A DNA stretch of 64,000 nucleotides from contig JBGAOY010000001.1 in the NCBI GenBank assembly GCA_044221555.1, positions 135,793 through 199,792 of the forward strand, written 5' to 3'. Position numbers and translations under genes: made by a program. The notes under the pieces were generated by a model, which saw only the letters and a list, made by a program, of their open reading frames with translations, did no database searches and had not been told where the DNA came from. Source of the DNA: Acidimicrobiales bacterium (GTDB taxonomy: Bacteria > Actinomycetota > Acidimicrobiia > Acidimicrobiales > DATDAH01). This document shows, one piece after another, positions 1 through 64,000 of this stretch; positions within the stretch are counted from its first letter, which is position 1; every line of letters begins with the position of its first letter.

Positions 1-696
1 CCGGTCGCCGGCGAACCACACGGTGGGCAGCACCACCAGCGGCAGCAGGAAGGCCGACTCGGCCCGGGCGAGGATGGCCAGCCCGCACAGGGCCCCGATG
101 AGGGCGAGGTGGCGGGCGGTGTAGCGGCCCTGGAACCGGTAGAGGGCCAGGAACACCGCGACCAGGAGGAGGGTGGCCAGCGACTCGGACATCACCACGC
201 CGTCGTTCAGCCACAGGTTGGGATAGACCGCGGCCAGGCCCGCGGCGATCAGCCCCACCCGGCTGCTGGCGGTGACGGTGCGGCCGAGCACGCCGATGGC
301 GGCCACCGTGAGGGAGCCGATGAGGGCCATGGCCAGGCGTTGCACCAGCAGGCCCTTGCCGAAGATCAGCACCACCGGGGCCATGGCCAGCGCGGTCAGC
401 GGTGGGTGATCGGCAGCGGGGCCGCCGGCGAAGGGGTGCACGAACCCCCGGCCCTCGGCCAGCCGGATGGCCTGGTTGCTGTAGTAGATGGCGTCGCCGA
501 TGGCCGGCTCGTCGCGCTTGAACACCAGGATGTACGCGATCCGCAGGGCCAGGGCGCCCAGGGCGATGAGGGCGAGCCGGCGGAAGAACGTGGCCCGCTC
601 GGCCGGGGCCGGGGCCGTCGCCGAGGGGCCCGGATCGGGGACGCGTGCGGGTTCGGGCTCGCCGACGTCGGTGCTGCTCGATGGCCGGTCGCTCAA
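1..696 (-). CDS. GT-C fold membrane glycosyltransferase, family 39 / ArnT-PMT-like (5' part only; the gene runs off the left edge)
   Basis: This ORF is absent from the track because it is open at the window edge. My own minus-strand translation reads ...SSTDVGEPEPARVPDPGPS..FFRRLALIALGALALRIAYILVFKRDEPAIGDAIYYSNQAIRLAEGRGFVHPF..DHPPLTALAMAPVVLIFG... That is a typical N-terminus of polyprenyl-phosphate-sugar dependent GT39/GT83 enzymes. The candidate TTG start at 696 overlaps the upstream stop (TTGA). The start is uncertain. Confidence 0.6.
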   Translation of the reverse strand, partial: MSDRPSSSTDVGEPEPARVPDPGPSATAPAPAERATFFRRLALIALGALALRIAYILVFKRDEPAIGDAIYYSNQAIRLAEGRGFVHPFAGGPAADHPPLTALAMAPVVLIFGKGLLVQRLAMALIGSLTVAAIGVLGRTVTASSRVGLIAAGLAAVYPNLWLNDGVVMSESLATLLLVAVFLALYRFQGRYTARHLALIGALCGLAILARAESAFLLPLVVLPTVWFAGDR

Positions 697-3600
697 CCCG
701 CCTCGCCTCCTGGCTCGGGCGCGGACCTGGGGAGGGTAGCGGCGACCACGAGTGCCAGCATCGCCAGCGTCGGCCGGTGGGCCGCGGAGACGGTGTCGAC
801 CCACCCGAAGCCGGCCGGGTTGTGCTGGATCGCCTGGCGCACGACGATCGCCGCGGTCACGAGGCCGAGACCGGCCAGGCCCGCCAGGCCCGCCAGCGTG
901 GAGCGTCGGGCCAGCACGAGGGGCAGCGACACCGCGACGGCCACGACGCCCCACACGGGCGCGACCAGCAACGCGGCCGCCACCCCAGCGGCGACCCACA
1001 CGACGTGGTGGCGCCGATCATCGACCCGCCAGGGGGCGGCGAGGACGGTGGCGCCGCTCACGGGGTGGGCGTCGGTTCGGCGGCGCCGGTCGAGCACGGC
1101 GAGCGCGATGCAGGCAAGGACCGCGACCATCGAGAGCGCCAGGCCCACCCACGTCCAGCGCTGGGGTCGCCAGCGCAGGTCGACGGTGGTGGCGGTGGGC
1201 GACGGATCCAGGAACCACCCGTTCATCCCGCCGCTGATGGCCTCGGGGTCGCCCAGCGACCGACCGTCCACGGTGGCCGACCACCCCGGGTTCCAGCCCA
1301 CACCCTGATCGAGCCAGCACCCGTCGGGGCACGGCCCCACGGTCACGGTCTGGTGGTCGCGCCCGCCGTGGACGGTGACCTCGGGCGGCGCCGGCGCAGT
1401 CGATGCCAGCACCTCCTCGGCCGCGGCGTTGGTGAGCACGAGCCGATCGAGGTCGAGCCCGGTGTCGGCCCCCGCCGCCGCGACCACCCGGTGCCGGCCG
1501 CCGTCGAGGTCGAGGGGCCGATCGGCGTGGTCGCCGCAGCGCTCGACCGTCAGCGTGTCGCCGGCCAGCGCGGCTGCGGTGCTCCCAGAGAAGCGCAGCG
1601 GGACGGCCTCGCCGTCCACCTCGAGCAGGTCGGCGCGACACCCCGAGTCGAGGGAATCCGGGAGGGGCTCGCCGGCCAGGCCCCGTCCGGCGACCTCGGC
1701 GATGCCGGCGGGCAGCAGGGTGACCTCGCCGTAGCGGCGATCGACCGTGGTGGCGCCGTCGGTGGCCGTGATGGTGAGCGTGAGCGGGCCACTGGCCCCC
1801 GCCAGCGCGGCGAGGTCCACCGTCTGGACCGCTTCGTCGGGGTCGACCTGGACGGCGACACGACGGTCGCCCCGGGCCACGTCGAAGGCCGTGACCCGGG
1901 CCAGGTGCGGTCCGGTGGCGACCCGGACGGCGAGCGGCCCCAACCGGGCGCCGTCGTCCACCGGGACGGTCAGGCGCGCGCCGGCGCCCTCCCCGAAGGG
2001 CGTGAGCCAGGCCGTGGCGGGATCCCCGTCGACCGCGGCCCAGCCGCCCGCGGCCGGGTCACCCGCGAGGTGCTCACTGGACTCCGCGGTGTCGACCTCG
2101 AAGAGCGCGGCGAGCACCGCGTCGGAGGCCCGCCGGTCGAGGCGGCCCGTGGGTGCCAGCGACAGCTCCTGGGGGCTGTCGAGGGTGAACGAGCGCACGA
2201 GCGACGCCTCGGGGTCGTGCCGCCAGCGGTTCAGCGGGTCGGCGCGCAGCCGGGTGAGCACGATCGCCGTGGGGGTCTCGCTGCCGACGTGGGAGAGCAC
2301 GTCGGTGGGGAGCACCACGACCTCGCGGCTCGGGCCCAGCGCGGTGCTCACCTCGGCGAAGCCGACGGGTGACTGGCCGGGATACGCGGCGGCGCGGGGC
2401 ACGTTGGTGGCGGTGATCTCCAGTTGCCACCAGTCGGCCGGTGCCCCGAGGTCGACGGGCTGGCCCTCGCCCGTCCTCGAGGACTCCGTGAGTGCGATGG
2501 TGCGGTCCTCCCCCGACGAGGTGGTGAGGCGCACCTCGGTGATCCACCGATTGGCCCGCGGCGCCTGGTCCTGCAGCACGGAGATGGCATCGACCGGCTG
2601 CTCCGCGTCGATGCGCAGGCGCTGCCCCACCGGCTCGGCCCGGTCGGCGACCACCCACGAGGTGCGCGGGTCGCCGTCGACCGCCATCGCGGCCCGTGCT
2701 TCGGGACGGTAGGCGTTGGGCTCTCCGTAGGCGCTGGCGGTGGCCCGCACCGGCCCGTCGGCCACCGCCACCGTGACGTCGTCGTCGGTCTGGTCGGGGA
2801 ACACGTCGAGGCGGTGATCGGCTGGGTCGTCGTCGAGCAACCCGGCGTGGCGGCCGTCCTCGGTGAACCCCCACACGTCCTGGCTGCCGCGCCACTGCCG
2901 CGCCCGGACACGGTTGGTGTCGGTGACCACGTTCAGGTCAGAGGTGGCCACGGCGTCGGCCACGTCGCCGGTGGCCGCCGGGTACCGGATCGTCTCGGAG
3001 CCGTCGATCAGACCGGCGGCGGCGGCGTCGACGGTGCCGTCTCCGCTGCCCGACAGCAACACCACCCGCCCGCCGGCCCGCACGATGGGTCGCGGGTCCT
3101 CGACGGGCACCAGGACCACGGGAGGGACCGCCTCGCCGATGTCGTCGAGGGCCAGCGCTCGCTCGTCCACCATGGCGGCCGCGGGCACGTCCGCGGGCGG
3201 GAGGTTCGGTGCGGGCGTGCCGTAGGCGCGGGGGTCGCCGAGGCCGTCGGCACCCCTGCGGAACAGGTCCCAGGTGGGCTCGGGTCGCGGTGTCTGGTAG
3301 CGCTCGAAGGCGACCTCGGGTGCGACGAGCACGGTGTCGGCCCCGAGGAGCCGGGCGATGGGGGCCACCGCGTCGGGCTCGGCGACGCCGGCCTGGAAGC
3401 GGTCGTCGAGCGCGTAGAGCGTGTCCATGGCCGCGGGGCTGCCCAGTGGCAGCAGGTCGCGGGTGACCAGCGGGCGATTGGTGATCCCCGGTAGCACCGG
3501 GTCGACGGTGTGACCCCAGCGATAGGTCGAGAACTCCATCCCGGGGACCTGCAGGACCCGGTAGCCCGAGGGCAGGGCGTCGAGGTCGCGACCCACCTCG

Positions 3601-4937
3601 GTCCACCAGGTGGGGAGCGACTCGGGGCGGTCGAGGTCGGGGTCGACGAAGCCACCGGTCCAGGCGGCGGGCAGGTTGGCCAGCGCGATCAGCACCACGC
3701 CGACCGCCGCGAAGGTGGCGACCCGGGGCCGCCAGCGGTGCAGCGAGGTGACGAGGGCGCCGATGCCCAGGGCCAGTCCGAACACCACCATCGGCACCGC
3801 CCGCGTGCTGCTGCGCAGGGCCAGCACGAGGGTCGAGCGCGACGACCCGGCCAGGGTGGCGCCGAGCGGTGACGGGTCGTCGATCGGGTAGGCGCCGACC
3901 GCCAGGATCACGCCGGCCGCGAGGCAGAGCGCGGCGAAGCGCCGATGGGCCCACCGCACGAGCACCAGGCCGGCGACGCCGCCGAGCACGAGCAGGAAGC
4001 CGGCGGCGATGAGGAGGGGCTGCTCCTGGTAGGCGCGTGAGGCGGTGGTAGCCGCCGTGACGGGGTCGCCCACGTAGAAGAGCCAGTAGCCGAGCCCCCG
4101 CAGCACCTCGCTTCCCACCGCGGTGGAGCTCACGGCCTCGAGCGTCTCGCTGAACGACAGCGCCGCCGCGCCGTAGCGGGCCTGGACCGCGAGCGCGGTC
4201 ATCCACCAGAGCGAGACCGCGAGCGACAGCCCGCCGAGCGTCAGGACGGTGCGCGCCGCCCGCCGCCAGCTGATGACGTCGCGCGCCGCGGCATCGAGCA
4301 GCCAGAGGAGCGGGACCGGCGCCACCATCAACAGGGCGGTGGCGTTGATGCCACCCACGGTGGCGACGACCAGGGCGAACAGGGCGGCGTCGCGCCCCGG
4401 TGCACGCGTGGCGGGCGTTCGGGTGGCCGCGCCGATCGTGAGGCCCACCAGCCAGCCCAACGCGGCCCAGGGGAGCAGCAGCACCGACGTCCGCGACAGG
4501 TAGGCGAGCACGTACGGCGACAGCTGGTAGACGACGGCCGCGACCAGCGCCGCCCCTCCGGCGAGCCCCAGCCGCCGGGCCGCCCAGCGCAGGCCCGCGC
4601 CGGCGAGGAACAAGATGGTGCCGAGCCAGAGGCGGTGGGCCACCCAGTCGGGCACGCCCAGGCGATCGAAGACCCAGAACCACGGTCCGCTGGGCCACAG
4701 GTAGCCGATGATCTGGTGGGGCACCCAGCCGGCGAACTGCCGGGTGTCGAACGACCACAGGGCATCGGCCATCTGACGGCCCGGGTCGAGGTACAGGTAC
4801 AGCTTGGTGTCGGCCGGGAGACGACCCGCCGCCGCGGTGAGGGCAGGGACGTAGGCGAGCGCGGCCAGCAGGGCCAGTTCGAGGGCGTTGCGTGACCGGC
4901 GGGAGGCGACGTTGGCGAGCCGGCGGCGCCCGGTCAC
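693..4937 (-). CDS. AftD-like (DUF3367-type) giant GT-C glycosyltransferase, paralog 1, with C-terminal discoidin/F5-8-type-C-like modules
   Basis: The ORF is 1414 aa. Its N-terminus reads ..LPADTKLYLYLDPGRQMADALWSFDTRQFAGWVPHQIIGYLWPSGPWFW.. and is followed by many TM helices. The long extracytoplasmic C-terminal half carries repeated DGDPxTxW motifs (AVDGDPRTSWVV, AAVDGDPATAWLT), and a terminal TM cluster follows. This architecture matches mycobacterial AftD. Confidence 0.75.
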   Translation of the reverse strand: MTGRRRLANVASRRSRNALELALLAALAYVPALTAAAGRLPADTKLYLYLDPGRQMADALWSFDTRQFAGWVPHQIIGYLWPSGPWFWVFDRLGVPDWVAHRLWLGTILFLAGAGLRWAARRLGLAGGAALVAAVVYQLSPYVLAYLSRTSVLLLPWAALGWLVGLTIGAATRTPATRAPGRDAALFALVVATVGGINATALLMVAPVPLLWLLDAAARDVISWRRAARTVLTLGGLSLAVSLWWMTALAVQARYGAAALSFSETLEAVSSTAVGSEVLRGLGYWLFYVGDPVTAATTASRAYQEQPLLIAAGFLLVLGGVAGLVLVRWAHRRFAALCLAAGVILAVGAYPIDDPSPLGATLAGSSRSTLVLALRSSTRAVPMVVFGLALGIGALVTSLHRWRPRVATFAAVGVVLIALANLPAAWTGGFVDPDLDRPESLPTWWTEVGRDLDALPSGYRVLQVPGMEFSTYRWGHTVDPVLPGITNRPLVTRDLLPLGSPAAMDTLYALDDRFQAGVAEPDAVAPIARLLGADTVLVAPEVAFERYQTPRPEPTWDLFRRGADGLGDPRAYGTPAPNLPPADVPAAAMVDERALALDDIGEAVPPVVLVPVEDPRPIVRAGGRVVLLSGSGDGTVDAAAAGLIDGSETIRYPAATGDVADAVATSDLNVVTDTNRVRARQWRGSQDVWGFTEDGRHAGLLDDDPADHRLDVFPDQTDDDVTVAVADGPVRATASAYGEPNAYRPEARAAMAVDGDPRTSWVVADRAEPVGQRLRIDAEQPVDAISVLQDQAPRANRWITEVRLTTSSGEDRTIALTESSRTGEGQPVDLGAPADWWQLEITATNVPRAAAYPGQSPVGFAEVSTALGPSREVVVLPTDVLSHVGSETPTAIVLTRLRADPLNRWRHDPEASLVRSFTLDSPQELSLAPTGRLDRRASDAVLAALFEVDTAESSEHLAGDPAAGGWAAVDGDPATAWLTPFGEGAGARLTVPVDDGARLGPLAVRVATGPHLARVTAFDVARGDRRVAVQVDPDEAVQTVDLAALAGASGPLTLTITATDGATTVDRRYGEVTLLPAGIAEVAGRGLAGEPLPDSLDSGCRADLLEVDGEAVPLRFSGSTAAALAGDTLTVERCGDHADRPLDLDGGRHRVVAAAGADTGLDLDRLVLTNAAAEEVLASTAPAPPEVTVHGGRDHQTVTVGPCPDGCWLDQGVGWNPGWSATVDGRSLGDPEAISGGMNGWFLDPSPTATTVDLRWRPQRWTWVGLALSMVAVLACIALAVLDRRRRTDAHPVSGATVLAAPWRVDDRRHHVVWVAAGVAAALLVAPVWGVVAVAVSLPLVLARRSTLAGLAGLAGLGLVTAAIVVRQAIQHNPAGFGWVDTVSAAHRPTLAMLALVVAATLPRSAPEPGGEAG

Positions 4938-6184
4938 GGGATCGCGCCGTACACCCCGTACAGCGCGGTGAGCGTGACCAGACCGGCACCGCAGAGTGCC
5001 AGCAGCAGCGTCCAGCCGTCACGGGACCAGCTGTTGGCGTCGTCGTCCGGCCACCACGCACCGGCGGCCATGAAGAGCGGGAAGGCCGTGTACACGAACC
5101 GGGGTCGGGCCGTCACGGTCGCGGGGATGAGCATCAGGGCCAGCACGACCGCGACGTAGGCCACCATCGGCCAGGGCAGCCGCTTCTTCCAGCCGCACCA
5201 CAGCAGGGCGAACATGGCGAAGAGCGACGCGCTGGTGAGCACGTCGGTGGGCGAGTTCAGCGGATGGGTGAGGAAGCCGAACGTGTCCTGGACCGCCGTG
5301 GCGCCGAAGCTGGTGCCCTCGGCCCACGCCTCGGTCTGCACCCGGAACCAGGCCCACGGCTCGTCGGTGTGGACTCGCAGGTACCACTGGAAGGCGATGA
5401 ACCCGAGGGGTGCCAAGGCGGGGGCGATCAGGGCGCGCCACTCCCTGCGCTGCCAGATGGCCATCAGGGCGGCGACGCCACAGGCGGCGGCCACGGCCAC
5501 CCCGTTGGGGCGGGTGGCGGTGGCCAGCGCGGCCACCAGGCCGGCGATCAGCCACTGCCGCCGGTAGAGCGCCAGCAGGCAACCGGCGGCCAGGAAGATG
5601 AGCATCGCCTCGCTGTAGGCGAAGCTGAGCACGAAGCTGCCCGGGAAGACCGCCATCAGGATCATGGTGCGCTCGGCGGGCCGGATGCCGAACACCTCGC
5701 GGGCCAGGAGGCCCACCATGTAGACGGCCAGCGCGCCGAGCAGGGCGTTCACGAAGATGCCCGCGAACACCTCGCTGCCCGGCAGCACACGGTCGAAGGC
5801 GCCGACGAGCATCGGGTACAGGGGGAAGAAGGCGGCGCGCGCCTCCACCTGGTGGTAGGTGATCGGGCGGGGGATCGACTGCGGGTACCCCCGCCGGACG
5901 ATCTCCATGTACCAGTTGCCGTCCCAGGAGTCGAGCACCTGGACGATGAACGTGCTGGCCCCCTCGGGACGGGGGATGTTGTTGACGTTGGCGTCGACGC
6001 CTCGCTGGGCGGCCACGATGCCGCTGCCGGCGATCACCATCAGGCGCGAGGCCACGTAGGCGATGCCGCCCTTCAGGAGCGCGAGCCGCCAGCGCTTGCG
6101 GTCGTCGGGACCGGCCCGGTCAGGGGTGACCGCCTCGGTAGGGGTCGTCACGGGAGCGTCGGTCTCGGTGGCGGTGGGGGTCAT
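4934..6184 (-). CDS. Polytopic membrane glycosyltransferase, PIG-V/GT-C-like mannosyltransferase family
   Basis: The ORF is 416 aa and multi-TM. The motif DSWDGNWYMEIVRRGYPQ is characteristic of PIG-V-like integral membrane mannosyltransferases. Its stop overlaps the AftD-like start by 4 nt (ATGA). Confidence 0.55.
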   Translation of the reverse strand: MTPTATETDAPVTTPTEAVTPDRAGPDDRKRWRLALLKGGIAYVASRLMVIAGSGIVAAQRGVDANVNNIPRPEGASTFIVQVLDSWDGNWYMEIVRRGYPQSIPRPITYHQVEARAAFFPLYPMLVGAFDRVLPGSEVFAGIFVNALLGALAVYMVGLLAREVFGIRPAERTMILMAVFPGSFVLSFAYSEAMLIFLAAGCLLALYRRQWLIAGLVAALATATRPNGVAVAAACGVAALMAIWQRREWRALIAPALAPLGFIAFQWYLRVHTDEPWAWFRVQTEAWAEGTSFGATAVQDTFGFLTHPLNSPTDVLTSASLFAMFALLWCGWKKRLPWPMVAYVAVVLALMLIPATVTARPRFVYTAFPLFMAAGAWWPDDDANSWSRDGWTLLLALCGAGLVTLTALYGVYGAIP

Positions 6185-6274
6185 CAGGGAGCGGGCCCCC
6201 GGAGCGTGCGGGGCCGGGTGAACCTACCACGGCCACCTCCGGACGAGACCGCAGCGGCGGTGCCGCCGACGGCG

Positions 6275-6481
6275 TCAGGCCGCGGGCTCGGCGACGGCCC
6301 GACGGATGATCAGGATCTCGGAGGTGCGGAAGCTGGCCACCCGGGTCGCCCAGCTGTCGACCACCTGGCGACCGCCGTCACGGCGGAAGAAGGTGGTCAT
6401 CTGCCCTTCCTGCTGGTAGGCGTCGGCGCCGTCGATCCGCTCGACGGTGCGGTCGGTGAGGGTCACCTCGTAGCTGGTCAT
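6275..6481 (-). CDS. Small hypothetical protein (68 aa)
   Basis: The internal ATG at 6481 (MTSYEVTLTDRTVERIDGADAYQQEGQMTTFFRRDGG...) is preceded by GGAGGA about 9 nt upstream. The composition looks like normal coding sequence. I did not recognise a family. Confidence 0.45.
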   Translation of the reverse strand: MTSYEVTLTDRTVERIDGADAYQQEGQMTTFFRRDGGRQVVDSWATRVASFRTSEILIIRRAVAEPAA

Positions 6482-6557
6482 CGTCTCGTCCTCCGGGCAC
6501 GACGCTACGACGCGGCCCCTGTGCATCGCTAGGGCCACAACCCTGTGGATAACTGTC

Positions 6558-7487
6558 TCAGCGCTCGCGGAAGTCGTTGAGCCCCATGCGGGGGCCCTTG
6601 CGCTCGGGACCCAGCCGGGCCGACGTGATCAGGCGGATGACCCGCCCGCGGTGGCCGCGGAACGGCTCGAGCAGCTCGAGCATGCGCTCGTCGGTGGCCC
6701 GCTCCTCGCTGGCCAGGGCCCAGGCCACCTGGTGGGGGATGTGGTAATCGCCCACGCTGACCGCGTCCGGGTCGCCGAACGCGATGAAGGCCACCTCGCC
6801 GGCGCTCCACGGGCCGATCCCCCTGATCTGGGTGAGCTCGCGTTGCGCCTGCGCGGACGGAAGCGCCAGCAACGACTCGAGCCGGTGGGCGCGGGCGGCG
6901 ACCCGCCGGAGGGTGTCGGCCCTGTTGCGCTCGACGCCGAGCAGGTGGAGCTCGTAGTAGGGGGTTCCCGCGATGGCGCCCGGGTCGGGCGGCAGCGTGA
7001 GCCCGGCGGGTCCGGGCGCCGGCTCACCGAGCTTGGCCACCAGTTGCCGGTAGGCCCGCCGGGACTCGAAGCCCGTCACCTTCTGCTCGAGCACCGTGGG
7101 GACGAGCGTCTCGAACACCGCGTTCGCCCGGCTCACGCGCAAGCCGGGCATGCGCCGGTTGAGGCGGGCGACGAGGGGGTGGTCGGTGTGGAAGTCCTCG
7201 GGGTGGTCGTCGGCGCCCAGCAGGGCGGGCGCGTGCTCGAGCGCCCACTCGGCGCCGGGCCCCCACGCCCGCGCATCGAACGACGCGCTGTGCGTGCGAC
7301 TGGGCCCGTCGCGGCCGACCACGGCCAGCGTGGCCGGGCCCTCCGGGGTGCGGCTGGCGCGCCACAGCCCCGAGGATCCCAGCTGGGTGGCCGGGTCGTA
7401 CTTGCCGCGCCGGAGGGGTGCCAGCGTGAGCACGAGGTCGACGGGCTCGGCGAAGGTGATGGTGCGGGACCGCTCGTCGGGGCTCAG
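6558..7487 (-). CDS. DNA-3-methyladenine glycosylase II (AlkA-like, HhH-GPD superfamily)
   Basis: The C-terminal region RELTQIRGIGPWSAGEVAFIAFGDPDAVSVGDYHIPHQVAWAL is a helix-hairpin-helix/GPD motif with the catalytic Asp context. The 5' part of the 380-aa track ORF overlaps the upstream gene and is rejected. The start is uncertain: either CTG at 7487 overlapping the upstream stop, or GTG at 7433. Confidence 0.7.
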   Translation of the reverse strand: MSPDERSRTITFAEPVDLVLTLAPLRRGKYDPATQLGSSGLWRASRTPEGPATLAVVGRDGPSRTHSASFDARAWGPGAEWALEHAPALLGADDHPEDFHTDHPLVARLNRRMPGLRVSRANAVFETLVPTVLEQKVTGFESRRAYRQLVAKLGEPAPGPAGLTLPPDPGAIAGTPYYELHLLGVERNRADTLRRVAARAHRLESLLALPSAQAQRELTQIRGIGPWSAGEVAFIAFGDPDAVSVGDYHIPHQVAWALASEERATDERMLELLEPFRGHRGRVIRLITSARLGPERKGPRMGLNDFRER

Positions 7488-9157
7488 CGGGCCGGGCCCT
7501 CCTCGGCGCCGGCCGCCGTGTCGCGCGCCCAGCGGTAGTCCGCCTTGCCGCTGGGACTGCGCTCGATGTGGTCGAGCCGCAGGATGGCCTTGGGCAGCTT
7601 GTACCGGGCGATGTGGAGGCCACAGGTGGCCAGGAGCTCGTCGTCGTCCACGTCGGCGCCCGGGCGCAGGCGCACCAGGGCGACCACCTCCTGACCCCAC
7701 CGCTCGCTCGGGCGACCCACCACCACTGCGTCGAACACCTGGGGATGGGCCTTGAGGGCGTGCTCCACCTCCTCCGCGAAGATCTTCTCGCCGCCGGAGT
7801 TGATGGTGACCGACTCCCGCCCGTGCAGCTCGATCAGGCCGTCCTGGTCGTAGCGGGCGCGGTCACCGGGGACGGCGAAGCGCTCGCCCTCGATGGTGGG
7901 GAAGGTCGCCGCCGTCTTGGCGGGGTCGCCCAGGTAGCCGAGCGGCACCCGGCCCCGCTGCGCCAGCCACCCCTCGTCGTGGCAGTCGCGATCCAGCACG
8001 TGGCGCAGATCAGCGCTGACGATGGCCGTGCTGGGGGTGGGCGCGAACCGCCCCTGCGCGGCGCCGGCGGACGTGCTGTGCCCGGCATTGGTCGACGTGA
8101 CGCCCTGGCGGCCCGACTCGGACGACCCGAGGATGTCGACGATGGTCACGCCCGGCACGAGCTCGAGGAGCTCGGCCTTCGTCGACGCGCTCAGGACGGC
8201 CCCGCCCGTCAGCACGAAGCGAAGCGACGACAGGTCGTAGCCGGTTCGGCGCAGCTCGTCGGCGAGGGGCCGGGCGAAGGCATCGCCGACGATGAGCAAG
8301 GAGGTCACCTGCTCACGCTCACAGGTGCGGAACACGTCGGCCGGGTCGAGGTGGTGGGGCTCGTCCTGGACCACGACCGTGCCGCCCGCCAACCAGGCGC
8401 TCAGCGCGTTCCAGTGGGCGGCGCCGTGCATGAAGGGCGCCGCGGGCAGCGCTCGCACGCGCCCGGGTCGGGCGTCGTCGATCGCCTCCCCGAGGTCGTG
8501 GTGCTCCGACCCGTCGCGCCGGCGGAAACCGAGCGCAGCCGGCAGGAAGTCACCCTGGCGCCACAGCACCCCCTTGGGCATCCCCGTGGTGCCGCCGGTG
8601 TAGAGCAGGTAGCGGTCGTCGGGTGACCACGACGACACCAGCGTGGCGTCGAGGTCCGGGTCGGCGCCGGCCAGCGAGGTCTCGTAGTCGAGTGCGCCGG
8701 GCAGCAGGTCGTGGCCGGACCCGTCCTCCACCTGCAACAGCAGCGGCGGTCGGTCGAGGCGGCCCAGCACCTCGGCCAGGGTCGGGGCGAACGATGCGTG
8801 GTAGACCACGGCGCCGGTGCCGGCGTCACGCAAGAGGTAGGCGAGCTCCTCGGCGACGTAGCGGTAGTTGACGTTGAACGGCGCGGCGCGTGCCTTGAAC
8901 GACCCCAACATGGCCTCGAGGTACTCGTTGCCGTTGTGCAGGTACAGCGCCACCTGGTCGTGCGGGGAGACCCAGGGCTCGACGGCTGCCGGATCGGCCC
9001 GGAGGCCGACACCGTTCGCGACGAGTACGGCGGCGAGGCGGCGCGTGCGGTCGTTGACCTCGGCCCACGTGAGCCGACGGTCGCGGAACACGATGCACTC
9101 CCTCTCGGGCACGACCGCCGCGATGGCCTCGTGCAGGGCCGCCAGGTTGAATTCCAC
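7484..9157 (-). CDS. Acyl-CoA synthetase / AMP-dependent ligase
   Basis: The ORF is 557 aa. It carries the AMP-binding signature LLYTGGTTGMPKGVLW and C-terminal ...GKADYRWA typical of the ANL superfamily. Confidence 0.85.
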   Translation of the reverse strand: MEFNLAALHEAIAAVVPERECIVFRDRRLTWAEVNDRTRRLAAVLVANGVGLRADPAAVEPWVSPHDQVALYLHNGNEYLEAMLGSFKARAAPFNVNYRYVAEELAYLLRDAGTGAVVYHASFAPTLAEVLGRLDRPPLLLQVEDGSGHDLLPGALDYETSLAGADPDLDATLVSSWSPDDRYLLYTGGTTGMPKGVLWRQGDFLPAALGFRRRDGSEHHDLGEAIDDARPGRVRALPAAPFMHGAAHWNALSAWLAGGTVVVQDEPHHLDPADVFRTCEREQVTSLLIVGDAFARPLADELRRTGYDLSSLRFVLTGGAVLSASTKAELLELVPGVTIVDILGSSESGRQGVTSTNAGHSTSAGAAQGRFAPTPSTAIVSADLRHVLDRDCHDEGWLAQRGRVPLGYLGDPAKTAATFPTIEGERFAVPGDRARYDQDGLIELHGRESVTINSGGEKIFAEEVEHALKAHPQVFDAVVVGRPSERWGQEVVALVRLRPGADVDDDELLATCGLHIARYKLPKAILRLDHIERSPSGKADYRWARDTAAGAEEGPAR

Positions 9158-9178
9158 GATGCGCCCGCAGGCCTGCTC

Positions 9179-9655
9179 TCAGTCGCGCGCTCGCTGCGTG
9201 ACCGACACCGAGTCCATGGTGTCGCCCACCGCGATGGCCTGGGCCACCTCGATCCCGTCGACCACGTAGCCGAAGAGGTTGTAGAGCGGCTGGAGCTTCT
9301 GCTGGCAGTCGTCGATGCAGATGAAGAACTGGGAGCCGTTGGTGTCGGGGCCGGCGTTGGCCATGGCCACCGCCCCGAGGGTGTACGCACCCTTCACCGG
9401 CTCGTCGGCGAACCGGTAGCCGGGGCCACCGGTGCCGCGGCCGTCGGGGTCGCCACCTTGGATGACGAACCCGGGAACGACCCGGTGGAAGGTGAGGCCG
9501 TCGTAGAAGCCGTTGCGGGCATTGACCACGAAGTGGTTGACGGTGGTGGGCGCGAGCGCGGGGTCGAGCTCCATGGTGATCTCACCCTTGGGAGTGCTGA
9601 TCACCACCTGGTACACGGCGTCGAGGTCGATCTCCATCGCGGGGGGGTTGGCCAT
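9179..9655 (-). CDS. Peptidyl-prolyl cis-trans isomerase, cyclophilin type
   Basis: FHRVVPGFVIQGGDPDGRGTGGPGYRFADE and NAGPDTNGSQFFI are cyclophilin signatures. I trimmed the 311-aa track ORF to the ATG at 9655 (MANPPAMEIDL...). Confidence 0.9.
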   Translation of the reverse strand: MANPPAMEIDLDAVYQVVISTPKGEITMELDPALAPTTVNHFVVNARNGFYDGLTFHRVVPGFVIQGGDPDGRGTGGPGYRFADEPVKGAYTLGAVAMANAGPDTNGSQFFICIDDCQQKLQPLYNLFGYVVDGIEVAQAIAVGDTMDSVSVTQRARD

Positions 9656-9704
9656 GGGGCCATGTTGGCACCTCCCGGCGACGGAGCCGAACTCGGGCGC
9701 CCTG

Positions 9705-11408
9705 CTACTGCTCGACCCAGATCTGGGCCACCTGGTGGATGCTGGTGCGCATGCCCAGGTTCTCGCCGCCGTCGGGCAGGTTGTAGCCGGTGGCGATCTG
9801 GTGCACGTCGGTCTGGCTGGCGATGGCCCACTCACCCCAGGTGAGCCACACGTTGTAGACCTTCTTGGCGAAGCGCCGGTTGATGGCCTCGGCGGCCGCG
9901 GTGCGCTCGTCGGGGTCGTCGCTCTCACGGATGATGTCGAGGTTCTGGTCGATGACCGGGTCTTGGATGCGCCCGAAGTTGATCGCCAGCGATCCGACAG
10001 GTGCCGAGGTGTCCGAGCCCCAGAACACGTTGTTCTGGTCGGGGTCCTGGGTGGCCAGGTTCCGGTAGAGGAAGATGTCGAACTCGCCCTTGGCCGCCGA
10101 CAGCACCAGCTCACCCTGCTCCTGCTGGTCGACCGAGACGTCGATGCCGATCTCGCCCATGAACTGCTGGAACAGCTGGGCGCTCAGCAGGTTGAACTGG
10201 TCCGACGTGGTGCGGATGCCAAGCTCGATGGGCCCGTTCTCGTTCTCGTACTCGTCGACCAGCTCCCTCGCCTTGTCGGGGTCGTAGGTGGGGAACCCGG
10301 TGTCCTCGAGGTAGCCCGGCGTGCCCGGAGGGAACGGCCCGTTCGCGATCCGCGCCGCCCCCGCGAACCGGGCCCGGTTCACCGTGTCGTAGTCGACGCC
10401 GAAGGCGATGGCCTTGCGCACCCGGACATCGGCCAACGGCGAGTCGGGGTCACCCTGGTTCAGCATCAGGTAGTTGGTCTCGGCGTTGTTCGAGTTCTCG
10501 ATCAGGTTGATCTGGCCGGCATCGGCCTGCTCGCGGAGCTGGACGATCGAGTCGAAGTTGGCCGTGTGCATGAGGTCGATCTGGCCGGACTCGAGGGCCG
10601 CGGTGCGCGACTGCACGTCCTCGAAGATCTTGAATTCGATCTGGTCGAGGTAGGGGAGCTTCCGGCCCTCGGCGTCGGTGCGCCAGTAGTCGGGGTTGGC
10701 GGTGGCCACGAAGCTGCCGCCCGGTGTGTACGAATCGAAGACGAAGGGCCCGGTGCCGACCGGCTCGTCGGACTGGGCGGTGCCGGCGGCGGTGGCCTCG
10801 AGCCAGTCGCCCGAGGCGACGAACCCGACCTGGGTGGTGAGCACGTAGTCGAACGCCGTCCACGGGCGCTTCAGGTTGTACTGGATCGTGTACTCGTCCA
10901 CGACCTCGGTCGAGTCGAGGTCCTTGGTGGCGATGGCCAGGGTGGGGCTGGTGGACACCCGGTCGGAGTTGATCTTGAGGTCCTCGGCGGTTAGCGGGGT
11001 GCCGTCGTGGAAGGTGATCCCCTCGCGCACTTTCACCGTCCACACCGTGAAGTCGTCGTTGTGCTCGATGCTCTCGGCGAGCACGGGCTGCACGCTGCCG
11101 TCCTCGCCGATCTCGGCGATGGGGTCGTACACGGCCCGCAGGATCTCGGAGCAGCTGGGCGCGCACAGCACCTTCTGGGGCTCCCACGGGTTCGAGGTGT
11201 CGGCCTCGATGCCGTACACCACGCTGCCGCCGTACTGGGGCTCGGCGGTGTCGGGCTCCAGGTCGGTCTGGCCGATGGCCACGGTGTCGGCGGAGCTCTC
11301 GCCGCCCGACGAGGAGCCACCGCCGCTGCCACATGCGCCGGCCACCAGGACCAGGGCCAGAGCCGCGGCGAGGAGGCGGGAGGAGCGGACGGCGGAGCGG
11401 GTGGACAT
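9705..11408 (-). CDS. ABC transporter substrate-binding lipoprotein, family 5 (peptide/nickel/opine type), copy 1
   Basis: The ORF is 567 aa. It has a lipoprotein signal LALVLVAGACGSGG and family-5 SBP sequence (GGSVVYGIEADTSNPW...FHDGTPLTAEDLK...). GAGGAGA lies upstream of the ATG. Confidence 0.85.
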   Translation of the reverse strand: MSTRSAVRSSRLLAAALALVLVAGACGSGGGSSSGGESSADTVAIGQTDLEPDTAEPQYGGSVVYGIEADTSNPWEPQKVLCAPSCSEILRAVYDPIAEIGEDGSVQPVLAESIEHNDDFTVWTVKVREGITFHDGTPLTAEDLKINSDRVSTSPTLAIATKDLDSTEVVDEYTIQYNLKRPWTAFDYVLTTQVGFVASGDWLEATAAGTAQSDEPVGTGPFVFDSYTPGGSFVATANPDYWRTDAEGRKLPYLDQIEFKIFEDVQSRTAALESGQIDLMHTANFDSIVQLREQADAGQINLIENSNNAETNYLMLNQGDPDSPLADVRVRKAIAFGVDYDTVNRARFAGAARIANGPFPPGTPGYLEDTGFPTYDPDKARELVDEYENENGPIELGIRTTSDQFNLLSAQLFQQFMGEIGIDVSVDQQEQGELVLSAAKGEFDIFLYRNLATQDPDQNNVFWGSDTSAPVGSLAINFGRIQDPVIDQNLDIIRESDDPDERTAAAEAINRRFAKKVYNVWLTWGEWAIASQTDVHQIATGYNLPDGGENLGMRTSIHQVAQIWVEQ

Positions 11409-11472
11409 GAAGGGGGGTCTCCTCGGTGCGGACGGCGGGGATCAGGGACGGGGCGGAACGGGAGCCGGTGGC

Positions 11473-12900
11473 TCAGGACCTGTCGGAGGCCTCGAGGGCG
11501 AAGTGGCAGGCGACGAAGTGGTCCTTGCCGACCTGGCGCATCTGAGGCTCCTCCTGCGCGCAGCGGTCCTGCGCGAGGGGGCAGCGGGTGCGGAAACGAC
11601 AACCGCTGGGGGGCTGGACCGGCGAGGGCAGCTCGCCGGTGAGCCGGGCGTCGGGGTCGGGCTGGACCGTCGGGTCGGGCACGGGGATGGAGTTCAGCAG
11701 CGCCTGGGTGTACGGGTGGGCGGGGCTGCGGTACAGGTCGTCGGGCCGGCCCACCTCGCAGAGCTTGCCCAGGTACATCACCGCGACCCGGTCGCTGACG
11801 TTCTTGACGACCGCCAGGTCGTGGGCGATGAACACCAGGGTGAGCTGGTAGCGGTCCTTCATGTCCTCGAGCAGGTTGAGGATCTGAGCCTGCACCGACA
11901 CGTCGAGGGCCGACACGGGCTCGTCGCAGATGATCACCTTCGGCTCGAGCACGACGGCCCTGGCGATGGCGATGCGCTGGCACTGCCCGCCCGAGAACTC
12001 GTGCGGGCGCTTGCTCATGGCCACGTCGGGATCGAGTCCGACCGCGTCGAGCACCTCGGCCACGCGGCGGCGCTCGTCCTCCCCGGTCCGGGGGAAGTCG
12101 CCGCGCGTGGTGGGCAGGTAGAGAAGGCCCATGGCCAGCAGTGGCACTGCGGCCATCGCCAGCAGCACCGGCTCGTGGAACAGGAAGACGAACGTCAGCG
12201 CGGGGAACGCGACCAGCAGGCCGAACGACAGCAGTCCTGAGTCGCGGGCCGAGTCGTCCCGACGCCAGAGGCCCACCCCGACCCGCAGGAGCCAGATGCC
12301 GAAGGCGCCCAGGATGGTGCCGAGGAGGATCCCCAGCAGCGCCGACGAGGCACCGAACGCGGCCAGGTCGGGCAACGCGATGATGGACAGGACGGCCAAC
12401 AGGCTGCCGAGGAACGCGAAGGCGCTGTACACGGCGCTGACCGCGCCGATGACCAGGGCGATGACGGCCGCGACCGCGGTGGAGATCGCCCGGCGCTCGC
12501 GGGCCCGCGGGGCCCAGATCTCGAGGGGCTCGCCCACGATGTCGCCGATCGTGCGCCGCGGGTTCAGCGACGAGATCGGGTCCTGGAAGATCATCTGCAT
12601 CTGCGTGCGGGTACGCCGCAGTTCCTCGCCGCTCAACTCGGTGAGGTCGGTGCCGTCGAAGAGCACCCGGCCCGCGGTGGGCTTCGGGAACTGCATGATC
12701 GCCCGGCCGGTGGTGGACTTGCCGCACCCCGACTCGCCGACGAGCCCGAGCGTCTCGCCCCGCCGGATGTCGAGGCTCACATCGGTGACGGCGTTGACCT
12801 TGAGCCCGGTGCGCCCCACCGGGAACTCGACGACGAGGTGCTCGACCCGCAGCAGGGCGTCGTCGTCGGCACTCAGGTGGGCGGTGCCGCTACCGGCCAT
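11473..12900 (-). CDS. Oligopeptide/dipeptide ABC transporter ATP-binding protein (OppF/DppF-like) with a roughly 135-aa hydrophobic insertion
   Basis: Motifs present are Walker A GESGCGKST, Q-loop MIFQDP, signature FSGGQCQR, Walker B IICDEPVSALD and the C-terminal Cys motif GCRFRTRCPLAQDRC..ACH. I trimmed the start to the ATG at 12900 (MAGSGTAHL...), which overlaps the OppD stop. Residues about 136-272 are four to five hydrophobic helices not found in normal OppF. Confidence 0.85.
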   Translation of the reverse strand: MAGSGTAHLSADDDALLRVEHLVVEFPVGRTGLKVNAVTDVSLDIRRGETLGLVGESGCGKSTTGRAIMQFPKPTAGRVLFDGTDLTELSGEELRRTRTQMQMIFQDPISSLNPRRTIGDIVGEPLEIWAPRARERRAISTAVAAVIALVIGAVSAVYSAFAFLGSLLAVLSIIALPDLAAFGASSALLGILLGTILGAFGIWLLRVGVGLWRRDDSARDSGLLSFGLLVAFPALTFVFLFHEPVLLAMAAVPLLAMGLLYLPTTRGDFPRTGEDERRRVAEVLDAVGLDPDVAMSKRPHEFSGGQCQRIAIARAVVLEPKVIICDEPVSALDVSVQAQILNLLEDMKDRYQLTLVFIAHDLAVVKNVSDRVAVMYLGKLCEVGRPDDLYRSPAHPYTQALLNSIPVPDPTVQPDPDARLTGELPSPVQPPSGCRFRTRCPLAQDRCAQEEPQMRQVGKDHFVACHFALEASDRS

Positions 12901-14024
12901 CAGGCACCCACCGGCTGGTCGGCGCCCGTCTGGACGGCGAGCGCGGCGGCCGACTGGCCGGCCGCGAGGTTGTCCTCGAGCGCCTTGCGGCCCTCCGGGG
13001 TGCCGACCGGGTACCAGCAGGCGAATTGGTGGCCGGGGGTGTCGCCGTCGCGCAACGGTGGCTCCTCTTCGGAACAGCGGGGCTGGGCGTACGGGCAGCG
13101 GGGGCTGAAGTTGCATCCCTTGGGGGGGTTGATCAGGTTGGGGGGCCGGCCCCCGATGATCTGCAGGCGGGTGTGGCTGGCGTCCTCGAGCTTGGGGATC
13201 GACTTCAGCAACGCCTCGGTGTAGGGCATGCGCATCTCGCGGAACAGCACCGGTGTCGGGGCCTTCTCGACCACCTTGCCGGCGTACATGACCGCGATCT
13301 CGTCCGTGCGCCCGGCCACGACGCCGAGGTCGTGGGTGACCAGGATGATGGCCATGTGGCGCTCGGTCTGTTGGGCCTTCAGCAGGTCGAGGATCTGGGC
13401 CTGCACCGTCACGTCGAGGGCGGTGGTGGGCTCGTCGGCGAAGAGCAGGCGGGGGCCACAGGCCAGCGCCACGGCGATCATCACCCGCTGGCGCATGCCG
13501 CCCGAGAGTTGGTGGGGGTACTCGTCGACGCGCTGGGCCGGCTCCGGGATCCCCACCGACGTGAGCAGCGCGATGGCGGTCTCCCGGGCCTCGCCCTTGT
13601 CCATGTCGAGGTGGTAGCGCAGCGACTCGGTGATCTGCTTGCCGACCTTCATCACCGGGTTGAGCGAGGTCATGGGGTCCTGGAAGATCATCCCCATCTC
13701 GGTGCCCCAGATGCTGCGCATCTGCTGCTGGTTGTAGTCGGAGATCGAGTGGCCCTGGTAGCGGATCGCGCCCAGGCGGACCACGTTCCGCGTCGGCAAC
13801 AGGCCCATCAGCGAGCGGGACAGGACGGTCTTGCCCGAGCCTGACTCACCGACGACGCCGAGCGTCTTGCCACGATCGAGCGTGAAGCTCACGCCGTCGA
13901 CGGCGCGCACGGTGCCCGCCGGGGTGAGGAAGTGGGTGCGGACGTCCTCGACCTCCAGCAGGGGGCCGTCGAGCTTGTCGCCCGCTGCGGTGGGGCTGGT
14001 GAGGACCACCTTCTTGCGGGCCAT
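12900..14024 (-). CDS. Oligopeptide/dipeptide ABC transporter ATP-binding protein (OppD/DppD-like)
   Basis: Motifs present are Walker A GESGSGKTV, signature LSGGMRQR, Walker B LFADEPTTALD and the C-terminal motif GCNFSPRCPYAQPRC..ACW. I trimmed the start to the ATG at 14024 (MARKKVVL...), which overlaps the permease stop. Confidence 0.9.
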   Translation of the reverse strand: MARKKVVLTSPTAAGDKLDGPLLEVEDVRTHFLTPAGTVRAVDGVSFTLDRGKTLGVVGESGSGKTVLSRSLMGLLPTRNVVRLGAIRYQGHSISDYNQQQMRSIWGTEMGMIFQDPMTSLNPVMKVGKQITESLRYHLDMDKGEARETAIALLTSVGIPEPAQRVDEYPHQLSGGMRQRVMIAVALACGPRLLFADEPTTALDVTVQAQILDLLKAQQTERHMAIILVTHDLGVVAGRTDEIAVMYAGKVVEKAPTPVLFREMRMPYTEALLKSIPKLEDASHTRLQIIGGRPPNLINPPKGCNFSPRCPYAQPRCSEEEPPLRDGDTPGHQFACWYPVGTPEGRKALEDNLAAGQSAAALAVQTGADQPVGA

Positions 14025-15046
14025 CAGAGGCGCACTTCCTTCACGTCGAAGCGTCGGCGGAGTTGGTCGCCCGCGTAGTTGAACGCCAGCAGGGTGAGGA
14101 ACATCACCGCACAGGGGATGAGCGCGATGTGCGGGGCCTCCTCGAGCGCGGTGCGACCCTCGTTGATCATGTTCCCCCAGGTGGCCGTCGGTGCCGACAC
14201 GCTGAGGCCGAGGAAGCTGAGCGCACCCTCGGCCACGATCACGATGGCGATGGCGATGAGCGAGAACGACACCATCGGCGGCACGACGTTGGGCAGGATC
14301 TCCCGCAGGATGATCCGGCCGTTCCGGGCGCCGAGGGTCCGCGAGGCCTGCACGAACTCGCGCTGCGAGAACGTCAGCGTGCTGGCCCGCGTGATGCGGG
14401 CCAGCGCGGGGATCGACAGGATCGTGAGCGTGAGTGTGATCGTGCGCAGGCTGGCCTCCTGCGTGTTGGGCGGGCTGAGGAAGGTGACGATGCCCAGGGC
14501 GAGGATCAGCGCCGGGAAGGCCAACATGATGTCCATGGCCGACATCACGATCTTCTCGAAGCGGCCGCGGAAGTAGCCGGCGGTGAGGCCGATGCTGCCG
14601 CCGAGGAGGAAGCCGAGGGTCACCGCGGCGACGCCGACGAACAACGACACCCGGGCGCCCCAGATGACCCGGGAGAACACGTCGCGGCCGAGGTCGTCGC
14701 CGCCGAAGAGGTGGAACGTCGGCGACAGGGCGCCGTTCCAGCTGCCCCCGGACGCCCAGGCCGGGGGTTGGCGCAGGGCCAGCGCGTCGATCTTGGCGGG
14801 GTCCTGCACGAACGGCAACCACGGCGCCAGCACTGCCAGCAGGATCAGCACGCCCAGCCACGTGACCGCGAGCCAGAACCCGATGCCGAGCTTGCGCACC
14901 TCGAGTTGGCCGCGGGCCTCGTCGGCCGAGACGTCGGCGGTGACCGCGTCGAACCGGATCTCGCCGGGGGCCTCGGTGAGCAGGTCGTCACCGGGCCGCT
15001 CGCTGAGCGACGGGGCGTCGTACGGTCTACGCGATGGCGCGGGCAT
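14024..15046 (-). CDS. ABC transporter permease (OppC/DppC-like)
   Basis: The ORF is 340 aa with six predicted TM segments. It has a BPD_transp_1-like EAA region (..SRTLGARNGRIILREILPNV..). Confidence 0.85.
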   Translation of the reverse strand: MPAPSRRPYDAPSLSERPGDDLLTEAPGEIRFDAVTADVSADEARGQLEVRKLGIGFWLAVTWLGVLILLAVLAPWLPFVQDPAKIDALALRQPPAWASGGSWNGALSPTFHLFGGDDLGRDVFSRVIWGARVSLFVGVAAVTLGFLLGGSIGLTAGYFRGRFEKIVMSAMDIMLAFPALILALGIVTFLSPPNTQEASLRTITLTLTILSIPALARITRASTLTFSQREFVQASRTLGARNGRIILREILPNVVPPMVSFSLIAIAIVIVAEGALSFLGLSVSAPTATWGNMINEGRTALEEAPHIALIPCAVMFLTLLAFNYAGDQLRRRFDVKEVRL

Positions 15047-15965
15047 GGCGGATCCTCGGGTCCAGGAGGGCGTAGATCAGGTCGACCGCGAAGTTGATGA
15101 TGACGAAGCCGGCGGCCACCACGACCACGACCCCCTGCACCACCAGGTAGTCACGCTGGAAGATCGAGAACACCAGCAGCTTGCCGATGCCGTTGATCGC
15201 GAAGATCTGCTCGATGATGACGGTGCCGCCGATAAGGTTGCCGATGGTGATGGCGGCCACGGTGAGCAGCGAGAAGCTCGACGGTCGGAAGGCGTGGCGG
15301 AACAGGATGCGCCGGGTGGTCATGCCCTTGGCCTTGGCCACCCCGATGTAGTCCTCCTGCAGCGTGGCGATCATGTCCGTGCGCAGGAGGCGCATGAACA
15401 CCGCGACCTGCCCGACCGCCAGCGAGACCGCGGGTAAGAAGAGCGTGTAGAGGTCCTCGTCGCCCTCCTTCACCGTCGCGGGGAACCAGTCGAGGGTGAG
15501 CGCGAACACGTAGACGAGGATGGTCGCCATGATGAAGTTGGGGACCGACAACAGGCCGAACCCCACGGTGCCGGTGATCTTGTCGAAGCGGGTGTCGGCC
15601 TTGTAGGCGGTGGCGATCCCGAGCGGTATCGCCACCACCAGGGCCAGCAGCATCGAATAGGCCATCAGCATCAGCGTCACCGGCAATCGGTCGACCAGCA
15701 GCTCCGACACCGACGAGCCGTTGACGTAGGACTCACCCAGGTCACCCTGCACCGCGTCGCCCAGCCAGCTGGCGTAGCGGACCGGGATGGGGTCGTCCAG
15801 GTTGAGGTCGGCCCGCAGCGCGGCGATCGACTCCTGGTCGGCCCCGAAGCCGAGGATGGCTGCTTCGGGGCCGCCCGGCAGCAGGTTGATCAGCATGAAG
15901 GTGAGGAACGTGACGATCAACAGCACCGCCACGAGCTGCACCAACTTGCCTCCTACGTAGCGCAC
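15027..15965 (-). CDS. ABC transporter permease (OppB/DppB-like)
   Basis: The ORF is 312 aa. Its N-terminus MRYVGGKLVQLVAVLLIVTFLTFMLINLLPGGP is the canonical OppB/DppB start, and the EAA-like motif AKAKGMTTRRILFRHAFR is present. Confidence 0.9.
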   Translation of the reverse strand: MRYVGGKLVQLVAVLLIVTFLTFMLINLLPGGPEAAILGFGADQESIAALRADLNLDDPIPVRYASWLGDAVQGDLGESYVNGSSVSELLVDRLPVTLMLMAYSMLLALVVAIPLGIATAYKADTRFDKITGTVGFGLLSVPNFIMATILVYVFALTLDWFPATVKEGDEDLYTLFLPAVSLAVGQVAVFMRLLRTDMIATLQEDYIGVAKAKGMTTRRILFRHAFRPSSFSLLTVAAITIGNLIGGTVIIEQIFAINGIGKLLVFSIFQRDYLVVQGVVVVVAAGFVIINFAVDLIYALLDPRIRHARAIA

Positions 15966-15996
15966 GTCGTGTCTGCTCCCCGGTCCGCCGCCGGCC

Positions 15997-17709
15997 TCAG
16001 TTCCCGGACTCGTCGATCCAGATCTGGCTGACCTGGTGGGCGCCGCCGATGCCGAGGACGTCGAGGACGGGATCGCCCTCCTCGGTGATGCCGCCGAGCA
16101 CGTTGTGCACGGTGGGGCTGTGCCCGATGCTCCAGATGGGCCACTCGAACCAGATGTTGTAGACCTGCTCGGCGAAGCGTCGGTTGATGGCCTCGGCCGC
16201 CTCCGTGCGGGTGTCGGGGTCGGGGTTGGTGCGGATGATGTCGAGGTTCTCGTCGATCACGTCGTCACGGATCCGGCCGAAGTTCAGGCCGAAGTCACCC
16301 GGCGCCACGGCGTTCTCGGAGTTCCACCAGATGTTCTGCTGATCGGGGTCGAAGCCGGCGTGGTTGCGCCAGCCGAACGCCTCGAAGTCGCCGGTGAGCG
16401 CGAGGCCGATGAACGAGCCCTGCTCCACCTGGTCGATGGTGACGTCGATGCCGATCGCCTCCCAGAACTGCTGGTACAGCTGGGCGGTGACCACGTTGAA
16501 CTGGTCGTTCGTCGTCTTGTAGGCGATCTCGATGGGACCGTTCTCGGCCTCGTACTCGTCCACGAGATCTCGGGCCTTGTCGGGGTCGAAGGTCGGGAAG
16601 CCGGTGTCCTCGAGGTAGCCCGGCGTCCCCGGCGGGAACGGGCCGTTGGCGATCTCGGGCACACCGCCGGATCGGGCGTCGAGGCGCGTCTGGTAGTCGA
16701 AGCCGTAGGCCAGCGCCTGGCGCACGCGGAGGTCGCTGGTGGGCAGGCTGTCGTCGCCCACGTTCAACAGGACGTAGCCGGTCTCGAGGTTGTTGGTGAT
16801 CTGGTCGACCTCGATGGTGCCGTTGTCGACCTCGGCGGCGAGCCGGTTGGTGGTGTCGCCGTTGGAGGTGTGCATGATGTTGGTCTCACCCGAGATCAGG
16901 GAGTTGAACCGGGTCTGGTCCTGCTCCTGCACCACGTACTCGATCGCGTCGAGGTAGGGCAGCGCCCGGCCCTCGGCGTCGGTGCGCCAGTAGTCGTCGT
17001 TGCGGGTGGCCCGGAAGGTGCCGCCCGGGTCGTAGGACTCGAAGACGAACGGTCCGGTGCCCACGGGCTCGGCGGCGTCGGCGGTGCCGGCCTCGACCGC
17101 GTCCAACCAGGTGGGGGAGGCCTGGTAGCCGAGCTGCCCGGTGAGGAAGGCCGGGAAGGAGACCCACGGGCCCTTGGCGGTGACCGTCACGGTCATGTCG
17201 CCGTCGGACTCGATCGTGTCGATGTAGGCGAAGGCCTTGCCGGTGAGCGGGCTGGCCTTGTCGGCCTCGAGGTTGGCGGCGATGGCGTCACCGTCGAAGG
17301 GCGTGCCGTCGTGGAACGTGATGCCGTCGCGCGCCACCAGCGTCCAGACCGTGAAGTCGTCGTTGTGGTCGAACGACTTCAGGAGGTTGGGCTGCACCTC
17401 GCCGTCGGAGTTGGCGAGGGTCAGGGGATCGAACACCGCGTGCATGATCATGTGGCACGAGATCGCGCAGACCGCGTTGGCCGGCGTCCAGGGCGACGAG
17501 GTGTCGGCCTCGATGCCGTAGCGCAGCGTGCCGCCGGTGACGGGCTCGAGGTTGGCGTCGGGGTTGGTGGTGCTGGTGGCCACGTTGGCCCCACCCCCGG
17601 ACGAGCCGCCGCCGCCGCTGTTGCCGCCGCTGCCGCAAGCCCCGCCCACCAGGACCACCGCGACGAGTAGGACGAGCAGGCGACGCCAATGCGCCGAGCA
17701 GTTCAACAC
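15997..17709 (-). CDS. ABC transporter substrate-binding lipoprotein, family 5, copy 2 (paralog of 9705-11408)
   Basis: I trimmed the 697-aa track ORF to the GTG at 17709 (VLNCSAHWRRLLVLLVAVVLVGGACGSGG..), which is preceded by GGGGGAA. The protein is colinear with copy 1 (GGTLRYGIEADTSSPW..FHDGTPFDGD..). Confidence 0.8.
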   Translation of the reverse strand: MLNCSAHWRRLLVLLVAVVLVGGACGSGGNSGGGGSSGGGANVATSTTNPDANLEPVTGGTLRYGIEADTSSPWTPANAVCAISCHMIMHAVFDPLTLANSDGEVQPNLLKSFDHNDDFTVWTLVARDGITFHDGTPFDGDAIAANLEADKASPLTGKAFAYIDTIESDGDMTVTVTAKGPWVSFPAFLTGQLGYQASPTWLDAVEAGTADAAEPVGTGPFVFESYDPGGTFRATRNDDYWRTDAEGRALPYLDAIEYVVQEQDQTRFNSLISGETNIMHTSNGDTTNRLAAEVDNGTIEVDQITNNLETGYVLLNVGDDSLPTSDLRVRQALAYGFDYQTRLDARSGGVPEIANGPFPPGTPGYLEDTGFPTFDPDKARDLVDEYEAENGPIEIAYKTTNDQFNVVTAQLYQQFWEAIGIDVTIDQVEQGSFIGLALTGDFEAFGWRNHAGFDPDQQNIWWNSENAVAPGDFGLNFGRIRDDVIDENLDIIRTNPDPDTRTEAAEAINRRFAEQVYNIWFEWPIWSIGHSPTVHNVLGGITEEGDPVLDVLGIGGAHQVSQIWIDESGN

Positions 17710-17954
17710 GATGTTCCCCCTGGTTGGTGAAGCCGGTGCTCCGGACAGTATCCCGGTTCGGTCGGCTGTGACGGTCGACACACCCGAGACCGCGCAAGGT
17801 AGCAGGCCTGGCTCGGGGCGTGGTCGCATCCCCGACCGGAGACGGTCGGCGTCGACGCGCCGGGCCAGGCCACGCCGGCCCGCGGTGGCGGGTCGACACC
17901 GGGACCGGACGGTGGGCGGGCCAGTCGGCCCGACGCACGCGCCGCGGTGCCGGG

Positions 17955-19172
17955 TCAGTCCAGCGGGACCGCGCGCTGGTAGCCGCGCGCGAAGCCGAGC
18001 ACCTGGGACACGTAGGCGTCGGAGTGGTTGTAGCTGAAGTAGGCCCGACGCAGGCCGGCGTCGCTCTCGAGCCCGGGTCCGCTCGCGCACAGGTAGTCGG
18101 CGGCGCTGAGCGCGGCGTCGTACAGGTTCTGGGGGTTCGCCACACCGTCACCGTTGCCGTCCCGGCCGTAGCGGGCCCAGGTGGAGGGGATGAACTGCAT
18201 GGGGCCGACGGCATGGTCGACGGTGGGGTCGCCGTCGAGCAGGCCGCCGTCGGTCTCGCCGATCGCCGGCAGCGGGATGCCGAAGATGGGTCGGCTCACG
18301 TCCCCGGCCGCGTCGAGCTCGGCGCCGCCGAACGTGCCGTGGCGGCCCTCGACGCGGGAGATCCCGGCCAGCGCCCACCACCGGACGCCGCAGGCCGGCT
18401 GCTCGTCGGCGAGCGTCTCCGCGGCCCGGTAGTAGGCGTCGAGCGCCACGAGGGGGAAGTCGACACCGTCCACCGGGGCGAGGACGCGTGCCGCCGCGAC
18501 CCGGGGAGCCAGGTCGAGCTCGTCGTCGGCGGCCTGGGCCTGCGTCGCCTTGGCCGAGGCGATCCGCTCGGTCACGTTCTCCAGCAGGGCCGTGCTCAGC
18601 ACCTGCTCACGGATCGCGGCGTCACGGGCGTCCTCGGCCTCGTCGCGCTCCGCGGACTGGGCGGCGTTCACCGTCGATGCCATCACCTCGCGCTGCTGGC
18701 TGGCGTTGGCGGCTTCCGGGTCGAGCAGGGGCACCGGGGGCTGGCCGCTCTCGGTGTAGCTGGCCACGGCCAGCGCGCTCATGGCCGCCTCGATGTACGC
18801 CAGCCGCTTGGCGGTGCGGTGGCGGTTGTGCTCCGCCCGCTGCACGCGGTGCTCGAGCTCGACCTTGGCCGGCCGCAACTCGGCCAGCTCCGCGGTTGCC
18901 TGCTCCCGGGCCTCGCGCGCCGCGGTCAGCGCCGCATCGAGCGAGCGGAACTCGGCGCTGTCCACCGGGACGCCCTCGAGCGCGGGGGACAGCTCGACCG
19001 TCGCGGCGACCGGCTCGTCCGCCTCCTGCGCCCCCGACGCGCGCGTGAGCGCGCCCATCGTCGTGGCGACGGTGAGCAGGGTGGCGAGCAGGCGGGTGCG
19101 GTGGGGGCGCAGGGCGGGCTCTCGGGCTCGGGGGTCGGGTCCAGGCGGTGGGGCGCACGGGTGCGGCCCCAC
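17955..19172 (-). CDS. Secreted lytic transglycosylase (MltB/SLT_2-like) with a long N-terminal helical/coiled-coil region
   Basis: The C-terminal region reads GISRVEGRHGTFGG...GPMQFIPSTWARYGRDGNGDGVANPQNLYDAALSAADYLC. A signal-like segment LLATLLTVATTMGALTRASGAQEA is present. The start (GTG at 19172) is uncertain. Confidence 0.75.
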   Translation of the reverse strand: MGPHPCAPPPGPDPRAREPALRPHRTRLLATLLTVATTMGALTRASGAQEADEPVAATVELSPALEGVPVDSAEFRSLDAALTAAREAREQATAELAELRPAKVELEHRVQRAEHNRHRTAKRLAYIEAAMSALAVASYTESGQPPVPLLDPEAANASQQREVMASTVNAAQSAERDEAEDARDAAIREQVLSTALLENVTERIASAKATQAQAADDELDLAPRVAAARVLAPVDGVDFPLVALDAYYRAAETLADEQPACGVRWWALAGISRVEGRHGTFGGAELDAAGDVSRPIFGIPLPAIGETDGGLLDGDPTVDHAVGPMQFIPSTWARYGRDGNGDGVANPQNLYDAALSAADYLCASGPGLESDAGLRRAYFSYNHSDAYVSQVLGFARGYQRAVPLD

Positions 19173-19221
19173 CCGGTACCCGTCGGCGCACCCGGTGGTG
19201 TCCTTGAGGTGTCCCCCTGCG

Positions 19222-20415
19222 TCAGCGGCGGCGAGCGGCGTCGTCGGCGAGCGCCTGGAGCACCGTCTGCGCGCTGGCCGCCCACGTGAACCGGGACGCG
19301 TGCTTCACGGCCCCGGTGCCCAGGTCGGCGAGCAGCGCCGGGTCGTCGAGCAGGCGCCCGATGGCATCGGCCATCTCGACCTCACCCTCGACGAGCAGCC
19401 CGCTGACACCATCGTCGACGGCCTCGGTGTGCCCGGGGATGCGCGACGCGACCGCCGGCGTGGCGCACGCTCCGGCCTCGGTGAGGGTCATGCCCCACCC
19501 CTCCAGCAGCGAGGCGTTGGCCACGAACCACGCCTCCTGGTAGGCGGCCACCAGCCCCTCGTCGCTCACCCGGCCGCGGAACTCGAGCCAGTCGCTCATG
19601 TCGAGGTCGCGGGCGAGCCGCTCGAGATCGGCCCGCGACGGGCCGTCGCCCACGACGACGGCCCGCAGCTCGGGGTGCTCGCGGTGGGCGCGGGCGATGG
19701 CCCGCAGCGTGGTGTCGAAGCCCTTCTGGGGCATGAGCCGACCGACCGCCGCCACCAGCGGGGTGGGGGAGCGGCGGCCACCCGGTCGGAAGCGGGGATC
19801 GACCCCGTTGGGGGCCACACGGATGTCGGCGTGGGTGAGGCCGAGGCGCTCGATGACCTCGGTGCGGGTGGACTCCGACGGGGTGACGAGGGTGGCGTTG
19901 CGATACACGACGGGGATGGCGTAGCGCTCGAGCACGTGGCCGACCTGGGCCAGTCCCGGCGGGAGGAGGAGGTGCCAGGCCCCGAGGTGGACGTGGTGCA
20001 CGAACCCCACCCGGGGACCGCGGGCCCACAGCGGCGAGAAGAACGCCACGCCGTGGAACACGTCGACCAGCCCGTCGCGGGGCCCGGCCCGGCCCGACAC
20101 CTCGCGGGCGATCGTGCGGGGGAACACGGTGAGGCGCCCACCGTGGCGGACCACCGAGTACCCGTCGCGGGTGGCCGTGGCCGGGCGGCCCGCGGCGGCG
20201 GAGGTGTGGATGGTGACCTCCAGGCCGGCGTCGGCCCAGTGCCGGGCCAGCTGCGACGCGTGCTCCTCGGACCCCCCGGCCTCGGGATCGTCGTGGTCGC
20301 GCCACGCCACGACGTGGATCCGCCGGATCCCGGCGGCGTCAGCGGTCCGGCGGAGGGTCTCGGCGGAGGGTGGCGGGGGAGGGTCGCCGGGAGGAGGCGC
20401 TGCCGGGTCGGTCAC
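19222..20415 (-). CDS. Glycosyltransferase family 4 (GT-B, group 1)
   Basis: The ORF is 397 aa. The C-terminal motif EGWGMTLTEAGACATPAVASRIPGHTEAVDDGVSGLLV is the GT1/GT4 E-x7-E region. The start is a GTG at 20415. Confidence 0.85.
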   Translation of the reverse strand: MTDPAAPPPGDPPPPPSAETLRRTADAAGIRRIHVVAWRDHDDPEAGGSEEHASQLARHWADAGLEVTIHTSAAAGRPATATRDGYSVVRHGGRLTVFPRTIAREVSGRAGPRDGLVDVFHGVAFFSPLWARGPRVGFVHHVHLGAWHLLLPPGLAQVGHVLERYAIPVVYRNATLVTPSESTRTEVIERLGLTHADIRVAPNGVDPRFRPGGRRSPTPLVAAVGRLMPQKGFDTTLRAIARAHREHPELRAVVVGDGPSRADLERLARDLDMSDWLEFRGRVSDEGLVAAYQEAWFVANASLLEGWGMTLTEAGACATPAVASRIPGHTEAVDDGVSGLLVEGEVEMADAIGRLLDDPALLADLGTGAVKHASRFTWAASAQTVLQALADDAARRR

Positions 20416-20435
20416 TCTTCTACTATCGCCTCTCC
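20416..20435. promoter_or_regulatory. 20-bp divergent spacer between the GT4 and GT2-MT start codons; possible leaderless-transcript promoter core
   Basis: The sequence tcttctactatcgcctctcc is a locally AT-richer patch. A TACTAT hexamer ends 9 nt before the ATG at 20436. No room is left for separate leaders with Shine-Dalgarno sites. Confidence 0.25.
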
Positions 20436-21977
20436 ATGGCCCCGGCCCGGACGCTCGTCATCCCGATGTACCGAGAGGCGGCGCGCATCGGGTCCACCTT
20501 GGCGGCCCTGGCCGCGTCCGCGCTCAACGAGCGGGGCACCGAGATCCTGCTGGTCGACGACGGGAGCGACGACGGCACGCCCACCATCGCCAAGTCGGTG
20601 GCCGCCGACCTCGGGCTGGCCGTCACCGTCGTCGAGTTGGGGGTGAACCAGGGCAAGGGTGCGGCGGTGCGCGCCGGGATGCTCGCCAGTCGGGGTGCGG
20701 TGGTCGCGTTCGCCGACGCCGATCTGGCCAGCGACGCGGTGGACATCGAGGCGTGCTTCCGCCGTGTCGAGGCCGGGCCCGACGACGTGGTCGTCGCGAC
20801 CCGCTCCCACCCGGACAGCACGATCACGGTGGCGGCACCCCGTCACCGGGTGGTCATCGGTCGCACCTACAACGCCTTCCTCCGTCGCCTCGACCTCACC
20901 GACAGCCTCGACACGCAATGCGGGTTGAAGGGCTTCACCGCCGACGCGGCCCGGCGCCTGTTCGGCCCGCTGCGCACCACGGGGTTCGCGTTCGACATCG
21001 AGGTGCTGGCTCGGGCGCGCCAGTGCGGGCTCTCGGTCGGCGAGATGCCGATCGCCTGGGGCCACGTGGAGGGGAGCCGGGTGGGCATGCGCAGCGGGCT
21101 GCGCTCGTTCACCGACGCGGTGGCGATCCGTCGGGCGCTCGGGCCGAGCCGGCCCCGTCACGAGCCCCCGGGTGACCGCGCCCCCACCGCCATGAGCGAG
21201 GGCAAGTACGACGTCATGGCCGCAACCGAGCGGGACCACTGGTGGTTCCGGGCCAAGCGGTCGCTGGTGGTGCAGGAGGCCCTCCGCTCCGGGGTGGACC
21301 GTTGTGGCCTGGCGGTCGACGTGGGGTGTGGCACCGGGGCCGTGCTCGACACCTTGTCGCACCGGTTCGCCAGGGTGGTGGGCACCGACCTGAGCCCTCG
21401 TGCGGCGGCGCTGGCGGCACGCCTCGTGGGGCCGGCCACGGGGCCCGTGCTGGCCAGGGCCGAGGCGTTGCCGCTGCCGTCGGCGTCGGCCTCGCTGGTG
21501 ACCAGCCTCGACGTCCTCGAGCACCTCGACGACGACGTGCAGGCACTGCGGGAGCTGCGGCGGGTCACGGCCCCGGGTGGACTGCTGGTGCTGGCGGTGC
21601 CGGCGTACGAATGGGCGTGGAGCGATCACGACGACGTGCTCGGGCATCGCCGGCGCTACACCGCCCCCCGCCTGCGCAGGGTGGTCGAGGACGCCGGCCT
21701 CGAGTGCGTCCGCGTGACGTACTTCCACTCATGGCTGGCTCCGATCGCCTTCCTCCTGCGCCGCACACCGCTGCGGCGCCTGGTGGGCGGCGACCAGGAG
21801 GAGGCCAGCTACGTCAGCCCTGCGGTCAACCGCGCCTTCGTGGCCGTCACCACCCTCGAGCGGTGGCTCATCCGGTGGCTGGCGCTTCCGTTCGGTCTGT
21901 CGATCCTGCTGGTGGCGCGGCGCCCGGCTTCGGGCGGAGCCACGGAAGGCCGGGCCACGACGCGGGCACCAGGCTGA
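20436..21977 (+). CDS. Fusion protein: GT2 polyprenyl-phosphate glycosyltransferase (dolichyl-phosphate glucosyl/mannosyl-transferase-like) plus class I SAM-dependent methyltransferase with a C-terminal TM
   Basis: The N-terminal half reads LVIPMYREAARI..ILLVDDGSDDGT..FADADL..QCGLKGF..FAFDIEVL (GT2, DXD). The C-terminal half reads VDVGCGTGAV..LVTSLDVLEHLDDD..LRELRRVTAPGGLLVLAVP (Methyltransf_11/23-like), followed by the hydrophobic tail WLALPFGLSILLVA. I trimmed the start to the ATG at 20436. Confidence 0.8.
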   Translation: MAPARTLVIPMYREAARIGSTLAALAASALNERGTEILLVDDGSDDGTPTIAKSVAADLGLAVTVVELGVNQGKGAAVRAGMLASRGAVVAFADADLASDAVDIEACFRRVEAGPDDVVVATRSHPDSTITVAAPRHRVVIGRTYNAFLRRLDLTDSLDTQCGLKGFTADAARRLFGPLRTTGFAFDIEVLARARQCGLSVGEMPIAWGHVEGSRVGMRSGLRSFTDAVAIRRALGPSRPRHEPPGDRAPTAMSEGKYDVMAATERDHWWFRAKRSLVVQEALRSGVDRCGLAVDVGCGTGAVLDTLSHRFARVVGTDLSPRAAALAARLVGPATGPVLARAEALPLPSASASLVTSLDVLEHLDDDVQALRELRRVTAPGGLLVLAVPAYEWAWSDHDDVLGHRRRYTAPRLRRVVEDAGLECVRVTYFHSWLAPIAFLLRRTPLRRLVGGDQEEASYVSPAVNRAFVAVTTLERWLIRWLALPFGLSILLVARRPASGGATEGRATTRAPG

Positions 21978-24900
21978 CCAGCACGGCGGCCACCGCCTGC
22001 ACGGCCAGGATCTGGGTGGCGGCACCGAAGGCGTTGCCGCCCGGCCCGGCGCTCAGGGCCACCAGGACGCCGGCCAGGAGGTACGACGCCGCCGCCAGCA
22101 CGGGCAGCGAGTCGTCCCTGCCCGGCAGCAGGAGCAGCAGGGGCACGAGCACGGCGAGCGGGCCACCGATCACGAAGCACAGGGCGACGGCCAGGACGAA
22201 CGTGACGAGGGGGGGCAGCACGCGTCCGTCGGCCGGCGCCGGTGCGCGCGCGTGGCGGCGTCTCACGAACGCGAGCACGAAGAGCACCGCCACGAAGACG
22301 GTCCCGAGCGCCAGCGCGCCGCGGTAGTCGCGGTCGGGCGCGAACGACATGGCGACGGTGCCACCGTCGCCCGCCGGGATCACCCAGCCCTGGCGCCAGC
22401 CGTCGAGGCGCACCGGCTCGAGAGCGTGGCCGTCCAGCGTGGCCTCCCACCCCTCGTTGAAGTTCTCGGCCACGGCCAGGTAGGCCTCGTCGCCCGCCGC
22501 GACCGTGGCGGTGCGCTCGACCGTGCCCCACGAGCCGATGTCGACGGCGCGTGGCGCGGCGGCCTCGGCGCGGTCCTGATCGGTATCGGTGGCGTCACGA
22601 AGGCTGAGTCGTGACGGGTCGAACAGGGGCACCGGTGGGGCGTCGATCTCGTGGCGCCCGGCGGTGATGGCGACGGGCTCGCCGCAGCCGGTCATGGTCA
22701 GCGGTCGCGCCTCGAGCAGGTCGCGGACGCGACCCGAGAGCGAGGTCTGGACGACCTGGTCATCGATCGTGATGGCGGGCCCCTCGCCGCAGGGGCGGCG
22801 GAAGGTGGCATCCGGGTCGAGCGATGACACCCCGAGGTCGTCGAGGGCGGCGAACTCCAGCTCGGCGATGCCGACGGCCCGCGACGCGTTCGAGAGCGGG
22901 TCGACCGACGTCGGGAACGAGATCGTGACCTCGTTGGTGACGAGGGCGCGGAACGATCCCTGGCCGGCTCGCCCGATCACGACGTCCCGGTCACCGGCGG
23001 GGCTCTCGAGTCGCAGGCTGCTGGGCCGCTCGGTGGGTGCGCCGGTCGCGGTGAGCAGCACCTGCGACAGCGACCGCGGCTCGTCCCACCGGAGGGTCAC
23101 CGTGGGCACGGGGTTGGAGGGGTCGGAGATCCACGACGTGCTCGGATCGCCGTCGAGCAGTCGTCGAGCCGAGAAGTTGGGTAGGCCGCCCCATGTGGAG
23201 GTGGTGGTGACGGACACCTGGGCGGGCTCGCCCAGCGAATCCACCAGCCGGATGAGGTTGTCGCCGGGAACCGGTGCGGCAGTGCCGCTGAGGGCGAACG
23301 TGGCGGCATCGGGCAGGCGCACGACGCGGCGCAGGCCCACCTCCTCGTCGTGACGGGTCAGGTCGAAGGGGTCGGCCCGGGGGCGGTCGAGCACGACGAG
23401 CGGCGCCGCCGAGCCATCGAGCGCGTCGGGGCGGTCGGCCGGGGTGACGAGGGGCCGCTGCACCTCGAGGCCCGGGATGGTGACCTCGCTGATGCCGGGG
23501 CCCTCGAGGGCGTTGGTGCCGCCCAGCACGTCGGTGATGGTGATGCGGATGAACGAGGTCTCGCCGGACGGGAGCGACACGCCGTTGGCCCCGGCACTGG
23601 CGGCCAGGCTGCTCTCGCGGCGCCCGGCCTCGGTCGCTATCTGCACGGCGGCGACGCGCCCTCGCCCGACCCGTGCCGGAGGGATCTCGATGCCGATGCG
23701 GTCGATCTCGACGGGCTCGTCGAGTCGGAGCTCGATCCACTGGCCGACCGCGCTGCCCGTCCGGGACGGGCGCCAGACGGTGGCGGCGTCGCCGTCGAAC
23801 GCCGCGAACGGCTGCGCCTCGGGGAGGCGGGCGAGGCCGAGGGCGTAGGAGGACGAGGACAGGTCGGCGGCGCCGCGGTTGCGGGCGGTCGTCTGGTGCT
23901 CGATGCCGGGGACCACGAGGCGGTCGTGGGGTGGGCGACCGGTGTTCGGCGAGTCCTCGTCCGGGGTGAGCACGTAGGACGCGTTGGTGTGGACCCGGCC
24001 GAAGTTGACGTCGCGGCGTCCCAGGTCGTCGGTGAGCACCCACCGGTCGTCGGCACCGAGGGGCGCCCGCTCGTCGCCGGAGAGCACGACGGCCCGGTCG
24101 TCCAGTGACTCGGTCTCGTCGACCGGCAGCATGGCCTCGGGGCCGCCGCTCAGCACCTGGGTGTCGGTGGTCGGGTAGGTGACCAGGCGCGACGCCTCGG
24201 GGGCGACCTCGTAGATCTCCACCGCCTGCAGCGGGTTCGCGGCGGCCGCGGCGACGTCGGGCACGAGGCGGGTGGTGACCGCGAGGGGCTCGACCTCGGG
24301 GCCGAACCGCGCGACCCGCTCGATCCCTGGCGTGCCCGCCAGCACCGCCCGCACGATCTGTGGGCGTGGCGACGTGACGCGCCGGACGTCGAGGTCGTTG
24401 CGCACCACCAGGTACCGGACACCGGCACGGGCCAGGTACGGCGCCAGCGCCGGTGAGCGGGTGCCGGTCGTGAGGAGGTTCTCGACCCCGTCCAGGAGGC
24501 GGACGGCGCCCACCGACCCCAGCGGGATGAGGTCGCGCACCGCCCACGGATCCTCGGCGAGCGGCTGCAGCGGCTCGTTGAACGTCCGGCCCCAGTCGTA
24601 CTCGCCGAAGGACGCGCCAGGGAGGATCAGGGTGCGTTCGCCGTCACCGTGGTCGGCCAACCAGTCCGCGGTGTCCTGCCAGTAGCCGGGCAGGTGCTCG
24701 AAGGACCCGAGGGTGGCGACCCGGCCGGACACGACGGGGAACGCCGCCATGCCGATCAGCACGAGGGCGAGGGCGGCGGCGACCGGTCGGGCCCAGACCG
24801 GTCGCGGCCGGCCGGTGCGCTGCCACGATCGCCGCGTCCAGGCGGTGAGGGCGCTGGTGCCGTGGGCGACGCCGAGAGCGATCGTGAGCGCGATGACCGG

Positions 24901-25998
24901 GCTGAACTTGTGGAGGTTGCGGAAGGCCGCGAGGGGCCCGTCGAGCAGGTCGCGCACCTGGCCGGCGGCGCCACCGCCGAACGGGCCGGTGTAGCCCGAG
25001 GCCATCACCGCGGCGCCCACGCCCAGCGTGAGCGCCAGCATGGTGCGCTCGGGCATGTCCCGCCGGGCCAGGCCACCGAGGCCGAGGGCGGTGAACAGCG
25101 CGGTGGCGATCACCGCGGCGGGCAGGGTGATGAGCGACCAGGCGCCCTGCAACCAGGGTCGCCCGCCGACCACCAGGTACCCCACCCAGTTGCCGGTGCC
25201 GCGGAGCACCTCGACCGCGGAGGTGGTGGCGGTGGTGATCGACGCGGTCTCGGTGTACGCCGAGAAGGCCAGGCCGTAGCGACCCTGGAGGAGCAGGGGG
25301 ACGGCCCACCACGTGGTCGCGAGCACCACGGCGAGGGCCCACCAGCCCATCAGCGCCCGGCGCCGTGGTCCGGGCGAGCGGGTGAGCAGCCACAGCGCCG
25401 GGAAGACGAGCACGGCGATGGTGGCGGCCGCGTTGACGCCGCCCATCGCCACGATGGCCAGGCCGGACAGCGCCGCGGCCCGTCGTGTCGACCCGCGCGT
25501 GGCGCCCACGACGAGCGGGAGGACCACCCAGGGGAGCAGGGCGTGGGGCAACTCGACGCCTGACTGGAACCCCACGAGGGTGAGGATCGACGGGCTGAGG
25601 CCGTAGACCGCGGCGCCGACGACGCGGGCGCCGGGGCGGCCGATGTCGAGGGCCTCGAGCAGGCGCAGCGCGCCCCACAGCCCGATCAGCAGCAGCGACG
25701 CGAACCACACCCGCTGCAACACCCAGCCGGGCACACCGATGGCATGGCCGATCGCGAAGTACGGCCCGATCGGGAAGAGGTACCCCGCCGCCTGGTTCTG
25801 GAGCTGGCCGAACGAGGCCGATGGGTCCCAGAGGTGCAGCGTGCGACTCAGGAAGCCGACCGGGTCGACGACCAGGTCGAGCTTGGTGTCGCGCACCAGC
25901 CGGCCGGGGGCCTGCAGGAAGCAGCCGACGACCACGATCGCCGACAGCACGAGCGGCTGGGCGCGCCGGTGGGCCCAGGCCGTGAAGGTGGCGGTCAC
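21868..25998 (-). CDS. AftD-like (DUF3367-type) giant GT-C glycosyltransferase, paralog 2
   Basis: The ORF is 1376 aa. Its N-terminus reads ..GRLVRDTKLDLVVDPVGFLSRTLHLWDPSASFGQLQNQAAGYLFPIGPYF.., followed by a multi-TM core. Discoidin-like motifs are FDGDAATVWRPS and LLDGDPSTSWISD, and C-terminal TMs follow. The start is a GTG overlapping the upstream stop (GTGA). Confidence 0.75.
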   Translation of the reverse strand: MTATFTAWAHRRAQPLVLSAIVVVGCFLQAPGRLVRDTKLDLVVDPVGFLSRTLHLWDPSASFGQLQNQAAGYLFPIGPYFAIGHAIGVPGWVLQRVWFASLLLIGLWGALRLLEALDIGRPGARVVGAAVYGLSPSILTLVGFQSGVELPHALLPWVVLPLVVGATRGSTRRAAALSGLAIVAMGGVNAAATIAVLVFPALWLLTRSPGPRRRALMGWWALAVVLATTWWAVPLLLQGRYGLAFSAYTETASITTATTSAVEVLRGTGNWVGYLVVGGRPWLQGAWSLITLPAAVIATALFTALGLGGLARRDMPERTMLALTLGVGAAVMASGYTGPFGGGAAGQVRDLLDGPLAAFRNLHKFSPVIALTIALGVAHGTSALTAWTRRSWQRTGRPRPVWARPVAAALALVLIGMAAFPVVSGRVATLGSFEHLPGYWQDTADWLADHGDGERTLILPGASFGEYDWGRTFNEPLQPLAEDPWAVRDLIPLGSVGAVRLLDGVENLLTTGTRSPALAPYLARAGVRYLVVRNDLDVRRVTSPRPQIVRAVLAGTPGIERVARFGPEVEPLAVTTRLVPDVAAAAANPLQAVEIYEVAPEASRLVTYPTTDTQVLSGGPEAMLPVDETESLDDRAVVLSGDERAPLGADDRWVLTDDLGRRDVNFGRVHTNASYVLTPDEDSPNTGRPPHDRLVVPGIEHQTTARNRGAADLSSSSYALGLARLPEAQPFAAFDGDAATVWRPSRTGSAVGQWIELRLDEPVEIDRIGIEIPPARVGRGRVAAVQIATEAGRRESSLAASAGANGVSLPSGETSFIRITITDVLGGTNALEGPGISEVTIPGLEVQRPLVTPADRPDALDGSAAPLVVLDRPRADPFDLTRHDEEVGLRRVVRLPDAATFALSGTAAPVPGDNLIRLVDSLGEPAQVSVTTTSTWGGLPNFSARRLLDGDPSTSWISDPSNPVPTVTLRWDEPRSLSQVLLTATGAPTERPSSLRLESPAGDRDVVIGRAGQGSFRALVTNEVTISFPTSVDPLSNASRAVGIAELEFAALDDLGVSSLDPDATFRRPCGEGPAITIDDQVVQTSLSGRVRDLLEARPLTMTGCGEPVAITAGRHEIDAPPVPLFDPSRLSLRDATDTDQDRAEAAAPRAVDIGSWGTVERTATVAAGDEAYLAVAENFNEGWEATLDGHALEPVRLDGWRQGWVIPAGDGGTVAMSFAPDRDYRGALALGTVFVAVLFVLAFVRRRHARAPAPADGRVLPPLVTFVLAVALCFVIGGPLAVLVPLLLLLPGRDDSLPVLAAASYLLAGVLVALSAGPGGNAFGAATQILAVQAVAAVLVSLVPASWPGLPWLRPKPGAAPPAGSTDRTEAPATG

Positions 25999-26726
25999 GG
26001 GGCCGCCAGCAGCTGGTCGTGGAGGGAACGGGCCTGGTCCACCAGGGCCTGCTGGCGCGGCTCGGCGAGACGGGCACTGAGCCGGGCGCGGGCCTCGGCC
26101 CGGCTGGCGTCGGGTCGGGCGACGGCTTCCCGGTAACGCGCTCGGCCGTGCACCGCCAGCTGCTTGTCGTCGATGACCGCGAACACCCGCGCGACGTTGT
26201 CGGGCGTGTGGTCGAAGCGGGCGAAGGAGGTGCCGAACCGGGTGTTGAGCCGATCGACCACCGGGCCGAAATCGGTCGTGGCCTCGTCGAAGGTGACGAG
26301 CAGCAGGTCACCGAGGAGTGGCTGGATCTGGCGGTGGTAGTGGATCCAGTACCGCACGAGGTGCTCGACCCGGTGGTGCGGGTCGGCGATGGCCATCGAC
26401 ACCGCGGCGTCATGCGGGTCGCGCAGCAGCACCATGGTCGGCACCCCCCGGCGGGTCGCGAGCTTCACCTGGGCCGGCAGGTGCACGTGGCTCGCGACCA
26501 CGACGGGTCGCGGCTGGCTGAAGGCGAAGGCCTTCGCCGCGAAGGTGTTGCCCGAGCGGGGGAAGCCCTCGATCACCAACTCGGTGCGCGCCGTGATGGC
26601 GCGTTCGCGAGCGCTCTCCGGGGTCAGGGCCCGCTGGAGCGGGAGGAACGCCGGGGCATCGCCGAGCAATTCGTGGGCGCGGCGGACGAGCCGTCGTCCG
26701 TGCACCCGGGCGGCCGCGGTGCTCAT
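25995..26726 (-). CDS. Sulfotransferase-family protein (putative, PAPS-dependent)
   Basis: The ORF is 243 aa and soluble. LVIEGFPRSGNTFAAK resembles the 5'-phosphosulfate-binding loop (PxSGTT type). VLLRDPHDAAVSMA resembles the 3'-phosphate-binding RxPxDxxxS motif. Confidence 0.5.
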   Translation of the reverse strand: MSTAAARVHGRRLVRRAHELLGDAPAFLPLQRALTPESARERAITARTELVIEGFPRSGNTFAAKAFAFSQPRPVVVASHVHLPAQVKLATRRGVPTMVLLRDPHDAAVSMAIADPHHRVEHLVRYWIHYHRQIQPLLGDLLLVTFDEATTDFGPVVDRLNTRFGTSFARFDHTPDNVARVFAVIDDKQLAVHGRARYREAVARPDASRAEARARLSARLAEPRQQALVDQARSLHDQLLAAP

Positions 26727-28099
26727 CGGTCACCTCCGAGCGCCGCGCCCGCCTGCTCGGTCGAAGGCGACGGGTCGGGTGCCATCCGCCGGCTGACGGC
26801 GGCTGCCGCGCCGACGGCGACCAGGGGCCCGAGGACGAACCACAGGTTGCGGTCGCCGACGGTCACGACGGCGAGACCGGCTGCCAGCACCGGGACCGCG
26901 AGCCACGGCAGGTGCCGCCGCCAGGACTCGCCGAGCGTCGCGCGGCGGGCCCAGAGCTCGTCGACGGCGAGCGCGACGACGACCCCGTCGACCGCGAGCC
27001 TCAGCACCATTCCCGGCCCGCTGCCGACCGTCGCCGGCCAGGTCGCCGCAGCCGACCACCACCCATCGACGGCGTCGTCGACCCCCGAGGCCCAGAGCCA
27101 CAGCCCGAGGACGGCGGCGCCCAGGACCGTCCCGGCCCGAGCCAGTGTCGTGCCCGAGGACACCGGGGCGGGCCAGACGATGATCCACACGACGGCCACG
27201 GGGAGGACGATGAGCGCCTCAGGGCGGGCCAGCGTGCCCACCGCCAGCAGCGCGCCCGCCGTCACCGCTCTGGCCGCGGTGAGCCGGTCGGGCCAGGCGA
27301 GCAGCAGCGCGGTGACCACGGTGAGGCCGGCCAGGGCGCCCGGGAGCGGTTGGGCCCAGACGAGCGGCAGAGCCGCCACGACGAGCCCGGCGAGGATGCC
27401 GGTGCGGCGGCCGCCGAGGCGGGTGCCCAGCACGAGGGTGGCGGCGGCGGTGGCCGCGGTGGTGGCCGCGAGGGCCGCCCCGAGGGCGGAGGGGAACGCG
27501 GCCGCCACCACCAGTGCGGCCGGCGGGTACCGGGTGGCACCGGGGGCGTGCAGGAAGCCCTGGCCGGCCCGCAGCGCCTCGGCGGCGGCCCGTGCCCCAT
27601 CGGGTAGGGCGGCGGGCGCGACGGCCAGCGACACGGCGCCCGCGAGCACGGTGACGGCGGCACACGGCAGCCAGGGGCCGATCCGCTCACGCAGGGCGGC
27701 GTGGTCGGCCGGCTGGGGCGCGGCGGGGCTGAGTGCCCGATCGGAGCGGGCGGCGCGTGCGACCGCGACGAGCAGGCTCACGCCCGCGGCCAGACCAGCA
27801 GCCGCACCCCACGGCCGGTCGGCGGCGAAGCTCTGACGGAGGCTGTCGGGGCCCGGCCAGGCGCCGAGCACCGACCCGACGGCCGCGGTCGCCAGGAGGC
27901 CCACCGTGAGCGCGCCCAGCCAGTCGGGGTGACGCCGCCACACCAGCACCGCGAGGGCGGCGATCACGAGGCCGAAGGGGCCGCCGATCAGGAAGCCGCC
28001 GGCGACGACGAGCGTGATCGTCAGCGGCCCTGGTGGGGTGTCGCGTCCGGGCTGCGGTGCGGGGTCGAGCTCGTCTCGGGGGATGGGGGTGGCGGTCAC
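26723..28099 (-). CDS. Polytopic Ala-rich integral membrane protein, possibly GT-C/ArnT-like
   Basis: The ORF is 458 aa with 10 or more hydrophobic segments. It is translationally coupled on both sides by 4-nt overlaps. The family was not recognised with confidence. Confidence 0.5.
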   Translation of the reverse strand: MTATPIPRDELDPAPQPGRDTPPGPLTITLVVAGGFLIGGPFGLVIAALAVLVWRRHPDWLGALTVGLLATAAVGSVLGAWPGPDSLRQSFAADRPWGAAAGLAAGVSLLVAVARAARSDRALSPAAPQPADHAALRERIGPWLPCAAVTVLAGAVSLAVAPAALPDGARAAAEALRAGQGFLHAPGATRYPPAALVVAAAFPSALGAALAATTAATAAATLVLGTRLGGRRTGILAGLVVAALPLVWAQPLPGALAGLTVVTALLLAWPDRLTAARAVTAGALLAVGTLARPEALIVLPVAVVWIIVWPAPVSSGTTLARAGTVLGAAVLGLWLWASGVDDAVDGWWSAAATWPATVGSGPGMVLRLAVDGVVVALAVDELWARRATLGESWRRHLPWLAVPVLAAGLAVVTVGDRNLWFVLGPLVAVGAAAAVSRRMAPDPSPSTEQAGAALGGDR

Positions 28100-31000
28100 G
28101 CGGGCCGTCTCGGGGAGGTGGTCGGACGGGGGGCCCGAGCCCGGAGTGCCGGGCGCAGCAGGATGGCGACACAGAGGACCACCCCGACGAGCGTGGCCAC
28201 CAGCGCGCCACGGTACGTGCGCTCAGGAGCGTAGGTCAGGTCGACCACGTGCTCGCCCGCGGGGAGGGACCACGTGGCCAGGGTGCCCACGGGCCGTGCC
28301 GGGCCCAGGTCGGCGCCGTCGGCCGTGGCCCGCCAGCCGGGGTCGAAGGACTGCCCCGTGGACACGAGCGTGTCACCCGCGCTCTCCACGCGGAGCCGCA
28401 GGTGACCGGCGTCGCGTGCGAGCACCTCGACCGACGGCTCGTCCACGGCGGCAGCGGGAGCGATCGATCCGGAGGCGAGACCGACGGCGTCGACGATGGC
28501 GTCAGCGGTCGCCAGCACGTGGCGGCCGGCGGGCACGGTGATGCCATCACAGCCGGTGAACGGGACCTGCTCGCCGTCGAGGGCGCGGTCGAGATCTCCC
28601 GGTGCCAGCCGGATGCCTCTGGGGCGACCGTCCACCGTGAGCACCGTGTCGTTGCACGCGGTGCCGTCGACGTCCCCGTCGGCACGGACCGGAGGGCCGT
28701 CGCCGTCGCTGACGGCCACTTCGCTGAGGCGTGCGGGGCGGTTGCCGTTGGCGCCGCCCGCGACGGTGCTGGCCAGGCGGACGACCACCTTGTCCGCCTC
28801 GGTCGGCGGTATTTCGAGCGTGCCGGTCTGCTCGCAGTCGGTGTCGTCGCACCCTTCGGCGGTCTCGAGATCGAGCGACTCCTCCCGCCCCCCGACCAGG
28901 ACGTCGACCCGGTTGACCGGCGAGCTCTCCGCGTCGGCGGGGCTGGTCACCTGGATCCGGCTGACGGTCTGGGTCGGGAACAGGATGGTCAGCTCCTCAC
29001 CGTCGCGGGGCGGCACGGCCCAGGCGGTGGCGGGGTCGCCGTCGATCGCCGCGAGCCCACGGTTCTCGAGTGCGCCCTGCGCTCGGGTCGAGCCGTGGGC
29101 CGAGACGCCGTCGTCCCGGAACCCGGAAAGGAAGCGGTCGAGCTCGAGGTCGGTCGTGCGCACGTCGAGGCCGAGACGGCCCGAGAGATCGAAGGTGCGC
29201 GGTGCGGCCACGCGGAAGCTCCGCCGCACGACGACCTCCTCGTCCTGGGCGCCTGTGCCCTGTACACGGTCGAACAGGTAGCGCAGCGGCGCGTCGGCCA
29301 GCGCGGCGCGCAGGCGGCCGTCGGATGCGGCCGCGGTGGCGACGTCGTCGGGAATGGCGATCACCTCGGTGAGGTCGACGCCGGGGATGGCGATCTCGCG
29401 GAACCCGACCGCCGCCGTGCCGGCGCGGCTCACGTCGTCGATGCGGAGCTCCAGGAAGGTGGTCTGCCGGGCCGGGATGCGGACCTCGGTGGTGCCGCCC
29501 TCCTCGAGGTGGACGGGGACCGGCTCGCCGGAGGAGAAGTGAAGGCTGACATCGGTGACCCGGCGACCGGCGTCGCTGGGGAGAAAGGGCAGGAGCGAGA
29601 GGCGGTCGATCGTCTCCGGCTGCGCGAACTGGACACGGAGGAAGGCGCCGGTGGGGTCCTCGAGGCCGCCGGTGAGCCAACTGGTGGTGTAGTTGCCGTC
29701 GAACGCGTTCGCGGGCCGCAGCCAGGGCTGGAAGCCGGTGATCCGTGTGCCCGACGACGATGCCTCGATCGCGGTCGCATCCTGGAACTCGGCCACCGAC
29801 TGGGTCCCCGGCCGCCCGAAGAGGTCCTGGGCCGGCTGGTCGAGGTCCTGGCCTTCGCTCAGCGTGTGCGACTGGGTGGGGACGGCCCCACGGATGCGGG
29901 TGAGGCGCCGGCGGTTCGTGTCGGTGACGACGAGCGGTGATCCGTCATCGAGGGCCTGCAGCAGGGACGCGGCATCGAGGTCGCCCGTGTACGCCACCGG
30001 CCGCTGGCCGTCGAGCACGCCGGCAGCCGCGGCCACGGGCCAGGCGCCACCGTCGCCGGACACCAGCAGCGGCGGCACGTCCGGGCGGGCGAGGCCCGGG
30101 GGTGCGGTGGTGGGCGCGGCGTCGCGCACGGTGTAGATCTCGACGGGCGGGAGCGAGCGCTCGGTGGTGCCCGCGTAGGACCGGTCGGCCGGGTCGACGA
30201 CCGACTGGCCGGCGTCACCGAAGCGCCGGTCGAGCTCGAGGTCGGGGTCGTGGCGGACGAGGTCGAGGTCGCCCGGCCTGACCACCTGCGACTGCTCCCA
30301 GTCGAGGTCGTTGCGGATCAGCACCCGATCGACCCCGAGCGCTCTCGCGATCGGGCCGAGCTCGCCGGGGCCGAGCGTGCCGTCGGCGATCCTCGCCTCG
30401 AGCGCGTCGACCAGGTTCGCCGACTGCGGGCCGCTCAGGGGGAAGGCGTTGGAGATCACGTTCGGGTGGCGGTGCAGGTAGGTGTCGAAGATGTCGTCGC
30501 CCGGCTCGCCCCACCGGTAGGCGGTCTTGGTCGTGCCGGGAAGCACCAGCACGCGCCCGGAGCCGGGTCGGGCGTCGAGGTACGACAAGGCGTCCTGCCA
30601 GTACGTGGGCACGTCGCTGAGGTGGTTGCGCTCGGGGTAGAGGCCGCCGTTCCAGAACGGCAGCGACACGGCGAGCACCACCACCACGGCGACCGCGCCC
30701 GGCAGCGCCCGCCACCCGGGTCGGGTGCGTTCGAGGCGGGGGGCGGCGATGGCGACACCGACCCCCACGAGCGCGGCGACGGCCATCATCAGGCCCGAGC
30801 CGGCCTTGTAGGTGTTCCGCAGCGACGCCAGCCCCGGCACCGCGTCGTAGGCGCGGAGCAGCAGCCAGCCGGTGGGTGGTGGGTCGGACGGCGGGTACGA
30901 GCCCACCATCAGGACCAGGCTGACGAGGGCGAGGGCGCCGAACAGCGAGCGGGCGCGCCACCGTGACTTCCACAGCACCACCGCGGCGGTGACGGGAGCG

Positions 31001-31968
31001 ACGAACGTGACCAGCACGCCCAGGGCGGTCTCGTAGTAGTAGGTGCCGCCGGGCAGGCGCTCTGCGCCCGACGCGTCGCTGAAGTAGCTGAGCCAGAACC
31101 CGAGCCCCCGCCACGACTCCGCCCACGACGACGTCTCGTTGACCCGTTCGGGCAACTCGGTGAACTGCAGCCGCTGGGCCAGGGGGTCGCTGCCGAGCAG
31201 GGTCTTGGCCAGGGCCGCGGCCGTCGTGAGCACGGTGAGCGCAGCGGCGCGTGCCAACCATCCGGCCACCTGGCGCCAGGTGGCCCGACGGTCCACGACG
31301 ACGAGCCAGATCGCCGCGGGCACGAGCCACAGCACGGCGAAGAACGTGCCGGGGGTGTCGGCGTTGCCGGCCGAGAACACGAGGAGCGCGAAGCCGGCGG
31401 CCCACCGCCACGGGCGCGTGCTGCCGACGCCGCGCAGGAACATGACCAGCAGCCACGGCGCGATCGCGTAGTTCCAGAAGAGCACCGACGGCAGCAGGAA
31501 CGTCGCGGTGAAGGGGTTGAACATGTAGAGCAGGCCGGCGAGCAGCGCGGCCGGCCCGACCCTGCCCAGGAAGACCCGCAGCAGGCTCACCATGCCGAGC
31601 CCGGCGATCACCAGCACCCCGGCGTGCCAGACGTGCTCGGTGAGCGGCGCGGAGAGGCCGAGCCCGCGCAGCACGGCGATGGGGTAGCTGACGGGCCAGA
31701 ACTCCTCGCCCACCCGCCCGATCCCGCGGCTGGCGTCCCACAGGCCCGACTCGCGCAGGAGTCGGGCGGCAGGCCCCCAGAACTGCTCGAAGCGGTTGTC
31801 GCCGACGTAGTCGCCGGGGTCGTTGGTGAGGGTGGCGACGAGGGCCAGCGCCGCGAACAGCAGCCCGGTCGGCCAGAGTCGGTCGCGGGTCACGTCGGGC
31901 AGGATCCAGCCGGTCCCGGTGGACGCGGGCGCGCGCAACTGGTCGGGGGTGTCGCGCTCGTGGCTCAT
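28096..31968 (-). CDS. AftD-like giant GT-C glycosyltransferase, divergent paralog 3
   Basis: The ORF is 1290 aa with the same overall architecture: an N-terminal polytopic domain, a large extracytoplasmic region with NAFDGNYTTSWLTG and AAIDGDPATAWAVP discoidin-like motifs, and a C-terminal TM. The first loop is divergent (DYVGDNRFEQFWGPAARLLRESGLWDASRGIG). Confidence 0.6.
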   Translation of the reverse strand: MSHERDTPDQLRAPASTGTGWILPDVTRDRLWPTGLLFAALALVATLTNDPGDYVGDNRFEQFWGPAARLLRESGLWDASRGIGRVGEEFWPVSYPIAVLRGLGLSAPLTEHVWHAGVLVIAGLGMVSLLRVFLGRVGPAALLAGLLYMFNPFTATFLLPSVLFWNYAIAPWLLVMFLRGVGSTRPWRWAAGFALLVFSAGNADTPGTFFAVLWLVPAAIWLVVVDRRATWRQVAGWLARAAALTVLTTAAALAKTLLGSDPLAQRLQFTELPERVNETSSWAESWRGLGFWLSYFSDASGAERLPGGTYYYETALGVLVTFVAPVTAAVVLWKSRWRARSLFGALALVSLVLMVGSYPPSDPPPTGWLLLRAYDAVPGLASLRNTYKAGSGLMMAVAALVGVGVAIAAPRLERTRPGWRALPGAVAVVVVLAVSLPFWNGGLYPERNHLSDVPTYWQDALSYLDARPGSGRVLVLPGTTKTAYRWGEPGDDIFDTYLHRHPNVISNAFPLSGPQSANLVDALEARIADGTLGPGELGPIARALGVDRVLIRNDLDWEQSQVVRPGDLDLVRHDPDLELDRRFGDAGQSVVDPADRSYAGTTERSLPPVEIYTVRDAAPTTAPPGLARPDVPPLLVSGDGGAWPVAAAAGVLDGQRPVAYTGDLDAASLLQALDDGSPLVVTDTNRRRLTRIRGAVPTQSHTLSEGQDLDQPAQDLFGRPGTQSVAEFQDATAIEASSSGTRITGFQPWLRPANAFDGNYTTSWLTGGLEDPTGAFLRVQFAQPETIDRLSLLPFLPSDAGRRVTDVSLHFSSGEPVPVHLEEGGTTEVRIPARQTTFLELRIDDVSRAGTAAVGFREIAIPGVDLTEVIAIPDDVATAAASDGRLRAALADAPLRYLFDRVQGTGAQDEEVVVRRSFRVAAPRTFDLSGRLGLDVRTTDLELDRFLSGFRDDGVSAHGSTRAQGALENRGLAAIDGDPATAWAVPPRDGEELTILFPTQTVSRIQVTSPADAESSPVNRVDVLVGGREESLDLETAEGCDDTDCEQTGTLEIPPTEADKVVVRLASTVAGGANGNRPARLSEVAVSDGDGPPVRADGDVDGTACNDTVLTVDGRPRGIRLAPGDLDRALDGEQVPFTGCDGITVPAGRHVLATADAIVDAVGLASGSIAPAAAVDEPSVEVLARDAGHLRLRVESAGDTLVSTGQSFDPGWRATADGADLGPARPVGTLATWSLPAGEHVVDLTYAPERTYRGALVATLVGVVLCVAILLRPALRARAPRPTTSPRRPA

Positions 31969-33197
31969 GCAGTCGGCCGTACGGGCTGGCTGGCGCCGGC
32001 CGGCGTGCCGGGACGCTTGGGCAGCGTGGGCAGGCCGAGGTTGCGGAGGCGGGAGGTCGGGCGCTCGACGGTCAGGTAGGTGACCGCGGAGGCGGTGATG
32101 GAGAGCACGAGCGCGATGTAGAGGGTGGGCCAGAAGGCCGCGACCTCCTTGCCGCCGAGCCAGTCGGCGGCGTGGATGAGGAACAGCATGTGCCAGAGGT
32201 AGATGCCGTAGCTGAGCTCGCTCATGACCCGCAGCGGTCTACTACCGAGGGCGCGGTGAGAGAGCGCGGCCTCCCGTCCCAGCACCGCGGGGATGAAGAC
32301 GAACAGCGCCGCGAGGGTGTAGAGCAGGTAGCGGGCCATCTGGTCGGACGGGGTCAGCTTGAAGGCGTCGATCGGGTTGATACGCGACAGCGGCAGGTGC
32401 AGCTGGCCGAGGAGCACGAACATCCCCAGCGCCGCGCCGAAGCACACCGCGGGGCGGTCGGCGAGCCAGCGCGCCGCCCGGGGGACACCGCCGCCCTGCT
32501 CCGCCCAGGTCACTCCCACCGCGAAGGCCATGCCGAGCCCGAAGAAGTCGGCCTGGGACGGCAGCCAGATGTCGACGAGGCGCGTGGTGCCCTGGAGCAA
32601 CCAGAAGCACCGCCACACCGGTCCGATCAGGGCGAACAGGGCCACCATCATGATCTCGCCGTTGAGCCGGGCCCGCCGTGAGGTGCCGAGCCGCTTGGCG
32701 ATGGCCCGTGCCGCCAGTGCCAGGAGCGGCACGACCAGGTAGTAGCTGACGTCCACCGCGAGCGTCCACGCCGCGAGGATGCCCCGGCCGAAGGTGGCGG
32801 GGGAGTAGATCTGGAAGAGGGCGTAGACCCGGATGTAGCCCCAGAGCCCCGGCACGTTCTGGTTGCCCTGCAGGAAGTAGACGGTGACGACCACCCAGTA
32901 CAGGGGGTAGATCCGCAGCAGTCGCTGCCACAGGAACCGCCGGGTGGCGGGGGCCGGCCGGTTCTGGAGATGGCGGGCGACGAAGGGCCGGTACACGAGG
33001 AATCCGGACATGGTGAAGAAGATGACCACCGCGAAGTAGCCGGTGAAGTTGGCGCCCAGCACCGGATGGTCTTCGACGACGCGCAGCCCCTCGGCGGCGT
33101 GGCACACCACGACCAGCAGGCACGCCAGTGCGCGGTACCCGTCGAGCGGCGCGAAGCGGCCGGCCCGGCTGAGCTTGAACGGGGCCAGCGCGTTCAC
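31965..33197 (-). CDS. Acyltransferase family 3 (OafA/YrhL-like membrane O-acyltransferase), copy 1
   Basis: The ORF is 410 aa. FAPLDGYRALACLLVVVCHA and the 10-TM pattern are typical of Acyl_transf_3. Confidence 0.8.
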   Translation of the reverse strand: MNALAPFKLSRAGRFAPLDGYRALACLLVVVCHAAEGLRVVEDHPVLGANFTGYFAVVIFFTMSGFLVYRPFVARHLQNRPAPATRRFLWQRLLRIYPLYWVVVTVYFLQGNQNVPGLWGYIRVYALFQIYSPATFGRGILAAWTLAVDVSYYLVVPLLALAARAIAKRLGTSRRARLNGEIMMVALFALIGPVWRCFWLLQGTTRLVDIWLPSQADFFGLGMAFAVGVTWAEQGGGVPRAARWLADRPAVCFGAALGMFVLLGQLHLPLSRINPIDAFKLTPSDQMARYLLYTLAALFVFIPAVLGREAALSHRALGSRPLRVMSELSYGIYLWHMLFLIHAADWLGGKEVAAFWPTLYIALVLSITASAVTYLTVERPTSRLRNLGLPTLPKRPGTPAGASQPVRPTA

Positions 33198-34525
33198 GGC
33201 GGCGGCCCACCGTTCGACGGGGCGGGAGCCACCTCGGCGACCGTCGCCTGGTCCGACGTCGCCACGTCAGCGATCGCCTCGTCAGCGGTCGCGTCGTCAG
33301 CCGTCGCCGCCTGCGAGCGGCCGTGGCTCGACGACGGCAGGACGCGCGAGGTGGCCGAGAGGAGGCCGCCGAGCCGCACGCGCTGGATCGGTCGCTCGAG
33401 CAGGACCCAACTGGCCGAGGCGATGACCGCGGTGATCGCCAGCGTGGCGCCGAACAGCGGCCAGTACGAGACCGAGTCCCCTCGGTCGATCCCCTTCGTG
33501 AGCAGGTAGAGCACGAGCAGGTGCCAGAGGTAGATCCCATAGGACACCTCGCCGGTCCATCGGACCGGGACCGACCGCAGGGCGCGGCGGTACCACGTGC
33601 GCTGCTGGTTCCCGAAGACCAGCGGGGCGAGGAGCAGGAAGCCGACGAGCCCGTAGCAGACGTGGCGGGCGAGCTCGTCGCCGAGGCTGCGCGGGGCGAA
33701 GCCGGTGGGGACGTCGAGCATCGCGACCACCCACACCAGCTCGAGGGCGATGGCCACCCCGAGCAACGGGTAGCGCCCCAGGTAGCGGAAGACGGCGGGG
33801 AGCGGCCCACCGGCCTTCTGGCGGGCACGCACCACGGCGATCACCATGCCCATCGCGAAGAGGTCGGTCCAGGCCAGGAAGCCGGCCAGGGCGCCCGGGT
33901 ACACCTTGTCGGTGACGAGCCACCGGGCGGTCACCCCCACCGCGTACAACAGGACCAGGCCGAGCCATTCGGCGCTCAGCCGGCCGTCGCGCCCGATCAG
34001 GGTGCCGAGGCGGCGGATGCCCCAGGCGTACAGCGGCAGCACCACGTAGAAGGTCAGCTCGATGGTGAGGGTCCAGGCGACCGCGATGCCGGTGAGGCCG
34101 AGGGACCGCGAATACCCCTGCAGCAGCGAGACCCGGAGCAGGAGGTGGTCGGTGATCGAGGCACGGATCGCCGGCGAGGCCAGCAGGATGAACGCCGCCA
34201 GCGCCAGCCAGTAGGCGGGGAAGATCCGGAGGAACCGGCGCCGGAAGTAGGGGCCGAGGGCCGGCGCCGGGCGCCGGCCGAGGTGGGCGACGACGAAGGG
34301 CCGGTAGAGCAGGAACCCGGAGATGGCGAAGAAGATCGAGACGCCGAGCCGGCCGAGCTGGTTGGTGTAGTCGGCCACCCAGCTGTCGCCGGCGTTGACG
34401 CCCGTGGCCGGCCCCGCGACGTGGAACGCCACGACCATGATCGCCGCGGCGGCCCGCAGGCCGTCGATGCACGGGAAGTAGCGGTCGGGCTGCGAGCGCG
34501 ACGGGGCAGCGCCCGACGGTGTCAC
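33194..34525 (-). CDS. Acyltransferase family 3, copy 2
   Basis: The ORF is 443 aa. FPCIDGLRAAAAIMVVAFHV is present and the protein is colinear with copy 1. It has an acidic, Ala/Thr-rich C-terminal tail. Confidence 0.8.
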   Translation of the reverse strand: MTPSGAAPSRSQPDRYFPCIDGLRAAAAIMVVAFHVAGPATGVNAGDSWVADYTNQLGRLGVSIFFAISGFLLYRPFVVAHLGRRPAPALGPYFRRRFLRIFPAYWLALAAFILLASPAIRASITDHLLLRVSLLQGYSRSLGLTGIAVAWTLTIELTFYVVLPLYAWGIRRLGTLIGRDGRLSAEWLGLVLLYAVGVTARWLVTDKVYPGALAGFLAWTDLFAMGMVIAVVRARQKAGGPLPAVFRYLGRYPLLGVAIALELVWVVAMLDVPTGFAPRSLGDELARHVCYGLVGFLLLAPLVFGNQQRTWYRRALRSVPVRWTGEVSYGIYLWHLLVLYLLTKGIDRGDSVSYWPLFGATLAITAVIASASWVLLERPIQRVRLGGLLSATSRVLPSSSHGRSQAATADDATADEAIADVATSDQATVAEVAPAPSNGGPPP

Positions 34526-35715
34526 GGCGCCGAGGTCGTCGTCGACGAGCCCCCCGCTCCCGAACCCGAGCCGTTGCCCCCGCCACCGCCACCGCCACCG
34601 CCACCGGTGATCGGCACCCCGCCGGGCAGGCCGGCGACGAAGTCGTCGAACCGGGCATCGGTGGAGTCGGGCCCGCGAGCGGTGATGCCGACCTTGCCCG
34701 CGTCGACCTGGAAGTCGTCCACGATGGTCTTGCGGATCCGGCCGTTGATGATCACCTCGATGGTGTCGCCGCGGAGGCGCACACCCACCGTGGTGCCGTC
34801 GGCGGTGGGTGACTGGCCGGTGTTGCCCACGACCTCCTGGTCACCGTCGACGACCTTGATCACGTTCCAGGTGGCGACGTCGGGGACGGCGACGACCGCC
34901 CAGTAGTTGTACGGGCCGACGTAGCGGAACACGAGGCCCGAGTTGGTGACGACCTTGTCGAGCCGGACCTGCGCGCCCCCGTCGCCCTGGCCCAACCCGA
35001 TCACGGCGTGGTTGCGGAACTCGCCGCCCCGCACCAGGTACGCCTCGTCGGCGTCGATGCCCCAGGTGCCGGTCTCGGGGCTCCACGGCCGTCCGGGGGC
35101 GAAGTCGCCGAGCGTCGTGTCGGAGTCGGCCCGGTCGAACTGGTCGGTGGTGCCGAAGATGCCCACGTCGGTGCGGGCGTCGGCTGCGGTCGAGTCGTTG
35201 CCGCCGCCACCGCCGCCGCCACCTCCACCGTCACCACTGGTGGCGATGAGGACGCCGACGATGGCGATGGCCACGAACGCCACCACCGCCCCGACGACGA
35301 GCATCACCCGGCTGGGCCCCTCGTCGTCGAGGTCGTCGTCGTAGTCGCCCTCACCGTGGTCGAGGTCGCCGTCGCCGTCTCCCTCGGCGTCGCCGGTGTC
35401 CGTGGCCGCGTCCTTGCCGCCGACGTCGGCGTGCACGTCGAACGGCTCGGCCAGCGGTGGCAACTCGTGTGGAGCGTCCTCGTCGTCGGCCGCGTCGGTG
35501 GCGTCTGGCGTGTCGTCGTGGGCCAACCCGCCGGCGTCGGCCGGCTCGCCGGCGTCGCCCGGCCCGTCCGAGCCGTCGGTCTCGTGCCCCTCGGGGGGCG
35601 CGTCGGGCCCCTCGTCGGCCTCGTTGTCGGCGGTGGTCGCTGCACCGGGGGCGTCGCTGCCGTCGAGATCGGGGTCGGTGGCCTCGTCGTCGGCCTCGGT
35701 CTGGTTCGAAGTCAC
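34522..35715 (-). CDS. Single-pass membrane protein: acidic disordered N-terminus, TM, Gly10 linker, ConA/LamG-like jelly-roll domain, Gly10 linker
   Basis: The ORF is 397 aa. Residues about 1-135 are extremely Asp/Glu/Gly/Ala-rich. The TM is VMLVVGAVVAFVAIAIVGVLIA. The folded region reads ..WGIDADEAYLVRGGEFRNHAV..VTNSGLVFRYVGPYNYWAVV..GVRLRGDTIEVIINGR..GITARGPDSTDARFDDFV, which resembles DUF1080/LamG-type lectin folds. Confidence 0.6.
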   Translation of the reverse strand: MTSNQTEADDEATDPDLDGSDAPGAATTADNEADEGPDAPPEGHETDGSDGPGDAGEPADAGGLAHDDTPDATDAADDEDAPHELPPLAEPFDVHADVGGKDAATDTGDAEGDGDGDLDHGEGDYDDDLDDEGPSRVMLVVGAVVAFVAIAIVGVLIATSGDGGGGGGGGGGNDSTAADARTDVGIFGTTDQFDRADSDTTLGDFAPGRPWSPETGTWGIDADEAYLVRGGEFRNHAVIGLGQGDGGAQVRLDKVVTNSGLVFRYVGPYNYWAVVAVPDVATWNVIKVVDGDQEVVGNTGQSPTADGTTVGVRLRGDTIEVIINGRIRKTIVDDFQVDAGKVGITARGPDSTDARFDDFVAGLPGGVPITGGGGGGGGGGNGSGSGAGGSSTTTSAP

Positions 35716-35840
35716 AGTGGAACTATCCTAGGTTGGTCCACGTGCCCGGACGGGCCGCGCCCGCCGAAGTGTCGGCCCGGCGCCAGGTCCGTCCCCGGTC
35801 GTTCGCCCGTCCCTGTCCTCGGCCACCCCGGATCCCTTCC

Positions 35841-36644
35841 ATGAGCAACGACGCCGCCGCCACCTCGTCCCTCGAGCCCCGATCCGACGCGGTCGAGGGG
35901 CCGGCCCGACGGTTCTCCGACGTGCTGGCGTCGGTCGCCCACGTCGAGGGGTGGATGACGCCCGCGCAGGCGCGTTGGCTGTGGGACCGGGCATCGGTGC
36001 TGCGGCCTCCGGCCACCGTGGTCGAGATCGGCAGCTACCGGGGGCGGTCGGCAATCATCCTGGCCAGCGCCGCGGCACCCGGGGTGGACGTCATCGCCAT
36101 CGACCCCCACGGCGGCAACGACCGCGGCCCCCAGCAGATCAAGGCCGTCCCCGAGGAGGGCCAGCGCGACAACGACGCGTTCAACGCCAACCTCGAGGCG
36201 GCCGGGGTGGCCGACCGCGTGCGTCATGTGCGGCGGCCCAGCCAGGAGGCCCTCGACGCGGTCGAGGGGCCCGTCGACCTGCTCTACATCGACGGCGCCC
36301 ACCGGTACGGCCCCGCCCGAGACGACATCCGCCGCTGGGGCGACCGGGTGGCCGACGGGGGCACGCTGCTGATCCACGACTCGTTCAGCTCGGTCGGCGT
36401 CACCCTCGCCATCGTCACGTCGCTGTTCTTCGGGGGACGCTTCCGCTACCTCGGTCGCACCACGTCGATGACCGCCTACCGCTGCGAGCGACTGGGCGCG
36501 GCCGACCGGGCCCGGAACGCGCTGGCGCAGGCCGCGCAGCTGCCCTGGTTCGTGCGCAACGTGATCGTCAAGACGCTGATCCTGGCCAAGCTCGACTCGG
36601 TGGCCCGTCTGCTCGGCCACCACGACCAGGTCTGGCCCCACTGA
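35841..36644 (+). CDS. Class I SAM-dependent methyltransferase (Methyltransf_24-like)
   Basis: I trimmed the track ORF to the ATG at 35841 (MSNDAAATSS..). Motifs are VVEIGSYRGRSAIILA, IDPHGGND, LLYIDGAHRYGPARDDIRRWG and GGTLLIHD. Confidence 0.65.
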   Translation: MSNDAAATSSLEPRSDAVEGPARRFSDVLASVAHVEGWMTPAQARWLWDRASVLRPPATVVEIGSYRGRSAIILASAAAPGVDVIAIDPHGGNDRGPQQIKAVPEEGQRDNDAFNANLEAAGVADRVRHVRRPSQEALDAVEGPVDLLYIDGAHRYGPARDDIRRWGDRVADGGTLLIHDSFSSVGVTLAIVTSLFFGGRFRYLGRTTSMTAYRCERLGAADRARNALAQAAQLPWFVRNVIVKTLILAKLDSVARLLGHHDQVWPH

Positions 36645-36681
36645 GCCCCGCCGCGGTGAGGCAGACCCCGAGCCGGCGGCG

Positions 36682-38040
36682 GTGACCACGACCGGGGGTC
36701 GGGCGCCGCGTTCGCGACCCGGGTCCCTGGTGGAGGACCACGGTCACCTGCTCCGCGGCTCCGCGTGGCTGTTGGTCAGTGTGGCGGCCAACGCCGTCGG
36801 GGGGTTCGCCTTCTGGCTCATCGCCGCTCGCATCGACTCGAACGACGACGTGGGGCGGGCCGCCGCCCTGTTCACCTCGGTGATGTTCGTCAACTACGCC
36901 ACCAACATGGGCCTCCCGGTGGCGGTCGCCCGCTATTCGCCCGACGACGGGGCCCCCTCGACGGTCCTGTTCAACTGGTCCATCCTCTACACGGCCGCCT
37001 CGTCGCTCGTCGGCACCGCGCTGTTCCTCGCGTTCCTGCCCGACTCGGTGGCCGACACGCTGTGGCAGTGGGGGCTCCCGGCCGGTGTCCTGATCTTCCT
37101 GTCCGTCGTGTTCGGGATGTCGTGCGCGGTCCTGGTCGAGGTGCGCCTGATGGCGCTGCGCCGGTGGGGATGGGTGTTCACCCGGGTGGCGGTCGTAGGG
37201 CTCGTGCGGTTCGCGTTCGTGCTGGTGCACCCGCTCGACGACGAGGCGCTGTGGCTGTTCCTCGTGGTGGCCGGCATACCGGCCCTGTCCGGGATGGTCG
37301 GTTACGTGGTGCTGCTGGCCCGGCGCCGTTCCCCGCACCCGCTCCGGCCGCTCCCCGCCAACTGGCGAGCGGGCCTGCGCTACTCGTGGGTCAACTACCT
37401 CGGCGTCCTCGCGGTGCAGGCTGCCACCTTCGCGCTGCCCCTGCTGGTGTCCATCGAGGTCGCCTCCGGTGACTACGCCGCGTTCTACGTGGCGTTCAGC
37501 ATCACCAGCGTGATCTTCCTCGTCCCGCACACCCTCGGCCAGGTGTTGCTGGTGGAAGGGGGCAAGGACGGCGCCGACCTGGGCCACCAGGTGCGCCTGG
37601 CGCTGGTGCTGGCCCTCGGCTTCATGGTCGTCGTGGCCGTCGGTGGCCGGGTGGCAAGCGGCTTGGTCACCGACATCTACGGGCCCGACTACGCCCCGGC
37701 GGCCAGGATCCTGCCCACCCTCGTGCTGGCGGGCGTGGGCTGGGCGATCACGTCGATCTGCCTCACCAAGGCACGCGTGCAGGAGCGCGTCGGGGCCATC
37801 GTCACCATCGCCACGGCGCTGGCCCTCGGCATCCTGCTCCCGGCGCTGGTGTTGGTGGCCGACGACGGCATCGACGGTGCCTCCCGGGCCTGGCTGGTCG
37901 GGAACGCCATCGCCGCGGTCACGGCGGTGGTGGTGACGGCGCGCAACAGCCGTCAGGGGGCGTTGGCCGCCGACGCGGCGTGGCTCGACGCGTCGGACGG
38001 CGACGAGACGAGCGCGTCCCGTGCCCTCAGCCCCGGCTGA
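36682..38040 (+). CDS. Polysaccharide/oligosaccharide flippase-like membrane protein (MOP/Wzx superfamily)
   Basis: The ORF is 452 aa with about 12-14 TM. The N-terminal LLRGSAWLLVSVAANAVGGFAFWLIAARI pattern is typical of polysaccharide biosynthesis (Wzx-like) proteins. The start is a GTG. Confidence 0.5.
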   Translation: MTTTGGRAPRSRPGSLVEDHGHLLRGSAWLLVSVAANAVGGFAFWLIAARIDSNDDVGRAAALFTSVMFVNYATNMGLPVAVARYSPDDGAPSTVLFNWSILYTAASSLVGTALFLAFLPDSVADTLWQWGLPAGVLIFLSVVFGMSCAVLVEVRLMALRRWGWVFTRVAVVGLVRFAFVLVHPLDDEALWLFLVVAGIPALSGMVGYVVLLARRRSPHPLRPLPANWRAGLRYSWVNYLGVLAVQAATFALPLLVSIEVASGDYAAFYVAFSITSVIFLVPHTLGQVLLVEGGKDGADLGHQVRLALVLALGFMVVVAVGGRVASGLVTDIYGPDYAPAARILPTLVLAGVGWAITSICLTKARVQERVGAIVTIATALALGILLPALVLVADDGIDGASRAWLVGNAIAAVTAVVVTARNSRQGALAADAAWLDASDGDETSASRALSPG

Positions 38041-39901
38041 CGCCGCCGCGGCGCGTCACCGCGTCCGAGCGACGTGGCCGTGGGTCGCCGGCGTGGCCGT
38101 CGGCCTGCTCGTGCTCGGGCCCGCGCTGGCCCCGGGCGCGCTGTTCAACCTCGACCTGGTGCTGACCCCGGTCATCCCCGTGCCCCAGGGGGTGTGGGGC
38201 CTCGGTCCCGAATTGCCGCGGCGCCTCCCGTTCATGGTGCCGCTGGCGTGGCTGTCCTCGGTGGTCGACGGGGCCGCGGCCGCCAAGGTGGCGCTCGTGG
38301 CCCTCTTCGCGGCCGCGTTCGTTGGGGCGCAGCGCCTCGTCGGCGATCGCGAGGCGCTCACCCGCCTCGGTGCCGGGCTGCTCTACGCCTCCAGCCCCTT
38401 CCTGGTCACCCGGGTGGCCACCGGCTACCTGGGCGTGGCGTTGGTGGCGGCGGTGCTGCCGTGGGTGCTGCCGCGCCTGCTGCGGCCCTCGTCGTCCGGC
38501 CGGCGCACCCTGCTGGCGGCCGCGGCGCTCGGGATGTGCGGGGTCACCGGCGGCATCGTGGCCGTGCTCGCGGTCGTCGCCGGTCTGGTCGCCGAGCGCG
38601 AACGGCGTCCCCTGATCGTGGCGGTCGGGGTGCTGGTGGGCCAGCTGCCGTGGTTGGTGCCCGGGATCGTCGTGTACTCGCAGGGGATCAGCCCCGCTGC
38701 CGCCGCCGACTTCGCCACCCGCGCGGACGGGGTGGGCGGGCCGTTCCGTGTGCTCGCGGGCCACGGGTTCTGGCAGGACACGTTCCAGGTCGGCCACGGA
38801 TGGGCCGGCGTGGCGGTCGTCGGTGCCGCGTTGTCGGCCCTGGCCGTGCTCGGCCACGGCGACCTGCCCGCAGCCTGGCGCCGTCCGGCCGGATGGCTGG
38901 CGGTGACCGGTGTGGTCGTCTCGCTGGCCAGCGTGGTGCCGGGCGCCCGGTCGGTCTACTCGGAGCTGGCCAGCACCTCCTTCGGTGCCCCACTTCGCGA
39001 GGGGCATCGGCTCCTGGTGCTCTACCTGGTGTGGATGGCGCCGGCCGCGGCCCTCGGCGCCCGTCGCCTGGCCACCGGGCAGACCGGCGCCCGGCGGCTC
39101 GCCCTCCTCGCCGCCCCGGCGGTGGTGGCGGCCTGGCTGGCCCTGCCCGGCCTGTGGGGGGCGGGCGGCCAACTCGATCCCGTTCAGATCCCTGCCGAGT
39201 GGGCCCAGGCGCGGTCCGTCGTGCACGACGCTCCCGGCCCGGTGGTGTCGCTGCCGTGGGCCCAGTACTTCAACCTCAACGTGGCCGGGGGCCGGCGGGT
39301 CAACGACGTCATGCCGCTCTACCTGGGGGGTGACGTGCTCACCGCGTCGGACCCCAACCTGGCCGAGCCCGCCCGTGAGCGGACCGACCGCCGCGAGCGG
39401 GAGATGGACCTGCTGGCACTGCGGATCCACGCCGGCGAGCCCGTCGGGGCCCAACTGGCCGACCTGGGCGTGCGCTGGGTGGTGCTCCAGCACGACATCG
39501 ACTGGCAGACCTACCTCTCGCTGCGCGACGACCCGGGCCTCGAGCGGGTCGTCGACGGGCCCACCCTGGAGCTGTTCGAGGTGACCGCCTGGCGCGGGCC
39601 GGTGGTGACCGACGACGGCGCCACCCTCGCCGCCGGCGGCCCGGCGGCACCGGTGGCCGACGTGGCCGCGTCGGGCGCCGCCACCTGGGCGCGGCCCGGC
39701 GCCCGTGGCTGGTTGCGGGGCCTGGAGCCGGCCGCCGTGGGTGCCGACGGGCAGCTCCGCCTGCCCGCCGGACGGGGCCTCGTCTGGTACTGGCCGACCC
39801 TGCTCGTCCTGCTCGGTGACGCGCTGTTCGTGGTGGCGGTGGCCCTCGCCGCGGCCGGGCGCTCACGGGAATCCACGTCTCGGTCGACAGACGTGCTATA
39901 A
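38021..39901 (+). CDS. Polytopic membrane protein with extracytoplasmic C-terminal domain and terminal TM; possible additional GT-C-type enzyme
   Basis: The ORF is 626 aa. The first loop GALFNLDLVLTPVIPVPQGVWGLGPELPRRLPFMVPLAW is followed by about 10 TM, a soluble roughly 200-aa region and a final TM LVWYWPTLLVLLGDALFVVAVALAAA. It ends in a rare TAA stop. Confidence 0.5.
   Translation: MPSAPADAAAARHRVRATWPWVAGVAVGLLVLGPALAPGALFNLDLVLTPVIPVPQGVWGLGPELPRRLPFMVPLAWLSSVVDGAAAAKVALVALFAAAFVGAQRLVGDREALTRLGAGLLYASSPFLVTRVATGYLGVALVAAVLPWVLPRLLRPSSSGRRTLLAAAALGMCGVTGGIVAVLAVVAGLVAERERRPLIVAVGVLVGQLPWLVPGIVVYSQGISPAAAADFATRADGVGGPFRVLAGHGFWQDTFQVGHGWAGVAVVGAALSALAVLGHGDLPAAWRRPAGWLAVTGVVVSLASVVPGARSVYSELASTSFGAPLREGHRLLVLYLVWMAPAAALGARRLATGQTGARRLALLAAPAVVAAWLALPGLWGAGGQLDPVQIPAEWAQARSVVHDAPGPVVSLPWAQYFNLNVAGGRRVNDVMPLYLGGDVLTASDPNLAEPARERTDRREREMDLLALRIHAGEPVGAQLADLGVRWVVLQHDIDWQTYLSLRDDPGLERVVDGPTLELFEVTAWRGPVVTDDGATLAAGGPAAPVADVAASGAATWARPGARGWLRGLEPAAVGADGQLRLPAGRGLVWYWPTLLVLLGDALFVVAVALAAAGRSRESTSRSTDVL
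39874..39895 (+). promoter_or_regulatory. Inverted repeat at the extreme 3' end of the upstream CDS, about 40 nt before the LAxTG gene start
   Basis: cacgtct-cggtcgac-agacgtg is a 7-bp perfect stem or half-site pair around a GTCGAC core. A low-GC patch with TATAAC follows immediately. Confidence 0.25.
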
Positions 39902-39935
39902 CTTCGTCTTGTTCATCTGTCTTGGGAGGACATCC

Positions 39936-40535
39936 GTGACGAGTACGGCACTGCGCAACATTTTCCGAGCAGTCCTTGGTGGGCTGTTCCTCAGCGGCAT
40001 GTTGCTTGTCGCGACCCTCGGCCCGGCGTCGGCGCAAGCCGGCGGGCAGGAGGACCAGGACCCCGGCGCCTTCGTGGACGACCAGGGCAACTTCGACATC
40101 GACGCGTACATCGCGGCGTCCACCGGCTCGGACGACGGCTGTTCACCGGCCAGCGCCGCGGTCGGCGACACCGTGACCTGCACCGTGCACGGCTACAACG
40201 CCGGCGACACGGTCACCGCCACCCTCACCTGCGGCCCGACCGTCGTGTTCGAGGGCCCGTCCACCGGCACCACCTTCACCTTCTCGTTCGTCGTCCCCGA
40301 CGTGCCGGCCGGTGACTGCGGAGTCGAGGTGTGCGGGACCGACACCGGGGGTGAGGCCTTGTGCCGTGTCCTCGGCTTCGAAGTGGTCGGCAACGAGGTC
40401 ACCACGGGCTCGCTGGCCCGCACCGGTTCCAACAACACGGGCACGCTCGTCGGCGTGGGCGCGGCCCTCGTGGTGCTCGGCGGGGCTGCCGTGTTCGGCG
40501 CCCGTCGTCGCTTCAAGACGACGACCACCGCCTGA
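39936..40535 (+). CDS. Cell-wall-anchored surface protein with LAxTG (class E sortase) sorting signal
   Basis: The GTG at 39936 is preceded by GGGAGGA. The signal peptide is ..LFLSGMLLVATLGPASAQA. The C-terminal sequence LARTGSNNTGTLVGVGAALVVLGGAAVFGARRRFK gives motif, hydrophobic span and a positively charged tail. Confidence 0.75.
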   Translation: MTSTALRNIFRAVLGGLFLSGMLLVATLGPASAQAGGQEDQDPGAFVDDQGNFDIDAYIAASTGSDDGCSPASAAVGDTVTCTVHGYNAGDTVTATLTCGPTVVFEGPSTGTTFTFSFVVPDVPAGDCGVEVCGTDTGGEALCRVLGFEVVGNEVTTGSLARTGSNNTGTLVGVGAALVVLGGAAVFGARRRFKTTTTA

Positions 40536-40552
40536 TCCCCGACAGATCAGCT

Positions 40553-40586
40553 GAACCAGCCGCCCCCCTTGTGGGGCGGCTGGTTC
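40553..40586. terminator. Bidirectional intrinsic-terminator-like hairpin between convergent genes
   Basis: gaaccagccgcccc-ccttgt-ggggcggctggttc has a perfect 14-bp GC-rich stem and a 6-nt loop. gcgttcggg follows it. Confidence 0.6.
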
Positions 40587-40684
40587 GCGTTCGGGCAACG
40601 GTCCGGGCGCACACCGACCGCGAGTGTGCGCCCCCTCGACGGGGAGCACGGCTGCGGGCGGCCCGCGGTGAGCCCCTGTGACCG

Positions 40685-42184
40685 CTACTGCGAGCGGCGC
40701 AACTGATCCTTGCGGACCTTGCCGGTACCGCTCCGGGGCAGGTCCCCCACGATCTCGACCGATCGAGGGGCCTTGAAGTGGGCGAGGCGGTCCCGGACGA
40801 AGCGGCGCAGGTCGTCGGGGTCGGCCGATCGGCCCGCCCGCAGCACCACGTAGGCCTTGGGCACCTCGCCCCATCGCTCGTCGGGCACGCCGATGACCGC
40901 AGCCTCGAGGACGTCGGGGTGCGCGGTGAGCGCCTTCTCCACCTCCACGCTCGAGATGTTCTCGCCGCCCGAGATGATGACGTCCTTGGTGCGGTCGACG
41001 ATGGTGAGGTAGCCGTCGGCGTCGACCGTGGCGACGTCGCCGGTGTGCAGCCAGCCGTCGCGCAGCACCTCGGCGGTGGCCGCGGGCGCGTTCCAGTATC
41101 CCTGCATCACGTGGTTCGAGCGGGCCCGCACCTCACCGCGTGCGGTGCCGTCGTGGGCGACCTCGACGCCGCGGTCGTCCACCACCGAGAGCTCGACGCC
41201 GAGGATGGGGAGGCCGGTGGTGGCGCGTCGGGCCGGGTCGGACGGCTCGCCGGGCTTGTCGAGGGCCCGTGTGAGGGTGGGCGACGACTCGGTCATGCCG
41301 TAGCCGCAGATACAGGGGCAACCGAGGCGGTGCTCGAGCTCGCCGAGCAGCTCGCGCCCGAGCGGTGCCCCGCCCACCGAGATCTGGCGCAGGGACGGCC
41401 ACGGCCCCGCGGCCAGGTCGGGGTGCTCGAGGATCGCCGTGGCCATCGCGGGTACCAGGAACAGCCGGGTGACGCGCTCTGCGGCGATGAGGCGCAGCAC
41501 CTCGCCGGCGTCGAAACGGGGGAGCATGACGTGCACGCCGCCGAGGCCCGTGACGTAGTGGGGGGTGCCCCACCCGTTGACGTGGAACAGGGGAATGGTG
41601 TGCAGCACCACGTCGTCGCCCGTGATGGCGTTGGTGAGGGCCGAGTGCACGGCGTGCAGGTAGAGGTTGCGATGGGTGAGCACCGCGCCCTTGGGCAGGC
41701 CGGTCGTGCCGCTGGTGTAGAAGATCTCGGCCGGTGCCCGTTCGTCGATGTCGGGCACCGCCGGGCCGGTGGCGGGCTGAGCCGCGAGGAGCGACTCGTA
41801 GGGCCCACCGAGGACCACCTGTGGCGTCGGGTGCCCCGGGTCGGCCTGGTCGGGGTGGCGGACCAGCACCGCGGGGCGGCAGTCGTCGAGGATCGTGGCC
41901 AGCTCGGCGGGGGCGAGACGGATGTTTAGCGGCACCAGGACGGCGCCGGCCAGCAGCACGCCGTAGTACGCCTCGAGCAACTCGTGGGTGTTGCCGCCCA
42001 GCCACGCCACCCGGTCGCCGGGTGCCACCCCGTGGTCGCGCGCCAGCGCGTGGGCAAGACGGTCGCAGCGCTCGGCGAACTCGGCGTAGGTGAACCGCTG
42101 ATCGCCCTGCACGACCCCGACCCGGTCGGGGAACAGCGATCGGGCCCGGGCCAGGAAGTCCAGCGGGGTGAGCGGGACCTCCAT
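40685..42184 (-). CDS. Fatty-acid/acyl-CoA ligase (AMP-binding, ANL superfamily)
   Basis: I trimmed the track ORF to the ATG at 42184 (MEVPLTPLDFLARARSLFPDR..), which overlaps the upstream stop. The AMP-binding signature IFYTSGTTGLPKGAVL is present. Confidence 0.85.
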   Translation of the reverse strand: MEVPLTPLDFLARARSLFPDRVGVVQGDQRFTYAEFAERCDRLAHALARDHGVAPGDRVAWLGGNTHELLEAYYGVLLAGAVLVPLNIRLAPAELATILDDCRPAVLVRHPDQADPGHPTPQVVLGGPYESLLAAQPATGPAVPDIDERAPAEIFYTSGTTGLPKGAVLTHRNLYLHAVHSALTNAITGDDVVLHTIPLFHVNGWGTPHYVTGLGGVHVMLPRFDAGEVLRLIAAERVTRLFLVPAMATAILEHPDLAAGPWPSLRQISVGGAPLGRELLGELEHRLGCPCICGYGMTESSPTLTRALDKPGEPSDPARRATTGLPILGVELSVVDDRGVEVAHDGTARGEVRARSNHVMQGYWNAPAATAEVLRDGWLHTGDVATVDADGYLTIVDRTKDVIISGGENISSVEVEKALTAHPDVLEAAVIGVPDERWGEVPKAYVVLRAGRSADPDDLRRFVRDRLAHFKAPRSVEIVGDLPRSGTGKVRKDQLRRSQ

Positions 42185-42945
42185 CAGTCCACCCAGGCGC
42201 CGCGCCGTTCGAGGACCTCGCGCAGCACCGCGGGCCGGTCGGTCATGATGCCGTCCACCCCGAGGTCGAGCAGGCGGTCCATCTCGGCGGCCTCGTCGAT
42301 GGTCCAGACGTGGACCTGCAGGCCCCGGCGGTGGGCGAACCGCACGAGGCGCTGGTCGACGACGGTCAGTGGCCCCTGGCGGACCGGCACCTGCAGGCAG
42401 GGGACGGTGATGGTGCCGACGGGCACGCCGAGGCTGCCGATGCGGGCCCGAGCGGTGCCCATGGGCCCGGCCGACGAGCACAGGCGCTCGCCCAGCCGGC
42501 GACGGAGGCGCTTCAGGCGCCGGTCCGAGAACGAGCCCACGCACACCCGGTCGATCGCGCCCGTGCGCTCGATCGCCGTGGCGAGGGCCTCGACCGCGCC
42601 GTCGTGCTTCGGGTCGATGTTGACCCGGAGGTCGGGCCAGGTGCCCAGCAGGTCCTCGAGCAGGGGGATGGGCTCGGTGCCGTCGACACGGGCCTGCCGG
42701 ACCTCTGACCACGGCAGATCGGTGACGGTGCCGGCACGGTCGGTGACCCGGTCGAGCACGGAGTCGTGGAACGCGAGCAGCACGCCGTCGGCGGTGACGT
42801 GGACGTCGGTCTCGATGTAGCGGTAGCCGAGCTCGACCGCCCGAGCGAACGCCGGCATCGTGTTCTCGGGGGCGTCACTGGCGCCGCCGCGGTGGGCGAA
42901 GGCGAGCGGCCCCGGGTGGTCGAGGTACGGCCAGCGGGGTTGCAC
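42184..42945 (-). CDS. Glycerophosphodiester phosphodiesterase
   Basis: FAHRGGASDAPENTMPAF and IETDVHVTADGVLLAFHD are GDPD signatures. I trimmed the start to the GTG at 42945. The start is uncertain. Confidence 0.8.
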   Translation of the reverse strand: MQPRWPYLDHPGPLAFAHRGGASDAPENTMPAFARAVELGYRYIETDVHVTADGVLLAFHDSVLDRVTDRAGTVTDLPWSEVRQARVDGTEPIPLLEDLLGTWPDLRVNIDPKHDGAVEALATAIERTGAIDRVCVGSFSDRRLKRLRRRLGERLCSSAGPMGTARARIGSLGVPVGTITVPCLQVPVRQGPLTVVDQRLVRFAHRRGLQVHVWTIDEAAEMDRLLDLGVDGIMTDRPAVLREVLERRGAWVD

Positions 42946-43006
42946 GGTGGTCGACGCTACCTGCCAGGCCCCCGGGCGGCCCGCCCGTGTGTGCGACCCT
43001 GACCTG

Positions 43007-44215
43007 ATGCAGGCAGCACGCGCACCCCGTGCCCGCTGGTCGGTGGGACGGCGTCGGTCGGCTCGGGTGCTCGCCGCCGGCATGGGGGCGGCCACGGCGT
43101 CGGCGTTGCCGCCGTTCCTCGTGGGCGGTCTCGCCGTGCAACTGCGCGACGACCTGCGGTTCGACACCGCGGGCCTGGGCCTGGCGATCAGCGCGTACTG
43201 GCTGTCGTCGGCGCTCTGCTCGGCGGTGCTCGGGCGGGTCGCGGAGCGCATGGGCGCGCGACGGGCCCTGCGCGCCGGCCTCTACGCCAACGTGGCCGTG
43301 CAGTTGTCGGTGGCCACCATCGCCCGGTCGTGGACGGCGCTGGTCGTGGTGATGCTCGTGGGTGGTGTGGTCAACGCGCTCATCCAGTTGGCGGTCAACG
43401 TGCTGCTGGCCCAGGAGATGCCGGCACACCGGCTCGGCGTCGCGCTGGGGGCCAAGCAGTCGGCCATTCCCATGGGCACGTTCCTCGCCGGCCTGGCCGT
43501 GCCGGCACTCGCGCTCACGGTCGGGTGGCGGTGGGCGTTCGTGGTCGGCGCCGCCCTCGGCCTGGCGGCCCTCGCCGTGCTGCCCGCGCTGGGCCATCCA
43601 CCGGTGCGGGCCGCCGATCGCCCCCGCCTCGGCGACCGGCCGGTGTCGGCGCTGGTGATCCTGGGCCTCGGCGGCGTGTTCGGCGCGGCGGCCGCTGGTG
43701 CGCTGGCCGGCTTCCTGGTCAGCGGCGGGGTGGAGGCAGGACTCGCGGAGGGCCCGGCGGGCCTTCTGCTCACCGCCGGCAGCGCCTGCGGGATCGCCGT
43801 GCGCATGCTGGCCGGCGTGCGGGCCGACCGGCGCACCGGCGGGCATCTCCGGGTGGTGGCCCTCATGCTGGGAGGTGGCGCCATCGCCTACCTGGCGTTC
43901 GCCTCCGGCCGGCCATGGGCCTACGTGCTGGCCACGCCCCTGGCCTTCGGCGCCGGCTGGGCGTGGCCCGGCCTGTTCAACCTGGCTGTCGTGCGTGACA
44001 ACCCGGACAGCCCCGGTGCCGCGACGGGTGTCACCCAGACGGGCATCTACCTCGGGGCCCTGCTCGGTCCGCTCGCGTTCGGCACGGTGGCGGAGCACTT
44101 CTCGTACGGCCCGGCGTGGATGATGACTGCGGGCTGGTCGGTGCTCTCCGCCGTGATCATCACGGTCGGCCGTCGACGGCTGCGCCGGCGCTCGGAGGCC
44201 CCGGCGGTACGGTGA
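43007..44215 (+). CDS. MFS transporter
   Basis: The protein is about 400 aa with 12 hydrophobic segments and a typical MFS layout. The ATG at 43007 was chosen over the longer track ORF. The start is uncertain. Confidence 0.7.
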   Translation: MQAARAPRARWSVGRRRSARVLAAGMGAATASALPPFLVGGLAVQLRDDLRFDTAGLGLAISAYWLSSALCSAVLGRVAERMGARRALRAGLYANVAVQLSVATIARSWTALVVVMLVGGVVNALIQLAVNVLLAQEMPAHRLGVALGAKQSAIPMGTFLAGLAVPALALTVGWRWAFVVGAALGLAALAVLPALGHPPVRAADRPRLGDRPVSALVILGLGGVFGAAAAGALAGFLVSGGVEAGLAEGPAGLLLTAGSACGIAVRMLAGVRADRRTGGHLRVVALMLGGGAIAYLAFASGRPWAYVLATPLAFGAGWAWPGLFNLAVVRDNPDSPGAATGVTQTGIYLGALLGPLAFGTVAEHFSYGPAWMMTAGWSVLSAVIITVGRRRLRRRSEAPAVR

Positions 44216-44219
44216 CGCT

Positions 44220-45005
44220 GTGGACGTGTTCGGCCGGTTCGAGGACATGGTCACCGGCCCCGAGGCCGAGATCCCGCTCGACGAGGCCATGCTGCTGGTG
44301 GCGGCCCAGGCCGAGGCGGGGGTCGACGTCGAGCGCTCGCTCGTCGCACTCGACCAGATCGCCGAATCGTGCCGCACGCCGACGCTCGATGCGCTCGTCC
44401 GCCACCTGTTCGTCGATCTCGGCTTCGCCGGGAACCGCGAGCACTACTACGACGCTCGGAACTCGTACCTCAACCGCGTGCTCGAGCGCCGGCTCGGCAT
44501 CCCCATCTCGCTGGCGGTGCTGGTCATCGTGGTGGGGCGGCGGCTCGGGGTGCCGCTCGCCGGGGTGGCGATGCCAGGGCATTTCCTCCTGCGCGACCGG
44601 GTGGACCCGGAGGTGTTCGTCGATCCGTTCGCCGGCGGCACGCTGCTCGACGTCGCCGGGTGCGCCGCGGTCTTCCGGCGCCTGCACGGGCCGGGCGTCC
44701 CCTTCGACGAGCGGTTCCTCGAGCCCGTCGGTTCCCGGGCCATCCTCAGCCGGGTGCTCGCGAACCTGAAGGCGATCCACCGCCAGGCCGGGGACCGTCG
44801 GGCCCTCGTCGGCGTGCTGCGCCTGCGGGTGGCCCTTCCGGGGGCGGGGGAGGAGGAGCATCGCGAGCTCGCCGCCGCCCTGGCCGCCGCCGGTCAGTTC
44901 GGCGACGCCGCCGACGAGCTCGAGGCGCTGGCGGCGGACGCGGGCGGCGAGCGGGCCGAGGCCGACCTCACGGCGGCAACACGCTTTCGGGCCCGGCTGA
45001 ACTGA
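44220..45005 (+). CDS. Transglutaminase-like/TPR protein of the SirB1 (UPF0162) family
   Basis: The ORF is 261 aa. The sequence reads ..LFVDLGFAGNREHYYDARNSYLNRVLERRLGIPISLAVLVIVVGRRLGVPLAGVAMPGHFLLR.., followed by a TPR-like C-terminus. Confidence 0.65.
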   Translation: MDVFGRFEDMVTGPEAEIPLDEAMLLVAAQAEAGVDVERSLVALDQIAESCRTPTLDALVRHLFVDLGFAGNREHYYDARNSYLNRVLERRLGIPISLAVLVIVVGRRLGVPLAGVAMPGHFLLRDRVDPEVFVDPFAGGTLLDVAGCAAVFRRLHGPGVPFDERFLEPVGSRAILSRVLANLKAIHRQAGDRRALVGVLRLRVALPGAGEEEHRELAAALAAAGQFGDAADELEALAADAGGERAEADLTAATRFRARLN

Positions 45006-45102
45006 TGACCGACGCCGGCTGCGAGCGGTCGCTCGGCGAGATCACGACGGGCACATCCGTCGGCGGTGCGCGGTCGGCCCGGCCGGTGGGCACGGCGGGC
45101 TG

Positions 45103-45513
45103 ATGGCCTGGCTGCTCATGGGAGCGGTGGCACTCGTGGGCACCGCCGTGTTCCTGGCGTGGATGCAGTCGGCCCGCGAGCAGCGGTTCGCGGCGGCGAC
45201 CACGACCGAGCTCCACGTCGACGACCACGGGGTCGAGCGGCGGATGGCCGACGGGCGGGTCGAGGCGATCGCGTGGGCCGAGCTCACCGAGGTGGAGGTG
45301 ATCACCACCGCCACCGGGGTGCATCGAGAGGACGGCGCGCTGGTGGTGCTGGCGGTCGACGACACCCGCGGCTGCCTGGTGCCGAGTCGCCTGGCGGCGC
45401 AGCGCGGTGTGATCGAGCGGCTCAGCCGGCTCCCCGGCTTCGACGCCCGCCGGCTCGCGGCGGCACTCGAGGAGCCCCCTCCGTCGCGCACCACCTGCTG
45501 GACCCGTCGCTAG
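45103..45513 (+). CDS. Hypothetical protein with N-terminal TM helix
   Basis: The ORF is 136 aa and starts MAWLLMGAVALVGTAVFLAW. The composition looks like normal coding sequence. No family was recognised. Confidence 0.45.
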   Translation: MAWLLMGAVALVGTAVFLAWMQSAREQRFAAATTTELHVDDHGVERRMADGRVEAIAWAELTEVEVITTATGVHREDGALVVLAVDDTRGCLVPSRLAAQRGVIERLSRLPGFDARRLAAALEEPPPSRTTCWTRR

Positions 45514-45576
45514 GTCGCGCCACCCCGCCCGGTGGCCCGGTGCCCGATCCGCCCCGCCCTCGCCCGACCGGGTCGC

Positions 45577-46161
45577 TCAGGGTCGCAGGTGGCCGGTCTC
45601 GTTGATGCTGACGATGGATCGCGGCCCCGAGCGGGCGGCGCGCACCCTGCTGATGCCGGTGTAGTCCGGGTGGAAGAACATGGGGTCGGCCAGACCCAGG
45701 ACATGGGCCAGGTACACGTTGATCACACCGCCGTGGCACACCACCGCCACCTCACCGCCCGGATGCGCGGTGATCACGCGCTCCATGGCGGCCACCAGAC
45801 GGTGGGCGAAGGCCGCTCTGGCGTCTTCGCCGGCCCAGGTGCCGTCCACCAATTCCTGGTACCGGGGGTCGCCCTCGGCCTTCAACTCCTCCAGCGGGAT
45901 GTAGAAGTCGGCGTCGCGATCGAACTCGGCGAGGTCGTCGTCGATCTCGGTCTCGACCCCCAGCGCGCGCGCCAGTGGCGCAGCGGTCTCCAGCGCCCGG
46001 CGCAGGGGGCTGGACCAGACCGCGTCGAGGGGTGCGTCGTGCAGCCAGGCGGCGAGGCGCTCGGACTGGGCCAGGCCCTCGGGCGACAGCCCGGGGTCGG
46101 CGCCGCTCGCGACACCCTCGACCCGCAGCGGCAGGGCGTGGCGGATCAACCAGAGCTGCAT
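45577..46161 (-). CDS. Histidine phosphatase family protein (phosphoglycerate mutase-like)
   Basis: I trimmed the track ORF to the ATG at 46161. MQLWLIRHALP is a variant of the RHG motif, and ..VVCHGGVINV.. supplies the second catalytic His. Confidence 0.8.
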   Translation of the reverse strand: MQLWLIRHALPLRVEGVASGADPGLSPEGLAQSERLAAWLHDAPLDAVWSSPLRRALETAAPLARALGVETEIDDDLAEFDRDADFYIPLEELKAEGDPRYQELVDGTWAGEDARAAFAHRLVAAMERVITAHPGGEVAVVCHGGVINVYLAHVLGLADPMFFHPDYTGISRVRAARSGPRSIVSINETGHLRP

Positions 46162-46294
46162 CGGAGGACGGTCCTTTCGCGGCGATCGGCGGTGGCGGCG
46201 CCCCGGGCGCGGCCTGGACGGGGGGGCCGGCCGGTGGCGGTGGCCGTGCGTCGAAGTCGGACGAAAGCTACCAAGGCCCCGTAGCGTGTGTGGC

Positions 46295-47725
46295 ATGGCC
46301 CGCCGGACCAAGATCGTCGCCACCATCGGCCCGGCGTCCGAGTCGCCCGCGATGATGCAGCGGATGGTGGAGGCGGGCATGGACGTGGCCCGCCTGGGCC
46401 TGGCCCACGACACGCTCGATCTGCAGATCGAGCGCTACTTCCGGCTCCGGGCTGCGGCCGAGGCGGTCGGTCGCCCCCTCGGGATCCTCGTCGACCTCCC
46501 CGGCCCCAAGGTGCGCGCCGGTGCGTTCCCCGAAGGCGGCCTCGACCTGGTGGAAGGCCAGCGGCTGCGCCTCGCCCCGGGATCGGGCTCGAGCACGGCC
46601 GAGGTCGTCGAGGTCGACTACGCGGGGCTGCTCGACGACGTCGAGGTGGGCGACACACTCCTGTTCGGCGACGGCTCGGTGGTCGTCGCCGTCCGCGACC
46701 GCGACGGCGGCGGGCTGGCGGTCGAGGTGGACCACGGCGGGCACCTCGAGGGCCGTCCGGGGGTCCACGTGCCGTCCGACCGGTTGCGCACGCCCACGCC
46801 CACGCCTGCCGACCTGCGCATGCTCGATGCGTTCGTCGAGGTGGGGGTGGACATGGTGGCGGTGTCGTTCGTGCGATCGGCCCACGACGTGCGCCGCGTC
46901 GGCACCGAGCCGCACCCGCGCGGTCCGCTGGTCATCGCCAAGGTCGAGACGCGCGCCGCGGTCGAGAACCTCGAAGGGATCGTGGCGGAGTCGGGGGCCA
47001 TCATGGTGGCTCGTGGCGACCTGGGTGCCGAGTTCCCGATCGAGGAGCTGCCCCACCTCCAGAAGAAGATCATCCGCCAGTGCATCTCGCTCGGGCGCCC
47101 GGTCATCACCGCCACCCAGATGCTCGAGTCCATGATCCACGCCGCCACGCCCACCCGCGCCGAGGCCTCCGACGTCGCCAACGCGGTGTTCGACGGCTCC
47201 AGCGCGGTGATGCTCTCCGGCGAGACCGCCATCGGACACGACCCCGTGGGCACCGTGCGCACGATGGCGCGCATCGCCGGGAGGGCCGACCAGGAGTTCG
47301 ACTACAACGGCTGGGCACCGCAACTCTCGCAGCTGAACGCGACCGGGCAGGCTGCCGGCGACGCCCAGGTCACGGACACGATGACCATGGCGGCGTGGCG
47401 GGCCGCCACCGAGATGCGGGCGGCGGCGATCATCTGCCTCTCCCGCAGTGGCTTCACGGTGCGGGCCATCGCCCGGTTCCGACCCCAGACGAAGATCCTG
47501 GGGTTCTCGGCCGACGAGCGCACGGTTCGCCAGCTCACGCTCAGCTGGGGCGCCACGCCCATCGCGCTCGACCCGCACGGTGACCCCGCCGATCAAGTCG
47601 AGCTGGCGATCGAGTCGGCACGGGCCCTCGGTCACATCCGATCCGGTGACACCGTGGCCGTGCTCGCCGGCGCGCACGGGCGGTCGAGGGCCACCGATCA
47701 GCTGCGCCTGGTCCGCGTGCCCTGA
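46295..47725 (+). CDS. pyk: Pyruvate kinase
   Basis: MARRTKIVATIGPASESP.., ..MVARGDLGAEFPIEE.. and ..ATQMLESMI.. are canonical pyruvate kinase motifs. Confidence 0.93.
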   Translation: MARRTKIVATIGPASESPAMMQRMVEAGMDVARLGLAHDTLDLQIERYFRLRAAAEAVGRPLGILVDLPGPKVRAGAFPEGGLDLVEGQRLRLAPGSGSSTAEVVEVDYAGLLDDVEVGDTLLFGDGSVVVAVRDRDGGGLAVEVDHGGHLEGRPGVHVPSDRLRTPTPTPADLRMLDAFVEVGVDMVAVSFVRSAHDVRRVGTEPHPRGPLVIAKVETRAAVENLEGIVAESGAIMVARGDLGAEFPIEELPHLQKKIIRQCISLGRPVITATQMLESMIHAATPTRAEASDVANAVFDGSSAVMLSGETAIGHDPVGTVRTMARIAGRADQEFDYNGWAPQLSQLNATGQAAGDAQVTDTMTMAAWRAATEMRAAAIICLSRSGFTVRAIARFRPQTKILGFSADERTVRQLTLSWGATPIALDPHGDPADQVELAIESARALGHIRSGDTVAVLAGAHGRSRATDQLRLVRVP

Positions 47726-47732
47726 ACCGGCG

Positions 47733-48638
47733 ATGGGGCTCTTCGACCGTCTCCGGAGCGGCAAGGTCGCGTTCGTGCTCAGCGGCGGCGGCAACCTCGG
47801 TGCCATCCAGGTGGGCATGCTGCGGGCCCTGGTGGAGCGGGGGATCCGTGCCGACCTGGTGCTGGGGTGCTCGGTGGGCGCGTTGAACGGGGCCGCCTAC
47901 GCCGCCGACCCCACACCCGCCGGCGTGCGGCGGCTCGAGGCCCTCTGGAACGGCATCGACGACGACGAGGTCATGCCCAGCGGCTGGTTGCCCCCGTCGG
48001 TGATGCTGGCCCGTCGACGGGAGGCGGTCCACGACAATTCCGGCCTGCGGCGCCTGATCCAGGACGCGCTCGGTGTCGAGCGATTCGAGGAGCTCCGGGT
48101 GCCGTTCCACTGTGTGGCCACCGCGGTCGAGCCGGCGGCCGAGGCCTGGTTCAGCAGCGGGCCGCTCATCGACCCGATCCTGGCGTCGGCGGCGCTGCCC
48201 GGGATCTTCCCGCTCGTGCGCATCGGCGACCTGCGGTACATGGACGGCGCAGTGGTGAACGACGTCCCGGTGACCAAGGCGGTGGCACTGGGGGCTCGGA
48301 CGATCTACGTGCTGCACGTCGGCACCCTCGACCGGCCGTGGCTGGACCCGAAGCGGCCGCTCGACGTGATCGTGCAGGCGTACTGGATCGCCCGCCGGCA
48401 TCGCTACCACGAGGACCTCGAAGCCCTGCCCCGCCGTGTGAAGGTGGTGGTGCTTCCCCCGGGTGCACCACCGCGCCTGAAGTACAACGACTTCAGCCAC
48501 AGCGACGAGTTGATCACGCAGGCGTTCGCGGCCACGGCCGCCCACCTGGACGCCCGTCACGGCCGCGAGCTCCCCAGCGACGGGATGCTGCCGGCGCCAC
48601 CGCTCACCGTCGCGCCCGATGCCGACGACGAGCGATAG
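47733..48638 (+). CDS. Patatin-like phospholipase
   Basis: The ATG at 47733 was chosen. FVLSGGGNLGAIQVG is the oxyanion hole, GCSVGALNG is the GxSxG motif and DGAVVNDVP carries the catalytic Asp. Confidence 0.85.
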   Translation: MGLFDRLRSGKVAFVLSGGGNLGAIQVGMLRALVERGIRADLVLGCSVGALNGAAYAADPTPAGVRRLEALWNGIDDDEVMPSGWLPPSVMLARRREAVHDNSGLRRLIQDALGVERFEELRVPFHCVATAVEPAAEAWFSSGPLIDPILASAALPGIFPLVRIGDLRYMDGAVVNDVPVTKAVALGARTIYVLHVGTLDRPWLDPKRPLDVIVQAYWIARRHRYHEDLEALPRRVKVVVLPPGAPPRLKYNDFSHSDELITQAFAATAAHLDARHGRELPSDGMLPAPPLTVAPDADDER

Positions 48639-48647
48639 GTTCGGGGG

Positions 48648-49082
48648 GTGTCCAGCGTCCAGTTCTCGAGTGGCCTCCCGGAGACGGTGCTCGACGCCGA
48701 GCCCGTCGAGCTGCTGACCGCCCTCGACTCGGCCCTGGGCCGGCCCGAGCCCGACCGGCGGGCCGCCGTCGCGGCGGTGGTGGCCGACCACCCCCGCTTC
48801 CTCGACGGCTGGGCGCGGCTCGGCGACCTCGGCCGCGACGACGTGGAGTCCTACGCCGCCTACCGGGTGGGGTACCACCGGGGCCTCGACCGGTTGCGCC
48901 AGAGCGGATGGCGCGGCTCGGGCTATGTCCGCTGGCAGCACCCCGAGAACCGCGGGTTCCTCCGGGCGCTCGAGGGGCTCCGCCGTACCGCGGGCGCCAT
49001 CGGCGAGCTCGACGAGGAGGAGCGGTGCGCGCTGTTCCTGCGCCAGCTCGACCCGTCGTGGCCCCCGTCCGACCTGGGCTGA
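48648..49082 (+). CDS. DUF3151-family protein
   Basis: The ORF is 144 aa. ..HPRFLDGWARLGDLGRDDVESYAAYRVGYHRGLDRLRQSGWRGSGYVRW..NRGFLRAL.. matches my memory of this conserved actinobacterial family. Confidence 0.6.
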   Translation: MSSVQFSSGLPETVLDAEPVELLTALDSALGRPEPDRRAAVAAVVADHPRFLDGWARLGDLGRDDVESYAAYRVGYHRGLDRLRQSGWRGSGYVRWQHPENRGFLRALEGLRRTAGAIGELDEEERCALFLRQLDPSWPPSDLG

Positions 49083-49259
49083 CACCGCGCCGGCACTGAA
49101 GAGCGACCGATCGCTGCGCAGCTCCGGGCGCGCGGCTGGCCCTGCACGTGCCGCGCGGTGCAACCCCGGAGAGCTTCGACCTGACCCGCGCCCGAGCGTC
49201 TCGGTCGGGCTCGGGCGCCGGCGGCGACCGTGAGGCTGCGTGGGCGGCCGGCGATGGAC

Positions 49260-49287
49260 AACCCCGCGACGCAGAACCCCGCGACGC
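49260..49287 (+). repeat. Perfect 13-nt direct repeat (aaccccgcgacgc x2, 15-nt period) in the long upstream region of the first secreted paralog
   Basis: The copies lie at 49260-49272 and 49275-49287. Both fall inside a possible 22-codon sORF (49254-49322). Confidence 0.5.
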
Positions 49288-49347
49288 CCGTTCTGTCGGT
49301 GCAGGTGTCGGTGGATAGGTAACCGGCACCCGGGGTCCCGGAAAGAC

Positions 49348-49362
49348 GAGTAGCCGCTACTC
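49348..49362. promoter_or_regulatory. Perfect 7-1-7 palindrome, candidate operator
   Basis: gagtagc-c-gctactc sits in a relatively low-GC stretch about 100 nt upstream of the ATG at 49465. Confidence 0.3.
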
Positions 49363-49464
49363 ACGACACAAGGGCACCCGTCGCGGACACTGGGCGGGTG
49401 CCGTCCACCCTGACGGCGCTCGCCGGTGGATGACCCGCCAGCCGATCCCTCAGGAGACAACGCA

Positions 49465-49989
49465 ATGCCCAAGAGTTCCGTTCGTACCCTCGCCTCGCAA
49501 CTGAGCATCGCGATCGCCGGCGCGGTCGTCGCCATCGCGCTGACCAGCGGCGGCTTCGCCTTCGCCCAGGACGCCCCGGCGGCCGGCGCCGGCGTGGCCG
49601 AGACCCTGGCCGGCCCCAACACCGTCAACGGCGCCGCCATCATCAACGGCAGCGTGGGCCGAGCCGACATCAAGCCCGGCGTGGCGCCCCTCTACGCAAG
49701 GATCGACGCCGATGCTGGGTCGGCGACGCTCCTGTCGGGCAAGGGAGTCACCGCCGTGGGCGGTGGAGGTGGCTTCTACACGGTGACCTTCGTCCGTTCG
49801 GTGGTCGGGTGCGCCTGGGTCGCCACGCTCACCGACAACGATGCCGGTGCGAGCTCAGCCGGTGAGATCTCGATCGACCGCAACCTGCCTGGGGACGCGT
49901 TCACGCTCCGGATCAAGACCTACAACAGTGCCGGAGCGTCGGCCTCGCCCGCCGACGACGACGGCTTCACCGTGATGGTGACCTGCTAG
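49465..49989 (+). CDS. Secreted protein of unknown family, tandem paralog A (C-terminal Cys)
   Basis: The ATG at 49465 is preceded by CAGGAGA. The signal peptide is ..IAIAGAVVAIALTSGGFAFAQDA. The mature protein contains NGAAIINGSVGRADIKPG, a conserved internal Cys (VVGCAWVATLTDND) and ends DGFTVMVTC*. Confidence 0.7.
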   Translation: MPKSSVRTLASQLSIAIAGAVVAIALTSGGFAFAQDAPAAGAGVAETLAGPNTVNGAAIINGSVGRADIKPGVAPLYARIDADAGSATLLSGKGVTAVGGGGGFYTVTFVRSVVGCAWVATLTDNDAGASSAGEISIDRNLPGDAFTLRIKTYNSAGASASPADDDGFTVMVTC

Positions 49990-50020
49990 CGCGGCCGGTC
50001 AGCAGCTCACGCGCACGGTT

Positions 50021-50056
50021 CGCCCACCCCGTCGCCTCCGGGCGAGGGGGTGGGCG
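50021..50056 (+). terminator. Terminator-like hairpin after paralog A
   Basis: cgcccaccccgtcgcc-tccg-ggcgagggggtgggcg pairs 15 of 16 bp. ttcgccgttctg follows it. Confidence 0.55.
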
Positions 50057-50155
50057 TTCGCCGTTCTGGGAGCGCCTGCACGCCGTGGAGCCACCACTTA
50101 AGGTGCTCGGGTCAAGAGCAGGGCGGCAGCGTGCCGTCACGAACCAGGAGAACCC

Positions 50156-50704
50156 ATGAGCAAGAGCCCTCTTCGTACCCTCGGCACCCAGGTGGTGTCG
50201 GCTGCGGTCGGTGCCGCGGTAGCCGTCGCCCTGGTGGGCGGAGGCTTCGCCTTCGCCCAGTCGGCGCCCGAGACCGGTGCGGCCGTCGCCGAGGTGGCCG
50301 CGGCCAACTCGGTGGACAGCGCCGCGATCATCAACGGCAGCGTCACCGGCACCGACATCGCCAACGGCACCGTCGGCCGCAACGACCTGAAGTCGAACGT
50401 CGTCCCCCGCTGGGCCAAGGTGAACGCCGGCATCGCCACCGCTCTGCTGCGTGGGCGCGGGGTCGAGTCGGCCTTCCGCGCCTCGGCCGGTGTGTACCGG
50501 GTCTCGTTCACCGACTCGGTGGCGAACTGCGGCTGGACCGCCACGTTGAACGACAACGGCAACGGCACCAGCACACCGGGCGAGCTCTCGGTCGAGAGCA
50601 GCGTCTCCAACCCGACCGACCTGATCGTGCGCACGTACAACAGCGCGGGTGCGGTCGCCGACACGGGCGAGACCGACGGGTTCACCGTCACCGTCGACTG
50701 CTAG
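50156..50704 (+). CDS. Secreted protein of unknown family, tandem paralog B (C-terminal Cys)
   Basis: The ORF is 182 aa, with AGGAGAA upstream of the ATG. The signal peptide is ..AVAVALVGGGFAFAQSA. The protein is colinear with paralog A (SAAIINGSVTGTDIANGTVGRNDLKSN; VANCGWTATLNDNG) and ends DGFTVTVDC*. Confidence 0.75.
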   Translation: MSKSPLRTLGTQVVSAAVGAAVAVALVGGGFAFAQSAPETGAAVAEVAAANSVDSAAIINGSVTGTDIANGTVGRNDLKSNVVPRWAKVNAGIATALLRGRGVESAFRASAGVYRVSFTDSVANCGWTATLNDNGNGTSTPGELSVESSVSNPTDLIVRTYNSAGAVADTGETDGFTVTVDC

Positions 50705-50719
50705 GAGCCCCGTTCGGCG

Positions 50720-50760
50720 CCGTGTGCGCCTCGCCCCGCGTCGGGGCGGGGCGCACACGG
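50720..50760 (+). terminator. Terminator-like hairpin after paralog B
   Basis: ccgtgtgcgcctcgccccg-cgt-cggggcggggcgcacacgg pairs 18 of 19 bp. No clear U-tract follows. Confidence 0.45.
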
Positions 50761-50792
50761 TGTGGCACCCCCCGGCGCTCTACCATCGGCCG

Positions 50793-52028
50793 ATGACCAC
50801 CGAGCACTTTCCCGCCACGGGCGTCTCCACCGAGGAATTGCTGGCCGAGGTCCGGGCCATGCGGGGCGGCGACCTCGACTGGCGGGGCGGCAAGGCGTTC
50901 AGCCTCGTCTACAACGTCGCCGACGAGGGCCTCGAGCACGTGCTGCACGAGGTCGCCACCGCCTTCCTGCACGAGAACGCGCTGAACCCGTTCGCGTTCC
51001 CCAGCCTGCTGCAGATGGAGCAGGAGATCGTGGCCATGGCCGCCGACCTGCTGGGTGGACCACAGCGAGCCGGCGCGCTCACGTCCGGCGGCACCGAGAG
51101 CATCTTCCTCGCGGTGCAGACGGCGCGTGAGCACGCCCGCCACGGGCGGGGCATCGCCGAGCCGCAGATCATCACCGCCAACACCGCCCACCCGGCGTTC
51201 GCCAAGGCGTGCCACTACCTCGACATCGAGCGGGTCGTGGTCGATGTCGGGGACGACCTGCGGCTCGACCCGGCCGATGTCGAGGCGGCCATCGGGGCGC
51301 GCACCGCCCTGATCGTGGGCTCGGCACCCTGCTACCCGTACGGGGTCATCGATCCCATCGCCGACCTGGCCGCGTTGGCCTCCGATCGAGGGGTGCTGTG
51401 CCACGTCGATGCCTGCCTCGGCGGGTGGCTGCTGCCGTTCTGGGAGAGCATCGGCGAGACCGTGCCGCCGTGGGACCTGCGGGTGCCAGGGGTGACCTCG
51501 CTGTCGGCCGACGTGCACAAGTACGGCTACACCTTCAAGGGCGCGTCGGTGCTGCTCTACCAGTCGCGTGACCTGCTGGAGCGACAGTTCTTCCTGTTCG
51601 ACGAGTGGCCCGGCGGGCTCTACGGCTCGGCCACGGCCGCAGGGACCCGGCCCGCCGCCCCCATCGCCGGCGCCTGGGCGGCGATCCGCTTCCTGGGCCG
51701 CCCGGGGTACGAGCGACTGGCCCGCACCGTCCGCGACACCACCCGTGCCTTCCAGGAGGGAATCGCCGCCATCGACGGACTCACCGTCACCGGCGACCCC
51801 GATCTGTCCGTCTTCGAGTTCTCGTCGGCCACCGGCGACATCGCCGCGATCGGTGACGCCATGGACGACAAGGGCTGGAAGTTGGACCGCCAGCAGGGCG
51901 GGCTGCACGTGATGGTCTCGCCGGGCCATGCCGCAGTGACCGAGCGGTTCCTCGCCGACCTGGCCGAGGCCGTCGCCCACCACGGCGAGTCACGCGGCAC
52001 CGACGCGGTGTACGGGGGCATCGTCTGA
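50793..52028 (+). CDS. Pyridoxal-phosphate-dependent decarboxylase/lyase (group II decarboxylase, sphingosine-1-phosphate-lyase-like)
   Basis: I trimmed the track ORF to the ATG at 50793 (MTTEHFPATG..). Motifs are ..GGTESIFLAVQTARE.., ..HVDACLGGW.. and the PLP-lysine context SADVHKYGYTFKGASVLLY. Confidence 0.75.
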   Translation: MTTEHFPATGVSTEELLAEVRAMRGGDLDWRGGKAFSLVYNVADEGLEHVLHEVATAFLHENALNPFAFPSLLQMEQEIVAMAADLLGGPQRAGALTSGGTESIFLAVQTAREHARHGRGIAEPQIITANTAHPAFAKACHYLDIERVVVDVGDDLRLDPADVEAAIGARTALIVGSAPCYPYGVIDPIADLAALASDRGVLCHVDACLGGWLLPFWESIGETVPPWDLRVPGVTSLSADVHKYGYTFKGASVLLYQSRDLLERQFFLFDEWPGGLYGSATAAGTRPAAPIAGAWAAIRFLGRPGYERLARTVRDTTRAFQEGIAAIDGLTVTGDPDLSVFEFSSATGDIAAIGDAMDDKGWKLDRQQGGLHVMVSPGHAAVTERFLADLAEAVAHHGESRGTDAVYGGIV

Positions 52029-52042
52029 GCTTCTCGGGCGCG

Positions 52043-52591
52043 GTGCTCACGGGTGGGGCCAGCCGCCGCATGGGCCGCGACAAGGCCTTGCTGGTGGTCG
52101 ACGGGCAGGCCCTGGCGGCGACGGCCGCCCGAGCGCTCACCCGAGCGGGGGCGGCAGAGGTCTTCTGCGTCGGTGGCGACGAGGCGGCGCTCGTCGCGCT
52201 GGGGCTCACCGTGGTGGCCGATCGTCACCCGGGGGAGGGCCCGCTGGGCGGGCTGGTCACCGCGTTGCGCCACGCCCGGGAGGACCTGGTGGTGGTGCTC
52301 TCGTGCGATCTCCCGGCGGCGTCGCCCCGGGCCGTCGAGGCCGTCGTCCGTGCGCTGCGCTCCGAGCCGGGGTCGGCGCTGGCCGTCCCCGTCCAGGACG
52401 GGCGCCGCCAGTTCCTGCACGGGGCCTATCGCCGTCGGTCACTGCCGGACTGGGAGGCCGCCTTCGCGTCCGGCGAGCGGTCGCTGCACCGGCCTGCGTC
52501 GCGGCTGTCCGTCGTCGAGGTCGCGGGCCTGGACCCGGCGTGGCTGCACGACGCCGACGCGCCCGAGGATCTGCCCGACCCGCCGGGGTGA
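52043..52591 (+). CDS. mobA: Molybdenum cofactor guanylyltransferase
   Basis: LTGGASRRMGRDKALL is the MobA N-terminal signature. The protein is about 180 aa. The start is a GTG at 52043. Confidence 0.75.
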   Translation: MLTGGASRRMGRDKALLVVDGQALAATAARALTRAGAAEVFCVGGDEAALVALGLTVVADRHPGEGPLGGLVTALRHAREDLVVVLSCDLPAASPRAVEAVVRALRSEPGSALAVPVQDGRRQFLHGAYRRRSLPDWEAAFASGERSLHRPASRLSVVEVAGLDPAWLHDADAPEDLPDPPG

Positions 52592-52634
52592 CCGGTACGC
52601 TCGGCCCCACCCAGACGAGCACCAGGAGGCGCCC

Positions 52635-52958
52635 GTGGACCCGCAGGTACCCGAGATCGACGTCGAGGCATTGGCCCAGCAGCGAGAGGTGCCGCTGGTC
52701 GACGTGCGCGAGGTCGCCGAGTACCAGGAGTTCCACGTGCCGGGCGCTCAGCTCCTGCCGCTCAGCGAGCTCACCGAGCGGGTGGCCGAGCTCCCGTCCG
52801 ACGGGCAGGTGTTCCTGATCTGTCGCACCGGCGCCCGCAGCCATCGGGCCGCCGAGTACCTGCGCCAGCAGGGCATCGACGCGGTGAACGTGGCCGGCGG
52901 CAGCGTCGCGTGGGTCGAGGCGGGCCATCCCGTGGCCTCGGGCCTCGAGCCGGGCTGA
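52635..52958 (+). CDS. Rhodanese-domain sulfurtransferase (single domain)
   Basis: The GTG at 52635 is preceded by AGGAGG. The active-site loop is LICRTGARSHRAA (CRxGxR). Confidence 0.8.
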   Translation: MDPQVPEIDVEALAQQREVPLVDVREVAEYQEFHVPGAQLLPLSELTERVAELPSDGQVFLICRTGARSHRAAEYLRQQGIDAVNVAGGSVAWVEAGHPVASGLEPG

Positions 52959-52968
52959 GGTCCGGCGC

Positions 52969-54135
52969 GTGGCCGACCCCCCGCTGGAGCTCGTCGACGA
53001 CGAGGCGGCGTGGCGTGAGATCCTCGATCAGCTCGTGGACGAGCCCCGGTACGGCGTCGACACCGAGTTCCATCGTGAGCGCACCTACTTCCCCAAGTTG
53101 GCGCTGGTGCAGATCGTGTGGCGGGGCGGCATCGTCCTCATCGACCCCCTTGCCGTCGACCTGGGCCCGATGGCCAAGATCCTGGAGGGCCCCGGGACCG
53201 CGGTGATGCACGCCGCGGGCCAGGACCTCGAGGTGTTGCACCACGCCTGCGGTGCGGTTCCCTCCCGGCTGTTCGACACCCAGCTGGCGGCCGGGTTCGT
53301 GGGCATGTCGTCACCGTCCCTGGCGTCGCTGGTCGAGCGTGAGCTGGGCGAGAAGCTGGAGAAGGGCGATCGCCTCACCGACTGGCTGCGCCGGCCGCTG
53401 TCGGCCGACCAGCGCCGGTACGCCGCGCTCGACGTGGCGCACCTCTTCGCCCTGCAGGACCAGCTCACCGAGCAGCTGGCCGAGGCGGGTCGGGTCGAAT
53501 GGGCCGCGACGGAGTGCGAACGCCTGCGCACCAGCAACCCGTGGGACCGCGACCCGGCCGAGGCGTGGCGCCGCATCAAGGAGGTCCGACAGCTCCGCGG
53601 CCGGGCACTGGCGGTGGCCCAGTCGCTCGCCGCGTGGCGGGAGCGCCGGGCCGCGGCCATCGACCAGCCGGTCCGGTTCGTGATGCCGGACCTGGGCATC
53701 GTCGGCGTGGCCCAACGGGCACCGCGCACGATCGACGAGCTGCGCAAGGTGCGCGGCATCGACGATCGCCACACCCGTGGCGCCGCGGCCGAAGGGATAC
53801 TGGCGGCGGTGGCCGAGGGCCTGGAGCGCCCACCACCGCCCCCGCGCACCGACCTGCCCGGGGAGCTGGCGCGCGAGCTGCGGCCCGCGGTGGGGCTGGT
53901 GTCAGCCTGGGTGAGCCAGTTGGCCCGCGACCTGCGGATCGACACCGCCATCCTCGCCACCCGCGCCGACCTCGAGGCCCTGCTTCGGGGCGACCCCGAT
54001 GCCCGGCTGGCCCATGGCTGGCGGGCCGAGGTGGCCGGCGGTCCCATTCGGCAGTTGGTGGACGGGCGGGCGGCGCTGGCCTTCGACGGCAAGGGCGGGC
54101 TGCTCCTCGAGCGGCGCTCCAACCAACCCCTGTAG
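52969..54135 (+). CDS. rnd: Ribonuclease D (DEDD 3'-5' exonuclease plus HRDC)
   Basis: Motifs are YGVDTEF (ExoI), HAAGQDLEVL (ExoII) and YAALDVAHL (ExoIII), followed by an HRDC-like region. The ORF is 388 aa. Confidence 0.85.
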   Translation: MADPPLELVDDEAAWREILDQLVDEPRYGVDTEFHRERTYFPKLALVQIVWRGGIVLIDPLAVDLGPMAKILEGPGTAVMHAAGQDLEVLHHACGAVPSRLFDTQLAAGFVGMSSPSLASLVERELGEKLEKGDRLTDWLRRPLSADQRRYAALDVAHLFALQDQLTEQLAEAGRVEWAATECERLRTSNPWDRDPAEAWRRIKEVRQLRGRALAVAQSLAAWRERRAAAIDQPVRFVMPDLGIVGVAQRAPRTIDELRKVRGIDDRHTRGAAAEGILAAVAEGLERPPPPPRTDLPGELARELRPAVGLVSAWVSQLARDLRIDTAILATRADLEALLRGDPDARLAHGWRAEVAGGPIRQLVDGRAALAFDGKGGLLLERRSNQPL

Positions 54136-54250
54136 ACGGGCCGTGTCTGCCCGACCGGCCGAACCGCAGGCCCGGTGACCGGGGAGGGCGAGGGGCGCTG
54201 GCGTCGGCCGAGTGCGAAGAGACGCACCCTCCGGGCGAACAGGTCCCCGC

Positions 54251-54535
54251 TCAGCGTCCGAGCACGGCGCCGGCCGACACGATAAGGCCGAGCAGCAGCG
54301 CCACCAGGGCGAAGCGCCGATCGCCCTTGCGGAGCCAGCGCCGGGCCAGCCAGCCCAGGCGGATCAAGGGCACGGCGACCAGCACGGCCACCATCGCCAC
54401 GCCCAGCGCGGTGCCGAGGCGGCCGGGCATGACCAGCGCGGCGACGGCCACCGCGAACGCCGTCGTCACACCCACCCGCAGGAAGCGGGCCAGGCGACGC
54501 TGGCGGTCGGCGCGTGGGTCGAGGGGTGCGCTCAC
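54251..54535 (-). CDS. Small two-TM membrane protein (DUF1634-like partner of TauE exporters)
   Basis: I trimmed the track ORF to the GTG at 54535, which overlaps the TauE stop (GTGA). The protein is 94 aa with two hydrophobic helices. Confidence 0.5.
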   Translation of the reverse strand: MSAPLDPRADRQRRLARFLRVGVTTAFAVAVAALVMPGRLGTALGVAMVAVLVAVPLIRLGWLARRWLRKGDRRFALVALLLGLIVSAGAVLGR

Positions 54536-55353
54536 GATCGAGCGAAGAGGATGATCGACACGGTGGCCAGTAGGGCGCTGATGGCCAGTCGAACCAGCGG
54601 TGCCGGCAGGCGGCGCTGCGCGAGCACACCGACCGTGCCGCCGAGCAGGCCGCCGACCACCACCGCCGCGCCCGCGTCGACGTCGAGGCGGCCCTGGGTG
54701 GCGAAGATCACCAGGCCGGTGGCCGCGGTGAAGCCGGTGGTGAACGTGGAGGTGGCCGCCGACACCTTGACCGGCACGTGCATGATCTCGCTCATGATCG
54801 GCGTCTTGATGAACCCGCCGCTCACGCCGGACAGGCCCGACACCAGGCCCGCTCCCACCATGGCCAGCAGACCCGCGGGCACCCGACGGGCCGCGTACGG
54901 GACGACCCCACCGGGTGCCTGGTAGGCGCCTGAGAGGGTGCCGGGCCACTCGCCTGCGACCTCGGCGTCGAACGTCGGCTGGGGGAGGTTGCGCATGCCC
55001 TTGCGGAGGCCCGCAGCCAGGGCCGACGACAGGGCCACGGCGGCGAGGATGCGGCTGAGGGTCGAGGCGGACAGCGAATCGGACAGCAGGGCACCCCCGA
55101 GCACGCCGAGGCTGGCCGTGGTCTCCATGGTGACCCCGAGACGGTGGTGCACGAGCCCGGCCTCGAGCTGTGGGACCGCCGCGGCCAACGACCCGGCCCC
55201 TGCCGAGAGCAGCCCGAGCGGTGCCGCCAACGCCGGCTCCGCCCCCAGGAGCACCAGGACCGGCACCAGGAGCACGGCGCCGCCCAGCCCGCCGAGGGCC
55301 CCCAGGCCCGCGGCGAAGAAGCTCAAACCGACCAGCGCGGCCTCCGGCGGCAT
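54532..55353 (-). CDS. Sulfite/anion exporter TauE/SafE family
   Basis: I trimmed the track ORF to the ATG at 55353 (MPPEAALVGLSFFAAGLGALGGLGGAVLLVPVLVLL..). The second half repeats the motif (GLSGVSGGFIKTPIM). Confidence 0.8.
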   Translation of the reverse strand: MPPEAALVGLSFFAAGLGALGGLGGAVLLVPVLVLLGAEPALAAPLGLLSAGAGSLAAAVPQLEAGLVHHRLGVTMETTASLGVLGGALLSDSLSASTLSRILAAVALSSALAAGLRKGMRNLPQPTFDAEVAGEWPGTLSGAYQAPGGVVPYAARRVPAGLLAMVGAGLVSGLSGVSGGFIKTPIMSEIMHVPVKVSAATSTFTTGFTAATGLVIFATQGRLDVDAGAAVVVGGLLGGTVGVLAQRRLPAPLVRLAISALLATVSIILFARS

Positions 55354-55354
55354 G

Positions 55355-56893
55355 TCAGCGCGTCGGATCGACCACGACGGCCTGGTCCGGCGCCAGCGAA
55401 CCGGCGAACGGAAGGCCCTCCGCATGGCCGTCGGAGGACACCACCACCGCACCGGTGACCGCGGACGGTCGTTCGGTGCCGGTGAAGTTGACCAGCACCA
55501 CGCGCCGGTCGCCGTCGGGTGCCGTGCGCTCGAACCCCAGCACGCCGGGGTCGGTGTCGAGGGGCTGCCAGCTGCCCAGGTGGAGCGCGGTCGACCGGCG
55601 GCGCTCGGCGAGCAGCCGCCGGTACAGGTGCAGGATCGAGTCGGGGTCGGACGCCTCGGACTCGACGCTGTGCGGCACGGGATCAGGAGGCCAGGGCAGC
55701 CAGGGCTCGGCGTCGGCCCAGCCGTGCGGGGGGCGCGCCGTCCACGGGATGGGTGCCCGGCAGCCGTCGCGGCCTCCGGGGTCGACCCGCCGATCCTCGG
55801 GGACGTCGGCGTCCTCGAGCCCGAGCTCCTCGCCGGCGTAGAGGAACGGGGTGCCCCGCAGCGTCAGGAGCAGCACGGCCGCGGCCCGCGCCCGCGCCTC
55901 GGTGCCGTAACGGGTGCGGTGGCGACGGTTGTCGTGGTTGGACAGCACCCAGGTGGGCCACGCACCTCGGGGCCCGTGCTCGGCCTCGGCCCTGCGGATC
56001 TGGTCGAGCCAGGCGTCGCGCTCCCACGGGCAGTAGAGCGGTGGGAAGTTGAACGCGAGGTGCAGGCCGTCGTTCTGGCCGTAGTACTCCGCGACCAGCC
56101 GGGTGTCGAGCAGGTACACCTCGCCCACCATCATCCGGTCGTCCGGGTAGCCGTCGAGCAGGCGGCGCAGGTCGCGAAGGATCGCGTGGGTGCGAGGGTC
56201 GTGGTTGAGCGCCGAGTGGGGGATGGGCACCAGATCGGCCGGGTCGTCGGGCAGGGCCGGGTCCTTGCCGAGGGCGTGGACCACGTCGATGCGGAGGCCG
56301 TCGACCCCGCGGTCGAGCCAGAAGCGCACCACGTCGTGCATCGCCTCACGTACGTCAGGGTTGCCCCAATTCAGGTCGGGCTGGGCCGGGAGGAACAGCC
56401 GCAGGTACCACTGACCGGTTGCGTCGTCGAAGGTCCACGCCGGCCCGCCGCCCCAGGTCTCGACCCAGTTGTTCGGCGGGCCACCGTCGGGAGCGGGGTC
56501 GCGCCACACGTACCAGTCGCGCTTCGGGTTGTCGCGGCTCGAGCGGGACTCGACGAACCACGGGTGCTGGTCCGAGGTGTGGTTCGGCACCCAGTCGATG
56601 ATCACCCGCACCCCGCGGGCGTGGGCCGCGGCCACCAGGGCGTCGAAGTCGGCCAGCGTGCCGAACAGCGGGTCGACATCGCAGTAGTCGGACACGTCGT
56701 AGCCGAAGTCGGCCATCGGCGAGCGGTAGAACGGTGAGAGCCAGATGGCGTCGACGCCGAGCCACACCAGGTGGTCGAGGTGGGCGAGGACACCCGGGAG
56801 GTCGCCCACGCCGTCCCCGTCGGTGTCCGCGAACGATCGTGGGTATATCTGGTACACCACCGCTGATTTCCACCACGGGACGCCGCCGGTCAT
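55355..56893 (-). CDS. GH13 alpha-glucosidase / oligo-1,6-glucosidase family
   Basis: I trimmed the track ORF to the ATG at 56893. Motifs are WWKSAVVYQIYPRSFAD, LGVDAIWLSPFY, VIIDWVPNHTSDQHPWF and GLRIDVVHAL. Confidence 0.88.
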   Translation of the reverse strand: MTGGVPWWKSAVVYQIYPRSFADTDGDGVGDLPGVLAHLDHLVWLGVDAIWLSPFYRSPMADFGYDVSDYCDVDPLFGTLADFDALVAAAHARGVRVIIDWVPNHTSDQHPWFVESRSSRDNPKRDWYVWRDPAPDGGPPNNWVETWGGGPAWTFDDATGQWYLRLFLPAQPDLNWGNPDVREAMHDVVRFWLDRGVDGLRIDVVHALGKDPALPDDPADLVPIPHSALNHDPRTHAILRDLRRLLDGYPDDRMMVGEVYLLDTRLVAEYYGQNDGLHLAFNFPPLYCPWERDAWLDQIRRAEAEHGPRGAWPTWVLSNHDNRRHRTRYGTEARARAAAVLLLTLRGTPFLYAGEELGLEDADVPEDRRVDPGGRDGCRAPIPWTARPPHGWADAEPWLPWPPDPVPHSVESEASDPDSILHLYRRLLAERRRSTALHLGSWQPLDTDPGVLGFERTAPDGDRRVVLVNFTGTERPSAVTGAVVVSSDGHAEGLPFAGSLAPDQAVVVDPTR

Positions 56894-57012
56894 CGGGCCG
56901 ACTGTAGGGGGTGGGAGACGTTGGGGGAGGCGCTGGCGGCGATGCGTGGTCGCGGCGGTCGCAGGCGCTAGAGTAAATGGACCGAACAGCGGCCTCAATG
57001 GGGAGCTGGCCC

Positions 57013-57210
57013 GTGAAAAAGGGTCGACACCGTCGCTTCGAAGAAGCGCGAGCACTGAAGCGAACAGAGCTGGATTTCGATCGGCTACTCGATCTCAAAG
57101 ACGAACAACCCTGCGCGGAGTGCGGCGCAGATCCTGGTCATGACCACGCCTCGTGGTGCCTGGCCGAAGAAAACCGCGAAGACGACGACGGAGAGCTCTG
57201 GGTTCAGTGA
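57013..57210 (+). CDS. Small acidic Cys/His-containing protein (65-77 aa depending on start)
   Basis: Candidate starts are the ATG at 56977, the ATG at 56998 and the GTG at 57013, which has GGGGAG upstream. The protein reads [65 protein letters not shown]. The gene sits in a visibly lower-GC patch. Confidence 0.4.
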
Positions 57211-57286
57211 GTTGAGTTGACCCGGCCCGGCCCCCACGGGGGCGGAGCCGTTCGTTGCATCTTCGTTCATCCGCGCCCGCACAACC

Positions 57287-59101
57287 ATGACTGCCACCTT
57301 CCGCAACGTCGCGCTCGTCGCCCACGTCGACCACGGCAAGACCACCCTCGTCGACGCCATGTTGCGCGCCACCGGTGTCTTCTCGGCCCACGAGAAGGTG
57401 ACCGAGCGCGTGATGGACTCGGGTGACCAGGAGCGCGAGCGGGGCATCACGATCCTGGCCAAGGCCGCGTCGGTGGAGTGGAAGGGTGTGCGCATCAACC
57501 TGGTGGACACACCGGGCCACGCCGACTTCGGTGGCGAGGTCGAGCGGGCGCTCGCGCTGGTCGACGGCGTGGTGCTGCTGGTCGATGCCGCCGAGGGGCC
57601 ACTGCCCCAGACGCGCTACGTGCTGTCGAAGGCACTGGCCGCCCACCTGCCCGCGGTCGTGGTGCTGAACAAGGTCGACCGGTCCGATGCCCGCACCGCC
57701 GAGGTGCTCGACGAGATCTACCAGCTGTTCTTCGACCTCGAGGCGGCCGACCACCACATCGAGTTCCCCATCGTCTCCACGATCGCCCGAGAGGGCCGCT
57801 CGATGGAGGGCGTGGGCCAGCCCGCCGAGGACGACGACCTCACCGCCCTGTTCGAGGCCATCGTGGCCACGGTGCCGGCGGCCACCGGCGATCCCGACGC
57901 CCCGCTGCAGGCCATCATCACCACGCTGGACGCCTCCGAGTACATGGGGCGCCTCGCCATCGGCCGCGTGATCCAGGGCACGCTCGACGCGAGCCGGCCG
58001 GTGACCCTGTTGGGCGACGTCGACGACGCACCCGTCACCCGCAAGGTGTCGCAGTTGATGGGCTTCGAGGGCGTCAGCCGGGTGGACGTCGAGCGGCGTG
58101 TCGCCGGCGACCTCTTCGTGATGGCCGGGTTCCCCGAGGTCGAGATCGGCGACACCATCGCCAGCCCCGAGCACCCGGTGGCGCTGCCACGGCTCGAGGT
58201 CGACGAGCCCGTTCTGCGCATGACCTTCGGCGTGAACACGTCGCCGCTGGCCGGCAAGGACGGCAAGTACCTCACCTCGCGCCATCTCATCGACCGGCTG
58301 GAGCGCGAGGTGCTCGGCAACGTGTCGATCAAGCTGGCCCCCACCGAGTCACCCGATCAGATCGACGTGGCCGGCCGTGGTGAGCTGCAGCTCGCGGTGC
58401 TCATCGAGGCCATGCGCCGCGAGGGCTTCGAGATGCAGGTCAGCCGCCCGGTCGTCGTCACCAAGGAGATCGACGGGCAGCTCCACGAGCCGCTCGAGCG
58501 GGGTGTGGTCGACGTGCCCGAGGAGTACGTCGGCACGGTCACCCAGGCCCTGGCCCCCCGCCGGGGGATCGTCTCCGACCTGCGCCCCGGCGACGCCGGT
58601 CGCAGCATCCTCACCTTCGAGGCCCCCACCAGAGGCCTGCTCGGCTTCCGCTCGATGCTGCTCACCGCCACCCGCGGCACCGCCATGTTGCACCAGCACA
58701 ACCACGGTTGGGTGCGCTGGGTGGGCGAGCTGCCCGGACGGCGCGGTGGCGCCATCCTCGCCGACCGCAGCGGCGTGGCCACCGCCTACGCGCTGGACAA
58801 GCTGCAGTCGCGTGGCGAGCTGTTCATCAAGCCCGGCGACGAGGTGTACGAGGGCATGGTGGTGGGGGAGAACTCCCGGGTCGACGACATGTCCGCCGAC
58901 GTCACCCGGGCCAAGCAGAAGACGAACATCCGCACCCACGCCGCCGACGACGCCGTGAAGCTGCCGCCGCCCCGCGAGATCACCCTCGAGGTGGGCATCG
59001 AGCTGATCAAGGACGACGAGCTGGTCGAGGTCACGCCCAACAGCATCCGTCTCCGCAAGCGCCTCCTCGCCGAGGCCGATCGGCGGCGGGCCAGCCGCTA
59101 G
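57287..59101 (+). CDS. typA: Translational GTPase TypA/BipA
   Basis: [32 protein letters not shown] and NKVDR are the G1-G4 motifs. The ORF is 604 aa with the typical BipA C-terminus. Confidence 0.95.
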
Positions 59102-59120
59102 ACCGGCGCGCCTCGCGCTG

Positions 59121-59245
59121 GGCCCCTCCTTCGTCGGGGCGCCTTCGGCATCCGGTTCGTCGGCGCCGCTGCTCCGCTCGGCGGCCTGACATTGGCCCCT
59201 CCGTCGTCGGGGCGCCTTCGGCATCCGGTTCGTCGGCGCCGCTGC
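59121..59245. repeat. Two-copy tandem direct repeat (52-nt core, 73-nt period) in the convergent intergenic region
   Basis: ggcccctcc[t/g]tcgtcggggcgccttcggcatccggttcgtcggcgccgctgc lies at 59121-59172 and 59194-59245, with 51 of 52 positions identical. Each copy contains two GGCGCC palindromes. Confidence 0.85.
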
Positions 59246-59271
59246 ACCGCTCCGCGGCGCAGCCTCCGGGG

Positions 59272-60294
59272 TTACGCGGTCTGCTGCTGCTGAGCTCTCG
59301 CCACCTCGACCGCGACCTGGATGGCCCGGTCGACGTCCGACGGCTCCAGCACGACGACGGTCGGCAGTCCGCCGGAGCGCTCGGCCAGTGCGTACTCCGC
59401 CCGCTCGCGGTTGTCCTCGCGCACCCGCTCGGGCACGTCGACCAGCACGCCGCCCAGCATCACCCCGTGCGGTCGGCTGCGGTCGCCCAGCCGGCGCGGG
59501 TGGTTGTAGCGGATGGGGCCCGAGTACAAGATCCCCTCGAAGGCGCGGAACTGCGGCAGATCGACCCCCCTGGCCTCGAGGCGCTCGACGAGGGCCATGA
59601 TCAGCGCATGCTGGGCCCGGGTGCGCCGGTCGCAGAACGGCAGGATGTCGTCGGCGGTCAGCGGGTCGGCGGCCCGGTCGAGCATCTGGAGGGCCGGCTG
59701 GTAGGTCTGGCGGCGGCTCCCTGACCGCGTGCGCTTGAAGGCCCGCGGCGTGGGCTTGTCGCGGCTCACTGCGGCCATGGTGCGGTGCTCGAGGAACCGG
59801 ATGGCCCGCATGCCGTTGTGGCGGGCGCGGCGCAGCGTGTCGTCGTCGTAGGCCTGGGCCGACATCGAGTCGACGCCGCGCCCGGCGTCACGGATGCTGA
59901 CGAGGGCGGCGGCCAGCACCTGGTTCTCGGGGATGTCGTAGGCGCGCTGTGGCGACGAGCACACGTAGATGTCCTGGCTGCCGTGGCTGGACGACCGGGC
60001 CGACATGGTCTCGCTCCACAGCACCGGTCCCCGCAGCTCGCCGCGGCACTGCTCGGGGGAGCTGGTGGTGGACATGGCCAGCGAGCGCAGGGTGTGGGGC
60101 ATGATCGCCAGCAGGGCCTCGGCCTCGGCGCTGGTGGCCAGCATCGTGCCTGCCAACTGGCGCACGACGTTGGGCGACAGCCCGAGCACGGCGTCGACCA
60201 TGGCCACCACGTCGAACGGGCGCCGGATGCGTCCCCACAGGGCGCGGGTGGCGTCCGGCGGCCCGCTGCCCTGGAACTCGGCGGCGGCGGCCAC
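59272..60294 (-). CDS. Hypothetical protein, possible divergent McrC/DUF2357-like partner of the upstream AAA+ protein
   Basis: The ORF is 340 aa. Its GTG start lies 1 nt after the AAA+ stop. YDIPENQVLAAALVSI is reminiscent of the xxxENRxLK motif of McrC-type proteins. I could see no clear PD-(D/E)xK triad. Confidence 0.4.
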   Translation of the reverse strand: MAAAAEFQGSGPPDATRALWGRIRRPFDVVAMVDAVLGLSPNVVRQLAGTMLATSAEAEALLAIMPHTLRSLAMSTTSSPEQCRGELRGPVLWSETMSARSSSHGSQDIYVCSSPQRAYDIPENQVLAAALVSIRDAGRGVDSMSAQAYDDDTLRRARHNGMRAIRFLEHRTMAAVSRDKPTPRAFKRTRSGSRRQTYQPALQMLDRAADPLTADDILPFCDRRTRAQHALIMALVERLEARGVDLPQFRAFEGILYSGPIRYNHPRRLGDRSRPHGVMLGGVLVDVPERVREDNRERAEYALAERSGGLPTVVVLEPSDVDRAIQVAVEVARAQQQQTA

Positions 60295-60295
60295 G

Positions 60296-61231
60296 TCAGA
60301 GCGTGAGCTCGACGCCCAGCACCCCTTGGATGGTGCGCTGGGCCTCGGCCTGCTCCTCGGGGTCGAACAGGTTCTCGACGGTCCGATAGAGCTTGGTGGC
60401 CCGGAGGTCGTCGAAGCCCTCGAACTGGGGCAGGAAGTAGGCGTAGAACACCTCGTACAGCAGGCGCGAGTCGGTGGCGCCGTCCTGGCGGCGCCGGGCC
60501 GCGTAGCGGGCCGCGTCGAGGTACACCGCGGGCCCCAGGTCGCTGAAGTTCCGCAGCGGCAACAGCTTGTTGACGATCTCGCCCGGACCCTGCAGCAGCC
60601 GCTGGTAGGACGCCTCGTCGGGCGTGCCCACCTCGATGAACGCGAAGCGCCGCATGAGCGCGTACGACATCTCGAACAGCAGGTTCTTGTCGAACACGTT
60701 CATGGTGGCGATGATGCGCCAGCGGCTGGGCAGCCGGATCACGTCGGTGTCCCGCGGCGCCTCGACACCGGTCGGCACCAGTGAGAGGGGGTTGGGCTGG
60801 CCCTTGCGCTTGAAGGGGAGCACCACGGGCTGGCCGGACAGGACCGTGAACAGCTGCCCGAACGCGCGGTCGAAGTTCGAGCGGTTGAGCTCGTCGATGA
60901 CCAGCCAGCGCCCGGACTCGATGGCCTCGACGAACAGACCGGGACGGTAGATGAGGCCTTCGGCCGTGGGCTGGAGGCCGCCGATGGTCTCGAAGGTCGT
61001 CCACTCGGTGGTGGCCGTGGTGGGCAGGTAGCCGGTGCACAGCATCGCCTGCTGGGCGACCTCGGCGGCCATGTAGGCCAACGTGGTCTTTCCGGTGCCC
61101 GGGGGCCCCGTCAGGATCACGTGCTTGCCCGCGTCGATCGCCGCGACCAGCTGATCGAGCACGTGAGTGGGGAAATACATGCCGGCGCTGTCGGCCGCGC
61201 TCTTCAGCTCTGCTGCGGTGAAGGACCTCAC
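60296..61231 (-). CDS. McrB-like AAA+ NTPase (AAA_5 core only, no N-terminal DNA-binding domain)
   Basis: The ORF is 311 aa. Motifs are Walker A ILTGPPGTGKTT, Walker B with the McrB signature LVIDELNRSNFDRAFGQLFTVLSG, then WRIIATMNVFDKNLLFEMSYALMRRFAFIEV. GAGGAGA lies upstream of the ATG. Confidence 0.7.
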   Translation of the reverse strand: MRSFTAAELKSAADSAGMYFPTHVLDQLVAAIDAGKHVILTGPPGTGKTTLAYMAAEVAQQAMLCTGYLPTTATTEWTTFETIGGLQPTAEGLIYRPGLFVEAIESGRWLVIDELNRSNFDRAFGQLFTVLSGQPVVLPFKRKGQPNPLSLVPTGVEAPRDTDVIRLPSRWRIIATMNVFDKNLLFEMSYALMRRFAFIEVGTPDEASYQRLLQGPGEIVNKLLPLRNFSDLGPAVYLDAARYAARRRQDGATDSRLLYEVFYAYFLPQFEGFDDLRATKLYRTVENLFDPEEQAEAQRTIQGVLGVELTL

Positions 61232-61324
61232 GGTCTCCTCGTCGGTCGCTCCGGCGTGGTTGCTTAGGCCCTGGGACCCAATCAGTCGCCGCGCCCGAGC
61301 CGGCCGAGCGCCGGGCGCCGGGCG

Positions 61325-62080
61325 CTAGCGGTCTGCCGGTCGCCTGGCGAGTGCGGGATGGGGGAGCAGCACCGGTTGCCGGTCGGCGTCGGCGCGCGCG
61401 TCGAGCACCTCGACCAGGTGGTCGTACGCCACCTGGCCGACCAGCGCGACGATCTCGTCCCGCAGGGCGCGGTACACGGGACGGTCGCCCACGAAGGCGA
61501 GTGGGTCCTCGGTGCACCACCAGTGGAACTCCTGGCCACCCTCGCCCCAGTCGCGACGCTTCCACTCGCGCAGCGTGGAGGTGACGTGGCCGTTCTCGTC
61601 CACGTGGTCGACGAGGCGCAGCGGCAACTGCCAGCAGACCTCGGGCTTCCAGTCCAGCGGGCGCTCGCCCCGGGCCAGGGCGGCCTGATGGAGCGAGCAC
61701 CCGGCGCCCGCGGGGTGACCGGGGCGGTTCAACATGATGCAGGCGTCGTCGGCCTGGCGGGTGACGGTGTCGCCCGCCTCGTCGACGTGGACGGCCCCGC
61801 CGGCGGCCGCGGCCTCGCCGTGGAACTGCCACTCGTCGGGGCCCAGCTCGGCGATGCGCCGCTCGACTCGGGACCGGTCGGCCTCACCGGTGAAGTGGGC
61901 ACCGTAGGAGCAGCAGCCCTGCTCGGCGTCGGCCGCAGGCCCCGTGAGCACCCCCGGACAGCCCCGGCCGAAGATGCAGTCCCAGTTGCTGGTGAGGAAG
62001 GTGAGATCGAACAGCCAGGTGCGGTGCTCGTCGTCGGCGTCGAACGACAGCCACTCGTGCAGGTCGTCCGGGGCCGTCAC
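61325..62080 (-). CDS. Conserved Cys-rich hypothetical protein (about 250 aa)
   Basis: Only the 3' 756 nt of the 809-aa track ORF looks coding (VTAPDDLHEWLSFDADDEHRTWLFDLTFLTSNWDCIFGRGCPGVL..GCCSYGAHF..ACIMLNRPG..GCSLH..EVCWQLP..). The rest is antisense to glcD. The start is a GTG at 62080. Confidence 0.6.
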   Translation of the reverse strand: MTAPDDLHEWLSFDADDEHRTWLFDLTFLTSNWDCIFGRGCPGVLTGPAADAEQGCCSYGAHFTGEADRSRVERRIAELGPDEWQFHGEAAAAGGAVHVDEAGDTVTRQADDACIMLNRPGHPAGAGCSLHQAALARGERPLDWKPEVCWQLPLRLVDHVDENGHVTSTLREWKRRDWGEGGQEFHWWCTEDPLAFVGDRPVYRALRDEIVALVGQVAYDHLVEVLDARADADRQPVLLPHPALARRPADR

Positions 62081-62128
62081 AGGCAGCGACCGTATCGGGC
62101 GGCGCCGGCGGTGGGGCACACTGACCGG

Positions 62129-63574
62129 GTGCACGCCCCTCACGCGGCCGACGCCGACGCCGGCCTGGTGGGCGAACTGCGCCGGGTGCTCGGCGACGAG
62201 GCGGTGCACGCGTCGGCCATCGACCGTGCGCTGTACGGCCGCGACGCCTCGACCATCGACGTGGGTGATGCCGCCGCGGTGTGCTTCCCCGTCGACACGG
62301 AGGGCGTGGCCGGCTGCGTGCGAGTGGCCGTGGCGCACGGTCGGCCGTTCGTGGCCCGGGGATCGGGGACGGGCCTGGCCGGTGGCGCGGTGCCCGTCGA
62401 CGGCGCGGTCGTGATCTCGACCACCCGGATGAACCGCATCCTGTCGGTGGACGTGGAGCACCACCTGGCCTGGGTGGAGCCCGGCGTGATCAACCTCGAC
62501 CTGACTCGGGCACTGGCCCCGCTCGGCGTCCACTTCGCCCCCGACCCGTCGAGCCAGCAGGCGTGCTCGATCGGCGGCAACGTGGCCAACAACGCCGGTG
62601 GCCCCCACTGCCTGGCCTACGGGGTCACCAGTGCTCACGTGGTGGCCCTGGAGGTGGTGCTGGCCGACGGCACCGTCACCCGGCTGGGCGACCCGGGCGG
62701 CGTGGCGGGCTACGACCTCCGGGGCGCCTTCGTGGGCTCGGAGGGCACCTTCGGCGTCACCACCGCGGTGGCGGTGCGGCTCACCCCGAACCCGCCGGCG
62801 GTGCAGACGATGCTGGTCGACTTCGAGCGCGTGGAGGACGCCGCCGCGGCCGTGAGTGCGGTGATCGCCGCCGGTGTGGTGCCCGCGGCCCTGGAGATGA
62901 TGGACGCCCGCATCACCCGGGCGGTGGAGGACTTCGTCCACGCAGGGTTCCCCACCGACGCGGCCGCGGTGCTGCTCGTGGAAGTGGACGGGCTGCCCGG
63001 CGGCGTGGCCGTCGATGCGGCCACCGTCGACCGGGTCGTCCGGGAGCACGGGGCGCGCACGGTGCGGGTGGCCGCCGACGAGGCCGAGCGGGCGCTGCTG
63101 TGGAAGGGGCGCAAGACGGCCTTCGGTGCCGTGGCCCGCATCCTGCCCAACTACTACCTGCACGACACGGTGGTGCCCCGGTCGAGGCTGGTGGACGTGC
63201 TGGCCGAGATCTACGCCATCGCCGAGCGTCACGACCTGCTGGTGATGAACGTGTTCCATGCCGGCGACGGCAACCTGCACCCCCTGCTGGTGTTCGACGC
63301 CAGGGTGCCGGGCACGATGGAACGGGTGCACGCGGCCGGCGCCGAGATCGTCGCCGCGTCCCTCGCCGCGGGTGGGGTGCTGTCGGGCGAGCACGGCATC
63401 GGCCTCGAGAAGCGCGACTTCATGCCCCTGTTGTTCGGGCCCGACGACCTGGACGCCCAGGCCCGCCTGCGGGCGGCGTTCGACCCGGTCGGGCTGGCCA
63501 ATCCCACCAAGATCCTTCCCAGCGGCTCGCGCTGTGCCGACCTGCAGTCGGTGCCCGAGGGGCTGTGGGTGTGA
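62129..63574 (+). CDS. glcD: FAD-linked oxidase (glycolate oxidase subunit GlcD / D-lactate dehydrogenase family)
   Basis: I trimmed the track ORF to the GTG at 62129. Features are the PCMH-type FAD-binding region FVARGSGTGLAGGAVP.., ..GPHCLAYGVT.. and the C-terminal ..SGEHGIGLEKRDFM... Confidence 0.85.
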   Translation: MHAPHAADADAGLVGELRRVLGDEAVHASAIDRALYGRDASTIDVGDAAAVCFPVDTEGVAGCVRVAVAHGRPFVARGSGTGLAGGAVPVDGAVVISTTRMNRILSVDVEHHLAWVEPGVINLDLTRALAPLGVHFAPDPSSQQACSIGGNVANNAGGPHCLAYGVTSAHVVALEVVLADGTVTRLGDPGGVAGYDLRGAFVGSEGTFGVTTAVAVRLTPNPPAVQTMLVDFERVEDAAAAVSAVIAAGVVPAALEMMDARITRAVEDFVHAGFPTDAAAVLLVEVDGLPGGVAVDAATVDRVVREHGARTVRVAADEAERALLWKGRKTAFGAVARILPNYYLHDTVVPRSRLVDVLAEIYAIAERHDLLVMNVFHAGDGNLHPLLVFDARVPGTMERVHAAGAEIVAASLAAGGVLSGEHGIGLEKRDFMPLLFGPDDLDAQARLRAAFDPVGLANPTKILPSGSRCADLQSVPEGLWV

Positions 63575-64000
63575 GCGGTGGCGGCGGAGGGGGCGGTGGG
63601 GGCGTGAGCGGTGGGGAAGTCCGTGGGGCAGACGACGTTCTGGTCGCCTTCGCCGACGAGGTCGGCCCGGACGGGCCGGTGGCGGTGGTCGGCGGCCGGA
63701 CGCACTGGGCGGAGGGCGGCCTGCCTGACGACGGGGTGCGACTCGTGGCCGCACCGGCCGGGGTGGTCGAGCACGAGCCCGCCGAGATGACGGTGCGGGT
63801 GCGGGCGGGCACGACGATCGAGGACCTCGACGCGGTGCTGGCCCGGTCGGGCCAGGCCGTGGCGTTGGCCCCGCGCCCGGCCTCGACGGTGGGCGGCGCG
63901 CTCGCGGTCGGCCACAGCGGGCTCACCCAGTTGCGTGACGGAGCCGTGCACGACGCGCTGCTCGAGGCCCGCTACGTGTCGGCCGAGGGCCGGCTGGTCA
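63571..64000 (+). CDS. FAD-binding oxidase subunit, GlcE-like (5' part; the gene runs off the right edge)
   Basis: This ORF is absent from the track because it is open at the edge. My translation reads VSGGGGGGGGGVSGGEVRGADDVLVAFADEVGPDGPVAVVGGRTHWAEGG..MTVRVRAGTTIEDLDAVLARSGQAVALAP..VGGALAVGHSG.. The GTG at 63571 overlaps the glcD stop (GTGA). An alternative GTG lies at 63604. Confidence 0.65.
   Translation, partial: MSGGGGGGGGGVSGGEVRGADDVLVAFADEVGPDGPVAVVGGRTHWAEGGLPDDGVRLVAAPAGVVEHEPAEMTVRVRAGTTIEDLDAVLARSGQAVALAPRPASTVGGALAVGHSGLTQLRDGAVHDALLEARYVSAEGRLV

Follow-up and report, generated by a model that had tools for sequence, protein, structure and literature searches.

The window analysed here is a stretch of 64,000 nucleotides from an Acidimicrobiales contig, and the source organism is represented by metagenome assemblies only. 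On the minus strand, a seven-gene operon running from 35715 to 21868 and joined by 4-nt start/stop overlaps encodes the target protein, two AT3 acyltransferases, two AftD-like GT-Cs and two unassigned proteins (table). The target is the first gene of this operon, as a sequence-only reading had stated, with a 122-bp divergent gap upstream and a stop that overlaps the GTG start of the next gene by 4 nt. It is a real gene, since GC3 of the ORF is 0.92 and the N-terminus, MTSNQTEADDEATD, is kept in orthologs, and no Pfam or NCBIfam model covers its product. From N- to C-terminus the protein consists of an acidic tail, one TM helix, ten glycines, a folded domain of ~190 aa, ten further glycines and a Ser/Thr tail, an exact match to the layout described earlier (acidic region, TM, Gly10, jelly-roll, Gly10).

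Both AT3 translations contain a visible R-X10-H motif, and AftD-like 2 is the AftD-like enzyme nearest to canonical AftD. The polytopic product of gene 5 had no Pfam or NCBIfam match and gave a weak hhalign hint of similarity to the PMT_2-like proteins (prob 24%); its homologs lie directly downstream of an AftD-like gene in loci L002 and L005. Gene 6 is conserved in close-clade loci. On the divergent side, the MmpA-like gene matched the NCBIfam model NF053599 (MmpA) with E 4.5e-52 and 177 bits, below the equivalog cut-off of 210, and its product aligned with the AftD GT-C domain over 513 columns (hhalign prob 97.4%). PMT_2-like GT-C genes are found in related loci as well as in the window.

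Table. Coordinates of the target gene, its parts and neighbouring genes in the window.
Feature	Position	Strand	Remarks
Target gene	34522..35715	minus	397 codons + stop; GTG start; from the ORF list
Acidic disordered N-terminal tail	35311..35715	minus	residues 1-135; probably cytoplasmic
Single TM helix VMLVVGAVVAFVAIAIVGVLIAT	35239..35307	minus	residues 137-159; putative type II signal anchor
Gly10 run 1	35200..35229	minus	residues 163-172, then NDS; part of the ~30-residue Gly-rich tether from TM helix to domain
ConA-like beta-sandwich, putative glycan-binding module	34627..35169	minus	residues ~183-363
Gly10 run 2	34576..34605	minus	residues 371-380, then NGS; window-specific microsatellite expansion
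C-terminal Ser/Thr tail SGAGGSSTTTSAP	34525..34563	minus	terminal motif (S/T)TTT-x-x-P conserved
Gene 2, AT3 (Acyl_transf_3) membrane acyltransferase	33194..34525	minus	PF01757 E 8e-31; 4-nt overlap with target
Gene 3, second AT3 acyltransferase	31965..33197	minus	PF01757 E 2.7e-28; 4-nt overlaps on both sides
Gene 4, AftD-like GT-C with CBMs (AftD-like 1)	28096..31968	minus	PF11847 E 1.8e-63, plus CBM_AftD and F5_F8_type_C
Gene 5, 458-aa polytopic membrane protein, no known family	26723..28099	minus	
Gene 6, 243-aa protein	25995..26726	minus	Sulfotransfer_1 (Pfam) E 0.031, below threshold; faint sulfotransferase likeness
Gene 7, AftD-like GT-C (AftD-like 2)	21868..25998	minus	PF11847 754 bits; 4-nt overlap with gene 6
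Methyltransf_24 methyltransferase	35838..36644	plus	Pfam E 2.6e-22; divergent from target; position conserved in close-clade loci
MOP-type (Polysacc_synt, Wzx-like) flippase	36682..38040	plus	PF01943 E 6.4e-6, just below threshold
MmpA-like short GT-C, AftD-type membrane core without CBMs	38021..39901	plus	
PMT_2-like GT-C gene	4934-6223		

Linkage to AftD-like genes in other genomes, which had been raised as a point to look for, was found: an AftD-like gene was present in 12 of 14 distinct related loci, 11 of which contain an ortholog of AftD-like 1, and this ortholog adjoins the target homolog in 11 related loci. Locus L006 has no AftD-like gene within its 12 kb. A MOP flippase was present in 11 of the 14 loci, and so was an MmpA-like gene. 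The linkage to AftD-like, flippase and MmpA-like genes reaches down to homologs with 41% identity, despite changes in gene order, and in a distant clade the flippase ortholog lies directly upstream of the target homolog with stop and start overlapping. Synteny is conserved, with tight translational coupling.

The low-complexity parts of the protein behaved differently from the folded domain and the genomic context. The N-terminal region had been described as about 135 residues made up almost entirely of D, E, G, A, T and P; these six account for 82% of residues 1-135, with 36% D+E, one basic residue and a net charge of -47. Its DNA contains imperfect 6/21/33-nt tandem repeats as detected by TRF, and among orthologs the tail ranges from 56 to 140 aa and varies in sequence. 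As a general feature of the protein it did not hold up, being clade-specific: homologs at 41-52% identity lack it, and P0028 has a lipoprotein signal in its place. The exact acidic sequence is slippage-driven, clade-specific decoration and no functional determinant. The single TM segment proposed earlier was borne out as one hydrophobic helix (Kyte-Doolittle mean 3.14 over 19 residues). This anchor is exchanged in homologs for a short N-terminal signal anchor (P0042-P0048) or, in about 10 cases such as P0028 (LLSGC), for a lipobox, and among 148 small family members with a single domain, 121 have exactly one TM helix at the N-terminus; the domain is therefore very probably tethered on the outer side of the membrane.

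Runs of about ten glycines had been noted on both sides of the domain, each followed by Asn-x-Ser, and both are indeed exactly ten residues long and followed by such a triplet. The target is alone among the 34 predicted proteins of the window (18,110 aa) in having Gly runs of at least five, so that the runs are not background composition. Both are encoded by (GGTGGC)n hexanucleotide microsatellites according to TRF, in arrays at 35200-35235 (period 6, 6 copies) for run 1 and at 34576-34606 (period 6, 5.2 copies, 96% matches) for run 2. Compared with the ortholog in locus L007, which is 92% identical in nucleotides, run 2 is a 15-nt (GGTGGC)n insertion, and orthologs at 96% protein identity read GGRGGNGS at this position (GGRGG in P0001 and P0002). 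Run 1 ranges from 3 to 10 glycines in orthologs. The Asn-x-Ser triplets show no conservation among the orthologs compared, with DDS at the first site in P0002 and most orthologs lacking N-x-S at both. The notion of runs and triplets as designed, conserved features has to be abandoned, as does that of run 2 as a leash, given that the chain stops 17 residues further on, with nothing attached there. The Gly10 runs and N-x-S triplets are slippage-driven, clade-specific decoration and no functional determinants; like the acidic tail, they are drift of the microsatellite type and should not be over-read. The sequence-only reading had allowed for lineage-specific drift, and this is what the low-complexity parts are, while the fold and the genomic linkage survive. 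Despite the drift of the Gly run, the first conserved motif of the domain lies a steady 25-31 aa beyond the end of the hydrophobic window in the close clade; the linker of the distant clade is non-Gly and 36-42 residues long. The (S/T)TTT-x-x-P motif is held at the extreme C-terminus across orthologs while the linker ahead of it varies, and more distant homologs have Thr/Pro-rich C-terminal tails.

The proposal of a ConA/LamG-like domain was checked with AlphaFold and Foldseek and agreed with the result. The AF2 model of the region between the Gly runs was all-beta with 16 strands (pLDDT 95, pTM 0.90), and Foldseek returned 199 PDB matches at E<=1e-3, of which the best 50 were mostly ConA-like lectins, CBMs and GH16-type glucanases; the model thus places the domain in the ConA-like jelly-roll fold class. 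GH43-associated domains and a PL7 lyase were also among the matches. CBM66 (PDB 4azz, 4b1m; E 6e-8, TMt 0.70-0.74, rmsd ~3 Å), the carbohydrate-binding module of Bacillus subtilis exo-levanase SacC, was the best match among solved structures, with lectin domains and GH16 enzymes next. CBM66 is a non-catalytic ConA-like beta-sandwich of similar size, as the target domain probably is; it is appended to a secreted hydrolase, whereas the target is free-standing, membrane-tethered and encoded in a biosynthetic operon. We did not assign the target to CBM66, as the structural alignment has 13-14% identity, there is no profile match and CAZy families are defined by sequence. The family profile found no sequence match among PDB chains, and the CBM66 chains were not recovered even at E<=10. 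On the target itself, Pfam gave nothing above threshold, including for Laminin_G_3 and 3keto-disac_hyd/DUF1080, and no match to CBM_AftD (PF24607) or F5_F8_type_C.

Better than CBM66, and best overall, were matches in BFVD to minor tail and tail-fibre proteins of actinophages (E 1.5e-12 to 1e-9, TMq 0.70-0.79, rmsd 2.4-3.4 Å, 19-24% identity). No closer structural relatives were found than these receptor-binding-type domains, which come from Arthrobacter, Gordonia, Rhodococcus and Mycobacterium phages; the central fibre gp20 of Mycobacteriophage Douge (PDB 8zdp) was among the top PDB matches listed. The phage domains sit in long fibre proteins, whereas that of the target sits on a membrane anchor; both belong to Actinomycetota biology, and contact with envelope glycans is expected of either. 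Host-surface recognition is a common task of the minor tail and tail-fibre proteins of actinophages. A tblastn search of 50,697 phage genomes gave no match at the sequence level, and a weak match to a PHROG annotated as 'tail protein' was seen in just 1 of 21 family members.

Among homologs, 22 residues are invariant, including W211, W218, R264, W272, N298-T299-G300 and R355-F-D357-D358-F359; Trp, Arg, Asn and Asp are frequent among them, as they are in sites that bind sugars. Across the 21-33 homologs there is no invariant Glu, nor is a GH16-type ExDxxE conserved: the IDADE of the target is replaced by IDSGE, IVDGE, ITSGQ or IAGEQ. For these reasons the domain is probably not catalytic, and we rejected membership of GH16. 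It is unlikely that the domain is a ConA-fold glycoside hydrolase, transglycosylase or lyase that trims, cleaves or cross-links the polymer of the operon at the membrane. Such an enzyme would have precedents in GH16 ExoK acting on succinoglycan and in the Crh enzymes of fungal walls, and could be accommodated by the GH16, PL7 and GH43-associated structural matches, by sub-threshold 3keto-disac_hyd matches in 2 of 33 homologs (best E 0.0064) and by the invariant Asp and Arg residues D357, D358, R264 and R355. However, the lack of an invariant Glu and of a conserved ExDxxE argues against it, D357-D358 belong to an apparently structural RFDDF motif in the last strand, and the best matches are a non-catalytic CBM among solved structures and phage tail proteins overall. 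ConA-like folds also house enzymes, GH16 and PL7 for example, a point against the non-catalytic reading.

A search with the domain profile recovered 4,424 representative clusters at 50% identity, a large ConA-like family without a Pfam or NCBIfam model for which the target provides the first consistent genomic context. In some members the domain occurs as a tandem pair or is joined to a polytopic membrane protein, and some are giant proteins with 5-12 repeats; Laminin_G_3 is present in one multi-repeat relative, P0096. Fused versions of the domain exist in P0074, P0075, P0089, P0099, P0106, P0110 and locus L014, where it forms the C-terminus of a polytopic membrane protein of ~620 aa. The membrane part of these fusions has a stand-alone homolog encoded in the distant-clade loci L002 and L013 and no homolog in the window. 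With the model of P0074 (pLDDT 75), EmbA/B/C were the sole membrane proteins among the top PDB matches listed by Foldseek (TMq 0.23-0.28), weakly suggesting a fusion partner of the GT-C kind; hhalign found no relation between this partner and AftD. EmbA/B/C are arabinosyltransferases, GT-C enzymes with C-terminal CBMs.

We put at about even the chances that the target is a tethered subunit that binds glycan, has no catalysis of its own and serves the GT-C machinery in trans, and among the roles suggested earlier the evidence favours that of an 'acceptor-presenting or glycan-binding subunit'. The target would be a type II membrane protein with an acidic, disordered cytoplasmic tail, a TM helix and a flexible Gly-rich tether of ~30 residues, presenting on the outer face the ConA-like beta-sandwich as a non-catalytic glycan-binding module followed by the short Ser/Thr tail. 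It may be an accessory subunit dedicated to a conserved system of Acidimicrobiales (Microthrixaceae-type) for assembling cell-envelope glycan, consisting of AftD-like GT-C transferases, an MmpA-like GT-C without CBMs, a MOP flippase and AT3 acyltransferases. A lipid-linked precursor would first be flipped, and the tethered domain, which probably binds glycan, would then keep the glycan, nascent or acceptor, close to the membrane surface, where the GT-C active sites and AT3 channels open. Carbohydrate binding, which Emb and AftD enzymes have in cis, would be supplied in trans by the target, which we presume to cooperate with the GT-Cs. The MmpA-like protein, an AftD-type core without CBMs, is a candidate partner that speaks for this role, as does the steady TM-to-domain distance of ~25-31 residues. 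The local AftD-like enzymes already carry CBMs of their own, so that the need for another is not obvious.

The CBMs of EmbA/B/C and AftD have the same proposed role, that of a glycan-binding beta-sandwich next to a GT-C active site on the outer face, but are in cis with the GT-C, whereas the target is a separate polypeptide in the window with its own anchor; being free-standing and matching neither CBM_AftD nor F5_F8_type_C, it is not an appended AftD/Emb CBM. Its layout is shared by yeast Kre6/Skn1, type II proteins needed for beta-1,6-glucan synthesis, whose N-tail is cytoplasmic and disordered and whose single TM is followed by a ConA-fold (GH16-like) domain in the lumen; these differ in being eukaryotic and in retaining GH16-like sequence, and no homology is claimed. 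A precedent for Aft-type GT-C enzymes depending on separate periplasmic helpers is the FecB-Rv3035 accessory complex of AftB (Sci Adv 2026, PMC13041763), whose folds and genes are unrelated to those of the target.

That the ligand of the target is instead a lipid-linked intermediate, either an oligosaccharide or a polyprenyl-phosphate sugar, which it passes from the flippase to the GT-Cs as a functional analogue of LmcA/PgfA, seems highly doubtful. ConA-like sandwiches usually bind sugars on an open face, not lipids in a cavity, and the family profile matches no PDB chain by sequence. A carrier would fit the short tether of constant length, the overlap of flippase stop and target start in the distant clade, and the position of the target beside AT3 genes and near the MmpA-like gene, much as lmcA lies between tmaT and mmpA in the tmaT-aftD-mmpA locus of Mycobacteriales. 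LmcA/PgfA (Rv0227c, MSMEG_0317, NCgl2760) resembles the target in crossing the membrane once, in being beta-rich and mostly periplasmic, and in having its gene next to those for an AT3 acyltransferase and an MmpA-type protein in an AftD locus. In LmcA (PMC8972800), however, a signal peptide precedes a closed periplasmic beta-barrel that contains lipid cavities, and the TM helix is C-terminal, a different fold in a topology opposite to the N-tail, TM and open beta-sandwich of the target, which has no sequence similarity to it and was rejected as a member.

We find it similarly hard to credit that the target is itself a substrate, glycosylated on its Thr-rich C-terminal tail or N-x-S sites and acting as a protein primer or anchor for the glycan. 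The conserved (S/T)TTT-x-x-P behind a variable linker, the Thr/Pro-rich tails of distant homologs and the PMT_2-like GT-C genes in the window and related loci are consistent with this role. Yet secreted proteins of actinobacteria commonly have Thr/Pro-rich tails as linkers, the N-x-S triplets are not conserved, and the conserved core and the fused part are the folded domain, not the tail. Lastly, the earlier suggestion of a glycan chain-length ruler or regulator with Gly leashes as spacers is extremely unlikely: the held TM-to-domain distance of the close clade and a Wzx-like flippase with no recognisable Wzz/PCP-type regulator among the genes scanned would suit it, but it fits poorly with Gly runs that shift by microsatellite slippage between near-identical orthologs, with the non-Gly linker of the distant clade and with a C-terminal 'leash' that tethers nothing, and the target, having one TM helix and an all-beta domain, is no Wzz/PCP regulator, since the known ones have two TM helices flanking a largely helical periplasmic domain.

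The target is a membrane-anchored, very probably outward-facing, lectin-like protein, previously unannotated, that is tied nearly throughout to an AftD-type locus in Acidimicrobiales. Acidimicrobiia are not known to have mycolic acids, and comparison with an out-group AftD-like/AT3/MmpA-like locus in which a lectin-like subunit is tethered could help to tell the roles of these genes before mycolic acids arose. A bolder reading of the glycan-binding subunit, which we regard as improbable, is that the MmpA-type GT-C, which has no CBM, finds its missing carbohydrate-binding subunit in the target, in a locus representing the mycolate-free ancestral form of the TmaT-AftD-MmpA 'regulatory node'. If so, the original and perhaps still primary job of the node would be the acylation and extension of envelope glycan rather than mycolate transport, and recognition of that glycan would be the use for which actinophage tail proteins took up the same fold subtype. 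Two July 2026 preprints report that in mycobacteria and corynebacteria AftD is in a complex with the AT3 enzyme TmaT. The tmaT-aftD-mmpA locus of Mycobacteriales comprises genes for AftD, an AT3 protein with R-X10-H, MmpA, a methyltransferase and a glycosyltransferase; beside the sub-cut-off MmpA-like match, the window has AftD-like, AT3 (R-X10-H), GT4 and methyltransferase genes.

The target gene has third-position GC of 0.92 and second-position GC of 0.53 in a window of 72–75% GC, the pattern of a real gene, and its N-terminus, MTSNQTEADDEATD, is found again in orthologs. Over residues 1–135, D, E, G, A, T and P account for 82% of the sequence; 35 residues are Asp, 13 are Glu and only one is basic (net charge -47). 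The sole hydrophobic helix spans residues 137–159, followed by exactly ten glycines at 163–172 that precede NDS and by a second run of exactly ten at 371–380 that precedes NGS; the protein ends in SGAGGSSTTTSAP. Among the 34 predicted proteins of the window (18,110 aa), it alone contains glycine runs of at least five residues. The architecture described in the sequence-only reading, an acidic tail, a transmembrane helix and two Gly10 runs each followed by Asn-x-Ser in the first gene of an operon, was borne out in its ORF, composition and run positions.

Seven consecutive minus-strand genes headed by the target are chained by 4-nt start/stop overlaps (GTGA/ATGA type) over ~13.8 kb and make up an unusually tight, translationally coupled operon. 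Its AftD-like proteins bear their own CBM_AftD and F5/8-type-C modules (Pfam). Three more genes diverge from the target across 122 bp, encoding a Methyltransf_24 protein, a MOP (Wzx-like) flippase and a 626-aa protein; a promoter and terminator scan of this gap found none. The 626-aa protein matches the NCBIfam "MmpA family" at E 4.5e-52 with 177 bits, short of the 210 bits required of an equivalog, and aligns with the GT-C core of AftD (hhalign, probability 97.4%, 513 columns); it is a short core of the AftD type that lacks CBMs. Within one 40-kb region lie three full-length AftD-like GT-Cs, this MmpA-like short core and a PMT_2-like GT-C, with which the 458-aa operon protein aligned at an hhalign probability of 24%. 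The 243-aa operon protein is kept in the loci of close relatives and has an FPRSGNT motif that recalls a PAPS-binding loop; sulfation or some other modification of the glycan is a possible role for it.

Coordinates of the target gene, its operon and other features in the window
Feature	Coordinates	Strand	Basis or remark
Seven-gene operon	21868-35715	minus	4-nt overlaps
Gene 1, target	34522..35715	minus	ORF; 397 residues, GTG start
Gene 2, AT3 acyltransferase	33194-34525	minus	Pfam
Gene 3, AT3 acyltransferase	31965-33197	minus	Pfam
Gene 4, AftD-like GT-C	28096-31968	minus	Pfam
Gene 5, 458-aa membrane protein	26723-28099	minus	ORF
Gene 6, 243-aa protein	25995-26726	minus	Sulfotransfer_1, E 0.031, faint
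Gene 7, second AftD-like GT-C	21868-25998	minus	Pfam
MmpA-like 626-aa protein	38021-39901	plus	NCBIfam, hhalign
Third full-length AftD-like gene	693-5018		third in window
PMT_2-like GT-C	4934-6223		further along the window
Most acidic tail stretch of target	35321-35392		GDGDGDLDHGEGDYDDDLDDEG
C-terminal tail of target, with motif	34525-34563		(S/T)TTT-x-x-P

Pfam and NCBIfam gave no match to the target above threshold, sub-threshold Pfam hints in its homologs were to 3keto-disac_hyd (2 of 33) and Phage_head_fibr (6 of 33), and a profile search of PDB sequences with the target family returned chance matches only. An AlphaFold2 model of residues 174–370, built from an alignment of 33 homologs, was all beta with 16 strands (mean pLDDT 95, pTM 0.90). 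Of 199 PDB matches found by Foldseek at E≤1e-3, the 50 listed at the top were mostly ConA-like: the best was to the non-catalytic CBM66 (4b1m, 4azz; E 6e-8, TM 0.70–0.74 on the target, 13–14% identity), followed by the galactocerebrosidase lectin domain, GH16 glucanases and the central fibre of Mycobacteriophage Douge. The original finding is real and its guess at the fold correct; "ConA/LamG-like" holds at the level of fold, and the sequence searches place the target in no named family. Predicted viral structures (BFVD) matched the domain clearly better than the PDB (E 1.5e-12 to 1e-9, TMq 0.70–0.79, rmsd 2.4–3.4 Å, 19–24% identity), and these were minor tail and tail-fibre proteins of Arthrobacter, Gordonia, Rhodococcus and Mycobacterium phages. 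By these models, actinophage tail proteins are the closest structural relatives of the family. The phage link is structural only, because a tblastn search with the domain hit none of 50,697 phage genomes and PHROGs gave a weak "tail protein" match for one of 21 family members.

The domain family is large and widespread and has no Pfam model. A word-indexed search with the target returned 53 clusters, all "hypothetical" and from Acidimicrobiales or Actinomycetota metagenome bins, and the closest relative in a GTDB scan was a Microthrixaceae MAG (96% across the domain). An exhaustive profile search reached 4,424 representative clusters at E≤1e-3, 258 of them at E≤1e-30. Among them are tandem pairs, giant proteins of 5–12 repeats that reach 3,465 aa (among members P0054–P0196) and an 810–870-aa group that has the domain at its C-terminus; most of these proteins lack Pfam domains. 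One member is a Frankia protein annotated as RHS repeat/DNRLRE domain-containing. What remains of interest is an unannotated, widespread ConA-like family nearest in predicted structure to actinophage tail proteins, of which the target is, in Acidimicrobiales, a dedicated, membrane-tethered member of an envelope-glycan operon of the AftD/AT3/MmpA type.

The eye-catching low-complexity features proved to be largely drift. In the DNA, both Gly10 runs are tandem arrays of a hexanucleotide, (GGTGGC)n when read along the coding strand. Compared with an ortholog of 92% nucleotide identity (locus L007), the second array carries a clean 15-nt insertion and the first a 3-nt difference. The longest glycine run varies from 3 to 10 across homologs, two orthologs at 96% protein identity (P0001 and P0002) have GGRGGNGS at the second site, and P0002 has DDS in place of NDS after the first. 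This lack of conservation, together with the array differences between orthologs, marks the glycine runs and the Asn-x-Ser triplets as products of slippage and not as conserved features. The acidic tail is kept as a property (30–49% D+E over 56–140 aa) in most homologs down to ~52% identity, while its sequence is not; within this clade, the linker after the anchor also stays Gly-rich (median 42% Gly), and the hydrophobic segment lies a constant 25–31 residues from the first domain motif. Imperfect tandem repeats (periods 6, 21 and 33 nt) encode the tail's most acidic stretch, and indels between the window and L007 lie there.

In P0031 and P0038 the acidic tail gives way to a basic or short one, homologs at 41–52% identity begin right at the hydrophobic anchor with no acidic tail, and in P0028 a lipoprotein signal (LLSGC) takes the place of that tail. 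A census covered 196 family proteins; of the 148 small single-domain members, 121 had exactly one N-terminal transmembrane helix and about 10 a lipobox. That these anchors are interchangeable is the chief reason for placing the domain on the outer side, and it makes an outside location very probable; the positive-inside signal of the target is weak, with a single Arg ahead of the helix.

Window proteins were mapped onto 15 related loci; as L003 repeats L002, 14 are distinct. Linkage to AftD-like genes recurs in other genomes: twelve of the 14 have an AftD-like gene beside the target homolog, in 11 of them the ortholog of the first AftD-like gene (gene 4), and a MOP flippase and an MmpA-like gene each occur in 11. 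The sole locus with no detectable AftD-like gene, L006, is 12 kb long. The close clade preserves the full gene order with both AT3 genes. The distant clade runs from the flippase to the target homolog, and in places to a second copy, with overlapping stops and starts; its AftD-like gene is divergent, its MmpA-like gene convergent, and AT3 genes are absent. This distribution defines a stable core of target, AftD-like, flippase and MmpA-like genes. Loci of the distant clade have the target homolog twice, in tandem in L002 (10001-11550) and L003 and with other genes in between in L012. In L002, the neighbours of 444 aa and 250 aa were considered as matches of the window's 458-aa and 243-aa proteins, which BLASTP ruled out; they are a MOP flippase ortholog and the second target copy.

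In three homologs (P0074, P0075 and P0099), the domain is C-terminal to a 620-aa polytopic membrane protein. A stand-alone homolog of this partner is encoded in distant-clade loci L002 and L013, and L014 has it fused to the second target copy. The fused versions show that the domain functions when joined to an integral membrane protein from these loci. In the P0074 model (AlphaFold2, pLDDT 75), the sole membrane proteins among the top PDB matches were the arabinosyltransferases EmbA/B/C (~800 columns, E 1.6e-5 to 1.7e-4, with low TM of 0.23–0.28), which suggests that the partner may be a GT-C. By hhalign it showed no detectable relation to AftD, the MmpA-like, PMT_2-like or 458-aa proteins, and no homolog of it was found in the window.

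The Mycobacteriales tmaT locus contains aftD, the AT3 gene tmaT, lmcA, mmpA, a glycosyltransferase gene and mtrP. The window locus is like it in AftD, AT3 with R-X10-H (a motif described for TmaT and present in both window AT3 proteins), an MmpA-like protein, a methyltransferase and a GT4; the Acidimicrobiales lineage of the window is not known for mycolic acids. A separate periplasmic helper for an Aft enzyme has a precedent in FecB–Rv3035. A TmaT–AftD complex is reported in two preprints of 31 July 2026.

The best-supported reading, in which we place middling confidence, is that the target is a tethered, outward-facing, non-catalytic glycan-binding subunit acting in trans for the operon's GT-C and AT3 enzymes. 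The domain would hold an acceptor or nascent glycan close to the membrane surface, supplying in trans the role that built-in CBMs have in Emb and AftD. The class of fold, the conserved linkage with its translational coupling and the existence of fused forms are established; sugar binding, non-catalysis and the identity of the enzyme served are what we infer. The MmpA-like protein, which lacks CBMs, would make an attractive partner, and the evidence does not separate it from the AftD-like enzymes. That the domain is itself an enzyme seems unlikely: its 22 invariant positions, which include W211, W218, R264, W272, N298-T299-G300 and R355-F-D357-D358-F359, contain no Glu, the window's GH16-like IDADE changes freely from homolog to homolog, and a GH16-type reading was dropped for want of a conserved catalytic motif. 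A carrier of lipid-linked intermediates analogous to LmcA/PgfA is very unlikely, as the target differs in fold from LmcA, the single-pass periplasmic protein of the tmaT locus, and has the opposite topology; equivalence was set aside on these grounds, and any analogy of the target with LmcA is one of position at most. Equally doubtful is a glycosylated substrate or primer modified through the Thr tail. The extreme C-terminal (S/T)TTT-x-x-P motif is conserved behind a freely variable Gly/Ala/Asn linker; N-glycosylation sequons were rejected, since the Asn-x-Ser triplets are not conserved in orthologs. More distant homologs have Thr/Pro-rich C-terminal tails, and the motif could be an O-glycosylation or partner-binding site. 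A glycan length ruler is scarcely credible and was set aside, given an architecture unlike Wzz and linkers that vary by slippage.

Genes for an AMP-binding enzyme and an Opp-type ABC transporter (SBP_bac_5, BPD_transp_1) flank the glycan locus both in the window (7484-18147) and in the distant locus L005 (10108-17536), where a PP-binding carrier domain and a phosphopantetheinyl transferase are added. These AMP-binding and carrier genes recall the acyl carrier protein that is reported to be bound to mycobacterial AftD (bioRxiv 10.1101/2019.12.22.885152).
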